Origin: Pseudomonadota bacterium
GTDB lineage: Bacteria; Pseudomonadota; Alphaproteobacteria; Rickettsiales; UBA1997
Assembly: GCA_009925685.1 (NCBI GenBank)
Contig: RFYG01000002.1
Coordinates: forward strand, 1 to 41,789
DNA length: 41,789 nucleotides
Direction: 5' to 3'
Made by a program: the position numbers and the translations under genes. The first letter of the stretch is position 1. Each line of letters begins with the position of its first letter. This document shows, one piece after another, positions 1-41,789 of the stretch. The notes beneath the pieces are model-generated. The model was not told the DNA's origin, made no database searches, and saw only the letters and a program-made list of their open reading frames with translations.

Positions 1-105
1 ATGATTGGTGTTGCCGCTGGTATTGCCGCGATGTTCGGAGCCCCATCAATTGTTGCCGCTATTTCTGGTGAAAATACACAAATGAATTGCGGATCCACAT
101 TGTAA
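1..105 (+). CDS. 3' end of an unidentified CDS entering from upstream of the window (tail ...GVAAGIAAMFGAPSIVAAISGENTQMNCGSTL*)
   Basis: Frame 1 is open from base 1 to the TAA at 103-105. The tail is Gly/Ala-rich and hydrophobic. It is too short to assign and is absent from the ORF track because of its length. Confidence 0.3.
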   Translation: MIGVAAGIAAMFGAPSIVAAISGENTQMNCGSTL

Positions 106-129
106 TATTAAAATAGATTTACCTTATTT

Positions 130-417
130 ATGTCAAAAAAATGTGAGCTCCTAAATATAGGAGCAATGAGTGGTAACAAAGTCTCTCACTCAAATCGCAA
201 AACTAGAAGAAGATTTTTACCAAATCTAAAATCTATCTCATTGTTTAGCGAAGCTTTAGGGTCTAACGTCAACTTAAGAGTCGCAACTTCGACTCTTAGA
301 ACTATCAATAAATATGGAAATATTGATAATTTTTTAACTAACTACAGATTCAATAAGTTGACAGTTAAAGCTCAATCAATCAGATTAAAAATAAAAAATA
401 AACTTCAAGCAACTTAA
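130..417 (+). CDS. rpmB: 50S ribosomal protein L28
   Basis: The protein is 95 aa and very basic. The N-terminal pattern C-E-L-x-G-x(3)-GN-x-VSHSN-x-KT-x-RRF-x-PNL is the L28 signature. A strong terminator follows. Confidence 0.9.
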   Translation: MSKKCELLNIGAMSGNKVSHSNRKTRRRFLPNLKSISLFSEALGSNVNLRVATSTLRTINKYGNIDNFLTNYRFNKLTVKAQSIRLKIKNKLQAT

Positions 418-446
418 GTTTATCTCACAGATCCTTGATTTATCAT

Positions 447-481
447 AGCCCCCTTTATGTATAATAAAGGGGGCTTTTATT
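447..481 (+). terminator. Rho-independent terminator after rpmB
   Basis: A perfect 12-bp stem pairs agccccctttat (447-458) with ataaagggggct (464-475). The loop is 5 nt and the stem is followed by TTTATTT. Confidence 0.75.
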
Positions 482-653
482 TGGCAACGTTGCAAGCTAA
501 ATTTATAATCAATTCTAAACCCATCTAACCTACAATAAAGACCTTGAAATTGAACAATTTTTAAAATAAAATTCTTCGATAAAACTCGAATTTTTAAATT
601 CGAACAAGGCTCATTTTCAATATCTTACTCCTCTAAATTAATAAATAACTCAT

Positions 654-2060
654 ATGAATGAATATAACTTTGATACGGTCGTGATTGGTGGCGGACCGGG
701 TGGCTATGTGTGCGCAATTCGCCTAGCACAGCTTGGTCTAAAGACCGCTTGCATTGAAAAACATGTAAATCTTGGCGGAACTTGTTTAAATGTTGGATGC
801 ATTCCCTCTAAAGCAATGTTGGAGATATCGCATAAATTTCATGATGCCGGCCATCAATTTGAAAAACTTGGTATTGGTATTTCAAAACCCAAAATTGATA
901 CTAAAAAACTAATTCAAAATAAGAATGAAATTATCAACGGTTTGACTTCTGGAATTGCTGGTTTGTTTAAAAAAAATAAAGTTCAAAACATCCGTGGGAT
1001 GGCAAAATTTATTGATAAAAACACTGTTAAAATAAACCTGGCCGACGGCTCTATACAAAAAATTACCGCTAAAAATTTTGTTATCGCGACCGGTTCTGAA
1101 GTTGCAAAACTTCCTAACGTTGAAATAGATGAAAAAATTATCGTCTCATCAACCGGAGCTCTTGAGCTTGAATCAGTCCCTCAAAAAATGATTGTGATTG
1201 GGGCAGGCGTCATAGGTCTTGAACTTGGTTCGGTTTGGTCAAGATTTGGGTCCGAGGTTGAAGTTATCGAATATCTTGACCGCATTACTCCAACAATGGA
1301 TGAGGAGATCTCTAAAAATTTTCAACGCATTCTCGAAAAACAAGGGTTAAAATTTCGATTATCAACCAAAGTTATCTCGGTTAAAAAAGATAAAAAAACA
1401 GCAATTGTTGAGATAGAATCGGTAAATGGTGATAAAAAGGAAAAAATCGAAGCCGATGTTGTCTTGGTTGCCATTGGAAGAAAGCCCCACACTGAAAATC
1501 TTGGCCTTGAAAACATTGGGGTTAAAATCAACTCTCGTGGCTTTATCGAAAATCATCATTTAAAAACTAATATCGACAACATTTATGCCATTGGTGATGT
1601 CACAACCGGTCCAATGCTGGCTCATAAAGCTGAAGATGAAGGCATTGCAGTTGCCGAAATGATCGCTGGTCAGGCCGGTCACGTCAATTATGATGTAATT
1701 CCGAATGTTATTTATACTTACCCAGAAGTTGCCTCTGTTGGAAAAACAGAACAAGAGCTTAAGGCGCAAAACATTAATTATAAAATTGGTAAATTCCAAA
1801 TGATGGCTAATTCTAGGGCACGCGCCACTTTTGACGAGCAAGGTTTTGTTAAAATTCTATCGTGCGCCAAAACCGATAAAATCCTCGGAGCCCATATTAT
1901 CGGGCGCGAAGCGGGTAACACAATTCACGAAATTGTTGTTGCTATGGAATTTGGCGGAAGTGCCGAAGATATTGCTCGCACTTGCCATGCTCACCCGACC
2001 TACAACGAAGCTGTTAAAGAAGCTTGTTTAGCAGTCGATAAAAGAGCAATTCACTCTTAA
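654..2060 (+). CDS. lpdA: Dihydrolipoyl dehydrogenase (E3 component)
   Basis: The protein is 468 aa. It has the N-terminal FAD fold GGGPGGY, the redox-active disulfide motif [13 protein letters not shown] and the C-terminal HAHPT dimerisation/active-site motif. Confidence 0.93.
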
Positions 2061-2093
2061 TCGCATTTTAGCGTTAAACTCGGTGCAATCAAA

Positions 2094-2131
2094 ATGGAGT
2101 ATTAAATTATATTTTAATACTCCATTTTTTT
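2094..2131 (+). terminator. Rho-independent terminator after lpdA, between convergent genes
   Basis: A 13-bp stem pairs atggagtattaaa (2094-2106) with tttaatactccat (2113-2125). The loop is 6 nt and six T follow. Four A precede the stem, so it could be weakly bidirectional. Confidence 0.7.
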
Positions 2132-2260
2132 ACAAATAGTTCTTGATATCCTGATATTCTTTCGAATTTAAAACTCTATCAAACACCTTAAGACTTGCGA
2201 ATACGGCCTTCAGAATTTTTAGAAATTTTTGCCATAATTAATCATGAATTCTCTTAAAAA

Positions 2261-3010
2261 CTAAAACTCTTGGTTGGCAAGCTCTAGGTTTTCTGGCGTT
2301 CCGATATGAAAATATTTTCCGCCCAATTCAACGCCATTAATTCGGTTTAAAATGAAATTTTTTCCAACGGAATTTTTATAAAACTGCGAAACCGAAAAAC
2401 ATTTTGGAAGCTGGTGTAATGCCTTTGTTGAAGCAATAATTTGCGGATTAAGAATTTGCATCCCAACATAAACAAAAGGCCTATTGATTTGCAAATTTTG
2501 CGATGAAAAATCTCGAACCAAAACTTCATTTTCGATTAAATCAAAATCCCCGCAACCATCATAACCCTTGAATTCCGGGGTTTTTTTCAATCCCAACAAA
2601 AAATCATGCTTGGTTGAATTAAATTTACTAAAAAGATACTCCATATCTGAAATTTCAGCTTTATCGCGCCACAAAACATCGCCGTTAAGCGTTAATAATG
2701 GTTGATTCACATCAATTTTATCAAGCGCAAAAAATAAACCACCGCCGGTTTCAATTTTTTCAGATTCATGCGAAACTATGATTCTTGGATCGTTCACCGA
2801 CTTGACGAAATCAATAATTTCGTCGGCAAGATAAAAAGCATTGATTAAAATTTTTTGCACCGATGAAATTTTTTGCACCTTATCCAAAATATGACCAAGA
2901 ATAGCCCTGTTTTGAACTTTAAGCAATGGCTTGGGGGTTGATTGAGTCAATGGCATCATTCTTTCGCCACGTCCCGCACAAAATATGAAAACTTGCGTGA
3001 TATTATTCAT
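2261..3010 (-). CDS. Sugar-1-phosphate nucleotidyltransferase family protein (MurU / mannose-1-P guanylyltransferase-like)
   Basis: The protein is 249 aa. The N-terminal motif AGRGERMxPLTxxxPKPLL is the NTP-transferase signature. The substrate cannot be told from the sequence alone. Confidence 0.7.
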   Translation of the reverse strand: MNNITQVFIFCAGRGERMMPLTQSTPKPLLKVQNRAILGHILDKVQKISSVQKILINAFYLADEIIDFVKSVNDPRIIVSHESEKIETGGGLFFALDKIDVNQPLLTLNGDVLWRDKAEISDMEYLFSKFNSTKHDFLLGLKKTPEFKGYDGCGDFDLIENEVLVRDFSSQNLQINRPFVYVGMQILNPQIIASTKALHQLPKCFSVSQFYKNSVGKNFILNRINGVELGGKYFHIGTPENLELANQEF

Positions 3011-3012
3011 AA

Positions 3013-4845
3013 CTATTTTTTAATTGAAAAAAGTTGTTGAGCGCTTGCGTTCTCAATTTGATAAGTCAAAACCCCGCCTGATTGAGCCGTCCATAGTCTT
3101 TTATAATAACCGTTTAGATCGAGCAATTCTTCGTGAGATCCATCTTCAACAATTTTACCTTTATCAAAAACCAAAATTCTGTCCATCATTTGAAGAGTTG
3201 ATAAGCGGTGCGCGATTACCAGAGTAGTTTTACTCTCCATCAAGTTCTTCAAACTTTGTTGAATCATGTTTTCAGTAACCGAGTCGAGCTGACTAGTGGC
3301 TTCATCCAAAACCAAGATTGGAGCATTTTTAAAGAATGCTCGAGCAATTGCAATTCTTTGTCGTTGACCTCCCGACAACTTAACGCCCCTCTCACCAACT
3401 TGCGAATAATAACCCTCGGGCATCATAGAAATAAATTTATGTGCCGAAGCTTTGACGGCCGAATCAACAACGCGAATCATTAGTTCTTCTTTGGATATTG
3501 GGCTTTTATTGCCATAAGAAATATTCTCAATTAAGTTGCGATGGAACAAAATAGCCTCTTGCGGAATTACGCCTATTTTATCGTGAAGCGAATCTTGAGA
3601 AACTTTAGCGATATCTTGACCATCAATCAAAATTTTACCCTCTTGGACATCATAAAAACGAAGTAATAAATTAATGAAAGTTGATTTACCGCTACCAGAA
3701 TGACCAACTAAGCCGACTTTTTGTCCGGCCTTGATGGTCAACGATTTATCGCTAAAAAGTGGACTATTTTGATGATATGAAAATTTGACGTTGTCATAAA
3801 TTATTTCACCTTTAGAAATTTGAATTTTTTGTTTGGAATCTTTAATTTCGGATGTTTTTGCGACCACGTCTAGAGCTTCTTTGACAACGCTAAATTCTTC
3901 TAAAAAATTACGAATTTGTTTCATAAAATCTTGAATGATGTTGTGCAAAAAATTATTGATGCCAAAAATTAAAATAAAATCGCCAACCGTCACTGCGCGC
4001 CTTGAGTATAGCCAAACCAACATCGCAAAACATAAAATAAAATAACTAGAAGAAATGAGGCTCAAAAAAGTATAATGTTTATTAAGGTAAAGACCGCGCT
4101 TTGAATAAAGTTCGCTAAATCTTTTTTGAAATTTATCAACTCGATTCAACTCCGTCTCGGCGCTAGAAAATAATTTTATGTTTTGAATATTGGCAAAAAT
4201 ATCAACAATATTGCCCATAATTCGACTTTGTTGATTAGCAACATTCATCGAAAGTCGATTGGTAAGGAGAGCAGAGCGGTAAGCAATTGGAATAATAATC
4301 ACAATCCAAATCAACAAAGCAAAAGCGAAGAAAAAATTTATGGTGCTTAAAGTTATAAAGGCGAACAAAACCGCCAAAGCGCCCCCAAAAAAATTGTATA
4401 AAAAAATTTCTATAATTTTTGGTGTGGAATTAAATAGGTCTCTGACCTTATTTACCAAAGATCCAGAGAAATTATTTTGAAAAAAAATATGCGATTGCGC
4501 TAAAAGTTTTTTGATTGAATCATGAGTAATTTGACGGCGCAATTTTGGCAAAAAAATCGCCCACACATAATCTGAAATTCTGACCAAAATGCTTGGCATC
4601 ACAATTAGAACCGCCAATAAAATCATGATATATTTTGTTGCAGAAAAAAGATTTTGTGGGTCTGAAATTATAATTTGATTGAGAAGAATCTTAGAAACCA
4701 AGGGCATCAAAGAAATATTGATGGCGCTAAATATGATAACCACAACATGCGCACAAAGCAGTAACTTAAAAGGCGAGACCGATTGCGCGAGAAATTTATA
4801 AATTTTTTTATTGTTAATCATTAAAAAGGTTTTTGATTGGGCCAT
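3013..4845 (-). CDS. ABC exporter, fused permease and ATPase (MsbA / multidrug-type half transporter)
   Basis: The protein is 610 aa with an N-terminal six-TM-like hydrophobic half. It has Walker A GHSGSGKST, the ABC signature LSGGQRQRIAIARA and Walker B ILVLDEATS. Confidence 0.85.
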   Translation of the reverse strand: MAQSKTFLMINNKKIYKFLAQSVSPFKLLLCAHVVVIIFSAINISLMPLVSKILLNQIIISDPQNLFSATKYIMILLAVLIVMPSILVRISDYVWAIFLPKLRRQITHDSIKKLLAQSHIFFQNNFSGSLVNKVRDLFNSTPKIIEIFLYNFFGGALAVLFAFITLSTINFFFAFALLIWIVIIIPIAYRSALLTNRLSMNVANQQSRIMGNIVDIFANIQNIKLFSSAETELNRVDKFQKRFSELYSKRGLYLNKHYTFLSLISSSYFILCFAMLVWLYSRRAVTVGDFILIFGINNFLHNIIQDFMKQIRNFLEEFSVVKEALDVVAKTSEIKDSKQKIQISKGEIIYDNVKFSYHQNSPLFSDKSLTIKAGQKVGLVGHSGSGKSTFINLLLRFYDVQEGKILIDGQDIAKVSQDSLHDKIGVIPQEAILFHRNLIENISYGNKSPISKEELMIRVVDSAVKASAHKFISMMPEGYYSQVGERGVKLSGGQRQRIAIARAFFKNAPILVLDEATSQLDSVTENMIQQSLKNLMESKTTLVIAHRLSTLQMMDRILVFDKGKIVEDGSHEELLDLNGYYKRLWTAQSGGVLTYQIENASAQQLFSIKK

Positions 4846-4942
4846 GAGTTTAATTTGCTAAAATTTGGTTTTATTAACAAATTAAGAATTATTTTTTTAT
4901 TTAAAATCAATAATTTTTATTAAACTCTAAACTTGTAATTTA

Positions 4943-5839
4943 TTACAAAAAGTCAAGGCCGATATCAATATTTTGACAAGAATTTGTTAGTGAGCCAATT
5001 GAAATAAAATCAATATCCAAAGTCGAATATTTCTCAATATTTTCTATGTTAATTCCACCCGAAACTTCTATTAAAGTTTGAGGCGAATTTTTACGGATTA
5101 GCTCGATTGATTCTTCAATTTCGGCGATCTCCATATTATCAAGCATGATGATATTTGGCTTAAATTTAAGCACTTGCCCAACTTGAATAAGATTGTCGCA
5201 CTCAATTTCAATTTTTTGCTCTAATGCCAGATTACATACTTTTTGCATGGCATTTTCAACGCCTTTGCAAGCGTTAATATGATTATCTTTGATCAAGATT
5301 AGATCAGCTAAACTAAAGCGATGATTGTATCCGCCACCGCACAAAACGCCGTATTTTTGAAGTTCGCGCAAATTAGGCAAGGTTTTGCGAGTATCAAGAA
5401 TTTTGATGCGCGGGTTATTGAGTTTTTTGACAAATTTATGCGTAGTTGTGGCAATGGCACTAAGATGCTGAACAAGGTTTAATATCAACCTTTCTGCCAC
5501 CAAAACTAATTTGTCGCTTCCGTGGCCTTCAACAATATTTTGCGACTTTTTTACGATTTCACCATCATCAACCAAAAAATTATATTTGATTTCGCAATCT
5601 GCAAATTTTTTGGATTTTTTTAATTGTAAAAAAACTTCCTCAACAATTTTTTTGCCACAAAAGACCAAATCTTGACGAGCATTAATTTGAAAAGCGCATA
5701 TCGAAAATTCATCGATTGTTAAATCAGAAGTTATGTCATTAAAAGCATTATCTTCGATCAAAGCCATTTGAATTATCAACGGCAAAGTTTGAAAAGGTTG
5801 GCGATTTGAAGAAATGAAAGGAGAGTTATATTTGATCAT
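4943..5839 (-). CDS. nadC: Nicotinate-nucleotide pyrophosphorylase (carboxylating), quinolinate phosphoribosyltransferase
   Basis: The protein is 298 aa. The core ILDTRKTxPxLRxLxKYGVxCGGGxNHRFxLxDxxLIKDNHI is typical of NadC. Confidence 0.85.
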   Translation of the reverse strand: MIKYNSPFISSNRQPFQTLPLIIQMALIEDNAFNDITSDLTIDEFSICAFQINARQDLVFCGKKIVEEVFLQLKKSKKFADCEIKYNFLVDDGEIVKKSQNIVEGHGSDKLVLVAERLILNLVQHLSAIATTTHKFVKKLNNPRIKILDTRKTLPNLRELQKYGVLCGGGYNHRFSLADLILIKDNHINACKGVENAMQKVCNLALEQKIEIECDNLIQVGQVLKFKPNIIMLDNMEIAEIEESIELIRKNSPQTLIEVSGGINIENIEKYSTLDIDFISIGSLTNSCQNIDIGLDFL

Positions 5840-5940
5840 AAAATATATTCAAAAGGCCTAAATTATTCTGTGAATTCATAATAATTATTAAAAATTAACT
5901 TTTCACAATATCAACAAAATCAATGGCTTAATTCAAAAAA

Positions 5941-6705
5941 TTATGATTTTTTTGAATAACATTCGGCGGGATTAAAATTTTGCTTTTTGAGCTTGGAAAG
6001 GCGCTCATTAATGAAGTGACGCATAAAATTCATTTCTTCAACCGAAATTTGCCTTTTACCGCTCTCACTTTCATCGATAAGATTTTTTATAACCTTGAAA
6101 GCCATGCATGAATCACCTTTTTTTTCACCAATAAAAGCCGGCATTTGCCTAGTCCAAAGTGGCGCTTCTTTGGCATTATTTTGCGCTAATTTTTGTGCGA
6201 AATACAAAGATTTATCGAGGTCGTTCAGATCTTTTTTGGCAATAAAAGTCGCTTGAAAAAGCCACCACCAATTTTTATCAATATCGCGTGAAGAGTGCTC
6301 GTCAAGATATTGTAAAACATATTTTAAATCGCCTTTGTTTTGAGTTTGAGTATAATAGTAACTAGCTAATGAAGGAATTAATCGCGAATCTGCGTTTAGT
6401 TTGTCTAAAGTCGACATCCAATCATAAACTCGCGAATAATCATATTTATCCAAACTAACGAAACCCGCAAAAATATCGCCCGAATTTTGTAATCTGAGCG
6501 CTAAGGTTCTAAATATGAACTCATTATCCCCAAAAGATGAGGCTTTTATGAGATGATTTGAAGGGGCGGGGGGGACTATTTCGTCAACTAATCTATATTT
6601 TTCGGTTGATTTCCAAAAAAAAATCTGCGCAACAAAAACTGCAACAAACAACCAAAAAAAAATTTTATGTGAGTATATGTAAAAAAATAATTTGAAATTC
6701 TTCAC
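5941..6705 (-). CDS. Hypothetical membrane-anchored protein, last gene of the secretin operon
   Basis: The protein is 254 aa with a single N-terminal hydrophobic helix (IFFWLFVAVFVAQIFFW) followed by a soluble, probably helical domain. I recognise no family signature. Its start lies 14 nt downstream of the stop of the preceding gene. Confidence 0.6.
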   Translation of the reverse strand: MKNFKLFFYIYSHKIFFWLFVAVFVAQIFFWKSTEKYRLVDEIVPPAPSNHLIKASSFGDNEFIFRTLALRLQNSGDIFAGFVSLDKYDYSRVYDWMSTLDKLNADSRLIPSLASYYYTQTQNKGDLKYVLQYLDEHSSRDIDKNWWWLFQATFIAKKDLNDLDKSLYFAQKLAQNNAKEAPLWTRQMPAFIGEKKGDSCMAFKVIKNLIDESESGKRQISVEEMNFMRHFINERLSKLKKQNFNPAECYSKKS

Positions 6706-6719
6706 CGCGTAAACAAAAC

Positions 6720-7481
6720 CTAAAATTGCTTTTTCTTAAAATCATGAAATGCCATAAAAATCATTAATGGCAAATATATGGTGGATTGAAAAAAAATGAC
6801 CCACAAAACCATGTCGTCTTTTACGCCGTAGATTGGCCAAGAGCTCTGAGAAAAAAGGTCAAGCCTTGGAAAAATCACCGATAAAATTTTTAAAGCCATG
6901 CCCAACTCTCCATGTTTTACAGTGGTTAGTTCATCAGTAAAATCAATCGTCATAACAAACATGCCCATCAAACGAGAGATGGCGTAGAATCCAAAGGAGG
7001 CCAAAATTGCTGAGAAAGAATTTTTAAGTATCAACGAACTAAGAAGAGCAAAAGATATTACTATTAGATTTTCAGAAAGGGTGGTTAAAAACCAGTATAA
7101 GGCTCCGGTTTTGTCAACTTTGAAAACCAGCAAAACCGCTGAAATTATGGGCAACAAAATTAATAAATTTGCAATAAAGAAACCCAATAAATAGCCAAGA
7201 ATAAATTGTTCGCGTGAAATTGGTTTTGATAAAATAAATTCGATTTCTTTGTTATCAAAAGCGCGGGCAACATTGATGCAAACGAATAAAATCATACCTA
7301 ACGATAAAATTGTTCGCGAAGTGCCTAGGGTGTATGCTATTGATGATTGATTTTGCTCAACCATCATGGTCGAGCCCAGAAAAATCGATACTGCGAAGGC
7401 TAAAGCAATAAAAATTAGCAAGCCCAGATAGAGACGGTCTCTAAGACCGTTTTTGAGGATATACTTTAGAATGGGATTCAT
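6720..7481 (-). CDS. Polytopic inner-membrane protein, ABC-2 / NosY-like permease (tentative)
   Basis: The protein is 253 aa with about six hydrophobic segments. The stretch EIEFILSKPISREQFILGYLLG resembles the E-x-G-T-x-E-x-LLS-x-P-x-SR loop of ABC-2 permeases. No ATPase gene is adjacent. Confidence 0.55.
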   Translation of the reverse strand: MNPILKYILKNGLRDRLYLGLLIFIALAFAVSIFLGSTMMVEQNQSSIAYTLGTSRTILSLGMILFVCINVARAFDNKEIEFILSKPISREQFILGYLLGFFIANLLILLPIISAVLLVFKVDKTGALYWFLTTLSENLIVISFALLSSLILKNSFSAILASFGFYAISRLMGMFVMTIDFTDELTTVKHGELGMALKILSVIFPRLDLFSQSSWPIYGVKDDMVLWVIFFQSTIYLPLMIFMAFHDFKKKQF

Positions 7482-7483
7482 AG

Positions 7484-9091
7484 TTAAAAATAGTTTCGGC
7501 GATTGACATCATATTTTTCTTCAAGCTCGCGATCAACCTTATTAGCGCGCGTTCCGCTATTGATAATTGTGGCTTTAATAAAAATAACCGTTTCACTAAC
7601 TTCGAGTTTTTTGTACATCGCTTTAAATAACCAACCCAGAATTGGCACATTTCTTAAAAAAGGCACGCCAGCGCTTTCGCTATCGGATGTATTTGTCATC
7701 AAACCACCCAAAACAATTACATTTCCGGAGGCGACTTTAACTGCGGTGTTTAACTCTCTTGTATTTATAATCGGAACTTCATTTTGATACTTAAATTTAG
7801 AGTCATATCCAGTGGTTGGGTCTATAACGGAACCAGTATTGTTGGTAATTTTTGGCTGAATATTCATTGTAATTTCACCAGTTTTTAAATTAATCGAAGG
7901 CGTAATTTCAATTTGCGTACCAACATCTTCTTCTTGTTTAGTTGAGGTAACGGTTCCTAAAACAGTTGAAGCTGTTCCTCCGGTTGTTGACCCTTGGGCA
8001 CTTTGCTGAGCTTCCACCTTAAAATACACCAATTTGTTGGTAAAATTTAATGAGGCTTTTTGATTATTCATGGCATGCAATCTTGGGTTTTGAATAGTTT
8101 TGGTGACCCCAAACTTTGACATGGCATTGACGGCAACATTTATATCTCCCCCAAATATTTTAATATTTTGAAGAATTGGAGCTATTGTCCCAGTCGATGA
8201 AGATGATGCCGAAGAAGTGGATGTTGAAGAAGGGGAATTAGAAATATACGATTGGGAACCGTTTACACTGAAATTAATAAAGTCTTTTGACCAATCAATT
8301 CCGGCTCTAAATTCATCATTAAGTTTTACTTCAACAACCTTTGCTTCAATCAGAACTTGCGCTGAAGCTTGAGTGTTTACATCGGCGAGATATTTTTCAA
8401 TTGCACCATGTTGTCTTTGAGTGGCGTAAACAGTAAACATTCCAGCCGATTTATTAGAAGTAACGTTTGATTGAGAACTGCCTCCATCCGAAGGTTCGGA
8501 AGTAAAAATGTTTTCGATGTTAGTTTGAACCTCATCCCAAAGTGGAGAACCGTCGACATAATCAACAAAATAATTTTTCATGAAAGGCTTGTCGGTTTCA
8601 AAATATAAAACCTTGTTTTTGTAGGAATAGCGCAATTTTCCTTGAGTAGCAATCCTGTCAATAATTTCTTTGAATGGACGATTTTTGGCATTGATAATGA
8701 CCCCTCCAGAAATTTTTGGATCAACATCCACATCGATTTCGGCGATCCTTCCTAATTCGATCAAAACATCTCGCAAAGGAACTTGATCGGTTACATAAAA
8801 TGAGATTACTTTTTCACCGCCAATTTTTGGCGTCGGAACCGGAATAATTGATTTGTTAATTCGAGGTAACGGGGCTTCGGTTTTTTCAAGATCTTGTTTG
8901 TCTTTTTTATCTTTTTCCCTTGATCTAATTACTGTTTCTTTGATGTCTTTCTCGGTCATTCCAACTTCATCAAGGGTTGGATCGAGTCTTCCTTGAGAGC
9001 ATGAAAAAATTCCGACCAAAAATAGCATTGCGAAAAGCAATTTTATGCAATTAAAAAAATTGTTTTTGGGACTGTCTATTTGGGGACTCAC
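7484..9091 (-). CDS. Secretin family outer-membrane channel with a lipoprotein signal (MshL / PilN / BfpB-like)
   Basis: The protein is 535 aa. It has a signal peptide with the lipobox IFS-C (Cys31, codon 8999-9001). An N-domain (ISFYVTDQVPLRDVLIELGRIAEIDVDVDPKISGGVIINAKN) is followed by the secretin core (VLIEAKVVEVKLNDEFRAGIDWS) and the C-terminal hallmark GVPFLRNVPILGWLFK. Confidence 0.8.
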   Translation of the reverse strand: MSPQIDSPKNNFFNCIKLLFAMLFLVGIFSCSQGRLDPTLDEVGMTEKDIKETVIRSREKDKKDKQDLEKTEAPLPRINKSIIPVPTPKIGGEKVISFYVTDQVPLRDVLIELGRIAEIDVDVDPKISGGVIINAKNRPFKEIIDRIATQGKLRYSYKNKVLYFETDKPFMKNYFVDYVDGSPLWDEVQTNIENIFTSEPSDGGSSQSNVTSNKSAGMFTVYATQRQHGAIEKYLADVNTQASAQVLIEAKVVEVKLNDEFRAGIDWSKDFINFSVNGSQSYISNSPSSTSTSSASSSSTGTIAPILQNIKIFGGDINVAVNAMSKFGVTKTIQNPRLHAMNNQKASLNFTNKLVYFKVEAQQSAQGSTTGGTASTVLGTVTSTKQEEDVGTQIEITPSINLKTGEITMNIQPKITNNTGSVIDPTTGYDSKFKYQNEVPIINTRELNTAVKVASGNVIVLGGLMTNTSDSESAGVPFLRNVPILGWLFKAMYKKLEVSETVIFIKATIINSGTRANKVDRELEEKYDVNRRNYF

Positions 9092-9210
9092 TGGGTATGA
9101 ATTTATTAATAATTTGCAAATTTATTTCTGGTTCGATAAGTTATTTTGATTTTTTTGTTAAGCAAATTTTTTTTCAAAAAAATTGTATTAATTTTTTTAT
9201 TTTCTCAAAA

Positions 9211-9294
9211 AAATTTTGAAAACATTTTCCATAATTTCTTCTAGATATTCTTTAGAAAATTTTCAAAAAATTTCCCATAAATTTTCTAATAGAT
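9211..9294. repeat. Two imperfect tandem copies of a roughly 38-bp A/T-rich unit in the divergent secretin/nuoF control region
   Basis: Copy one is 9211-9246 (aaattttgaaaacattttccataatttcttctagat). Copy two is 9257-9294 (aaattttcaaaaaatttcccataaattttctaatagat). They are about 80 percent identical by eye with two 1-2 nt indels. Shorter ttttcaaaaaa motifs recur upstream. Confidence 0.5.
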
Positions 9295-9354
9295 TTGAGA
9301 AAATCCAATAAAACATAATTTTAATCTAAATTAATCTCCAAAGCTCCTTAAGAA

Positions 9355-10629
9355 ATGCTTAAAAACCAAGATAAAATTTTTACCAATCTTTATGGCTTCG
9401 AACCAAATAGCCTAGAAAGCTCCAAAAAAAGGGGTGATTGGCTCGATACCAAAAAATTCCTTGATAATGGTAGCGAATGGATAATCGAACAAATAAAAAA
9501 TTCGGGACTTAGAGGTCGTGGCGGAGCAGGTTTTCCAACCGGCACAAAATGGTCTTTTGTTCCTAAAAAAACTAACCCAAAAGAGGGCAAGCCCCACTAT
9601 TTAGTTATCAACGCCGATGAATCAGAACCCGGCACTTGCAAGGATCGTGATATTTTGCGCAATGAGCCCCACAAGCTTATCGAGGGTTGTCTTATTGCTT
9701 CGAAGGCCATTAACGCCAATACTTGCTACATTTATATTCGTGGCGAATATTATAACGAAGCTCGCGCGCTTGAAAATGCCATAAACGAAGCATACGAAGC
9801 CAAACTTATCGGTAAAAACGCATGTGATTCTGGTTGGGATTTAGACATATTTATTCATCGTGGCGCGGGAGCTTATATATGTGGCGAAGAAACCGCCCTC
9901 CTTGAAAGTCTTGAGGGCAACAAAGGTCAGCCTCGACTCAAACCGCCATTTCCGGCGCTAATTGGTTTATATGGTTGCCCGACCGTCATCAACAATGTCG
10001 AATCAATTGCTGTAGTACCTGAAATTCTTAGACGCTCGGCAAGTTGGTTTGCATCTCTGGGGCGCGAAAAAAACACCGGCACAAAAATCTTTTGCATATC
10101 GGGTCACGTAAACAATCCGTGCAACGTAGAAGAAGAAATGGGAATCCCACTAAAAGAACTTATCGAGAAACACGCTGGCGGTGTTATCGGAGGTTGGGAC
10201 AACCTTTTGGCCGTAATTCCGGGCGGATCATCCGTACCTCTTATCAAAAAAGATATTTGCGATACAGTTTTAATGGATTTCGACTCCCTTAAAGCCGTTG
10301 GAACTGGCCTTGGAACTGCCGGCGTTATCGTTATGAACAAATCAACCGATGTAATAAATGCCATCGCTCGACTCTCGCATTTTTATAAACATGAGTCATG
10401 CGGTCAATGTACACCTTGTCGCGAAGGAACCGGTTGGATGATGCGCATTATGGATCGCATGGTGCAAGGCGATGCCAAAGTTGAAGAAATCGATCAATTG
10501 TATAATTTAAGCAAACAAATCGAGGGTCACACAATTTGCGCACTCGGTGATGCGGCGGCTTGGCCGGTTCAAGGTCTCATCAAAAACTTCCGCGACGAAA
10601 TGATCGCGAGAATCGAAAGCAAATTATAA
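9355..10629 (+). CDS. nuoF: NADH-quinone oxidoreductase subunit F
   Basis: The protein is 424 aa. It has the NADH/FMN motifs [13 protein letters not shown] and [19 protein letters not shown], and the 4Fe-4S cysteines [12 protein letters not shown]. Confidence 0.95.
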
Positions 10630-10630
10630 T

Positions 10631-11833
10631 ATGCACAAAATTGTTGCCCTAATCACCGCCTGCGGGAGAGGAAATCGTTTTAATCGGGGCGAGGGCATTC
10701 CCAAACAATACCTTCCCTTGGCTGGATTTCCAATGCTTCGGCATTCGATTCAAGCATTTTTAAATCACCCGCAAATTTCTGATGTTATCTGCGTGATTCA
10801 CCCCGACGATGTTGAGCTTTACGAACAAGCCACAATCGGACTTGATCTTCTTAATCCAGTTTTTGGCGGAGAAACTCGTCAAGCATCGATTCGCAAAGGT
10901 CTCGAAGAGCTCATCGATTACAATCCAAGCAAAGTTCTAATTCATGATGGAGTTAGGCCTTTCATCTCAAAAAGAATCATTAATGGCATTCTCGAAAAAC
11001 TCGAGTCACATCCAGCGGTTATTCCGGCTATTGCCGTTGAAGATACCATCAAAAAAATTGGCGATGGCAAAATTGAATGGACTTTAGAGCGCGAAAATCT
11101 TTGGCGCGCTCAAACCCCTCAAGGTTTTATATATCAAGATATTTTGAACTCTCATGTGGCTTTTAAAGACTTAAATTTCACCGACGATTCATCTTTAAAT
11201 GAATATGCCGGAATTCCAGTTGCTATCGTTCCTGGATCACAAAATAATTTTAAAATTACCACCGAAGAAGATTATGAACGCGCTAAACATATGCTTCCGT
11301 TTTTGATTGACGAATATCGCGAAGAAACGCGAGTCGGAACCGGATTCGATGTTCACGGGTTTCGCGCAATTGAAGAAGGTGAAAATAATTTTATTAGAAT
11401 TTGTGGAGCAGAAATCGAGTTTGACAAAAAAATTCTTGCTCATTCTGATGGCGACGTTGGCATTCACGCTATAATTGACGCACTTCTTGGAGCAATTGGT
11501 GAAGGCGATATCGGCGAACATTTCCCTCCAAGCGAACAAAAATGGAAAAATTGCGATTCTCGCGAAATGCTAAAAAAAGTTTATGAAATAATCCAAAAAT
11601 CATGCGCACTCATCTCTAATATTGACGTTACTATCATTTGCGAAAAACCCAAAATCACCAAATATAAATTAAAAATGAAAGAAGAAATATCCTCGATTCT
11701 TGGGATCTCGACCCGCAAAATCAACATTAAGGCTACCACCACCGAAGGGCTTGGATTTATTGGTCGTGAAGAGGGAATCGCTTGTCAAGCCGTAGCTAAT
11801 GTGGTTTATCAAAGCAACAAACTAAACTCATAA
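10631..11833 (+). CDS. ispDF: Bifunctional MEP cytidylyltransferase / MEcPP synthase
   Basis: The protein is 400 aa. The N-terminal IspD half has ACGRGNRF and PKQYL. The C-terminal IspF half has GTGFDVHGF, AHSDGDVGIHA and ITCEKPK-like motifs. This fusion is typical of alphaproteobacteria. The gene starts 2 nt after the nuoF stop. Confidence 0.93.
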   Translation: MHKIVALITACGRGNRFNRGEGIPKQYLPLAGFPMLRHSIQAFLNHPQISDVICVIHPDDVELYEQATIGLDLLNPVFGGETRQASIRKGLEELIDYNPSKVLIHDGVRPFISKRIINGILEKLESHPAVIPAIAVEDTIKKIGDGKIEWTLERENLWRAQTPQGFIYQDILNSHVAFKDLNFTDDSSLNEYAGIPVAIVPGSQNNFKITTEEDYERAKHMLPFLIDEYREETRVGTGFDVHGFRAIEEGENNFIRICGAEIEFDKKILAHSDGDVGIHAIIDALLGAIGEGDIGEHFPPSEQKWKNCDSREMLKKVYEIIQKSCALISNIDVTIICEKPKITKYKLKMKEEISSILGISTRKINIKATTTEGLGFIGREEGIACQAVANVVYQSNKLNS

Positions 11834-11925
11834 ATCAATCACAAAATTTAAAATTAATTTTGTTAGTTAAATGATTTGCATTTTTGGCAAGATTTCGGGC
11901 AAAAAATTAATAAAATCAACGCTAC

Positions 11926-12666
11926 TTAAAACTTACGGTCTAGCAAAATAACCTTTTCATCGGCAACTTTTTGAACAAGATCCATGCGCAACTTTAGGTT
12001 AATGTGAATTTTTTCAAGCGACGATTGTTCTGTATCGCGCGGTATTTCAAAAAACTTATCATCAATACAAAAACACAAATTTGAAAAGGGCAAAGGGATC
12101 TTAAAACTATCCCAGCTTTTTTTGATTATCTTAAATTTTGAACAAGAATAAGAAATTGGGATAATTGTCGCCCCAGAAATCTTGGCAATATTTAATAATT
12201 CGCCATTAATTTGTTGATTTGGACCACGCGGTCCATCTGGAGTAATGCCGAGAGCATAACCTTTTTTTAAACCGTCAATAATTTTACGCAAACTCGAATA
12301 ATCAATACCCTTATTACCCCTTCTGCCATCTTTGCTTGAGCCCAAAATTGATATTAATCCAAAATGCTCCATAACATTTCCAACCAATTGGCCGTCACCA
12401 TGCCTTGAAGCCAGAGTCATAAGATTGTGCTTGTTATATTTGCGCTTAATTTTGCGCGCAATAAACGGAATCATCATTAAGCGATTATGCCAAAAAGCGA
12501 ATATAATCGGCTCATTATTTTTGATTAATTTATCAATATTTTCAAAACCAATATATTTTGTTTGAGAGGTCTTATAAACCAAGAATAAGTAGTAATAAAC
12601 CGCAAGTGTTATAATTTTTTTGGAAACTTTATTATATGACAATCTTCTAAAAAATAATTTTATCAT
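11926..12666 (-). CDS. DUF374 / lysophospholipid-acyltransferase-like protein
   Basis: The protein is 246 aa with an N-terminal membrane helix. Its motifs FAFWHNRLMM, SRHGDGQ and PDGPRGP are as I remember them for the DUF374 family. Confidence 0.6.
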   Translation of the reverse strand: MIKLFFRRLSYNKVSKKIITLAVYYYLFLVYKTSQTKYIGFENIDKLIKNNEPIIFAFWHNRLMMIPFIARKIKRKYNKHNLMTLASRHGDGQLVGNVMEHFGLISILGSSKDGRRGNKGIDYSSLRKIIDGLKKGYALGITPDGPRGPNQQINGELLNIAKISGATIIPISYSCSKFKIIKKSWDSFKIPLPFSNLCFCIDDKFFEIPRDTEQSSLEKIHINLKLRMDLVQKVADEKVILLDRKF

Positions 12667-12723
12667 TGATGCTGTTTACCCTGTTCAATTAATTTATTGG
12701 TGGGGAAGTTTTTTATGTCCATC

Positions 12724-14544
12724 TTAAGTTTTTTGGTTTTTTAAAATTTTATTAAGGCCTTGAGCCTCCATAAGAACATCTTTAGCGATAGGAGCCGCGG
12801 CCATCGAACCGCTTTTGCCATGCTCAACAACAACAGAAATTGCATATTTAGGCTCATGAACTGGAGCAAATCCAATAAAAATAGCGTGATTGGCATTATT
12901 CTCGCTTTCAAATTTTGACATTTCTTTTTCGCGCTTAGAAATAACCTGAGAAGTGCCGGTTTTGCCAGCCATTTCAAATCCTTGAGCATTAATTTTTTTC
13001 CCATAAGCCGTTCCGCCCGGCTCATTAACCACTCTTCTCATGCCTTCTTGTATTAATTTTAGAAATTTTCTATCGACAATTGGCTCATTTTTTAGAGCAT
13101 CAAATTGTTTAAAAATATTACTATTTCTAACCAAATAAGGCTTTATTGGCACACCGCCATTAGCAATTCTTGAAGCTACAACCGCCAATTGAAGAGGCGT
13201 TGACAAAACATTTCCTTGTCCAATCGCCGTATTAAGAGTGTCGCCTTTAACCCAAGGTTGATTAAAAACTTTTTGCTTCCACTCTTCAGACGGCACCATG
13301 CCAGCTTTGGCTCCGTAAAGACTTATATCGAATTTTTCACCAAATCCAAATCTTTTTGCCATTTCGGTGAATTTTTCGTGCCCGAATTGATTGGCAAGAG
13401 TATAAAAATAAGTATTACAAGAATGCATTATGGCTCCAACCAAATCTAGAGAACCGTGACCTTTTTCTTCCCAACAATGAAAAGTTCTTTTTCCGAGCTG
13501 ATATTTACCGTTACAATATACTCGGCTTGCAGGATTATAACCACTTTCAAGCGCCGACAAAGCAACCATGAGCTTAAAAGTTGAACCAGGGGGATAGAGC
13601 GCTGAGATAGGCTTGTTGTTAAGAGGCTTGCGAATATCTTCATTGAGTTGCTTCCAATAATCTCTCGAAACGCCCTCGACAAAATTATTGGGATCAAAAG
13701 TTGGCGATGAAGCATAACTCAAAATCTCGCCAGTTTTTACATCCATAACCACCACCGAAGACACCAAATCTCTTATTCTCTCGGTTACATATTTTTGAAG
13801 CGCGAAATCTATGGTTAAATTGATGCGCGAACCCTCCTGAGATTGTTTGATTGAGAGAGTTCTAAGAGGCACTTCGTGAACATTTACTTCGACATATTTG
13901 ACGCCATATTTGCCACGCAAAGCGGTGTCAAAAGTTTTTTCAATACCAAATTTGCCAATACGAAAATCGGGATGCATAAATAAATTTTGCTCATTTTCTT
14001 CAATTTCTTTTTCAGCGGGCAATGAAACATAACCCAAAAAATGGGCGGTCTCAGTTGGGTAAGGATATTTTCTGATTATACCGCTCTCAATTGAAACCCC
14101 CGGCAACTTGTGAAAATTCGTTTCGATGCGAGCTAAATCATCCCATCCGAGATTATCAATTAAAGAGATTACGCTTTTGCGTTTGGCATTTTTGAGCTTC
14201 GCAAAAAATAAATTTTTTGTTTCTTGATTGACTCCGATTATTTCGCAAATTTGCTCGATTGCTTTGTTAGCGTTGGTTTTTCGATCAAGGTAAAGCAATA
14301 ATCTAAAATTACTTTCGTTTCTGGTCAGGGGGAGGCCATATCGATCAAAAACGGTCCCGCGACCAGCCGGATTTATAACGGGCTTGATTCGATTACTATC
14401 GGATTGACTTTTATAATCATCATGTCGCCATATTTGCAAATATCCCAAGCGAAAAACCAAAATTCCCGAAAGAGCAGTTTGGCCAATCCCTAAAATCATG
14501 GCCCTTCTATTAAAAACCTTATTTTTTCTAATATCACGGAGCAT
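12724..14544 (-). CDS. mrdA: Penicillin-binding protein 2 (elongasome transpeptidase)
   Basis: The protein is 606 aa with an N-terminal anchor and a PBP dimerisation domain. The transpeptidase motifs are STFK (PGSTFKLM), SCN (HSCN) and KTGT (AGKTGTSQ). It lies directly after mreD. Confidence 0.9.
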   Translation of the reverse strand: MLRDIRKNKVFNRRAMILGIGQTALSGILVFRLGYLQIWRHDDYKSQSDSNRIKPVINPAGRGTVFDRYGLPLTRNESNFRLLLYLDRKTNANKAIEQICEIIGVNQETKNLFFAKLKNAKRKSVISLIDNLGWDDLARIETNFHKLPGVSIESGIIRKYPYPTETAHFLGYVSLPAEKEIEENEQNLFMHPDFRIGKFGIEKTFDTALRGKYGVKYVEVNVHEVPLRTLSIKQSQEGSRINLTIDFALQKYVTERIRDLVSSVVVMDVKTGEILSYASSPTFDPNNFVEGVSRDYWKQLNEDIRKPLNNKPISALYPPGSTFKLMVALSALESGYNPASRVYCNGKYQLGKRTFHCWEEKGHGSLDLVGAIMHSCNTYFYTLANQFGHEKFTEMAKRFGFGEKFDISLYGAKAGMVPSEEWKQKVFNQPWVKGDTLNTAIGQGNVLSTPLQLAVVASRIANGGVPIKPYLVRNSNIFKQFDALKNEPIVDRKFLKLIQEGMRRVVNEPGGTAYGKKINAQGFEMAGKTGTSQVISKREKEMSKFESENNANHAIFIGFAPVHEPKYAISVVVEHGKSGSMAAAPIAKDVLMEAQGLNKILKNQKT

Positions 14545-14545
14545 T

Positions 14546-15043
14546 TTATTGTCCTAATAATTTGCGATTTAAATAATCAAAAAGACTGTGGGCTGGGATA
14601 TATAAAACCGAAGATATAATTAGTTGAACAATAAGATTCCAAACCGAACCCGATTGGCCGTTAATTATGAGCAATAAAAACCACTTTCCGAATAAAAACA
14701 TGATCGAAAAATATATGAATTGTTGCCAAATTTGTCGGAATCTTTCTTTGTTTAAAAGCCTAACATTTAGGATCGCAAAAAACTTGATTAATACAATATA
14801 ACATAGCGATGTTAGACCAAGGGGGTTGCCATTTAAAGCATCATTCCATATTCCTAGCAAAAAGATAAAAAACAGTCCGAAGATATTTTTAAAAACTGCA
14901 AAATAAAACACCGCCATCAAATCCATCATAGGCATAACATCATTGAAGCCAGAAATATTTATATTGGTAAGATTCATAATAGTAAGAACAACCGCAAATA
15001 AGTACAGCAAGAGTGATTTAGCTAGAGATCTTTGCTCGAACAT
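14546..15043 (-). CDS. mreD: Rod shape-determining protein MreD
   Basis: The protein is 165 aa with about five TM segments. It has a conserved-looking WNDALNGNPLGLTSLCY segment. Its position one nucleotide upstream of mrdA matches the canonical mreD-mrdA order. Confidence 0.65.
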   Translation of the reverse strand: MFEQRSLAKSLLLYLFAVVLTIMNLTNINISGFNDVMPMMDLMAVFYFAVFKNIFGLFFIFLLGIWNDALNGNPLGLTSLCYIVLIKFFAILNVRLLNKERFRQIWQQFIYFSIMFLFGKWFLLLIINGQSGSVWNLIVQLIISSVLYIPAHSLFDYLNRKLLGQ

Positions 15044-15109
15044 AACTGAAAACAGCTTTGATTGGGGGAATTGATTATTTGGTGATTATGAAAAATTCAT
15101 TTTATTATT

Positions 15110-16141
15110 CTAGACAAATAATTGGCTAAAATTTCTTCTTTTTCTTTTTTTCCATAGACCTTCGTGATAAGCGCAAGAGGCTAACAAAGGTATAACGGAA
15201 GTCGCTTCGGCGTAAACCATTTGCTCATATGCGGTGTCAACTTTTCCCCATGAACAAGCTTCTTTAAGAGTTGAAGATGAGCAAGCTCCGTCTCTCTGGT
15301 CGGCAACTGTAATTTGAATTGCATATTTGTGCATATCAACTTCTTTGCCAAGAATTTCAGCGCATACAACGGTATCTTGAACAAAGTTTTTAGGAACTCC
15401 ACCTCCAACCATCAAAAGGCCGGTTGTGCCAGCTTTGATTTTTATATCGGTGAGCTCTCTAAAATCTCTAATTGAGTCAATTGTTAAATGCGATTTTGGA
15501 TTTTTAACCTGATGAAGAACCAAGCCAAATCCAGCCGAAGAGTCGGTAAAAGCTGGGCAAAAAATTGGCACGTTATTTTCGTATGCCAGTTGAATTAGTG
15601 ATTCTTTTTTCTTGGATTTTTTTGTCAAATATTTGCCCATTTCTGCGATAAATTCTCTTGAGGAATATGGCTTGGGTTTGAGAGAATTAGCAATTTCAAA
15701 AATTGTGTGATCGCATTTTTGCAAATCTGCTTCGTCGATATAAGTATCATAAATTCTATCGATATAATTATCGCGCAAAAATTTGTCGTCGATAAAGGGA
15801 GTGCCTTGATAATGCTTAAAACCTAAGGCCTCAAAAAAATCCATATCAACTATCGATGCACCAGTCGCAACAATTGCATCGATCATATTGTATTTAATCA
15901 TGTCAGCATAAAGCTTCATGCAACCGCCAGCCGAGGTTGATCCAGCGAGAGTTAAAATTATTGAACAAGACTTATCAGCCAACATCATGTTAAAAATTTC
16001 AGTTGCGCGCGCCAAATCTCTTGACGTAAAAGACATATCATCCATTTGCTTAACGATTGGTCGAGCATCAAAAGAGGTTATGTCGATGTGTTTGACTTGT
16101 CTCTTAAGTAAATCTTTTTTAGAAATTTTTTTTGCAGTCAT
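15110..16141 (-). CDS. Deoxyhypusine synthase-like protein (candidate homospermidine synthase)
   Basis: The protein is 343 aa when started at the internal ATG 16139-16141 (MTAKKISKK...), which lies 4 nt after the ODC stop. DHS family blocks present are LAGSTSAGG, ATGASIVDMDFFEALG and MVGGGVPKNF, the last containing the lysine. Confidence 0.8.
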   Translation of the reverse strand: MTAKKISKKDLLKRQVKHIDITSFDARPIVKQMDDMSFTSRDLARATEIFNMMLADKSCSIILTLAGSTSAGGCMKLYADMIKYNMIDAIVATGASIVDMDFFEALGFKHYQGTPFIDDKFLRDNYIDRIYDTYIDEADLQKCDHTIFEIANSLKPKPYSSREFIAEMGKYLTKKSKKKESLIQLAYENNVPIFCPAFTDSSAGFGLVLHQVKNPKSHLTIDSIRDFRELTDIKIKAGTTGLLMVGGGVPKNFVQDTVVCAEILGKEVDMHKYAIQITVADQRDGACSSSTLKEACSWGKVDTAYEQMVYAEATSVIPLLASCAYHEGLWKKRKRRNFSQLFV

Positions 16142-16145
16142 TGTC

Positions 16146-17495
16146 TTATTTAGTTTGAGATTTATTAAGGTTTTGCTGATTTTTATGCAGATTATACATT
16201 GATTCAATTGGCTCGTCGGATACTTCAATTTGTAGATTTTGATTAAATCCATTGAACTCTGTTCTAATGCTTCTTGAATAAGCTCCAAGCTGGGCAATTT
16301 CGATATAATCACCAGCGCCAATATCATCCGGTAGATAAAATGGACCCTTCATGGTATCAAGAGAATCGCATGTTGGCCCATAAAAACCAAAAGCAATTTT
16401 ATTAGAAGATAATGATGAGCCTTTTTTAGCCCTAATGGCTTTTGTATGATAAATAAATCCCGGATATCCAGCATCAAAAAGTCCGCCATAGGTGCCATCA
16501 TTGATGTAAAGCATATGATTTTTTCGACCTTCAACCCTAACAACCAAAGAGCCGGATTCGGCCACCAAAGCTCTGCCGGGTTCACACCAAATTCTTGCAC
16601 CCTTGGCCAGATTTAGTTGGTTTATGGATTCAAAAATTTCATCAAAATAGCTCTGAAGATTAGGCGGTGTCATGGTTGGATAGGTCGAAGGAAAACCGCC
16701 CCCAACATCAAGAACATCAAGCTTAACGCCAGCATTATCAATCACTTCTTTTGCGATCATTATGGCATTACGATATTCAACCGGATCCATGCATTGAGAT
16801 CCAACATGAAAACATACGCCAAGCCTTGAGGAATGAGCGCGAGTTTTTCTGAGCAGGGATGAAGATTCTGAAGGTAGAATTCCAAACTTACCCGACAAGT
16901 CAATGGCCGAGTGCGAGTTGGGGATTGAGAGTCGAATGTGAAGACCTAAATCTTTAGCATTTTGGGTAATAAGTAAAATTTTTTCTAACTCATCAAAACT
17001 ATCGAGGGAAAAATCTTTTATGCCATAATTAAAATATGCTTCCTTAATAGCTTCAGGAGCTTTGATTGGGTGCATAAAATACATTTTTACTTTGTCACCG
17101 AAAAGTTCATTAATAAGCTTGATTTCCGACAAAGACGCTACATCGAAATGCTTAATACCGAAATCAAAAAGATACTTCAAAACCGATTTATCGGGATTGC
17201 TTTTTACGGAATACAAAATGTCTGTTGGATATTTATTGCATCTAAAATTTTTAGCAAAAAAACCTACCGCCTTTTTGAGAATTTTTGGCCTAATACAATA
17301 TACAGGGATAGAGGGTAAGTTTTGCTTAATAAATTCTTCAACAAGAACAAGACCTTTTTTCGCCTCATCTTCTTCGGAAAAATTGTTTAAATTTGTTTTA
17401 TTTTTAACTGACAAATCAAGATTTTTTTTATCTGTTTTGTGTAAATAATAAACATTTGAAGAAGATCTTCGGACGTACTCTTGTTCTGGCTCCAT
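16146..17495 (-). CDS. Ornithine decarboxylase, PLP-dependent, alanine-racemase fold (group IV Orn/Lys/Arg decarboxylase)
   Basis: The protein is 449 aa. It has the PLP-lysine block YSVKSNPD, then FHVGSQC, the Gly loop DVGGGFP, EPGRALV and GPTCDSLD. This layout resembles eukaryotic-type ODC. The first 50 aa or so form a low-complexity extension. Confidence 0.85.
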   Translation of the reverse strand: MEPEQEYVRRSSSNVYYLHKTDKKNLDLSVKNKTNLNNFSEEDEAKKGLVLVEEFIKQNLPSIPVYCIRPKILKKAVGFFAKNFRCNKYPTDILYSVKSNPDKSVLKYLFDFGIKHFDVASLSEIKLINELFGDKVKMYFMHPIKAPEAIKEAYFNYGIKDFSLDSFDELEKILLITQNAKDLGLHIRLSIPNSHSAIDLSGKFGILPSESSSLLRKTRAHSSRLGVCFHVGSQCMDPVEYRNAIMIAKEVIDNAGVKLDVLDVGGGFPSTYPTMTPPNLQSYFDEIFESINQLNLAKGARIWCEPGRALVAESGSLVVRVEGRKNHMLYINDGTYGGLFDAGYPGFIYHTKAIRAKKGSSLSSNKIAFGFYGPTCDSLDTMKGPFYLPDDIGAGDYIEIAQLGAYSRSIRTEFNGFNQNLQIEVSDEPIESMYNLHKNQQNLNKSQTK

Positions 17496-17856
17496 TTCTT
17501 TTTGTGAAAATCGAATTAATAAAAAAACAAAAATTAGACAATTTCTGTTAAAAAAAATAAAAGGAAGGGGCGCGAAATTAGAAATTTTATTTTAAATGTA
17601 AACAAAAAATTTCAATTTTAATAACATATTTTCTGATCCATAAAAATAGGCAAAAAAGTGAAGGAAAATTCATGCCAATTGAACATAAATTCAGCTCAAA
17701 AATTAGCGCCAAAACTAAAATCTTTAAGCCAATAATTTTATCATTCAAAAACTTATTAAAATTAAAGAGCAACAATTAACATCAATTGGCAATGACTATC
17801 TAATGTTAGGGGTTAGCGGTAATTATTAAAAAAATTATTTTAGATTAAAAAATGGT

Positions 17857-17931
17857 TGGTGCTCTCGGCATGACTCGAACATGCGCTCGCGGTTTAGGAA
17901 ACCACTGCTCTATCCCCTGAGCTACGAGAGC
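17857..17931 (-). tRNA. tRNA-Arg (anticodon CCU)
   Basis: The reverse complement GCTCTCGTAGCTCAGGGGATAGAGCAGTGGTTTCCTAAACCGCGAGCGCATGTTCGAGTCATGCCGAGAGCACCA folds as a cloverleaf. The acceptor stem has 7 bp, the anticodon loop is TTCCTAA, the T arm is GCATG/CATGC, and CCA is encoded. Confidence 0.9.
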
Positions 17932-17942
17932 AGGCAAAAAAT

Positions 17943-18539
17943 CTAATGCAAACGAATATAGCTTTTAATTTCATCTATCGAAAATTCTTGGAGATTACCC
18001 TTCAAACGCAAAACCACCTTACCTTGGGGATTGATCAGCCATGTTTCGGGAACCGCTTCGATATTAGCAACTTTTGAGAAAAAGCCCTTATTATCGGCAC
18101 CGACTCTAGAAAATGGATTGCCATTTTTTTGCAAAAATTTTTGGGTGTTGTTATTGATATCGCGCCACGCAATACCATAAAGATCCGCAATTGCTTCGGT
18201 TTGCATTCTGAGTAATATATCGTGCTCAGCTATGCAGGTTGAGCACCACGAGGCGAAGAAATTTATGATGGTGTATTTTCCAAGCAAATCTTTTTTGGTA
18301 AATTTTTTGTTATCTTCAAATAAATCAGGAATTTCAAAATCAGGCAAATCTATGGTGGTTTCAACAAAATTTACAAAACCCTCTTCATCGTTACCTTGGC
18401 GAGTTTCGGAATCATCATTCTCAGAAATTTCTTCGGAAATTGTTGCATTATCGCCTTGGGTTTTGCTAATATTTTTGATGGCCAATGAAATTAACAAAAT
18501 CAAAACCGCAAGGATTGTTAGTGGAATGAATTTTTTCAT
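17943..18539 (-). CDS. ccmG: Periplasmic thiol:disulfide oxidoreductase, CcmG/DsbE (TlpA) family
   Basis: The protein is 198 aa with an N-terminal membrane anchor. It has the thioredoxin motif FFASWCSTC and the downstream block AVPETWLINPQGKV, which is typical of CcmG. An acidic insertion follows the anchor. Confidence 0.75.
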   Translation of the reverse strand: MKKFIPLTILAVLILLISLAIKNISKTQGDNATISEEISENDDSETRQGNDEEGFVNFVETTIDLPDFEIPDLFEDNKKFTKKDLLGKYTIINFFASWCSTCIAEHDILLRMQTEAIADLYGIAWRDINNNTQKFLQKNGNPFSRVGADNKGFFSKVANIEAVPETWLINPQGKVVLRLKGNLQEFSIDEIKSYIRLH

Positions 18540-18543
18540 ATGA

Positions 18544-19674
<1,131 letters not shown>

Positions 19675-19741
19675 ATTTTTTATTTGCATTTTAGTTTTTT
19701 TAATAAATTGTCAAAATCCCCAAAATAAAATTTCATCAATT

Positions 19742-20092
19742 ATGAAAACACGCGCCAATTTTTTATTAACAATCTTTGTTGCTCTTATTTTTACAAATAT
19801 TGCCACCGAAGCTTTCGCTCAAACCCCCGAGAAAGGCTCTTCAAACAGCCTAAACGCTCCACAACAAAACCAAAATATCGACATCAAAAAAGCCAATAAT
19901 CAAAAAAAACAACAAAGATATAATCAAGCTAGTCCAGAGCAAAAACAAAAAATTGATAAACGCAGAGAGATCATGAAAAACCTTACTCCTGAGCAAAGAA
20001 ATCTTGTTAAGCAAGAAAGAGAAAGGCATCGTCAAGAAATGAAAAAAATTATTGGGGTTGATCTTCTTAGCGATCAACTTCCCATCGAATAA
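19742..20092 (+). CDS. Small secreted basic protein with SPEQ/TPEQ (LTxxQ-like) repeats
   Basis: The protein is 116 aa from the ATG at 19742. The longer track ORF overlaps tgt. The signal peptide is MKTRANFLLTIFVALIFTNIATEAFA|Q. The motifs SPEQKQKI and LTPEQRNLV sit in a Lys/Arg/Gln-rich helix. Confidence 0.65.
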   Translation: MKTRANFLLTIFVALIFTNIATEAFAQTPEKGSSNSLNAPQQNQNIDIKKANNQKKQQRYNQASPEQKQKIDKRREIMKNLTPEQRNLVKQERERHRQEMKKIIGVDLLSDQLPIE

Positions 20093-20137
20093 ATCCCTAC
20101 TAAAAAAATTTAAAATAACCAAAATCTGGAGAAAACA

Positions 20138-20791
20138 ATGAAAAAAATTATTATTTTTTTAGCGCTTATCATGTCCACTGAATCTATAGCGCAGAACTCA
20201 CCCCCTAGAGCTTCAAATGCTCCAAAAAGCCAACCTCAAAATTCTCCAACCACCACTGCAAATATTTCAAAACAAACGCCACCGGCCCCCGAATCATCAT
20301 CAAATACAAACCCACCTTCTAAGGAGATTCAGAAAAGAATGGACGAAAGCAAAGATCTTGATCTATCTATTAAAAATCTAAGCCCCGAAAAAAGACAAAA
20401 ATTCAATAAAATTAATACCGATTTTATCGAAAAATTGACTAAGGTAAATAGCAAATTTGAGGCCAGTATTTCAAAAATCTCAAATATCAAAAATATTATG
20501 ATGATTAATGGTTATTTATTCCCCAATAAAAACAATCAAAATAGAGAGATGCCGAAAGAATTTCAGCAAACTTATAATAGTATGATAACTCAGTATAACA
20601 AACTCTCAAAAGAAAAAAGGAAAGCTACCAAGCAAGAAATTATTAAGTTCCGCAAAGAAATCATGGCTATTCAAAAAGAGCGCCGTAAACAGATCAAAGA
20701 TTTGTTTGGCAAAGATTATAGCATAATGTCAGAATCTGAAAGTGAAGAGCAAATCAAAAAAGATGAAGATTTACTGAAAAAAGAAAAGTAA
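20138..20791 (+). CDS. Secreted basic coiled-coil protein, paralog-like to the preceding gene
   Basis: The protein is 217 aa. The signal peptide is MKKIIIFLALIMSTESIA|Q, followed by a Pro/Ser/Asn-rich linker. It has LSPEKRQKF and LSKEKRKATKQEIIKFRKEIMAIQKERRKQIKDLFG. The second segment aligns by eye with the C-terminus of the upstream protein. Confidence 0.7.
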   Translation: MKKIIIFLALIMSTESIAQNSPPRASNAPKSQPQNSPTTTANISKQTPPAPESSSNTNPPSKEIQKRMDESKDLDLSIKNLSPEKRQKFNKINTDFIEKLTKVNSKFEASISKISNIKNIMMINGYLFPNKNNQNREMPKEFQQTYNSMITQYNKLSKEKRKATKQEIIKFRKEIMAIQKERRKQIKDLFGKDYSIMSESESEEQIKKDEDLLKKEK

Positions 20792-20806
20792 TATAGTTAA
20801 AAATTA

Positions 20807-20974
20807 TTATTTTTTAATCTTTTCAACTGCGCCCTTGTAGGATTCATTCAAAGAGTCAGTGATTTTTTTTACAGAAATTGCGTCGGGCACCTTATCTAAA
20901 ATCGCATTCTTTGCCTTGTTTACGTAAGGTAAGGCAAAGAATAAAATCATAATAAAAATTAATATTCTCAACAT
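20807..20974 (-). CDS. Possible 55-aa signal-anchored small protein (below the ORF-track cutoff)
   Basis: It runs from the ATG at 20972-20974 to the TAA at 20807-20809. The translation is MLRILIFIMILFFALPYVNKAKNAILDKVPDAISVKKITDSLNESYKGAVEKIKK, with a hydrophobic N-terminus and a charged tail. It fills an otherwise empty 264-bp gap. Confidence 0.3.
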   Translation of the reverse strand: MLRILIFIMILFFALPYVNKAKNAILDKVPDAISVKKITDSLNESYKGAVEKIKK

Positions 20975-21055
20975 TTTTAATTTGTAAATTGACTTCTAGG
21001 GGGGAATTACATAAAAATTTATATATCCCCAACCTAAAATACAAATCATAATTTA

Positions 21056-22339
21056 ATGAGAAATATTAAAAGCATTAAAGCGCTCCAAATTTTGGATTCG
21101 CGCGGTTATCCCACGATTGAAGCCACCATTGAACTTGAAAATGGCATTTTCGCTTCTTGCGCGGTTCCTTCTGGAGCATCAACAGGAAAGCTCGAAGCTC
21201 ATGAACTTCGCGATGACGATAAATCAAAATATCTCGGCAAATCCGTATTAAAAGCGGTCAATAATGTTAACAACTTAATTGCTCAAAAACTAGTTGGTAA
21301 AGACGCCTCGAAACAATCCGAAATCGACGAAATCTTGATTAATCTCGACGGAACATCTAACAAATCGCAACTTGGCGCAAACTCAATTTTAGCTGTTTCT
21401 CTAGCCTGCGCAAAAGCCAGCGCTAAATCTCAAAATCAACAATTATTCGAATATCTTGAAAACGGTTCAGGCGATCTCATGCCCGTTCCGATGATGAATA
21501 TTATCAACGGTGGCAAGCACGCCGATAATAAAATTGACATTCAAGAATTCATGATTGCTCCGGTGGGCGCTTCAAGTATTGAAGATGCTATTCGCGCTGG
21601 ATCCGAAATTTTTCACCACCTAAAAAATATTCTTAAACAAAATAATCTTAGCACGAGCGTTGGTGACGAAGGCGGATTCGCTCCCAATCTTGATTCCGCC
21701 AAGCAAGCTCTTGATCTAATTTCATCCGCTATTTTTAAAGCTGGTTACAAACTTGGTGATGACATTATGCTCGCTCTCGACTGCGCATCTTCTGAATTTT
21801 ATAACAATGGAACTTATAACATGACGGGAGAGGGCAAAAAACTTTCGGCCCACGAAATGGTCGAATATTATCAAGATTTGGTGAATAATTACCCAATTTT
21901 TTCAATCGAAGATCCGCTTGCGGAAGATGATTTTGACGGCTGGCAAATCATAACTCAAAAGCTGGGCAATAAAATTCAACTGGTTGGCGATGATTTGTTT
22001 GTAACCAATCCGCAGATATTGACAAATGGCATAAAAAAAGGCTTGGCCAACGCCGTTTTAATTAAAGTTAATCAGATTGGCACTCTTAGTGAAACCCTCG
22101 CAACCATCAATATCGCCAAAAAAGCCAATTATAACAATATAATTTCTCATCGCTCGGGGGAAACTGAAGATGCCACAATCGCTCATATTGCCGTGGCCAC
22201 CAATGCCGGACAAATCAAAACTGGCTCGCTATGTCGCTCAGATCGAACTGCAAAATATAACGAACTTCTTCGCATATCAAATCGCTTGGGATCAAGAGCC
22301 CGATATGCCGGAAAATCAATTCTCAAAATCAACTCTTAG
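21056..22339 (+). CDS. eno: Enolase
   Basis: The protein is 427 aa. It has [18 protein letters not shown], the metal and active-site blocks DCASSEFY and GDDLFVTN, and the enolase signature [13 protein letters not shown] plus SHRSGETED. Confidence 0.97.
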
Positions 22340-22345
22340 CATACC

Positions 22346-23203
22346 ATGACTCGCATATCTTACCTAAATGGGCAGTTTTTGCCTCATGAGCAATGCATGG
22401 TGCATATTGAAGATCGAGGTTTTCAATTTGCCGATGGGGCCTATGAGGTAACATTATTCGAAAATGGTCGACTTATTGATGGCGAGCCCCACCTCAATCG
22501 TTTAATGCGAAGCCTTAGAGAGCTCAATATCGAGCATGATTTTTCGATCGAAGAACTTCAAAAAATCCAACTAGAATTATTTGCCAAAAATAATTATAGC
22601 AAATCCGCCACTTGTTATATTCAAATCACTCGCGGAGTGGCACAGCGCCATCCGAGCTGTCCAAAAAACCTAAAACCGACTATTTGCGCAACGGTTTCAG
22701 CGCGCAAATCGGTAAGCGACGAAGAATTTATCAAAGGGTTTAAAGTAATGACTTCTCAAGATATTAGATGGCACCGTTGCGATATAAAAACTGTCAATTT
22801 ATTGGCCTCAACCCTTACCAATCAAAAAGCCAAAGACTTGGGGTTTGATGACGCACTTTTTGTTCGAGACAATATTGTAACCGAAGCGACTTATGCAAAT
22901 ATTTTTATGGTTGACGATCAAAACACCCTCGTCACCCATCCGGCTGACAACAATATTTTATGCGGAATAACTCGCAATCGACTTATTGCTCTTGCAAAAA
23001 ATCTCAATATTAGCGTGATTGAAAGAAGATTTACACTAGCAGAAATTATGAAGGCGCGAGAAGTATTTTTAACAAGCTCAAGCCTATTAATTAGGCCTGT
23101 TTTTTATATTAATGACCAAGAAATCGCTGGCAAAAAAGCGACCGCCAACCCTTCAATTGCAAAGATACTAAGCGATGCCTACGCCAACTTTATCAATGGC
23201 TAA
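22346..23203 (+). CDS. dat: Class IV aminotransferase, D-amino-acid (D-alanine) aminotransferase-like
   Basis: The protein is 285 aa. It has EDRGFQFADGAYEV, a lysine-containing CDIKTVNLL block, and GITR near the C-terminus. It could alternatively be an IlvE-type enzyme. Confidence 0.75.
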   Translation: MTRISYLNGQFLPHEQCMVHIEDRGFQFADGAYEVTLFENGRLIDGEPHLNRLMRSLRELNIEHDFSIEELQKIQLELFAKNNYSKSATCYIQITRGVAQRHPSCPKNLKPTICATVSARKSVSDEEFIKGFKVMTSQDIRWHRCDIKTVNLLASTLTNQKAKDLGFDDALFVRDNIVTEATYANIFMVDDQNTLVTHPADNNILCGITRNRLIALAKNLNISVIERRFTLAEIMKAREVFLTSSSLLIRPVFYINDQEIAGKKATANPSIAKILSDAYANFING

Positions 23204-23911
23204 TCTGACACTAGATTCTTCGATAAGTTGAATTAACTCTTTCTCAAATTCACTTCTCGGCAAACCGACTTCAATTGCCGGCAAAAATTCAATCAAAATA
23301 GTTCCGCGCTTTTTTAAAGCCCTATGTTTTGGCCAATAAATTCCTGAGTTTAAAGCAACCGGAACAACTTTAACATTACAAGCTTTGTAGAGCGCGCTTA
23401 TGCCTGATTGATAAGGATATTGATCAATTTTTGCTCCAACCCCAACGCGGGTCCCTTGCGGAAAAATTACAATCGATTGGCCATGCGCAAGATAATATTT
23501 GGCCTGATTTACAACACCTTTAAGAGATTGCGCGCCACCTTTGCGATCAACTTTTATGCCACTCATTACTTTTAAAAACCAACCATAAAATGGGATTAAC
23601 TCTAATTCTTTTTTGTAAGCGTAGACCGGACGTTTAATTATCAAATGCATTATAATGGTTTCCCACATCGACTGATGCTTGCATGCGAAGATACATGGTT
23701 CAAGCAATATATTTTTTGCGCCAATAATTTTATAGTCGATCCCGCATATTTTTCTTAACATCCAAATAGAAAATTGTGACCAAATTTTGGCACCAAAATC
23801 GGCGATTTTTCTGCTTCTAAAAAGTATCGAGGGTAATAAAAAAATCAAAGGAATAAGCGCGCCCCACAAATTTATGAACAACAAAAAGAACATCGAAAGC
23901 AACAACTGCAT
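23168..23911 (-). CDS. plsC: 1-acyl-sn-glycerol-3-phosphate acyltransferase
   Basis: The protein is 247 aa with an N-terminal TM segment. Its acyltransferase motifs are a CKHQSMWET variant of block I, VDRKG in block II and FPQGTR in block III. Confidence 0.85.
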   Translation of the reverse strand: MQLLLSMFFLLFINLWGALIPLIFLLPSILFRSRKIADFGAKIWSQFSIWMLRKICGIDYKIIGAKNILLEPCIFACKHQSMWETIIMHLIIKRPVYAYKKELELIPFYGWFLKVMSGIKVDRKGGAQSLKGVVNQAKYYLAHGQSIVIFPQGTRVGVGAKIDQYPYQSGISALYKACNVKVVPVALNSGIYWPKHRALKKRGTILIEFLPAIEVGLPRSEFEKELIQLIEESSVRLAIDKVGVGIA

Positions 23912-23935
23912 GACCTAAATTGGTAAAGATTTTAG

Positions 23936-24010
23936 TGGTGCCGGATGTCGGGTTCGAACTGACGACCTACTGTTTACAAGACAGTTGCTCTACCGCTGAG
24001 CTAATCCGGC
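23936..24010 (-). tRNA. tRNA-Thr (anticodon UGU)
   Basis: The reverse complement is GCCGGATTAGCTCAGCGGTAGAGCAACTGTCTTGTAAACAGTAGGTCGTCAGTTCGAACCCGACATCCGGCACCA. It forms a cloverleaf with anticodon loop CTTGTAA. The T stem has one A-C mismatch and CCA is encoded. Confidence 0.87.
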
Positions 24011-24104
24011 TAGAAAAGGAATTAAATAAATTTAGCGAAAATTACTGGGTAAATTTCGTGGTTCAATTTATGGAAGTTTAAAGCGGAAATTTAGTAAGGT
24101 TTGG

Positions 24105-24132
24105 ATTGTAAAATTCGATAAAAAAACTGCAA
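24105..24132 (-). promoter_or_regulatory. Candidate sigma-70 promoter for tRNA-Thr and plsC
   Basis: On the minus strand the -35 is TTGCAG (24127-24132), the spacer is 16 nt and the -10 is TACAAT (24105-24110). It lies just downstream of the preceding terminator and about 95 nt upstream of the tRNA. AT-rich DNA produces many chance matches of this kind. Confidence 0.35.
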
Positions 24133-24164
24133 GTTTTTTTACCACAAAAAATTTTGAAAAAATC

Positions 24165-24214
24165 TAAAAAAAACCAAAAAAAATCGGGTTGTATCGCTAG
24201 AAACAACCCGATTT
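24165..24214 (-). terminator. Rho-independent terminator of the Lys-rich secreted protein gene
   Basis: A 12-bp stem pairs 24181-24192 with 24203-24214 (aaatcgggttgt / acaacccgattt). The loop is 10 nt. On the minus strand it is followed by TTTTTGGTTTTTTTT. Confidence 0.75.
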
Positions 24215-24227
24215 AAAATATATCAAA

Positions 24228-24575
24228 CTATTTTCTTTCACCTGTTGTAGAAGACGGAACTTGTACTGCAGATGGAGGAGTTACAGAGGCGTCTTTAGAA
24301 ACTTCGGCTTTAGCTTTTTTAGATTTTTTAGTTTCAACTTTTGGAGTTTCAACTGAACCAGCAACTGGAGCGGTTCCAGAAACATCTTTAGAAACTTCAG
24401 CTTTAGCTTTTTCGGCTTTAGCTTTTTTAGGTTTTTTAGTTTCAACTTTTGGAGTTTCAACTGAACCAGCAACTGGGGCTTGAACATTAGAAGCCGAGGT
24501 TGAAGCTGGGGTTTGAGCATTGGCAGAAGAAGCAAATAAAGCAACAACTGCAAGGATTAGTGAAATTTTTTTCAT
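24228..24575 (-). CDS. Secreted Lys/Ala/Pro-rich repeat protein
   Basis: The protein is 115 aa. The signal peptide is MKKISLILAVVALFASSANA|Q. The block APVAGSVETPKVETKK(P/S)KKAKAE...VSKD occurs twice. The gene has its own strong terminator. Confidence 0.7.
   Translation of the reverse strand: MKKISLILAVVALFASSANAQTPASTSASNVQAPVAGSVETPKVETKKPKKAKAEKAKAEVSKDVSGTAPVAGSVETPKVETKKSKKAKAEVSKDASVTPPSAVQVPSSTTGERK
24307..24476. repeat. Intragenic tandem duplication with a 108-nt period
   Basis: The segments 24307-24368 and 24415-24476 are identical at 61 of 62 positions, differing by one A/G. The 108-nt offset equals 36 codons, so the reading frame is preserved. Confidence 0.85.
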
Positions 24576-24793
24576 ATATTTTAAAAATAGATTTGTTTCT
24601 GAACTTTAGGACGCCAACACTTCGCAACAAAAAGCCGATTTAAAAATTGTTTTACAATTCTGTCGAGGGATTTTTACTGGAAACGCAGGCAGGCCAAAAA
24701 AAATAAGATTGATAAATAGTTTGTCAACAGAGATTCTTAAAAAGATTTATTTGTGGTTGTTATATAACAATTGTTGTTAATTTTGCTTAGTTG

Positions 24794-25687
24794 TTATTTG
24801 GTTCTATTAACAACAAAATCGACCAAATCGACCAATAACCGAGCTCTCTCTCCAAAAATTCTGACATGCTCTTTGGCTTGCTCTTTGATGAAGTCGAGCT
24901 GTTGCTTAGATTTTTCTAAACCAATTATATCAACAATGCTGGTATTTTCTTTGGGTTTTTTATGGGAAAATTCATCTATTGGATTGACAATTGAGCCGTC
25001 GCAATGGTCAAGAATGTCGTCTTTAATTTGAAAGGCTAAACCCAAATCGTGAGCATAGTGCCGAATTGCTTTGCGCTGATCGCTATTGGCCCCGCCGAGA
25101 ACCGCTCCACACTCGGCACAAGCCATAAATAACTCACCGGTTTTGAGTCGATGAATATTAACGATTTGTTCCTTAGAAATTTGATTGTTGATATTTTCGA
25201 TATCAATCATTTGTCCGCCCACCATTCCTTTGTAACCAGCAGAATTGGCTATAATTCTAATAATTTCGCAACGAATTTCGGGATTCGAATGCGCTTCGGG
25301 GCTTGACAAAATTTCAAACGCATAGGTGAGTAGACCATCTCCGGCCAAAATTGCGGTCGCTTCATCAAATTTTTTATGATTTGATGGCTTGCCACGCCGA
25401 AAATCGTCATTATCCATGGCGGGCAAATCATCGTGAATTAATGAATAAACGTGAACAAACTCCAAAGCGCAAGCCACCGCAATAGTTTTGCTGGAAGGAA
25501 ACCCAAAAATATTGGCACTGGCCATTAATAAGAATGGACGGATTCTTTTGCCTTGAGATAAAGCCGAATAACGCATGGATTCGACTATTTTGGATTCAGA
25601 ATAATTAGCCGGCAACAATTCGTCCATGGCCCTCTGAACTACATAAGAATAACCCAACATTGATTCTTGGAGCGTGACAAACTGCAT
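24794..25687 (-). CDS. ispA: Polyprenyl diphosphate synthase (farnesyl / geranylgeranyl diphosphate synthase)
   Basis: The protein is 297 aa. The first Asp-rich motif is LIHDDLPAMDNDDFRRGKP. The second is the DDILD-type motif FQIKDDILD. Confidence 0.85.
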   Translation of the reverse strand: MQFVTLQESMLGYSYVVQRAMDELLPANYSESKIVESMRYSALSQGKRIRPFLLMASANIFGFPSSKTIAVACALEFVHVYSLIHDDLPAMDNDDFRRGKPSNHKKFDEATAILAGDGLLTYAFEILSSPEAHSNPEIRCEIIRIIANSAGYKGMVGGQMIDIENINNQISKEQIVNIHRLKTGELFMACAECGAVLGGANSDQRKAIRHYAHDLGLAFQIKDDILDHCDGSIVNPIDEFSHKKPKENTSIVDIIGLEKSKQQLDFIKEQAKEHVRIFGERARLLVDLVDFVVNRTK

Positions 25688-25704
25688 TTAATTTAAGATT
25701 TAAT

Positions 25705-28665
25705 TTAAGATTTTAATGATTTAGCTAGATATTTGCCCGTCACCGAATTTTTATCTTTAGCAACAGCTTCGGGAGTTCCTTGGGCAACAATATATCCACC
25801 CTTCTCTCCGCCCGATGGACCAATATCAATGATCCAGTCGGCAGTTTTTAAAACATCAAGATTGTGTTCGATTACTAAAATAGAATTGCCAGAGTCAACG
25901 AGTTTATGCAAAACTTTTAATAATTTATTGATGTCTTCAAAATGCAGTCCTGTTGTGGGCTCATCGAGTATATATAATGTGTCGCCCGTTGCTTTGCGAC
26001 TTAACTCTTTAGCTAACTTGATACGCTGAGCTTCGCCCCCCGAAAGCGTCGTAGCGCTTTGTCCAATTTTAATGTAACCCAAGCCAACATCGCAAAGGGC
26101 CTTAAACTTTTCTTGAATATGAGGCATGTTTGAAAAAAAACCAAAAGCGTCCTCAGCGGTCATTTCAAGGATATCTGAGATTGATTTATCTTTATATTTA
26201 ATTTCAAGAGTTTCGCGGTTATAGCGCTTGCCGTAGCAAGTTTCACAGCGCACATAAACATCTGGCAAAAAGTGCATTTCGATTTTGATAACGCCATCGC
26301 CTTGACAAGTCTCACATCTCCCACCCTTAACATTGAACGAAAATCTTCCAACTTTATAGCCTCGAGCTTTTGACTCGGGCAAATTGGCATAAAACTCGCG
26401 AATAAATGTAAATGCTCCAATGTAGGTACAAGGGTTTGAGCGAGGAGTTCTGCCAATTGGCGATTGATCAATTTCAATAATTTTATCAATTAAATGATGC
26501 CCAGAAAGACCTTGATAAGGCCCCGGCACAACTCGAGCTTTGTTGATAATTTTATCGAGAGCAGGAAACAGGGTTTTGATGATCAAGCTAGATTTTCCTC
26601 CGCCCGATATTCCAGATACCGCAACAAAAATTTTAAGAGGCAAGTCGAGATCAACATTCTTAAGATTATTTAGCGTTGCGCCCTTTAGACGGATAACCTT
26701 TTGATTATCAATTTTGCGTCTCTTTTTTGGAATATCGATGGTTTTTTTGCCACTAAGATATTGTCCCGTAATGCTGTTGTCGTCTTGAATAACAAAATCA
26801 GGTTTACCCGACGAAATAATTTTACCTCCATGGATACCAGCCCCAGGACCCACATCAATCAGATATTGAGCTTCGCGCATCATTTCTTCGTCATGCTCAA
26901 CCACGATAACAGAATTTCCAAGATCGCGTAAATTTTTTAGGGTAGTTATTAACTTATCGTTGTCGGATTGATGAAGCCCAATCGACGGCTCATCTAAGAC
27001 ATAAATTACACCCGACAATCCTGAACCAATTTGCGAAGCCAAGCGAATGCGTTGCGCCTCTCCACCCGAAAGCGTTCCAGCTTCGCGATTAACAGTTAAA
27101 TATTCCAATCCAACATTCGACAAAAAACCGAGTCGTCTTGTAATTTCAATTAAAAGCCTGTCAGCTATTTGCAACTGCATTTGGGACAAGGCTTTTGGTA
27201 AATTTTTAAACCAGTCAATTGATTTTTCGACCGATAGCCTACTAACTTCGCCGATATGAAGACCGCCAATTTTAACCGAAAGAGCTTGGGGGTTCAAACG
27301 ATGACCATCGCAAACTTCACATTTTTTGGTTGCTTGATATTTCAAAAACTCTTCACCGCCATCTTCGTTGGCTTTTTCTTCAATGCGTTTTTTGAGGCTA
27401 TTAACGATGCCATCAAATGATTTTTTTATTTTTATCGCCTTAAGCCCATCTTCGATTTTAAGTTCGATTTCTTCATCGCCAGTTCCATAAAAAATTTTGT
27501 TTTTGATTTCGTCGGACAAAGTTTTAAAAGGCACATCAAGACTAAATTTATAGTGACTCGCCATGGCCGATAATATTTGTTGATAGAACCGCTCTTGAAC
27601 GCCTTGCCACATCGAAATGGCCCCTTGGCGCAAGGACAAATTTTCGTCTTCGACTAATAAATCAGTGCTAAAATAACGCTCAACTCCGAGGCCGTCGCAA
27701 TGTTTGCAAGCGCCGAATGGCGAATTAAAAGAAAATAATCTTGGCTCAATTTCTGAGATAGTAAAGCCCGACACCGGACAAGAAAATTTTTCACTAAACA
27801 AAACCACTTCGCCAACTTTAGCGGTCAAAAGTTCGTTTGATGAGTTGGAGAAATTTTCTTCAATAATTTCGCTGGATTTTAAAGTTGATTTTTTGGTTTT
27901 TGTTTTAACGCCGGATTTAATTTCGCTTGAACTATCGGGGAAACTTACAATTTCAATACACATCAAACCATCAGCAATTTTGAGGGCAGTTTCAACCGAG
28001 TCAGCGACGCGATTACCAAGGTCTTCGGCAATAACAATTCTATCGACAACAATTTCGATATCATGTTTTTTGTTTTTGTCTAATTGCGGAAGAATTTCGT
28101 TTAAATCATGAACTTTGCCGTCAACTTTGATACGCTGAAAGCCTTGCTTTCTAGCGTTCATCATCTCTTTTCTGAACTCGCCTTTTTGCGCGCGAACAAT
28201 CGGGGCCAAAATATAAATTCTAGACTTTTTTGGAAGCGACAAAATTTTATCAACAATTACTGAGGATGATTGGCTTTGAATAGGCTTGCCTGTAGCTGGC
28301 GAATATGGCACTCCAATTCTAGCAAATAATAAACGATAATGATCGTAAATTTCGGTAACGGTTCCAACTGTTGAGCGCGGGTTGCGTGAAGTGGTTTTTT
28401 GATCAATAGCAATTGCCGGAGAAAGGCCAGTTATTGACTCAACATCGGGCTTATCTTGCATGTCTAAAAATTGACGCGCATAGGCTGATAAACTTTCGAT
28501 AAAACGACGCTGTCCTTCGGCATAAATAGTATCAAAAACCAGCGATGACTTGCCTGACCCACTAAGCCCAGTTACAACTACTAATTCGTTTTTCGGAATT
28601 TCAATGCTGACATTTTTTAAATTATGCTCTTTGGCGCCGACGACTTTGATAAATTTTTCTTCCAT
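25705..28665 (-). CDS. uvrA: Excinuclease ABC subunit A
   Basis: The protein is 986 aa. It has two ABC modules, GLSGSGKSS and GISGGGKSS, each with LSGGEAQRI and LDEP(S/T)xGLH. It also has the zinc-finger cysteines CxxCxG... Confidence 0.97.
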
Positions 28666-28840
28666 GAAATTGTTTGCTAGATTAATTGTGAATGTGGCTT
28701 GAAGGGTAAAGATTTAATACATCGCAATAAAATATGCTATCAGTATTTTGGTTTTTTAAAAATTAAAATTTGTGCTTTTAACAAAATATTTTATCCAAAA
28801 AAAGGGGTAAAAACCTATAAATGTTTAATTTTAAATTATG

Positions 28841-29455
28841 TTAAAGAGTCAATATCAACTTATCGCGATAAAATTCATATTTATAGAATCGCTTTAAAAA
28901 ACTCATTCCAAGCAATGGCACCGAAAGCTCAGAACTCGTAACCGATGCCGAAACGTTGTAAAACTTAACGCCTGCCACATCTATTTCATTAAAATATGTA
29001 GAGGCTCCCGAAACCTCTCCGTTGGCGGTTCGAAATATTTTGTCATAATATAAATTTTCGATATTTATGCCTAATTTTGAAGCGAGTTTTTTGTCAATAA
29101 CTAAATCACTTGCGCCCGTATCAATCATAAATTTTATGGACTGATTATTGATTTTAATAGTTAAGTAATAGTGATTATCTTGAGATACAGAAATAACTAA
29201 TTGTTCGTTATTTTTGTTGATTGGTTTAGAAGGAAAAAGGTCGGAAGAAATGCGCTCCTTGGTGTCGCTAATTTCAAATCTAAAACTATAAAATGCCAAC
29301 AAAGCCAAGCCAATCCCAGACCAAATTGCGATATATTTGATAATTTTTTGAGTGGGCATTTGTCGATTTAAAAAACCCATCAACAAAACAATTATTAGGA
29401 TTAAAAGATATATTACGTTGCTTATTTCATGTGATGAAGGCGCGCTATAATCCAT
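28841..29455 (-). CDS. Membrane-anchored retropepsin-like (clan AA) aspartic protease
   Basis: The protein is 204 aa with two N-terminal TM helices. The soluble domain carries the single catalytic triad D-T-G (IDTGASDLV, codons 29114-29122). This matches the TIGR02281 / Rickettsia APRc-type architecture. Confidence 0.75.
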   Translation of the reverse strand: MDYSAPSSHEISNVIYLLILIIVLLMGFLNRQMPTQKIIKYIAIWSGIGLALLAFYSFRFEISDTKERISSDLFPSKPINKNNEQLVISVSQDNHYYLTIKINNQSIKFMIDTGASDLVIDKKLASKLGINIENLYYDKIFRTANGEVSGASTYFNEIDVAGVKFYNVSASVTSSELSVPLLGMSFLKRFYKYEFYRDKLILTL

Positions 29456-30536
29456 GGCAAATTTTGTTAATAATATTTAAGACTACTTCGTTTTCTTGGT
29501 CATTGCCAATAGTCGCACGCAGGCATGACGGCAAACCATAGGCCTTCATCTCACGAAAAATTATTGAATTTTCTAAAAGTTTGTTATTCGCTTTTTGGCA
29601 ATTTTCGGAGCTTAAAAAATCTATTAATACAAAATTAGCGATCGATGGGTAAAGCTTTATTTTGTTGATTCTAGATAGTTCTTGTTGATAGATTTTTAAC
29701 CACTTAGTGTTGTGGTTTTTAGATTCTTGAACAAAATTATCGTCATTAAGAGCGCTTAGCGCAGATATTTGGGCAGGGCCCGAAACATTGAAAGGTCCGC
29801 GTACTTTGTTTAAAATTTCAGCAATCTCTAACGAAGAATAACTCCAACCAACGCGAAGCGAGGCCAAACCATAAATCTTGGAAAAGGTGCGTGTAAGCAC
29901 TACATTAGGATTGTCATTGACGATTTTTATGGCATCGTAATAGTCATTTACATCAACAAACTCTTGATAGGCGTGGTCAAGCACTATTAGTATATTTTTT
30001 GAAACATTAGCGATTAATTCGAGAATTTCAGAGTTATTAAGATAAGAACCTGTTGGGTTATTAGGATTAGCAATAAAAATAATTTTGGTCTTTTTGGTGA
30101 TAGCATTTAAAATTTCATAAATATCGGTTTTGAGATTTTTCTCTTTAACCTTGACGGGCTTAGCCCCAACTCTTTTAGCTGAAATCGGATACATCAAAAA
30201 TCCATGCTCACTATAAATCACCTCATCGTCGATTCCTGCAAAAGCGCTTGTTAGAAATGAAATTATTTCGTCGGATCCAGCGCCACAAACGATTTGATCG
30301 GGGTTAATATTGTTTTTTAGACCTAAAGCATGCCTAAGATTCGAAGAGGCTCCGTCGGCATATCTAAAAACATCTTGCGCATGCTCGATATATGAAATTA
30401 AAGCTTTCGGACTTGCTCCAAGAGCATTTTCGTTTGATGATAATTTAATAATTTTTTTAGAATTATTGGTAATTTTTGATTTACCTGGAACATAATTTTC
30501 AATTTCAAGAAGGTATTGATGTGCTTGAGGTTTCAT
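29445..30536 (-). CDS. hisC: Histidinol-phosphate aminotransferase (class II aminotransferase)
   Basis: The protein is 363 aa. It has YVPGKS, KLSSNENALG, and the PLP lysine in TFSKIYGLASLRVG. Confidence 0.82.
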   Translation of the reverse strand: MKPQAHQYLLEIENYVPGKSKITNNSKKIIKLSSNENALGASPKALISYIEHAQDVFRYADGASSNLRHALGLKNNINPDQIVCGAGSDEIISFLTSAFAGIDDEVIYSEHGFLMYPISAKRVGAKPVKVKEKNLKTDIYEILNAITKKTKIIFIANPNNPTGSYLNNSEILELIANVSKNILIVLDHAYQEFVDVNDYYDAIKIVNDNPNVVLTRTFSKIYGLASLRVGWSYSSLEIAEILNKVRGPFNVSGPAQISALSALNDDNFVQESKNHNTKWLKIYQQELSRINKIKLYPSIANFVLIDFLSSENCQKANNKLLENSIIFREMKAYGLPSCLRATIGNDQENEVVLNIINKICHGL

Positions 30537-30538
30537 AA

Positions 30539-31573
30539 TTATTGATTGCGAATAGTTTTTAACATTAGTTCAACATTTTCGATTGGGGTTTGGGGCAAAA
30601 TTCCGTGACCTAAATTGAAAATAAAGGGTTTATTGGCCAAGGTATCGAGAATATTTTTAATCTCGGTTTCAATTTGTTTTTTGTCGCCAAAAGCTAATAA
30701 AAAATTATCGAGATTACCTTGAATAACTTTGTTTAAAGAGTTTTGCAAAACATCTTGCGCCCAAAATTTATCTATACTTTGATCGATCGCCAACCCATCA
30801 GAATCGACTTGTTTTGCAAATGCTTGATAATTAACCCCGATTGATTTTGGGAAATAAATTATTGGGGTTTTCGGATGATTTTGTTTTATAAAATCAACAA
30901 TTTCTCGAGCAGGATTTATAACCCATTTTTGAATTTGTTCGGGAGGTAAAATTCCTGCCCATGAATCAAATATTTTTACCACCGAAGCTCCGGCTTTAAT
31001 TTGCGAGTTTAAATAAAGCTTTAGCGAGTCAGTCAGAATCAAAATCAATTCAGCAAATAATTCGGGATGTTTGATTGCCACTTCTCTAACTTTATCAAAA
31101 TTTTTTGAACCACCACCTTCGATCATATAGCAAGCTAAGGTCCATGGAGCACCACAAAATCCGATTAAATCTTTATCAGATTCTAACTTTGAGCGCGTAA
31201 GTGATATAGCCTCATAAACCCTATCAAGATTTTGGTTAGTATTAGTAATTTTAAGCTTTGTTAAGTCTTTTTTGATATCAAATTCCGCTAATTTTGGCCC
31301 GTGGTTTTTGATAAAATCGACTTTAATTCCGAGGGCGTCAGGGATTACCAAGATATCGGAAAAAATTATCGCACTATCAAAATCAAATCTTCGAATGGGT
31401 TGAAGGGTAACTTCGCATGCCAATTGAGGGTTGTAACATAAATCTAAAAAATTGTTAATTTTGGAGCGTGTGGCTAGATATTCAGGTAAATATCTACCAG
31501 CTTGACGCATTATCCAAATCGGAGGAATTTTATAGCATTCTTTGTTAACCAAAACATTATATAATTTTCTCAT
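30539..31573 (-). CDS. hemE: Uroporphyrinogen decarboxylase
   Basis: The protein is 344 aa. The N-terminal signature PIWIMRQAGRYLPEY is followed by FDSWAG and NLGHGI blocks. Confidence 0.93.
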   Translation of the reverse strand: MRKLYNVLVNKECYKIPPIWIMRQAGRYLPEYLATRSKINNFLDLCYNPQLACEVTLQPIRRFDFDSAIIFSDILVIPDALGIKVDFIKNHGPKLAEFDIKKDLTKLKITNTNQNLDRVYEAISLTRSKLESDKDLIGFCGAPWTLACYMIEGGGSKNFDKVREVAIKHPELFAELILILTDSLKLYLNSQIKAGASVVKIFDSWAGILPPEQIQKWVINPAREIVDFIKQNHPKTPIIYFPKSIGVNYQAFAKQVDSDGLAIDQSIDKFWAQDVLQNSLNKVIQGNLDNFLLAFGDKKQIETEIKNILDTLANKPFIFNLGHGILPQTPIENVELMLKTIRNQ

Positions 31574-31827
31574 TATTTTTTAGTAATAATTATAAGGGCT
31601 GTTGATATGTTAATTAAAAATTATTAACAATTTTATTAACATTTTAAATTATTGTAAATAGAGCTTTTGCGATAGTTATTAACATTTTAAATTTGTTAAT
31701 TTTTAAGTTATTAACAATAATAAATTTGTTAAAAAAATGTTAATAAAGTTGATAAGTTTTTTGATAAAATATTTAATGTTTGTAAGTGGATATTTATCAA
31801 CAATTTATTAACACAATTATTAACATA
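31574..31827. other. Candidate chromosomal replication origin (oriC): ORF-free AT-rich spacer with clustered DnaA-box-like 9-mers
   Basis: Perfect TTATTAACA copies start at 31621, 31633, 31676, 31708, 31805 and 31817, with an inverted copy at 31738-31746. Variants are TTATCAACA (31794-31802), its complements at 31600-31608 and 31747-31755, and aGTGGATAt (31785-31793). There is one TTAA-N7-TTAA site (31729-31743). The region lies immediately upstream of hemE. Confidence 0.55.
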
Positions 31828-32085
31828 ATGAAAGAGATAATCCAAGAGAAGTTGATTCGAGAATTTGCTCCAAGTTTTTTAGAAATAATTAATAATTCTC
31901 ATCTTCACCAAAATCATTTTGTTGCACCAAACCTAGAGCTTCAAAATCAAACTCATTTTATGATTAAAATATCAGCACAATGTTTTAACGGGATGACTAA
32001 AATTAATATTCATCGACAAATAAATAAAATTTTAAGTGATGAATTTAAGAGAGGGTTGCACGCCTTGGAAATAAAGGTGATATAG
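31828..32085 (+). CDS. BolA family protein
   Basis: The protein is 85 aa from the ATG at 31828 (MKEIIQEKL...). It has NNSHLH...THFMIKISAQCFNGMTKINIHRQI...GLHALEIKV, which is the BolA pattern. The GTG-started upstream extension in the track runs into the repeat field and is not needed. Confidence 0.72.
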   Translation: MKEIIQEKLIREFAPSFLEIINNSHLHQNHFVAPNLELQNQTHFMIKISAQCFNGMTKINIHRQINKILSDEFKRGLHALEIKVI

Positions 32086-32089
32086 AATT

Positions 32090-33394
32090 TTAAGATTTTT
32101 TATCTTTATGACCTAACAAAGAAATTTCTTTCTTTTTTTCGCGTTCCTCAATTTCTTTTTCAGACAGATGGGTTGATTTGATAAGTTTGATATTGTCAAC
32201 AGCCTCTTGATTCACAGTGATGGATTTAATGTTTTTTTGTGAAGGAATTTCATACATTGAATCGATTAAAATATTTTCAACAATTGCGCGAAGACCCCGA
32301 GCCCCGGTTTTACGATCGATGGCTTTTTTGGCAATTTTTGATAAGGCTTTTTCTTCAAAATTAAGCTCAACTTTATCGAGGTTAAATAGTTTTTGATATT
32401 GTTTAACGATTGAGTTTTTGGGTTCAGATAAAATTTGGGTTAAATCCTCTTCGGTCAAGCCATCAAGAGGAGCAATAATTGGAAGTCTGCCAACGATTTC
32501 AGGAATTAAACCATATTTAATTAGATCATCCGGCTCAACATCACGAAAAATATCTTTACGAGAAGTATCCTCTTTGTCGCGAACATCGGCCTCAAAGCCA
32601 ATAGAAGCGCCAGCACCTCGTTTTGAAATGATTTTTTCTAAGCCTGAAAATGCACCGGCGCAAATAAACAAAATATTTTTGGTATCGATTTGCACATATT
32701 CTTGTTGAGATGATTTGCGACCCGGCTGAGTTGGGACTGAAGCCACGGTGCCCTCGATAATTTTTAATAAACCTTGTTGAACACCTTCGCCTGAAATATC
32801 ACGGCGTGAATTATCCTCAATTTTGCGGGCGATTTTATCGATTTCGTCAATATAAACTATGCCTCTTTGAGTTTTTTCAATGTCATAATTTGCAACTTGT
32901 AAAAGGCGTGAAATTATATTTTCAACATCGTCACCAACATATCCAGCCTCGGTGAGAGAAGTGGCATCAGCCATTGTGAAAGGGACATCTAAAATACGCG
33001 CAAGAGTTTGAGCAAGAAGGGTTTTTCCGCACCCAGTTGGCCCAATCATAAGAATGTTAGATTTAGAAATTTCAACCCCATCAGAACCGAGAAAAATATT
33101 GTCGATTCGTTTATAATGGTTGTAAACCGCAACCGATAGAACCTTTTTGGCGTAGTCTTGACCAACCACATAATCATCAAGAATTTTTAAAATTTCTTTT
33201 GGAGTGGGTTTTTCGCCGTTATTTTTGTAAAGAGGGGATCTTTTGCCTTCTTGTTTAAGAATGTCCATTCCGAGTTCAATGCACTCATTACAGATAAAAG
33301 CGGTTGGCCCAGCTATTAATTTTTTGACTTCATGCTGTGATTTACCGCAAAATGAACAATGCAAATTTTTTTCTTCGTCGTGTTTCTTAACCAT
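32090..33394 (-). CDS. clpX: ATP-dependent Clp protease ATP-binding subunit ClpX
   Basis: The protein is 434 aa. It has the N-terminal zinc finger CSFCGK...CNEC, Walker A GPTGCGKT, Walker [10 protein letters not shown], and sensor blocks. Confidence 0.97.
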
Positions 33395-33447
33395 TTTTTT
33401 AGTTTATTTTGTTATTTGGGGTTCGATAAGTTTTGGGGCCTCTATTT

Positions 33448-34059
33448 TTAGGGTCTTTTGTCGATTACTTTATCGATTATACCGAAATCGAGAGCTTTTT
33501 GAGGGGACATAAAATTGTCGCGCTCCATCGATTTTTCAATTATTGAAATTTTTTGCCCAGTATGTTTGGCGTAGATTTCGTTAAGACGTCTTTTAAGTGC
33601 CAAAGTTTCTTGAGCGTGTATTTCGATGTCGGTTGCTTGGCCTTGATAACCTCCGCTGGGCTGATGAATCATGATGCGAGAATTTGGCAAACAGAATCTT
33701 TTGCCTTCGGCTCCGGCGCATAAAAGCAAGGATCCCATCGAAGCGGCTTGACCGATGCAAACCGTACTAATATCGGGGCGAATATATTGCATGGTGTCGT
33801 ACATTGCAAGACCAGATGTGACAACGCCTCCCGGTGAATTTATATAAAAATAAATATCTTTTTTTGGATCTTCGGACTCAAGAAACAACAATTGAGCCAC
33901 TATCAATGAAGACACTTGGTCGTTGACTGGACCGGATAAAAATATAACTCTTTCTTTTAGAAGTCGGGAGTAAATATCGAATGACCTTTCGCCTTTTGGG
34001 GTTTGCTCAACAACCATTGGCACCAAATAATTGGCGTGATCGAAAATTTTTTCTGACAT
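33448..34059 (-). CDS. clpP: ATP-dependent Clp protease proteolytic subunit
   Basis: The protein is 203 aa. It has [22 protein letters not shown], the catalytic Ser in GQAASMGS, and His in IMIHQP. Confidence 0.97.
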
Positions 34060-34204
34060 TTTTTGTGATTTTATTTGATGATAAAAATTGTTGCTAACGA
34101 AACTAGAAATATTTTTTTTTAATGCAACCTTGAAACTGTTTTTTTATTCGATTAGATTTTTCGAAAATTTACATATCTAATCCAAACAATCCAAACAATT
34201 ATTT

Positions 34205-34792
34205 ATGACTACAACAACTGAAAATTCAGATAATATTCAGCAAGAAGATTTAGATTCCGGCAATTCGGAAGGAGCCTCTTCTAATCAAGGCAAAAATAAC
34301 GACGATTACTTAAATTTGAGTAACAAAATTGTAGAACTCGAACAAAAACTATCCGAGGCCAATGATAAAATTTTAAGAACATTAGCCGAGCTCGATAACG
34401 TTCGAAGACGCTCCAGAGAAGAAATTGAAAAAGCATCAAAATACGCAATTGCAAATTTTGTTGGTGATCTTGTGATGGTGGCGGAAAATTTTTTTATGGC
34501 CAGCGAGAATTCGCCGAAGCAAGAAATTGAAAAGTACCCCGCCATCAAAAATTATGCCACTGCCATAGAAATGACCGAAAAAGAATTGCTTAAGGTGCTT
34601 GAAAAAAATAATGTCAAAAGAATTTTTCCGCTTAATCAAGAATTTGACCACAATTTTCATGAAGCCATCGCCAATATCGAATCTGATGCGAAAGAGGGTT
34701 TGGTGGTTCAAGTTATTCAAGCTGGGTATTCGGTTGGAGAGAGATTGATTAGGCCAGCGTTGGTTGGAGTCGCTAAACCAAAAGCTCAATAA
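34205..34792 (+). CDS. grpE: Nucleotide exchange factor GrpE
   Basis: The protein is 195 aa with an acidic N-terminus and a coiled coil (LRTLAELDNVRRRSREE). The C-terminal block is FDHNFHEAI...GYSVGERLIRPALVGV. Confidence 0.9.
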   Translation: MTTTTENSDNIQQEDLDSGNSEGASSNQGKNNDDYLNLSNKIVELEQKLSEANDKILRTLAELDNVRRRSREEIEKASKYAIANFVGDLVMVAENFFMASENSPKQEIEKYPAIKNYATAIEMTEKELLKVLEKNNVKRIFPLNQEFDHNFHEAIANIESDAKEGLVVQVIQAGYSVGERLIRPALVGVAKPKAQ

Positions 34793-34991
34793 TTTTGGAT
34801 TTGAAAATCAAATTTTAAGTAAAATTAAGGGGTGGATTTTTTTAAAAATTGAGTGTTGCAAAAAATTTTTTGTCACTGATAATTTATTAAGAGTTAAAGT
34901 TTTGAAACAAAGTCCGGTCAAATATTTATTTAATCATTTAAAACCTCCGATATTTATTAAATAATTTATTTAACCAGTCCTTGGGTTGATA

Positions 34992-35067
34992 GGGATTGTA
35001 GCTCAGCGGTCAGAGCAGGACGCTCATAACGTCTTGGTCGTAGGTTCAATCCCTACCAATCCCACCA
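34992..35067 (+). tRNA. tRNA with CAU anticodon, elongator type (Met or lysidine-dependent Ile2)
   Basis: The sequence is GGGATTGTAGCTCAGCGGTCAGAGCAGGACGCTCATAACGTCTTGGTCGTAGGTTCAATCCCTACCAATCCCACCA. The acceptor stem is a perfect 7 bp with G1-C72 paired, so it is not an initiator. The anticodon loop is CTCATAA. From memory, the anticodon arm and variable loop resemble E. coli ileX more than metT. Confidence 0.9.
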
Positions 35068-35234
35068 GTTTACCTTTTTTTCCCCCTTTTTTTTCACTGT
35101 GCACACTCAAAATCATTTAGAATCTTAAGTTAGCCTCGATGCACAAGAGCTAGTTATTTTGGAACCAATTATTTTAAGTTTTTTTTAAATTAATTAAAAA
35201 ATTAAAACCAACGCTAAGTATTAACAATTCAAAG

Positions 35235-35498
35235 TTGACGGCATTTTTAGTTGTTGATTTTAAAATCTTCGTTCATAGAATCGCGCCTCGTTGTTTTTTG
35301 GTTAGCACTCTTGGGTGTCGAGCCAACATTGCTTAAGCGTTTATCTTTTAAGCTACAAAACAATCTAACAGTTTAGCGTCAAGCAACTGTTTTTCATCCC
35401 ATCTTTTCTAAGAATCGGTTGAATATCTCATTGATTATTGGGCCCAACAAAATGAAATTTATTTCTGCCCAATTGTCTTAAGTTCAAAACTACTAACC
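35235..35498 (+). promoter_or_regulatory. Putative promoter plus long structured 5' leader of rpmI-rplT
   Basis: There is a -35 TTGACG (35235-35240) with a poor or ill-spaced -10 (TTTTAA at 17 nt, TAAAAT at 20 nt). Downstream hairpins are 35298-35326, 35367-35391 (followed by a T run) and 35437-35473. No ORF and no clear Shine-Dalgarno precede the rpmI ATG. Confidence 0.3.
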
Positions 35499-35702
35499 AT
35501 GCCTAAAGTCAAAACAAATAGTGGCGCCAAAAAGCGCTTTCGTGTCACCGGTACCGGAAAATTATCCCATAAACAAGCCGGAAAAAGACACAATCTTAAC
35601 AAAAAAAGCCAAAGAAGAATTAGAAATTTGCGCAAGAGCGCTTCTTTATCTGAGGGTCACACCGCAAGTGTTTTAAAGTTCAAAATGCCCTACAACAGGT
35701 AA
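35499..35702 (+). CDS. rpmI: 50S ribosomal protein L35
   Basis: The protein is 67 aa and begins [21 protein letters not shown], the canonical L35 N-terminus. Confidence 0.93.
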
Positions 35703-35737
35703 TCAAACTTATATAGAAATTAAATTTAGGAGACAAA

Positions 35738-36097
35738 ATGAGTCGTGTTAAAAGAGGAGTTACCAAAAAAGCTCGCCACAAAAAAATCTTAAAAATGGCA
35801 AAAGGCTATCGTGGCCGAGCCAAAAATTGCTTTCGAGTCGCCATTGAAAAAGTCGAAAAAGCTTTAAGATATGCTTATCGCGATCGCAAAGTGCGCAAAA
35901 GAGACTTTCGCGCTTTGTGGATTCAGCGTATTAATGCCGGAGTTAGAGAGCACGGCCTTGTCTACTCGCGCTTTATAAATGGCCTAAAGTTAGCCAAAAT
36001 CGACCTTGATCGCAAAGTGCTTTCTGATCTAGCCTCTCGCGATAAAGAGACTTTTGCAAAAATTGTTGATAAAGCCAAAAAAGCTCTTGAAGCCTAG
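35738..36097 (+). CDS. rplT: 50S ribosomal protein L20
   Basis: The protein is 119 aa. It has [26 protein letters not shown] and YAYRDRKxRKRDFRxLWIxRINA, the canonical L20 pattern. Confidence 0.95.
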
Positions 36098-36147
36098 CCC
36101 TATATTCTTTGCTTTTTGCAAAATAGTTTTCAAAAGACAACAAATTT

Positions 36148-36181
36148 ATTTCTAAATTGAGCCTCAACTCAATTTAGAAAT
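36148..36181 (+). terminator. Perfect 14-bp hairpin downstream of rplT (terminator or transcript-stabilising stem)
   Basis: The arm atttctaaattgag (36148-36161) pairs with ctcaatttagaaat (36168-36181) around a 6-nt loop. No T run follows, so intrinsic termination is uncertain. Confidence 0.4.
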
Positions 36182-36198
36182 ATACCCACCCTTACTCA

Positions 36199-36651
36199 AT
36201 GAAACTTTACAGCGGATTAATAAAACTCGACAAGTCTGGAAAAATCGAAGATTTGGCGGTTATCGATGAAAGCTTTTCCTTTAGCGCATTAATTTTCAAC
36301 CCTTTGTGGTTCTTGTTTCATCGCATGTGGCATGAATTTTTCGCTATAATCGCAGTTTTTTTTAGCTTCGATATTTTTTTATCCAAGTTATTTGATGACG
36401 CGTTGTGGCTTAAATTGACCTTCTTTGCAATGATTGCGTTAAATTCTAGATCGTGGTTGGTTGATCATTTAATTCAAAGAAAAAAATTTAAATTGGCCAC
36501 AATGATATTTGCCAAAAGCCCAGTCGATGCCAAGATCAATCTAGTTAAATATCTTGTCGAAAATAATGATAATAAATTTGCATCAATATTTAGTGAATCG
36601 ATATTGAATCCATTCATCTCAAGTCCATCGCAAAACAAAAAACACAAATAA
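36199..36651 (+). CDS. DUF2628-like small membrane protein
   Basis: The protein is 150 aa. FSFSALIFNPLWFLFHRMWHEFF is followed by two hydrophobic helices and a short soluble tail. This matches my recollection of the DUF2628 proteins that sit beside hisH in alphaproteobacterial his clusters. Confidence 0.5.
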   Translation: MKLYSGLIKLDKSGKIEDLAVIDESFSFSALIFNPLWFLFHRMWHEFFAIIAVFFSFDIFLSKLFDDALWLKLTFFAMIALNSRSWLVDHLIQRKKFKLATMIFAKSPVDAKINLVKYLVENNDNKFASIFSESILNPFISSPSQNKKHK

Positions 36652-36655
36652 CTGC

Positions 36656-37288
36656 ATGAAAATCGTTATTATTGACTACGGGGCGGGCAATGTTAAATCG
36701 GTTTTTAATGCACTAAAAAAAATCGACAATCTTTGCGATGTTATTATATCAAGTGATCTAGCCGACATAAAATCGGCGAATTATTTTATACTGCCTGGCG
36801 TAGGGGCGTTTGGTGATTGCATGAATTCTCTGAAATCGGTTGAGGGTCTTTTGAGCGAGCTTCGTAACCAAGTCCTAAATTACAAAAAACCATTTTTGGG
36901 AATATGTGTTGGAATGCAGGTTTTGGCTTCAATTGGGCTAGAAAACGGCGAACATCATGGTTTAGGTCTCATTAATGGGAGGGTTGAAAAAATTCCCGCC
37001 GAAAATGGCTTAAAAATTCCGCAAATGGGTTGGAACTCCCTCAAAATAAAATCCGTCAACCACCCGATTGTTTTGGAAATAGCTCAAGACGAAGATTTTT
37101 ATTTTGCCAACTCCTATCATTTTATTTGTCAAAACGAAAATAATGTTATTGGTTACGTTGATTACGGCATAAAAATTAACGCGATAATCGCCAAAGACAA
37201 CATAATCGGGGCGCAATTTCATCCCGAAAAAAGTGGAAAAGCCGGACTCAAATTCTTGAAAAATTTTATTGATTGGCGCCCTCGATAG
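36656..37288 (+). CDS. hisH: Imidazole glycerol phosphate synthase, glutamine amidotransferase subunit
   Basis: The protein is 210 aa. It has IIDYGAGNVKSV, LPGVGAFG, the nucleophile elbow GICVGMQ, and the C-terminal FHPEKSG. Confidence 0.88.
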   Translation: MKIVIIDYGAGNVKSVFNALKKIDNLCDVIISSDLADIKSANYFILPGVGAFGDCMNSLKSVEGLLSELRNQVLNYKKPFLGICVGMQVLASIGLENGEHHGLGLINGRVEKIPAENGLKIPQMGWNSLKIKSVNHPIVLEIAQDEDFYFANSYHFICQNENNVIGYVDYGIKINAIIAKDNIIGAQFHPEKSGKAGLKFLKNFIDWRPR

Positions 37289-38385
37289 AGTCAATTCGCT
37301 TGCTTTTAAAAGTCATCAATATTGCATTTGTGAAAATTTCTGAACTTATCAATCAACAATTATTTTCTGAAAATTCTGGTTATTACAAAACCAAAAATCC
37401 AATCGGTAAATCTGCCGACTTCATAACGGCGCCTGAAATTTCGCAAATTTTTGGTGAAGTGGTGGCAAGTTATTTATTAGAAATCTCTAAATCGACAACT
37501 TCAAAAATTTCTTTAGTAGAAATGGGCGCGGGCAGGGGCATATGGTTTAGAGATATATTAAAAACAATAAATTTTTTAGCCCAAAAAAAAATATCCATCG
37601 CACAAAAATTTATCGAAAAAAGCACTTTTCATATCATCGAAATTAATCCTCATTTAAAAGCGATTCAGCAACAAAATTTAGGTGATTATAAGGTTTTTTG
37701 GCATGATAATTTTGAAAATTTCAAAAGCGCTTCAGAACTTGATTTGGGCGGTGAAATATATTTTTTATCGAATGAGCTTTTAGATTGTTTTGCGATTGAT
37801 CAATTTGTTAAAACCAAAGATGGTTGGCAAGAAAGATTGATCAATTTTAGTGATAAGCAAAACTTATCAGAACCGCAATTTGTAATAAGAAATACTGATA
37901 AATTAATTCACACTTTTGTTGAATCTCAGCTCGGAAAAGATTTGTCGGAATCTGCCCCATTTGGAGCCATTTATGAATATTCAAAATCAGCGCAAACCTT
38001 TATTTCTAAGCTTTTTGAAGCAATTAATCATCGTGGCGGTCTCGCTATAAATATTGATTACGGATATTTTTCTTATGATTTTGCCAACACATTACAAACG
38101 GTGCGCAATCATCAAAAAATTCCTTTCTTTGAAGGATTAAAAAATGCTGATATTACGGCGCTGGTTGATTTTGTTGCTGTCGATAAAATCGCCAAAGCGC
38201 ACAACCTTAATTCATCTCTAATTAGTCAAAATCAGTTCTTGTTAGAGCTTGGAGCCAAGGAGCGCCTTGAAAATCTCGCGCAATTAAATCCCGCCAAAAA
38301 TGATGAATTACGAAGCGCTTTTCATAGACTTGTTGATCCCGAGCAAATGGGCGATTTGTTCAAAGTTCATATTGCTTGGAGATAG
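37273..38385 (+). CDS. SAM-dependent methyltransferase, MidA / NDUFAF7 (DUF185) family
   Basis: The protein is 370 aa. It has GYY....DFITAPEISQIFGE and VEMGAGRG. The only in-frame start upstream of these motifs is the TTG at 37273, which overlaps the end of hisH by 16 nt. The exact start is uncertain. Confidence 0.78.
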   Translation: MAPSIESIRLLLKVINIAFVKISELINQQLFSENSGYYKTKNPIGKSADFITAPEISQIFGEVVASYLLEISKSTTSKISLVEMGAGRGIWFRDILKTINFLAQKKISIAQKFIEKSTFHIIEINPHLKAIQQQNLGDYKVFWHDNFENFKSASELDLGGEIYFLSNELLDCFAIDQFVKTKDGWQERLINFSDKQNLSEPQFVIRNTDKLIHTFVESQLGKDLSESAPFGAIYEYSKSAQTFISKLFEAINHRGGLAINIDYGYFSYDFANTLQTVRNHQKIPFFEGLKNADITALVDFVAVDKIAKAHNLNSSLISQNQFLLELGAKERLENLAQLNPAKNDELRSAFHRLVDPEQMGDLFKVHIAWR

Positions 38386-38470
38386 CTTGGGCCGATTTAA
38401 TGTTTGATTTCTATTCGTCGAAAATTAAAATTATCGCACAAATATCAAATTCCATGATAAATTCTCATCT

Positions 38471-39499
38471 ATGATAAATTCTTCGGCGCAATATTCTAAA
38501 AATGTTCCAAAATTCAGCAATTCAGAAGAGCATAATTCAGAGGGGCGCGACAATTACCATCCTCGAGACAATTGGCAGGTTGCACAAGTTCTTGAATATT
38601 TTAATATGCCCTTTAATGACTTGATATTCAAGGCGTCGCAAATTCATCGCCAATTTCATAATCCCAACGAAGTTCAAATTAGTACGCTTTTGAGTATTAA
38701 AACTGGGGGCTGTCCAGAAAATTGCAAATATTGTCCGCAATCTGCTCACTACGATACCGGACTCGAAAAACAGGGTTTGATGCCAACCAAAAAAATTGTT
38801 GAAAGCGCTAAAAATGCTCAAAAAGCAGGGGCAACTCGATTTTGTATGGGCGCGGCATGGCGCAGTCTTCACGATCGCGATGTTGAAAAAATTTGTGAAA
38901 TTGTCGAGGCGGTCAAGGCTACTGGCATGGAAACTTGCATGACACTTGGAATGCTTAGTCAAAAACAAAGTCAAAAACTTAAAGAAGCGGGCTTAGATTA
39001 TTATAATCACAATATTGATTCATCTGAAGAATTTTATTCAGAAATAATTTCTACACGAAATTTTGAAGATCGTTTAAATACATTAAAGAACGTGCGCGAA
39101 TCTGGAATGAGCGTTTGTTCGGGAGGGATTGTCGGAATGGGAGAGTCGCGTGAAGATCGCGCTAAAATGCTTATCGTTTTAGCTAATTTACCAAAGCAAC
39201 CCGAGTCGGTGCCAATTAATATGCTGGTTCGTGTCAAAGGTACGCCACTTGAAAATATTGCGCCACTCGATCAATTTGAATTTATTCGCACCATCGCTAT
39301 TGCCAGAATTATGATGCCTAAATCAAAAGTTAGGCTTTCGGCTGGGCGCGAGGAAATGAACGAGCAAACTCAAGCTTTGTGTTTTTTTGCGGGAGCCAAT
39401 TCAATTTTTTATGGCGAAAAGTTGCTCACAACCGGCAATCCTGATTGCAAAAGAGATCAAGAATTATTTAGTAAACTCGGCATTGTTGCGCAAAATTAA
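38471..39499 (+). CDS. bioB: Biotin synthase (radical SAM)
   Basis: The protein is 342 aa. It has [19 protein letters not shown], the CxxxCxxC cluster motif, plus downstream blocks matching E. coli BioB. About 28 extra N-terminal residues precede the conserved W. Confidence 0.92.
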
Positions 39500-39577
39500 G
39501 GCTCGCTTATGGCTACTTAGGTGGTTGCAAGGCTTGAATCTCTCAACTTTTTATTAACAATTAAAAAATTTAAATTT

Positions 39578-40042
39578 ATGTCAAATTACGAAAAAAAACT
39601 TACCGATATGGGCATTGTTTTGCCAACTCCTGCTTCGCCCGTTGCCAATTATGTTGGCTTTGTGAAATCCGGTAACATGATTTTTGTGTCGGGTCAGTTG
39701 CCAATTGAGGGTGGCAAGTTGCAAGGAATTGGTAAAGTTGGAAGTCAAATTTCGGTTGACGAAGCTAAAAAATGCGCAAGGTTATGCACCATCAATATTT
39801 TGGCGCAACTCAAAGTGGCCTGCGATGGTAATCTCGATCATGTTAAAAAATGCGTTAAGCTTGGTATTTTTGTCAACGCTGATCCTGACTTTAAAGACCA
39901 TCCCGCTGTTGCCAACGGTGCTTCGGATTTAATTGCCGAAACTTTTGGTGAGTCTGGCAAGCATGCTCGCGCTGCCGTCGGATCTGGCTCTCTGCCTTTT
40001 GGCGTTGCGGTTGAGGTTGATGCAATTTTTGAAATCCTTTAG
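39578..40042 (+). CDS. RidA / YjgF family protein
   Basis: The protein is 154 aa from the ATG at 39578 (MSNYEKKL...). It has YVGFVKSGNMIFVSGQLP and a C-terminal ARAAVGSGSLPFGVAVEVDAIFEI, typical of the Rid family. Confidence 0.85.
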   Translation: MSNYEKKLTDMGIVLPTPASPVANYVGFVKSGNMIFVSGQLPIEGGKLQGIGKVGSQISVDEAKKCARLCTINILAQLKVACDGNLDHVKKCVKLGIFVNADPDFKDHPAVANGASDLIAETFGESGKHARAAVGSGSLPFGVAVEVDAIFEIL

Positions 40043-40165
40043 AGATTCTTAAAAATAAATAGTGATTTGATATTTTTTTTGTTATTTTTTTTTGAGATAA
40101 CAAATCGTTCGAATTCGGTTGTCGATTGTTAAAATTTCATCAATATTTTCATTCAAACGCTTCGC

Positions 40166-40957
40166 ATGCTTATCCTCGACAAGACTTTAACAAATCTAAT
40201 TAAGCTTACCTTAGTTTCGTTAATAATTTTTTTACTTTTTTACGCAACTTCGTTGGTTTTGGATATTAAAATCAAAGAAAAAAGTTATATTTCACAAAAA
40301 ACTTTAAATGGTCGAGGAAGCGCTGAAATAAAAGCCATTCCCGATGTCGCCAATTTTATATTTACTGTAAAAAAATTAAAAAAAACCCTCAACGAGTCTC
40401 AGCAAGAAATGCAAGAAATAGCCAAAAAATCTCTCGAAGTTTTGGAAGAAAATGGCATAAATAAAAACGATATTAAGACCATAAATTACTCGACTTACCC
40501 CGAATATGACCGAACAAGCTTACCTTGCGATAAATCAGGTTGCCCACCTGTTAAAGAGGTCTTGAAAGGCTTTGTGGCCTTGCAAAGCTATTCTGTAAAG
40601 GTGCGAGAGATGTCCAAGGCTACAAAAATAATCAACGAGCTTATAAAGTCGGGAGTTGAAGAGGTTGGATCTTTAAGTTTTATAGTCGATTCAATTGAGA
40701 AAATAAAATACCAAGCGCGCATGCAAGCCATCATAAACGCTAAAAAAGAAGCCGAAGCCACTGCCAAATCACTCAAAGTCAAACTCAAAAAAATCATAAA
40801 ATATCATGATGAGGAAAATTATTATCAACCTTATGCCATGCAAAGAATGGCGGTGATGGCCGATCAAGGCTCTAATCCTAAGGGTTCGTATCCCGAAGTC
40901 CAACCGGGAGAAGAAATAGTCAGATCTTCGGTAGTTGTTACATTTGAATTTGAGTGA
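40166..40957 (+). CDS. SIMPL domain (DUF541, BP26/Omp28-like) periplasmic protein
   Basis: The protein is 263 aa with an N-terminal anchor. GRGSAEIKAIPDVANFIFTV opens the domain. The C-terminal AKKEAEATAKSL and the GEEIVRSSVVVTFEF strand are typical of SIMPL proteins. Confidence 0.72.
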   Translation: MLILDKTLTNLIKLTLVSLIIFLLFYATSLVLDIKIKEKSYISQKTLNGRGSAEIKAIPDVANFIFTVKKLKKTLNESQQEMQEIAKKSLEVLEENGINKNDIKTINYSTYPEYDRTSLPCDKSGCPPVKEVLKGFVALQSYSVKVREMSKATKIINELIKSGVEEVGSLSFIVDSIEKIKYQARMQAIINAKKEAEATAKSLKVKLKKIIKYHDEENYYQPYAMQRMAVMADQGSNPKGSYPEVQPGEEIVRSSVVVTFEFE

Positions 40958-41754
40958 TGAAAATAGTTTCGTGGAATATAAATTCTTTGCGCCTCAGAAT
41001 AGATTTAATCAGAAAATTTGTGAAAGATTTTCAACCCGATGTGGTGTGCTTGCAAGAGACAAAGGTTGCGAACAACGAATTTCCGTTATTAGAAATTAAG
41101 AGATTGGGCTTTGAGTTTGTTGAGTTTGACGGCGAAAAATCATATAATGGCGTGGCAATTTTGTCAAAATTTCCCATGAGCAATATCAATAAATTTGATA
41201 TACTTAATTATGGCCACAAAAGACACATTAGTGCCCAAATTGAATCGCCCGTTGGCGCGATTAATCTTCATAATTTTTATGTGCCGGCGGGAGGCGATAT
41301 TGCTGATGCAAGCCTAAATCCAAAGTTTGATCACAAACTAAAATTTGTTGATTGGATGAGCGAGTATTTTCATAAAAATAAATCTTCGAATACAATTATT
41401 TTAGGTGATTTTAATATCGCTCCAAGCCCTTTTGACGTTTGGTCTCATAAGCAATTATTAAATGTTGTATCCCATACTCCGGTTGAAGTCGAAAAGCTTT
41501 CAAATCTTCAACTTCTTGGCAATTTTGTCGATAGCCATCGCGCTATGGCAAGTGATAATGACAAGCTTTATAGCTGGTGGAGCTATAGAGCATTAAAGCC
41601 TTTTGAATCAAATAGAGGTAGAAGATTAGATCATATTTGGATAGAGGCTGGGGCCAAGAATATGTTGCGCGAAGCGCGCATTTATAAAAATTTTAGAACT
41701 GAAAATAATCCTTCCGATCACGTGCCTATTTCAATTTTGCTCGAGAGATGTTAA
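40957..41754 (+). CDS. xthA: Exodeoxyribonuclease III
   Basis: The protein is 265 aa from the ATG at 40957, in a TGATG overlap with the preceding stop. It has MKIVSWNINSLRLR, CLQETK, GDFNIAP and a C-terminal SDHVPI. The GTG at 40954 used by the ORF track is unnecessary. Confidence 0.93.
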   Translation: MKIVSWNINSLRLRIDLIRKFVKDFQPDVVCLQETKVANNEFPLLEIKRLGFEFVEFDGEKSYNGVAILSKFPMSNINKFDILNYGHKRHISAQIESPVGAINLHNFYVPAGGDIADASLNPKFDHKLKFVDWMSEYFHKNKSSNTIILGDFNIAPSPFDVWSHKQLLNVVSHTPVEVEKLSNLQLLGNFVDSHRAMASDNDKLYSWWSYRALKPFESNRGRRLDHIWIEAGAKNMLREARIYKNFRTENNPSDHVPISILLERC

Positions 41755-41789
41755 GACAATAGTCTTTTTTACTGAAGGCAACCCAGTAA

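Follow-up and report, generated by a model that had tools for sequence, protein, structure and literature searches.

The secretin PilQ carries AMIN domains, MshL is itself lipidated, and the membrane and ATPase subunits of NosDFY power a partner located in the periplasm. The MSHA operon runs from the secretin gene mshL to mshM, which encodes an ExeA-like ATPase, and on to mshN, which encodes a TPR protein (PMC4624765). PilGHI, an ABC-transporter homologue, is needed for type IV pili in Myxococcus xanthus (PMC3724824, PMC5544727), whose machine also includes pilMNOPQ (PMC5544727, PMC6060248). Basal and DDG-clade Rickettsiales are reported to have components of type IV pili (PMC10847448, PMC9352585), and Castelli et al. 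suggested for type IV pili in Rickettsiales a role in attachment to hosts or prey (PMC10847448); the supplements of that study were found to hold nothing on UBA1997, UBA2645 or pilQ, and a search of the literature on the pili of Deianiraea and Micavibrio gave no useful result.

The locus described here encodes a predicted MshL-like lipoprotein secretin, followed by an ABC-2 permease and by a 254-aa membrane-anchored helical-repeat protein (designated P3), a cassette make-up which is moderately new; the permease and P3 match no described pilus component.

Gene layout and the remainder of the window

The sequence analysed (the window) is an entire 41.8-kb contig, and for its own genome the searches for partner genes covered this contig. 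An earlier note, made from the letters alone, had described three closely packed minus-strand genes and had proposed that they form a minimal or novel outer-membrane export or uptake module. The open reading frames were found at the following positions, with spacers of 2 nt (secretin/permease) and 14 nt (permease/P3), which bears out the operon-like packing.

7484-9091, minus strand: secretin, 535 aa, GTG start
8999..9091, minus strand: predicted signal peptide ending in lipobox IFS-C31 (read from the sequence)
8603..8815, minus strand: putative N0-like periplasmic domain, ~residues 93-163 (block conserved among homologues)
7562..8122, minus strand: secretin beta-barrel and gate domain, residues 324-510 (PF00263 match)
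6720-7481 (6720..7481), minus strand: predicted NosY-like ABC-2 (type V) permease, 253 aa, six TM helices (Foldseek, PDB profile search)
5941-6705 (5941..6705), minus strand: P3, 254 aa, GTG start; N-terminal TM helix and all-alpha TPR-like repeat domain, predicted periplasmic (AlphaFold, hydropathy)
6607..6663, minus strand: predicted TM anchor of P3, ~residues 15-33 (hydropathy and an AlphaFold helix spanning 2-34)

Scans for promoters and terminators in the region of the operon returned nothing exceeding shuffled expectation. Compared with a 97%-identical locus (L004), dN/dS was 0.065 for the secretin, 0.034 for the permease and 0.025 for P3 (0.024 for nuoF, as comparison); strong purifying selection acts on all three genes, as the earlier note had supposed for the retained secretin.

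Pfam scans covered 30 of the 35 other large open reading frames of the window and gave housekeeping families or no match, while the five at 37273-41754 were judged from their translations. The prepilin motif was absent from all six frames, and tblastn searches of the window with pilus proteins of relatives matched the trio and the nucleotide-binding domain of an MsbA-like exporter only. The lack of the usual secretin partners which had been remarked upon in this DNA was confirmed by these three approaches: no pilus or T2SS gene was identified elsewhere in the window, nor did Pfam or tblastn reveal a cognate ABC ATPase for the permease within it.

Features of the three proteins

The C-terminal domain of the first protein (residues 324-510) matched Pfam Secretin PF00263 (1.8e-35; 122.5 bits, cut-off 27.5) over profile positions 2-168 of 169, a score above the gathering threshold which places it in the secretin superfamily. 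Its top NCBIfam match was MshL (TIGR02519; 190.8 bits, cut-off 250.2), followed by GspD (TIGR02517; 136.6 bits, cut-off 351.35) and PilQ (TIGR02515; 111.9 bits, cut-off 284.35); being under every NCBIfam equivalog cut-off, the protein is, by sequence, MshL-like and not a certified MshL. Sequence searches of the PDB matched GspD best, and also PilQ and the pIV export protein of phage f1. For this protein Pfam returned the Secretin family alone at E up to 1, and hence no AMIN domain. The predicted lipobox cysteine, Cys31, lies in IFSC, and its column is invariant in 16/16 aligned homologues (contexts FSC, AGC, VGC, TSC and ASC), which indicates a secretin of the lipoprotein (self-piloting) type; the motifs quoted previously are also present, and the description of a genuine secretin with a lipobox stands. 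Within the N0-like domain, the block ISFYVTDQVPLRDVLIELGRIA...LRYSY...VLYFE is conserved across all homologues, and the phmmer alignment to M. xanthus PilQ begins at query residue 104 (chain residue 489); residues ~93-163 are probably an N0 domain.

Serine/threonine tracts were located at residues 285-302 (8186-8239, 3 nt off the 8189-8242 given earlier) and 366-384 (7940-7996). Their presence was thus corroborated, but the view that they are unusual was not: both fall in length-variable linkers at which distant homologues bear far longer low-complexity inserts, so the tracts are not unusual for the subfamily and were rejected as a special feature.

For the permease, Pfam gave only sub-threshold matches to ABC2_membrane_3 and ABC2_membrane_2 (18.7 bits vs 31.6). 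Its AlphaFold model (pLDDT 75) matched NosY over the full length in Foldseek (TM-score 0.65-0.71, E 1e-4, probability 1.00), the next matches being PmtD, ABCG25 and Wzm, and a PDB profile search returned PmtD at E 0.05. Homologues of the protein are labelled COG1277 NosY-type by JGI. The modelled structure fits the ABC-2 / type V exporter fold (NosY, Wzm, PmtD type), and the ABC-2-like nature which had been proposed for the second protein was borne out by the NosY match.

P3 matched no family in Pfam or NCBIfam and no entry in a PDB profile search. Its AlphaFold model (pLDDT 85) gave generic TPR folds only when compared with the PDB using Foldseek (TM-score 0.3-0.4, E >5e-3), weak matches that hint at a TPR-like domain. 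The Foldseek comparison suggested in the earlier note placed the permease but not P3, and the latter protein still belongs to no family in these databases, as had been stated. The known TPR pilotins and accessory proteins (PilF/PilW/Tgl, MshN) offered no placement either, as P3 has no Pfam or NCBIfam TPR match. P3 is without a lipobox and has an N-terminal TM helix instead, the positive-inside rule orienting its repeat domain outward. Two cysteines, C200 and C249, are invariant, and the family comprises 401 clusters at 50% identity.

Gene neighbourhoods in relatives and their interpretation

The gene-neighbourhood comparison that had been recommended for this locus found the trio in the same order and orientation in 35 of the 45 species-representative loci, with P3 identity down to 29-36%; the three genes stay together in organisms as different as freshwater Rickettsiales-like MAGs and Micavibrio-like predators. 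Wherever a distant relative has sufficient flank, the trio is embedded in a type IV pilus cluster, with PilT-family ATPases directly 5' of the secretin (7/7 distant loci having an upstream flank) and pilin-like genes just 3' of the trio (8/8 having a downstream flank). The clusters of these distant alphaproteobacteria contain a TPR protein, PilD, PilT, PilU, the trio, pilin paralogs, an MshE-like PilB, PilC and a DrrA-class ABC ATPase, and the type IV pilus co-occurrence set (PilD, pilins, PilB, PilC, PilT) is complete. At one locus (L046) the order is TPR, PilD, PilT, PilU, secretin, permease, P3, seven pilin paralogs, PilB and PilC; here both PilT-family proteins exceed the TIGR01420 cut-off of 319, at 462 and 416 bits, PilB has the MshE-type c-di-GMP motif, and the secretin scores 237.8 bits against MshL, slightly below the 250.2 cut-off.

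At 245-339 aa the pilin-like proteins are of unusual size; some have a Laminin_G_3 domain, and position -1 is occupied by Ala instead of Gly.

The DrrA-class ABC ATPase lies within the pilus cluster at L041-L044, L047, L048 and L075. LptB was rejected as its identity (98 bits vs a cut-off of 240), the DrrA, GldA and RbbA models scoring higher. No multi-TM protein besides the permease was present in the relatives' clusters, and the genes beside the ATPase (u303, u212 and u195) were dismissed as its permease, as each product has a single TM segment; it is plausible that this ATPase, of the DrrA/GldA/RbbA class, is the partner of the permease. PilMNOP families were not detected in the relatives' clusters, and to regard u303, u212 and u195, which had no PDB or Pfam match, as PilMNOP equivalents would be speculative.

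In close relatives the arrangement is a different one. The 369-kb contig Ga0502761_0000011 shares the synteny of the window (DUF374, ispDF, nuoF, trio, nadC, MsbA-like exporter, NTP-transferase), with hemE, clpX, clpP and grpE near the trio, and also bears PilD and a pilin-like gene (leader MKNKYSA|FSLIELSIV), 20-40 kb from the trio. In assembly CAYUHG01 the trio and an isolated pilin gene are on separate contigs, L026 and L054 respectively. One sub-lineage (L022, L049, L050 and L051; order NhaA, pilin-like, permease, P3, nadC) has a pilin gene in the place of the secretin, directly 5' of the permease and P3, and on contig L068 (GC 0.28) PilD is directly followed by a secretin 42% identical to that of the window. 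PilB, PilC and PilT were not recovered on any close-clade contig by five pilin-context look-ups and a PilD metagenome scan; the pilus genes found in this clade were isolated PilD and pilin-like genes only, dispersed singly among housekeeping genes. At seven close-clade loci P3 adjoins nadC with neither secretin nor permease nearby, and P3 may for this reason have a secretin-independent role.

From the protein folds, the constant gene order, the position of the trio within pilus clusters of distant relatives and the scattered PilD and pilin genes of close ones, we consider that the trio forms the part of a T4a/MSHA-like filament machine of type IV pilus type that serves the outer membrane and envelope (probability roughly 0.7). 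The lipoprotein secretin would multimerise into a gated outer-membrane channel for the fibre, its lipidation making self-piloting to the membrane probable. The permease would be the membrane half of an ABC-2 transporter whose ATPase is encoded elsewhere in the genome. P3, with an anchor in the inner membrane and its helical-repeat domain in the periplasm, would most likely bridge the permease to the secretin N0 domain or to pilins in a physical complex, and might so aid secretin assembly or gating, or pilin handling. Pilus genes in this Rickettsiales-like lineage, like T4SS genes, appear to be scattered singly among housekeeping genes, and it is because of this genome-wide scattering that the trio looks orphan. 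A more tentative proposal, which we hold to be possible but doubtful, is that the permease, the DrrA-class ATPase and P3 constitute an ATP-driven module of the envelope, undescribed so far, that belongs to the type IV pili of alphaproteobacteria and replaces PilMNOP or ExeAB/MshMN, the ABC transporter acting as a mechanotransducer on P3, docked to the secretin N0 ring.

The module envisaged in the earlier note would be self-contained and independent of pili, with the permease and an unlinked ATPase, P3 as bridge and the secretin as exit. It is true that the trio is tightly packed and stands autonomously among housekeeping genes in the window and in close relatives, that the window is without pilus genes, that no PilB, PilC or PilT was seen in the close clade and that the permease fold belongs to real exporters (NosY, PmtD, Wzm). 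Nevertheless, the trio lies within type IV pilus clusters wherever clustering persists, complete ones in distant alphaproteobacterial relatives; trios like that of the window share a contig or assembly with PilD and pilin-like genes; one sub-lineage has the pilin, permease and P3 genes side by side; and all secretins known to us serve filament-type or injectisome-type machines. Such a module is thus very improbable, and comparative genomics largely favours what the note had itself named as the contrary outcome, a displaced component of a pilus or T2SS. A similarly poor prospect is that the permease and P3 form an unrelated membrane system, for example a lipid or metal-cofactor ABC-2 transporter, which is only syntenic with the secretin. 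The seven nadC-associated P3 loci fit this suggestion, as do the structural relatives of the permease, which handle copper delivery, peptides or glycans; against it, the secretin-permease-P3 order is kept to ~30% identity at 35 loci whose surroundings all change, the spacers are of 2 and 14 nt, the permease-P3 pair follows a pilin gene where the secretin is missing, and the one candidate ABC ATPase of the relatives lies within their pilus cluster.

That the locus belongs to a type II secretion system with a pseudopilus, the trio being GspD and accessory proteins, is unlikely, if somewhat less so. GspD is both the second NCBIfam match and the best PDB sequence match of the secretin, some of the pilin-like proteins are called PulG by JGI, the pilin-like protein of L047 weakly matches GspG and GspH, and Castelli et al. 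treat T4P and T2SS jointly for Rickettsiales (PMC10847448). This is outweighed by the two PilT/PilU retraction ATPases exceeding their family cut-off in the relatives' clusters, by MshL as best match of the secretin together with an extension ATPase of the MshE c-di-GMP type, and by a pilin complement of several 245-339-aa paralogs, some with lectin-like domains, in place of a GspG-K set. Moreover, GspC, GspL and GspM were not returned by Pfam and NCBIfam scans of the cluster reading frames.

If the trio is a pilus cassette, a secretin that seems orphaned in a fragmented Rickettsiales-like genome should be annotated as belonging to a type IV pilus system whose genes are dispersed, and should not be taken as a sign of a new secretion pathway. 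The unannotated P3 family would be a new conserved partner of the MshL-like secretin and ABC-2 permease, and attachment to hosts or prey is a possible function of the pili.

Comparison with described systems

Among described systems, likeness to the Vibrio cholerae MSHA locus (mshL-mshM-mshN-mshE-mshG) is seen in the secretin, which is of lipoprotein type and has MshL as its best family match, in the succession of a secretin gene, a putative ATPase-linked inner-membrane function and a helical-repeat protein, and in the relatives' extension ATPase with an MshE c-di-GMP motif and retraction by PilT. Unlike mshM, which encodes an AAA ATPase of the ExeA-like type, the second gene here encodes an ABC-2 permease. 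No sequence similarity to any family was detectable for P3, and so none to a named TPR family such as that of MshN; the secretin falls below the MshL equivalog cut-off, and genes like mshI, mshJ and mshK were not recognised.

The T4aP PilQ/PilF and T2SS GspD/GspAB (ExeAB) systems likewise combine a secretin having an N0-like domain with accessory envelope proteins, namely a TPR pilotin or an ATPase-driven factor aiding secretin assembly. The present secretin differs in showing no AMIN domain in Pfam and in scoring far under the PilQ and GspD cut-offs, and P3 differs from pilotins in being on an inner-membrane helix rather than an outer-membrane lipoprotein. NosDFY resembles the locus through NosY, the best full-length structural match of the permease (TM-score 0.65-0.71), although identity to NosY is 16-17% with Pfam ABC-2 scores below the gathering thresholds, and NosD, NosF, NosL and NosZ genes are absent from the window and the examined loci.

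Going by its published description (PMC3724824, PMC5544727), Myxococcus PilGHI appears analogous to the permease and P3, in that a type IV pilus cluster encodes both an ABC ATPase and a ~250-aa permease of the ABC-2 type, and the relatives' clusters likewise have a DrrA-class ATPase alongside the permease; the permease here is joined to the secretin gene, whereas the Myxococcus counterpart is joined to pilA. The cassette may accordingly offer a second, independent case for studying the role of PilGHI-type ABC transporters in piliation, and by analogy it recalls MshL-MshM-MshN in position and Myxococcus PilGHI in function.

Gene layout and protein families

The three open reading frames described in the earlier note were found at the coordinates and on the strand proposed, with spacers of 2 nt and 14 nt:

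7484-9091, minus strand: secretin, 535 aa; Pfam PF00263
6720-7481, minus strand: permease, 253 aa; ABC-2 (type V) fold
5941-6705, minus strand: P3, 254 aa; no Pfam or NCBIfam family

Assignment of the first product as a secretin was confirmed (PF00263, 1.8e-35, residues 324-510). Among curated secretin models MshL scored highest (190.8 bits), followed by GspD, PilQ, SctC and HofQ, and the protein fell below the equivalog cut-offs of all of these. The predicted lipobox was also upheld, as the signal peptide closes with IFS-Cys31 and the Cys was aligned in 16/16 homologues compared; an N0-like conserved block (approximately residues 93-163) follows. Both Ser/Thr tracts are present (residues 285-302, at 8186-8239, and 366-384), but they are not unusual, since they lie in length-variable linkers where distant homologues carry low-complexity inserts of 100-150 residues.

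For the permease, all ABC-2 Pfam matches were sub-threshold, while its AlphaFold model (pLDDT 75) fitted NosY over the full length (TM-score 0.65-0.71), with PmtD, ABCG transporters and Wzm as the next structural matches. The full-length superposition therefore identifies a type V (ABC-2) permease, in agreement with the earlier ABC-2-like assignment.

P3, previously described as unplaceable, indeed had no match in Pfam or NCBIfam; its family comprises 219 close matches and 401 clusters at 50% identity. The P3 model (pLDDT 85) has a single N-terminal TM helix and, after it, an all-alpha repeat domain, which a structure search found to be only loosely like TPR proteins. Charges around the helix obey the positive-inside rule (net +2.0 before, +0.15 after) and two Cys are invariant, which together point to a periplasmic repeat domain.

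All three genes were under purifying selection of a strength like that on nuoF. Scans for promoters and terminators flanking the three genes gave nothing stronger than shuffled sequence would. Pfam scans of 30 of the 35 other large ORFs in the window, itself an entire contig, returned only housekeeping families or no match (the final five, 37273-41754, were examined as translations only), no prepilin motif was found in the window, and tblastn with pilus proteins found none there; the claim that the window has none of the expected partners stands.

Further features of the window were as follows:

2261-4845, minus strand: MsbA-like fused ABC exporter (610 aa) and NTP-transferase (249 aa), 2-nt spacer
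15110-16327 and 16146-17495, minus strand: deoxyhypusine-synthase-like and ornithine/DAP-decarboxylase ORFs, overlapping as listed by 182 nt
19604-20092 (plus), 20138-20791 (plus) and 24228-24575 (minus): three small ORFs, each with a signal peptide and a low-complexity sequence rich in K/E/Q/P, and none in a Pfam family; the last has an internal duplicated segment (...APVAGSVETPKVETKK.KKAKAE...)
28841-29455, minus strand: 204-aa retropepsin-like aspartyl protease (Pfam gag-asp_proteas, 7e-25)

The protease resembles that of the Rickettsia APRc type, in keeping with a Rickettsiales affiliation. The overlapping pair suggest a polyamine pathway, e.g. homospermidine synthesis, and the start assigned to the downstream gene is probably wrong.

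Distribution of the cassette and pilus clusters in distant relatives

Scanning for P3 with each GTDB species represented by a single genome gave 45 loci, all from MAGs labelled Rickettsiales, Alphaproteobacteria or Micavibrio, with lakes as the main source. Secretin, permease and P3 were adjacent and co-oriented at 35 loci; the trio was cut by a contig end at 2, a pilin-like gene replaced the secretin at 1, and P3 stood alone beside nadC at 7.

The trio lies within a long same-strand cluster at the nine distant loci, where P3 identity is 29-36%. On a 1.3-Mb contig (L046) the order is TPR protein, PilD, PilT/PilU pair, secretin, permease, P3, seven pilin-like genes, PilB-type ATPase and PilC; the PilT/PilU-family ATPases score 462 and 416 bits (cut-off 319), the secretin scores 237.8 against MshL (cut-off 250.2), and the PilB-type ATPase carries an MshE-type c-di-GMP motif. 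In loci L042, L043, L044, L047 and L048 the order is three unknowns with one TM segment each, an ABC ATPase, TPR, PilD, PilT, PilU, the trio, AraC and a pilin-like gene; L041 continues from P3 into pilin, PilB, PilC, unknowns and the same ABC ATPase. The ABC, TPR, PilD, PilT, PilU block recurs on metagenome contigs L073 and L075, and in L068 (GC 0.28) and L070 the secretin directly follows PilD, that of L068 being 42% identical to the window's.

The cluster ABC ATPase belongs to the DrrA/GldA/RbbA class, LptB having been rejected. ATPases of this class pair with ABC-2 permeases, and the permease is the sole multi-TM candidate partner within the cluster. Conserved unknowns of 157, ~303, ~212 and ~195 aa precede this ATPase (L047:45-2162; L041:9418-11016; L046:20220-20690); a single TM segment or a signal peptide was seen in three of them, one has a coiled coil, and none matched Pfam or PDB. 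They may be PilMNOP analogues.

Dispersed pilus genes in close relatives

Close-clade loci (P3 identity 50-97%) have the flanks of the window, with divergent ispDF and nuoF upstream and nadC, the MsbA-like exporter and the NTP-transferase downstream. The last two follow nadC on the strand of the trio in most close relatives, occupying this position in L001-L020 and L057, and could be co-transcribed with it. Throughout the clade nadC lies immediately downstream of P3, even at loci without secretin and permease (ribH, P3, nadC in L029, L030, L032 and L034; guaB, P3, nadC in L035 and L039; also L025); this adjacency may be residual synteny or may reflect a second function of P3.

Around the trio, contig Ga0502761_0000011 (369 kb) shares the window's synteny, hemE, clpX, clpP and grpE included, and 20-40 kb from the trio lie a prepilin peptidase and a pilin-like gene (leader MKNKYSA|FSLIELSIV), each of them isolated. 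In assembly CAYUHG01 a window-like trio lies on contig 14 (L026), and contig 2 (L054) contains a pilin-like gene standing alone; in L022, L049, L050 and L051 a pilin-like gene lies directly upstream of permease and P3. No PilB, PilC or PilT was recovered among close-clade contigs. Genes of an rvh-type T4SS (VirB3, VirB4, TrbC) are also scattered singly among relatives' housekeeping genes (L053:7976-8332 and 13546-16044; L055:18414-18710; L056:19083-19325), paralleling the pilus genes; scattered genes are therefore the rule in these genomes. Type IV pilus components are known from surveys of basal and DDG-clade Rickettsiales (PMC10847448, PMC9352585).

The pilin-like proteins (L022:6930-9121; L049:10001-10996; L052:10001-10993; L054:10001-10918; L046:10776-16980, seven tandem paralogs) are unusually long (245-339 aa), with Ala rather than Gly at prepilin position -1 (MKNKSSA|FSLIELSIV), and many bear a Laminin_G_3 lectin-like domain. 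They may be adhesin-pilins.

A probable pilus envelope cassette

The earlier reading of the trio as an orphan, novel export or uptake module was not borne out, as distant relatives hold it inside pilus clusters and close relatives hold dispersed pilus genes. The trio is best interpreted as the envelope cassette of a T4a/MSHA-like pilus machine, its orphan look arising from dispersal of pilus genes in the lineage. The lipoprotein secretin would provide the outer-membrane channel; from the ABC-2 fold, the relatives' pilus-cluster ATPase and the predicted periplasmic repeat domain of P3, we infer that permease and P3 might form an ABC-driven accessory unit that helps to assemble or gate the secretin, or to handle pilins. 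On this reading, what is new is a type IV pilus secretin with a conserved, undescribed pair of partners. One precedent is the ABC-transporter homologue PilGHI, which M. xanthus needs for its type IV pili (PMC3724824, PMC5544727). The MSHA operon has the ATPase-linked MshM and then the TPR protein MshN after the secretin (PMC4624765), a second precedent, for the order secretin, ATPase-linked protein, TPR protein which the trio may resemble by analogy.

Follow-up and report, generated by a model that had tools for sequence, protein, structure and literature searches.

A predicted hemE-linked replication origin with A/T-shifted DnaA boxes in an uncultured low-GC alphaproteobacterium

Adjacency to hemE is an established landmark of replication origins in Caulobacter, Rickettsia, Wolbachia and their relatives (PMC1914354; PMC6393856). 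The best-described case is Cori of Caulobacter crescentus, which borders directly on hemE and includes the hemE promoter, and which uses several non-consensus DnaA boxes of moderate or low affinity (G and W boxes) together with an A/T-rich opening region (PMC6393856; PMC1914354). Replication from Cori needs transcription from a hemE promoter (PMC6393856). Origins have also been predicted for Rickettsia, Wolbachia, Ehrlichia and Anaplasma (Ioannidis et al. 2007; Brassinga et al.), again in A/T-rich intergenic DNA beside hemE; these predictions used the strict pattern TTATNCACA and report 2-4 boxes plus CtrA and IHF sites (PMC1914354). Genes at the origin boundary vary between lineages (PMC1914354).

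The classical (Schaper-Messer) DnaA box is TTWTNCACA (PMC1914354; bioRxiv 10.1101/866236; PMC7561715). Departures from it have been described. Specifically, for Mycoplasma hominis, M. mobile and M. arthritidis the 9-mer TTATTAACA was put forward as a DnaA box; in these species it is read as a 7-of-9 match in very A/T-rich genomes and occurs in one or two copies upstream of dnaA (PMC2751442), and it is listed among the non-consensus boxes of T5-like phages (bioRxiv 10.1101/866236).

Here we describe an intergenic spacer beside hemE in a 41,789-nucleotide stretch of DNA (hereafter referred to as the window). We consider it very probable (roughly 0.85) that this spacer is a DnaA-dependent chromosomal oriC of the hemE-linked type, predicted from sequence comparison to work with an A/T-shifted DnaA box, in an uncultured low-GC alphaproteobacterium. 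This reading is supported by motif enrichment, conservation, interchange with canonical boxes, a local switch in skew and synteny. The element is of an ordinary kind (i.e., a hemE-linked, DnaA-dependent oriC) in an unstudied lineage, and not a new kind of system.

The spacer and its box array

The spacer separates two divergent genes and is much poorer in G+C than the window as a whole (15% vs ~36%):

31574..31827, no strand: hemE-bolA intergenic spacer, predicted oriC core; 254 bp, 15% G+C, box density unmatched elsewhere in the window, architecture shared by 15 related loci
30539..31573, minus strand: hemE (uroporphyrinogen decarboxylase), left boundary gene; TIGR01464, E=3e-114
31828..32085, plus strand: BolA-family gene, right boundary gene, divergent from hemE

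Open reading frames of at least 20 aa in the spacer were limited to ones of 24-38 aa or extensions of bolA, which bears out an earlier reading, made from the sequence alone, that it holds no credible ORF. That sequence-only reading was also correct about the strand pattern of the neighbouring genes: leftward of the spacer, back to 23168, all eight features are on the minus strand, and beyond bolA come clpX and clpP (minus strand), followed by grpE and more genes on the plus strand. Rfam and tRNA scans gave no match in the spacer; the window carries three tRNAs, all of them outside it. No GANTC or GATC site was found in the spacer. Gene annotation of the window contained no dnaA, and among the collected loci tblastn with an approximate E. 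coli DnaA C-terminal query found this gene only in L016, an unrelated Rhodoblastus.

Seven exact copies of TTATTAACA lie in the spacer, six forward and one reverse. When one mismatch to TTATTAACA was allowed the total was ten sites, with TAATTAACA (31608-31616, minus strand) and TTTTTAACA (31727-31735, minus strand) among the additions. Across the whole window we counted 11 exact copies, as opposed to 0.95 expected from whole-window shuffles. Dinucleotide shuffles of the spacer gave a mean of 0.08 exact copies, with 0 of 5000 reaching 7; with up to one mismatch they gave a mean of 1.3 vs 10 observed, and again 0 of 5000 reached the observed value. Given that the enrichment survives shuffles of the spacer itself, it is not a by-product of A/T richness.

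The spacer also stands alone when 9-mer density is compared with that of other intergenic DNA within the window, a check that the sequence-only reading had called for genome-wide: sites of the form TTWTYMACA (derived below) number 9 in the spacer vs 3 in total in the 19 other intergenic regions of at least 80 bp (~4.0 kb), and any other 254-bp stretch has 1 at most. All motif copies were reproduced by sequence reading and pattern searches at the coordinates given in that reading. Its count of a single isolated copy elsewhere (at 39551) was too low, as four exact copies lie outside the spacer (4871, 19763, 29465 and 39551). We also considered the A/T-rich stretch 17496-17856, which gave a few one-mismatch matches, as a second cluster and rejected it, as it has one TTWTYMACA site and no organisation. 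Taking a DnaA-box cluster to be at least 3 boxes with a mean gap below 100 bp in non-coding DNA, the 9 TTWTYMACA sites in 254 bp form such a cluster, while the strict pattern TTWTNCACA has 0 matches in the spacer, meaning that origin finders based on the strict consensus would miss this origin.

Alignment of 16 lineages (the window and 15 related loci; see next section) resolved the array into slots, which we numbered from S1 at the bolA edge to S13 at the hemE edge. From hemE to bolA, the window reads as follows:

31596..31599, no strand: GGGC cluster between S13 and the A/T tract; GCCC, GCAC or GCTC directly after the box in most lineages
31600..31608, minus strand: box S13, ATATCAACA, facing hemE and followed by the GC cluster and the A/T tract; the slot is TTATCCACA in L101 and AATTCACA or TAATTCACA in others, with ACA and the GC cluster conserved
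31608..31616, minus strand: slot S12, TAATTAACA, a weak box conserved mainly as TAATTAA and overlapping S13 by one base; probably the hemE -35/UP region
31621..31629, plus strand: box S11, TTATTAACA, in tandem with S10 (12 bp start to start); TTTTTAACA, TTTTCCACA or TTATTCACA in relatives
31633..31641, plus strand: box S10, TTATTAACA, exact in 13 of 16 lineages
31676..31684, plus strand: box S9, TTATTAACA, exact in 12 of 16 lineages
31708..31716, plus strand: box S8, TTATTAACA; TTTTTAACA-type in relatives, with the register moving by 1
31727..31735, minus strand: box S7, TTTTTAACA, in tandem with S6 (11 bp start to start); exactly TTATCCACA in L096 and L008, TTTTCCACA in L099 and L101
31738..31746, minus strand: box S6, TTATTAACA, forming with S7 the sole TTAA-N7-TTAAC of the spacer; TTTTCCACA, GCTTCCACA or TTATTCACA in relatives
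31747..31755, minus strand: slot S5, TTATCAACT, weak; conserved as TTATTAAA/TTATCAA
31777..31785, minus strand: slot S4, TTACAAACA, degenerate in the window lineage; TTATCCACG in L093, TTATTCACA in L094 and L099, TTATTAACA in L102 and L103
31785..31793, no strand given: AGTGGATAT (the aGTGGATAt element), present in the window
31794..31802, plus strand: box S3, TTATCAACA, 11 bp before S2
31805..31813, plus strand: box S2, TTATTAACA, exact in 12 of the 14 lineages covering the slot
31817..31825, plus strand: box S1, TTATTAACA, ending 2 nt before the bolA ATG

The array thus comprises about 11-13 predicted DnaA boxes of the form TT(A/T)T(T/C)(A/C)ACA, in four blocks that alternate in strand in the orientation of the window: S13-S12 (minus), S11-S8 (plus), S7-S4 (minus) and S3-S1 (plus). 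Tandem neighbours lie 11-12 bp apart start to start, i.e., with a 2-3 bp gap and one helical turn. The S3-S2 distance is 11 bp and the S2-S1 distance 12 bp in the lineages checked (the window, L098, L099 and L100/L101); S11-S10 is 12 bp in most lineages, and S7-S6 is 11 bp. The low-affinity arrays of E. coli oriC are alike in both respects, with same-orientation boxes 2-3 bp apart and arrays in opposite orientations. In the E. coli arrays, boxes follow a 2-bp spacing rule.

Compared with Cori, the spacer is shorter yet holds more boxes (11-13 vs 7), these are built on TTATTAACA instead of G and W boxes, GANTC is missing, and no CtrA or IHF site is positionally conserved. The boundary gene opposite hemE also differs: it is duf299/COG1806 in Caulobacter and Rickettsia and COG1253 in the Wolbachia group, while here the neighbour is bolA, followed by clpX-clpP. 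(In L171, a contig extending the window to the left, a CBS/CorC gene, COG1253-like, lies ~36 kb away.) The Rickettsia, Wolbachia, Ehrlichia and Anaplasma origins resemble this one in their setting, a low-GC alphaproteobacterium, and were predicted by the same criteria, namely how dense the boxes are compared with other intergenic regions, how A/T-rich and how conserved the DNA is, and whether the skew shifts (PMC1914354). By contrast, their strict pattern finds none here, and relaxing position 6 to A reveals a much denser, phased array.

Slot conservation and the identity of the 9-mer

Related hemE loci were collected at protein identities of 94% (L004-L007, L088), 77% (L089-L091), 72% (L092) and 60-65% (L093-L104, L008, L168-L170). 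Among the matches listed, a hemE alignment search of genome contigs returned mostly distant Alphaproteobacteria, the useful one being L008 (61%). Homologue records have labels like 'MAG: Alphaproteobacteria bacterium' or 'MAG: Rickettsiales bacterium', and the exact hemE product of the window also occurs in GCA_009927945.1 and several metagenome assemblies.

Every related locus (60-94% identity) has a cluster of TTATTAACA-like 9-mers within ~270 bp upstream of hemE, whereas loci with 50-53% hemE identity have no such cluster there. The ~13 slots keep the same order and orientation across the 16 lineages, and the distances of boxes from the hemE ATG are nearly constant (about -58/-70, -113, -145, -164/-175 and -231/-242/-254). 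The majority fraction of alignment columns was 0.85 in boxes vs 0.69 in other spacer columns (Mann-Whitney p=1e-11), and in the 94% relatives substitutions fell mostly between boxes. As with Cori, the array flanks hemE, and it does so at the same position in all 15 related loci. Synteny is retained as well: tblastn found bolA upstream of hemE and divergent from it in 11 of the 13 related loci searched, a BolA gene was also called in L168-L170, and the gene block grpE-clpP-clpX-bolA | hemE is kept in long contigs down to 60% hemE identity.

The same alignment bears on which protein reads the 9-mer. We found that orthologous slots interchange TTATTAACA and TTTTTAACA with TTATCCACA, TTTTCCACA, TTATTCACA and TTATCCACG. 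A matrix pooled from 166 sites reads T(.89) T(.91) A/T(.67/.27) T(.96) T/C(.76/.17) A/C(.82/.18) A(.95) C(.95) A(.91), i.e., TTWTYMACA, with position 6 being A in 0.82 of sites and C in 0.18, and never G or T. In the window lineage all boxes have A at this position and the majority are TTATTAACA. Because the slots interchange with TTATCCACA, TTTTCCACA and TTATTCACA, TTATTAACA is best read as a DnaA box in which position 6 is relaxed to A or C. Of the 16 more distant alphaproteobacterial loci scanned, 10 had canonical TTATCCACA-type boxes, 1-3 in number, in the 600 bp upstream of hemE.

The sequence-only reading had left two options for the unusual 9-mer, a shifted DnaA box consensus or a different origin-binding protein. 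The first is borne out by the slots, which carry canonical TTATCCACA-type boxes in relatives. The second is unnecessary given this interchange and the earlier examples from Mycoplasma and phages; indeed, TTATTAACA as a DnaA box has precedent in the Mycoplasma proposal (PMC2751442), although there the identical 9-mer occurs upstream of dnaA in one or two copies, whereas here 7 exact copies and their variants lie beside hemE in slots that swap with TTATCCACA. We also considered a site for Fur, Irr or another heme/iron regulator upstream of hemE, and rejected it on the grounds that the motif is asymmetric and swaps with exact TTATCCACA.

Loci richer in G+C have a larger share of C at position 6 (Spearman rho 0.65, p=0.006), a trend consistent with A/T mutational drift inside what DnaA would tolerate. 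Three slots behave differently: S2, S9 and S10 keep exact TTATTAACA even where a relative has 40-42% G+C and TTATCCACA at its other slots. This retention suggests that selection may act on TTATTAACA itself, beyond what an A/T-drifted weak box would explain, and the basis could be a low affinity favoured by selection, a DnaA whose optimum has shifted, or an additional reader, for instance CtrA. We regard it as a possible but doubtful proposition that TTATTAACA is selected in its own right, whether through a shift in the DnaA optimum of the clade (with A tolerated or preferred at position 6) or through dual-use DnaA/CtrA boxes. If dual use were true, DnaA and CtrA would be competitors for the very same bases of the repeats, in a more compact form of the DnaA/CtrA antagonism of Caulobacter.

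Strand asymmetry and alternative readings

We examined skew over 49.6 kb, i.e., the window plus a 7.8 kb left extension from L171. The cumulative G-C curve falls from the left end, has a single minimum at 28201 and rises thereafter. In the left 7.8 kb the skew is -0.036 and the curve is still falling, even though the genes there, a run of 13 to the left of the window start that includes rplM-rpsI, are all on the plus strand. A one-change-point model gained 9.96 log-likelihood units, whereas 300 permutations gained 8.26 at most. The change-point fitted best at 29118, with a 2-log-likelihood support interval of 27363-31393, and the spacer lies 3.0 units below the maximum, so the switch is close to, but not exactly at, the spacer. 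The local switch is thus real; it lies within 0.2-4 kb of the spacer and is not centred on it.

Skew was greater on the hemE side than on the other side in 12 of 12 relatives. In the window and L168-L170 the effect of side was about +0.067 for genes on both strands (plus-strand genes from 0.018 to 0.086, minus-strand genes from -0.058 to 0.009), meaning that the flip is not merely a coding-strand effect. The coding strands of hemE and hisC are slightly C-rich in the window lineage. Gene orientation is only partly as expected: clpP-clpX face the spacer in all lineages, and the plus-strand run with rplM-rpsI lies to its left. Taken with the slot-by-slot conservation of the array in 15 loci, this adjacent and significant change-point supports the proposal, already made in the sequence-only reading, of a chromosomal origin beside hemE.

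The alternative that survives best, which we nevertheless consider unlikely, is that DnaA binds the array for regulation or titration, with the origin elsewhere (e.g., near dnaA); the array would then be a divergent hemE/bolA promoter under DnaA control or a sink for DnaA of the datA type. Such a role would fit the overlap between boxes and promoter-like hexamers (nine promoter-like sites vs 4.4 expected, and TTAACA resembles a -35 element), the positions of S1, which abuts the bolA ATG, and of S12/S13, which abut the hemE leader, and the distance of 2.5 kb between the skew change-point maximum and the spacer. However, 11-13 phased boxes in four alternating blocks far exceed known DnaA-regulated promoters, and the spacer is the most A/T-rich and least stable DNA nearby. 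Nor does the skew interval offer another candidate, as the sole other intergenic region within it (28666-28840) has no box, and linkage to hemE is the conserved position of origins in Alphaproteobacteria (PMC1914354).

It is very unlikely, in our view, that the repeats are read mainly by CtrA or by another transcription factor recognising TTAAC(A), with the 11-bp tandem pairs acting as full CtrA sites. The sequence-only reading had pointed to CtrA half-site geometry at 31729-31743, and a TTAA-N7-TTAA is indeed present there, the single one in the spacer, made by S7 and S6 (11 bp apart); on the minus strand it forms an exact TTAA-N7-TTAAC at 31728-31743. CtrA sites are typical of Caulobacter and Rickettsiales origins (PMC1914354; PMC6393856), at least one perfect TTAA-N7-TTAAC occurs in the spacer of 14 of 16 lineages, always from a tandem box pair, and S2, S9 and S10 keep TTAACA even in GC-richer relatives. 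Against this, a single TTAA-N7-TTAA is at chance level for the composition of the spacer (P=0.29), and lineages differ in the slot pair that forms the site (S7-S6 for the window group, S10-S11 for L102, L103 and L170, and S3-S2 for most others). The geometry is thus not conserved as such: in relatives S7 and S6 are two adjacent boxes reading ..CCACA, with no TTAA, and in L096 the window's site is TTTTCCACA-TT-TTATCCACA. As the CtrA-like sites arise at differing slots, wherever two boxes with A at position 6 lie 11 bp apart, a by-product of the box array is the simplest reading. Most boxes, moreover, are singletons or 12 bp apart, unlike CtrA geometry. All nine positions are conserved, T1, T2, T4 and the last A among them, as expected of a DnaA box but not of a TTAAC half-site.

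Two other elements proposed from the sequence fared similarly. The IHF-like core WATCAANNNNTTR at 31795-31807 exists, as one match to WATCAN5WTR, yet it overlaps S3, and most relatives have ATTAA in place of its ATCAA; the aGTGGATAt element, taken for a reverse DnaA box, is already GTAGCTA in the 94% relative and was rejected as such a box. Neither the IHF core nor the CtrA site is supported as an element in its own right, as both lack positional conservation.

Finally, the reading of the repeats as iterons of a plasmid-type or mobile-element replicon, or as a functionless chance A/T repeat field, could appeal to short direct repeats in A/T-rich, ORF-free DNA being typical also of iteron origins and to several assemblies breaking at the spacer, but it is effectively refuted by synteny (grpE-clpP-clpX-bolA | hemE being chromosomal, with housekeeping flanks and no rep, integrase or mobile-element gene found near the spacer) and by conservation, as the 9-bp repeat unit belongs to the DnaA-box family and the shuffles and conservation exclude chance.

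A candidate unwinding site and uses of the prediction

Under the origin reading, DnaA binding, the unwinding site and origin firing are predictions, for which the layout of the spacer offers the following candidate site:

31556..31595, no strand: least stable 40-mer, candidate DNA-unwinding element; -36.2 kcal/mol (nearest-neighbour), the lowest stability in 31300-32100, overlapping the hemE start codon and 5' leader

Computed 40-mer stability marked 31610-31655 as a second low-stability stretch. The evidence for an A/T-rich, unwinding region consists of the 15% G+C and this computed low stability. In the proposed mechanism, DnaA-ATP would fill the phased arrays cooperatively and oligomerise, and the oligomer would open the least stable A/T tract, the best candidate being 31556-31595, just beyond the outward-facing S13 and GGGC; helicase loading and bidirectional replication would then follow. 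As the hemE and bolA promoters would be embedded in the origin, transcription may help opening, as reported for Caulobacter.

The arrangement of a box, a short GC cluster and A/T-rich DNA resembles the basal unwinding system (BUS) of B. subtilis (PMC8287927; PMC7561715), and the layout of S13, GGGC and A/T tract is conserved among the lineages. The likeness has limits. With DnaA-trios defined by a DnaA box, a short GC spacer and then at least 3 repeats of 3'-[G/A]A[T/A]-5', the register in the window fits 4 of the 6 triplets, and relatives do not share it, so that neither the presence nor the conservation of trios (3'-GAT-5' repeats in the BUS) is convincing here. Also missing is the pair of tandem boxes that in the BUS typically lies immediately upstream of the GC cluster, S12 overlapping S13 by one base.

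The result is a precise and comparatively validated oriC prediction for an uncultured alphaproteobacterial clade with small genomes. The slot alignment illustrates how, with falling G+C, TTATCCACA boxes drift towards TTATTAACA without any change in their number, spacing or orientation. It could be used in predicting origins in MAGs and in peak-to-trough estimates of replication rate from metagenomes, and the box variants form a natural series for studies of DnaA specificity. In one relative, hemE lies on a contig of ~0.95 Mb.

Gene neighbourhood of the proposed origin

In every lineage examined, clpP-clpX lies one gene away from the proposed origin and is transcribed towards it. Given that in Caulobacter the protease ClpXP removes CtrA, this linkage is curious, and it may be a coincidence. 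Other conserved neighbours of the locus are two unannotated 250-aa ORFs and an MshL/PilQ-type secretin; in one relative several N_methyl (type IV pilin-like) genes flank the proposed origin on both sides.

Window 32090-34059; about 7400-9450 in L168-L170 (loci with hemE 60-65% identical to that of the window): clpP-clpX
Window 5941-9091; L168 16215-19573; L170 532-4238 and 11039-12955: secretin, 250-aa ORF and pilin-like neighbourhood
L171:1-7792 (the leftward extension of the window), plus strand: genes including hemH, ybeY, a CBS/CorC (COG1253-like) gene and rplM-rpsI

The extension carries 13 plus-strand genes in a row, left of the window start, which would be head-on to a fork moving from the proposed origin; despite this gene run, its top-strand GC skew is still negative (-0.036).

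Spacer length and assembly breaks

In the relatives with 77% identical hemE (L089:3503-3750 and L091), the bolA-hemE spacer measures about 500 bp vs. the usual length of about 250 bp, with an additional, GC-richer segment of roughly 250 bp separating bolA from box S1, the box at the bolA end. Several independent assemblies break at, or slightly past, the spacer (31574-31827): four metagenome contigs (L004-L007) terminate shortly beyond bolA, and the NCBI contig RFVN01000034.1 covers just 36 bp upstream of hemE before it ends. These breaks likely reflect low coverage or low complexity of the 15% G+C DNA.

Isolated copies of the 9-mer

Within the window, the dominant 9-mer of the spacer, TTATTAACA, has four exact copies beyond the spacer, each isolated:

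4871-4879: isolated copy
19763-19771: isolated copy
29465-29473: isolated copy
39551-39559: isolated copy

Two of the four are intergenic (one upstream of an msbA-like gene, one after tgt), and a third falls at the beginning of a Rid-family ORF, a site that may belong to a promoter should the ORF actually begin further downstream. The four copies may be single DnaA boxes affecting transcription.

Other ORFs in the window

15110-16327: decarboxylase ORF
16146-17495: homospermidine/deoxyhypusine-synthase-like ORF
36199-36651: 150-aa ORF (DUF2628 in relatives)

The synthase-like ORF overlaps the upstream decarboxylase ORF over 182 nt; because its profile match begins at residue 71, translation of the synthase-like ORF probably begins at an internal ATG. 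The 150-aa ORF had a sub-threshold match (E=1.5e-6; 28.7 bits, cut-off 90) to the Ehrlichia Erum7620/ECH_0207 'putative T1SS effector' family.
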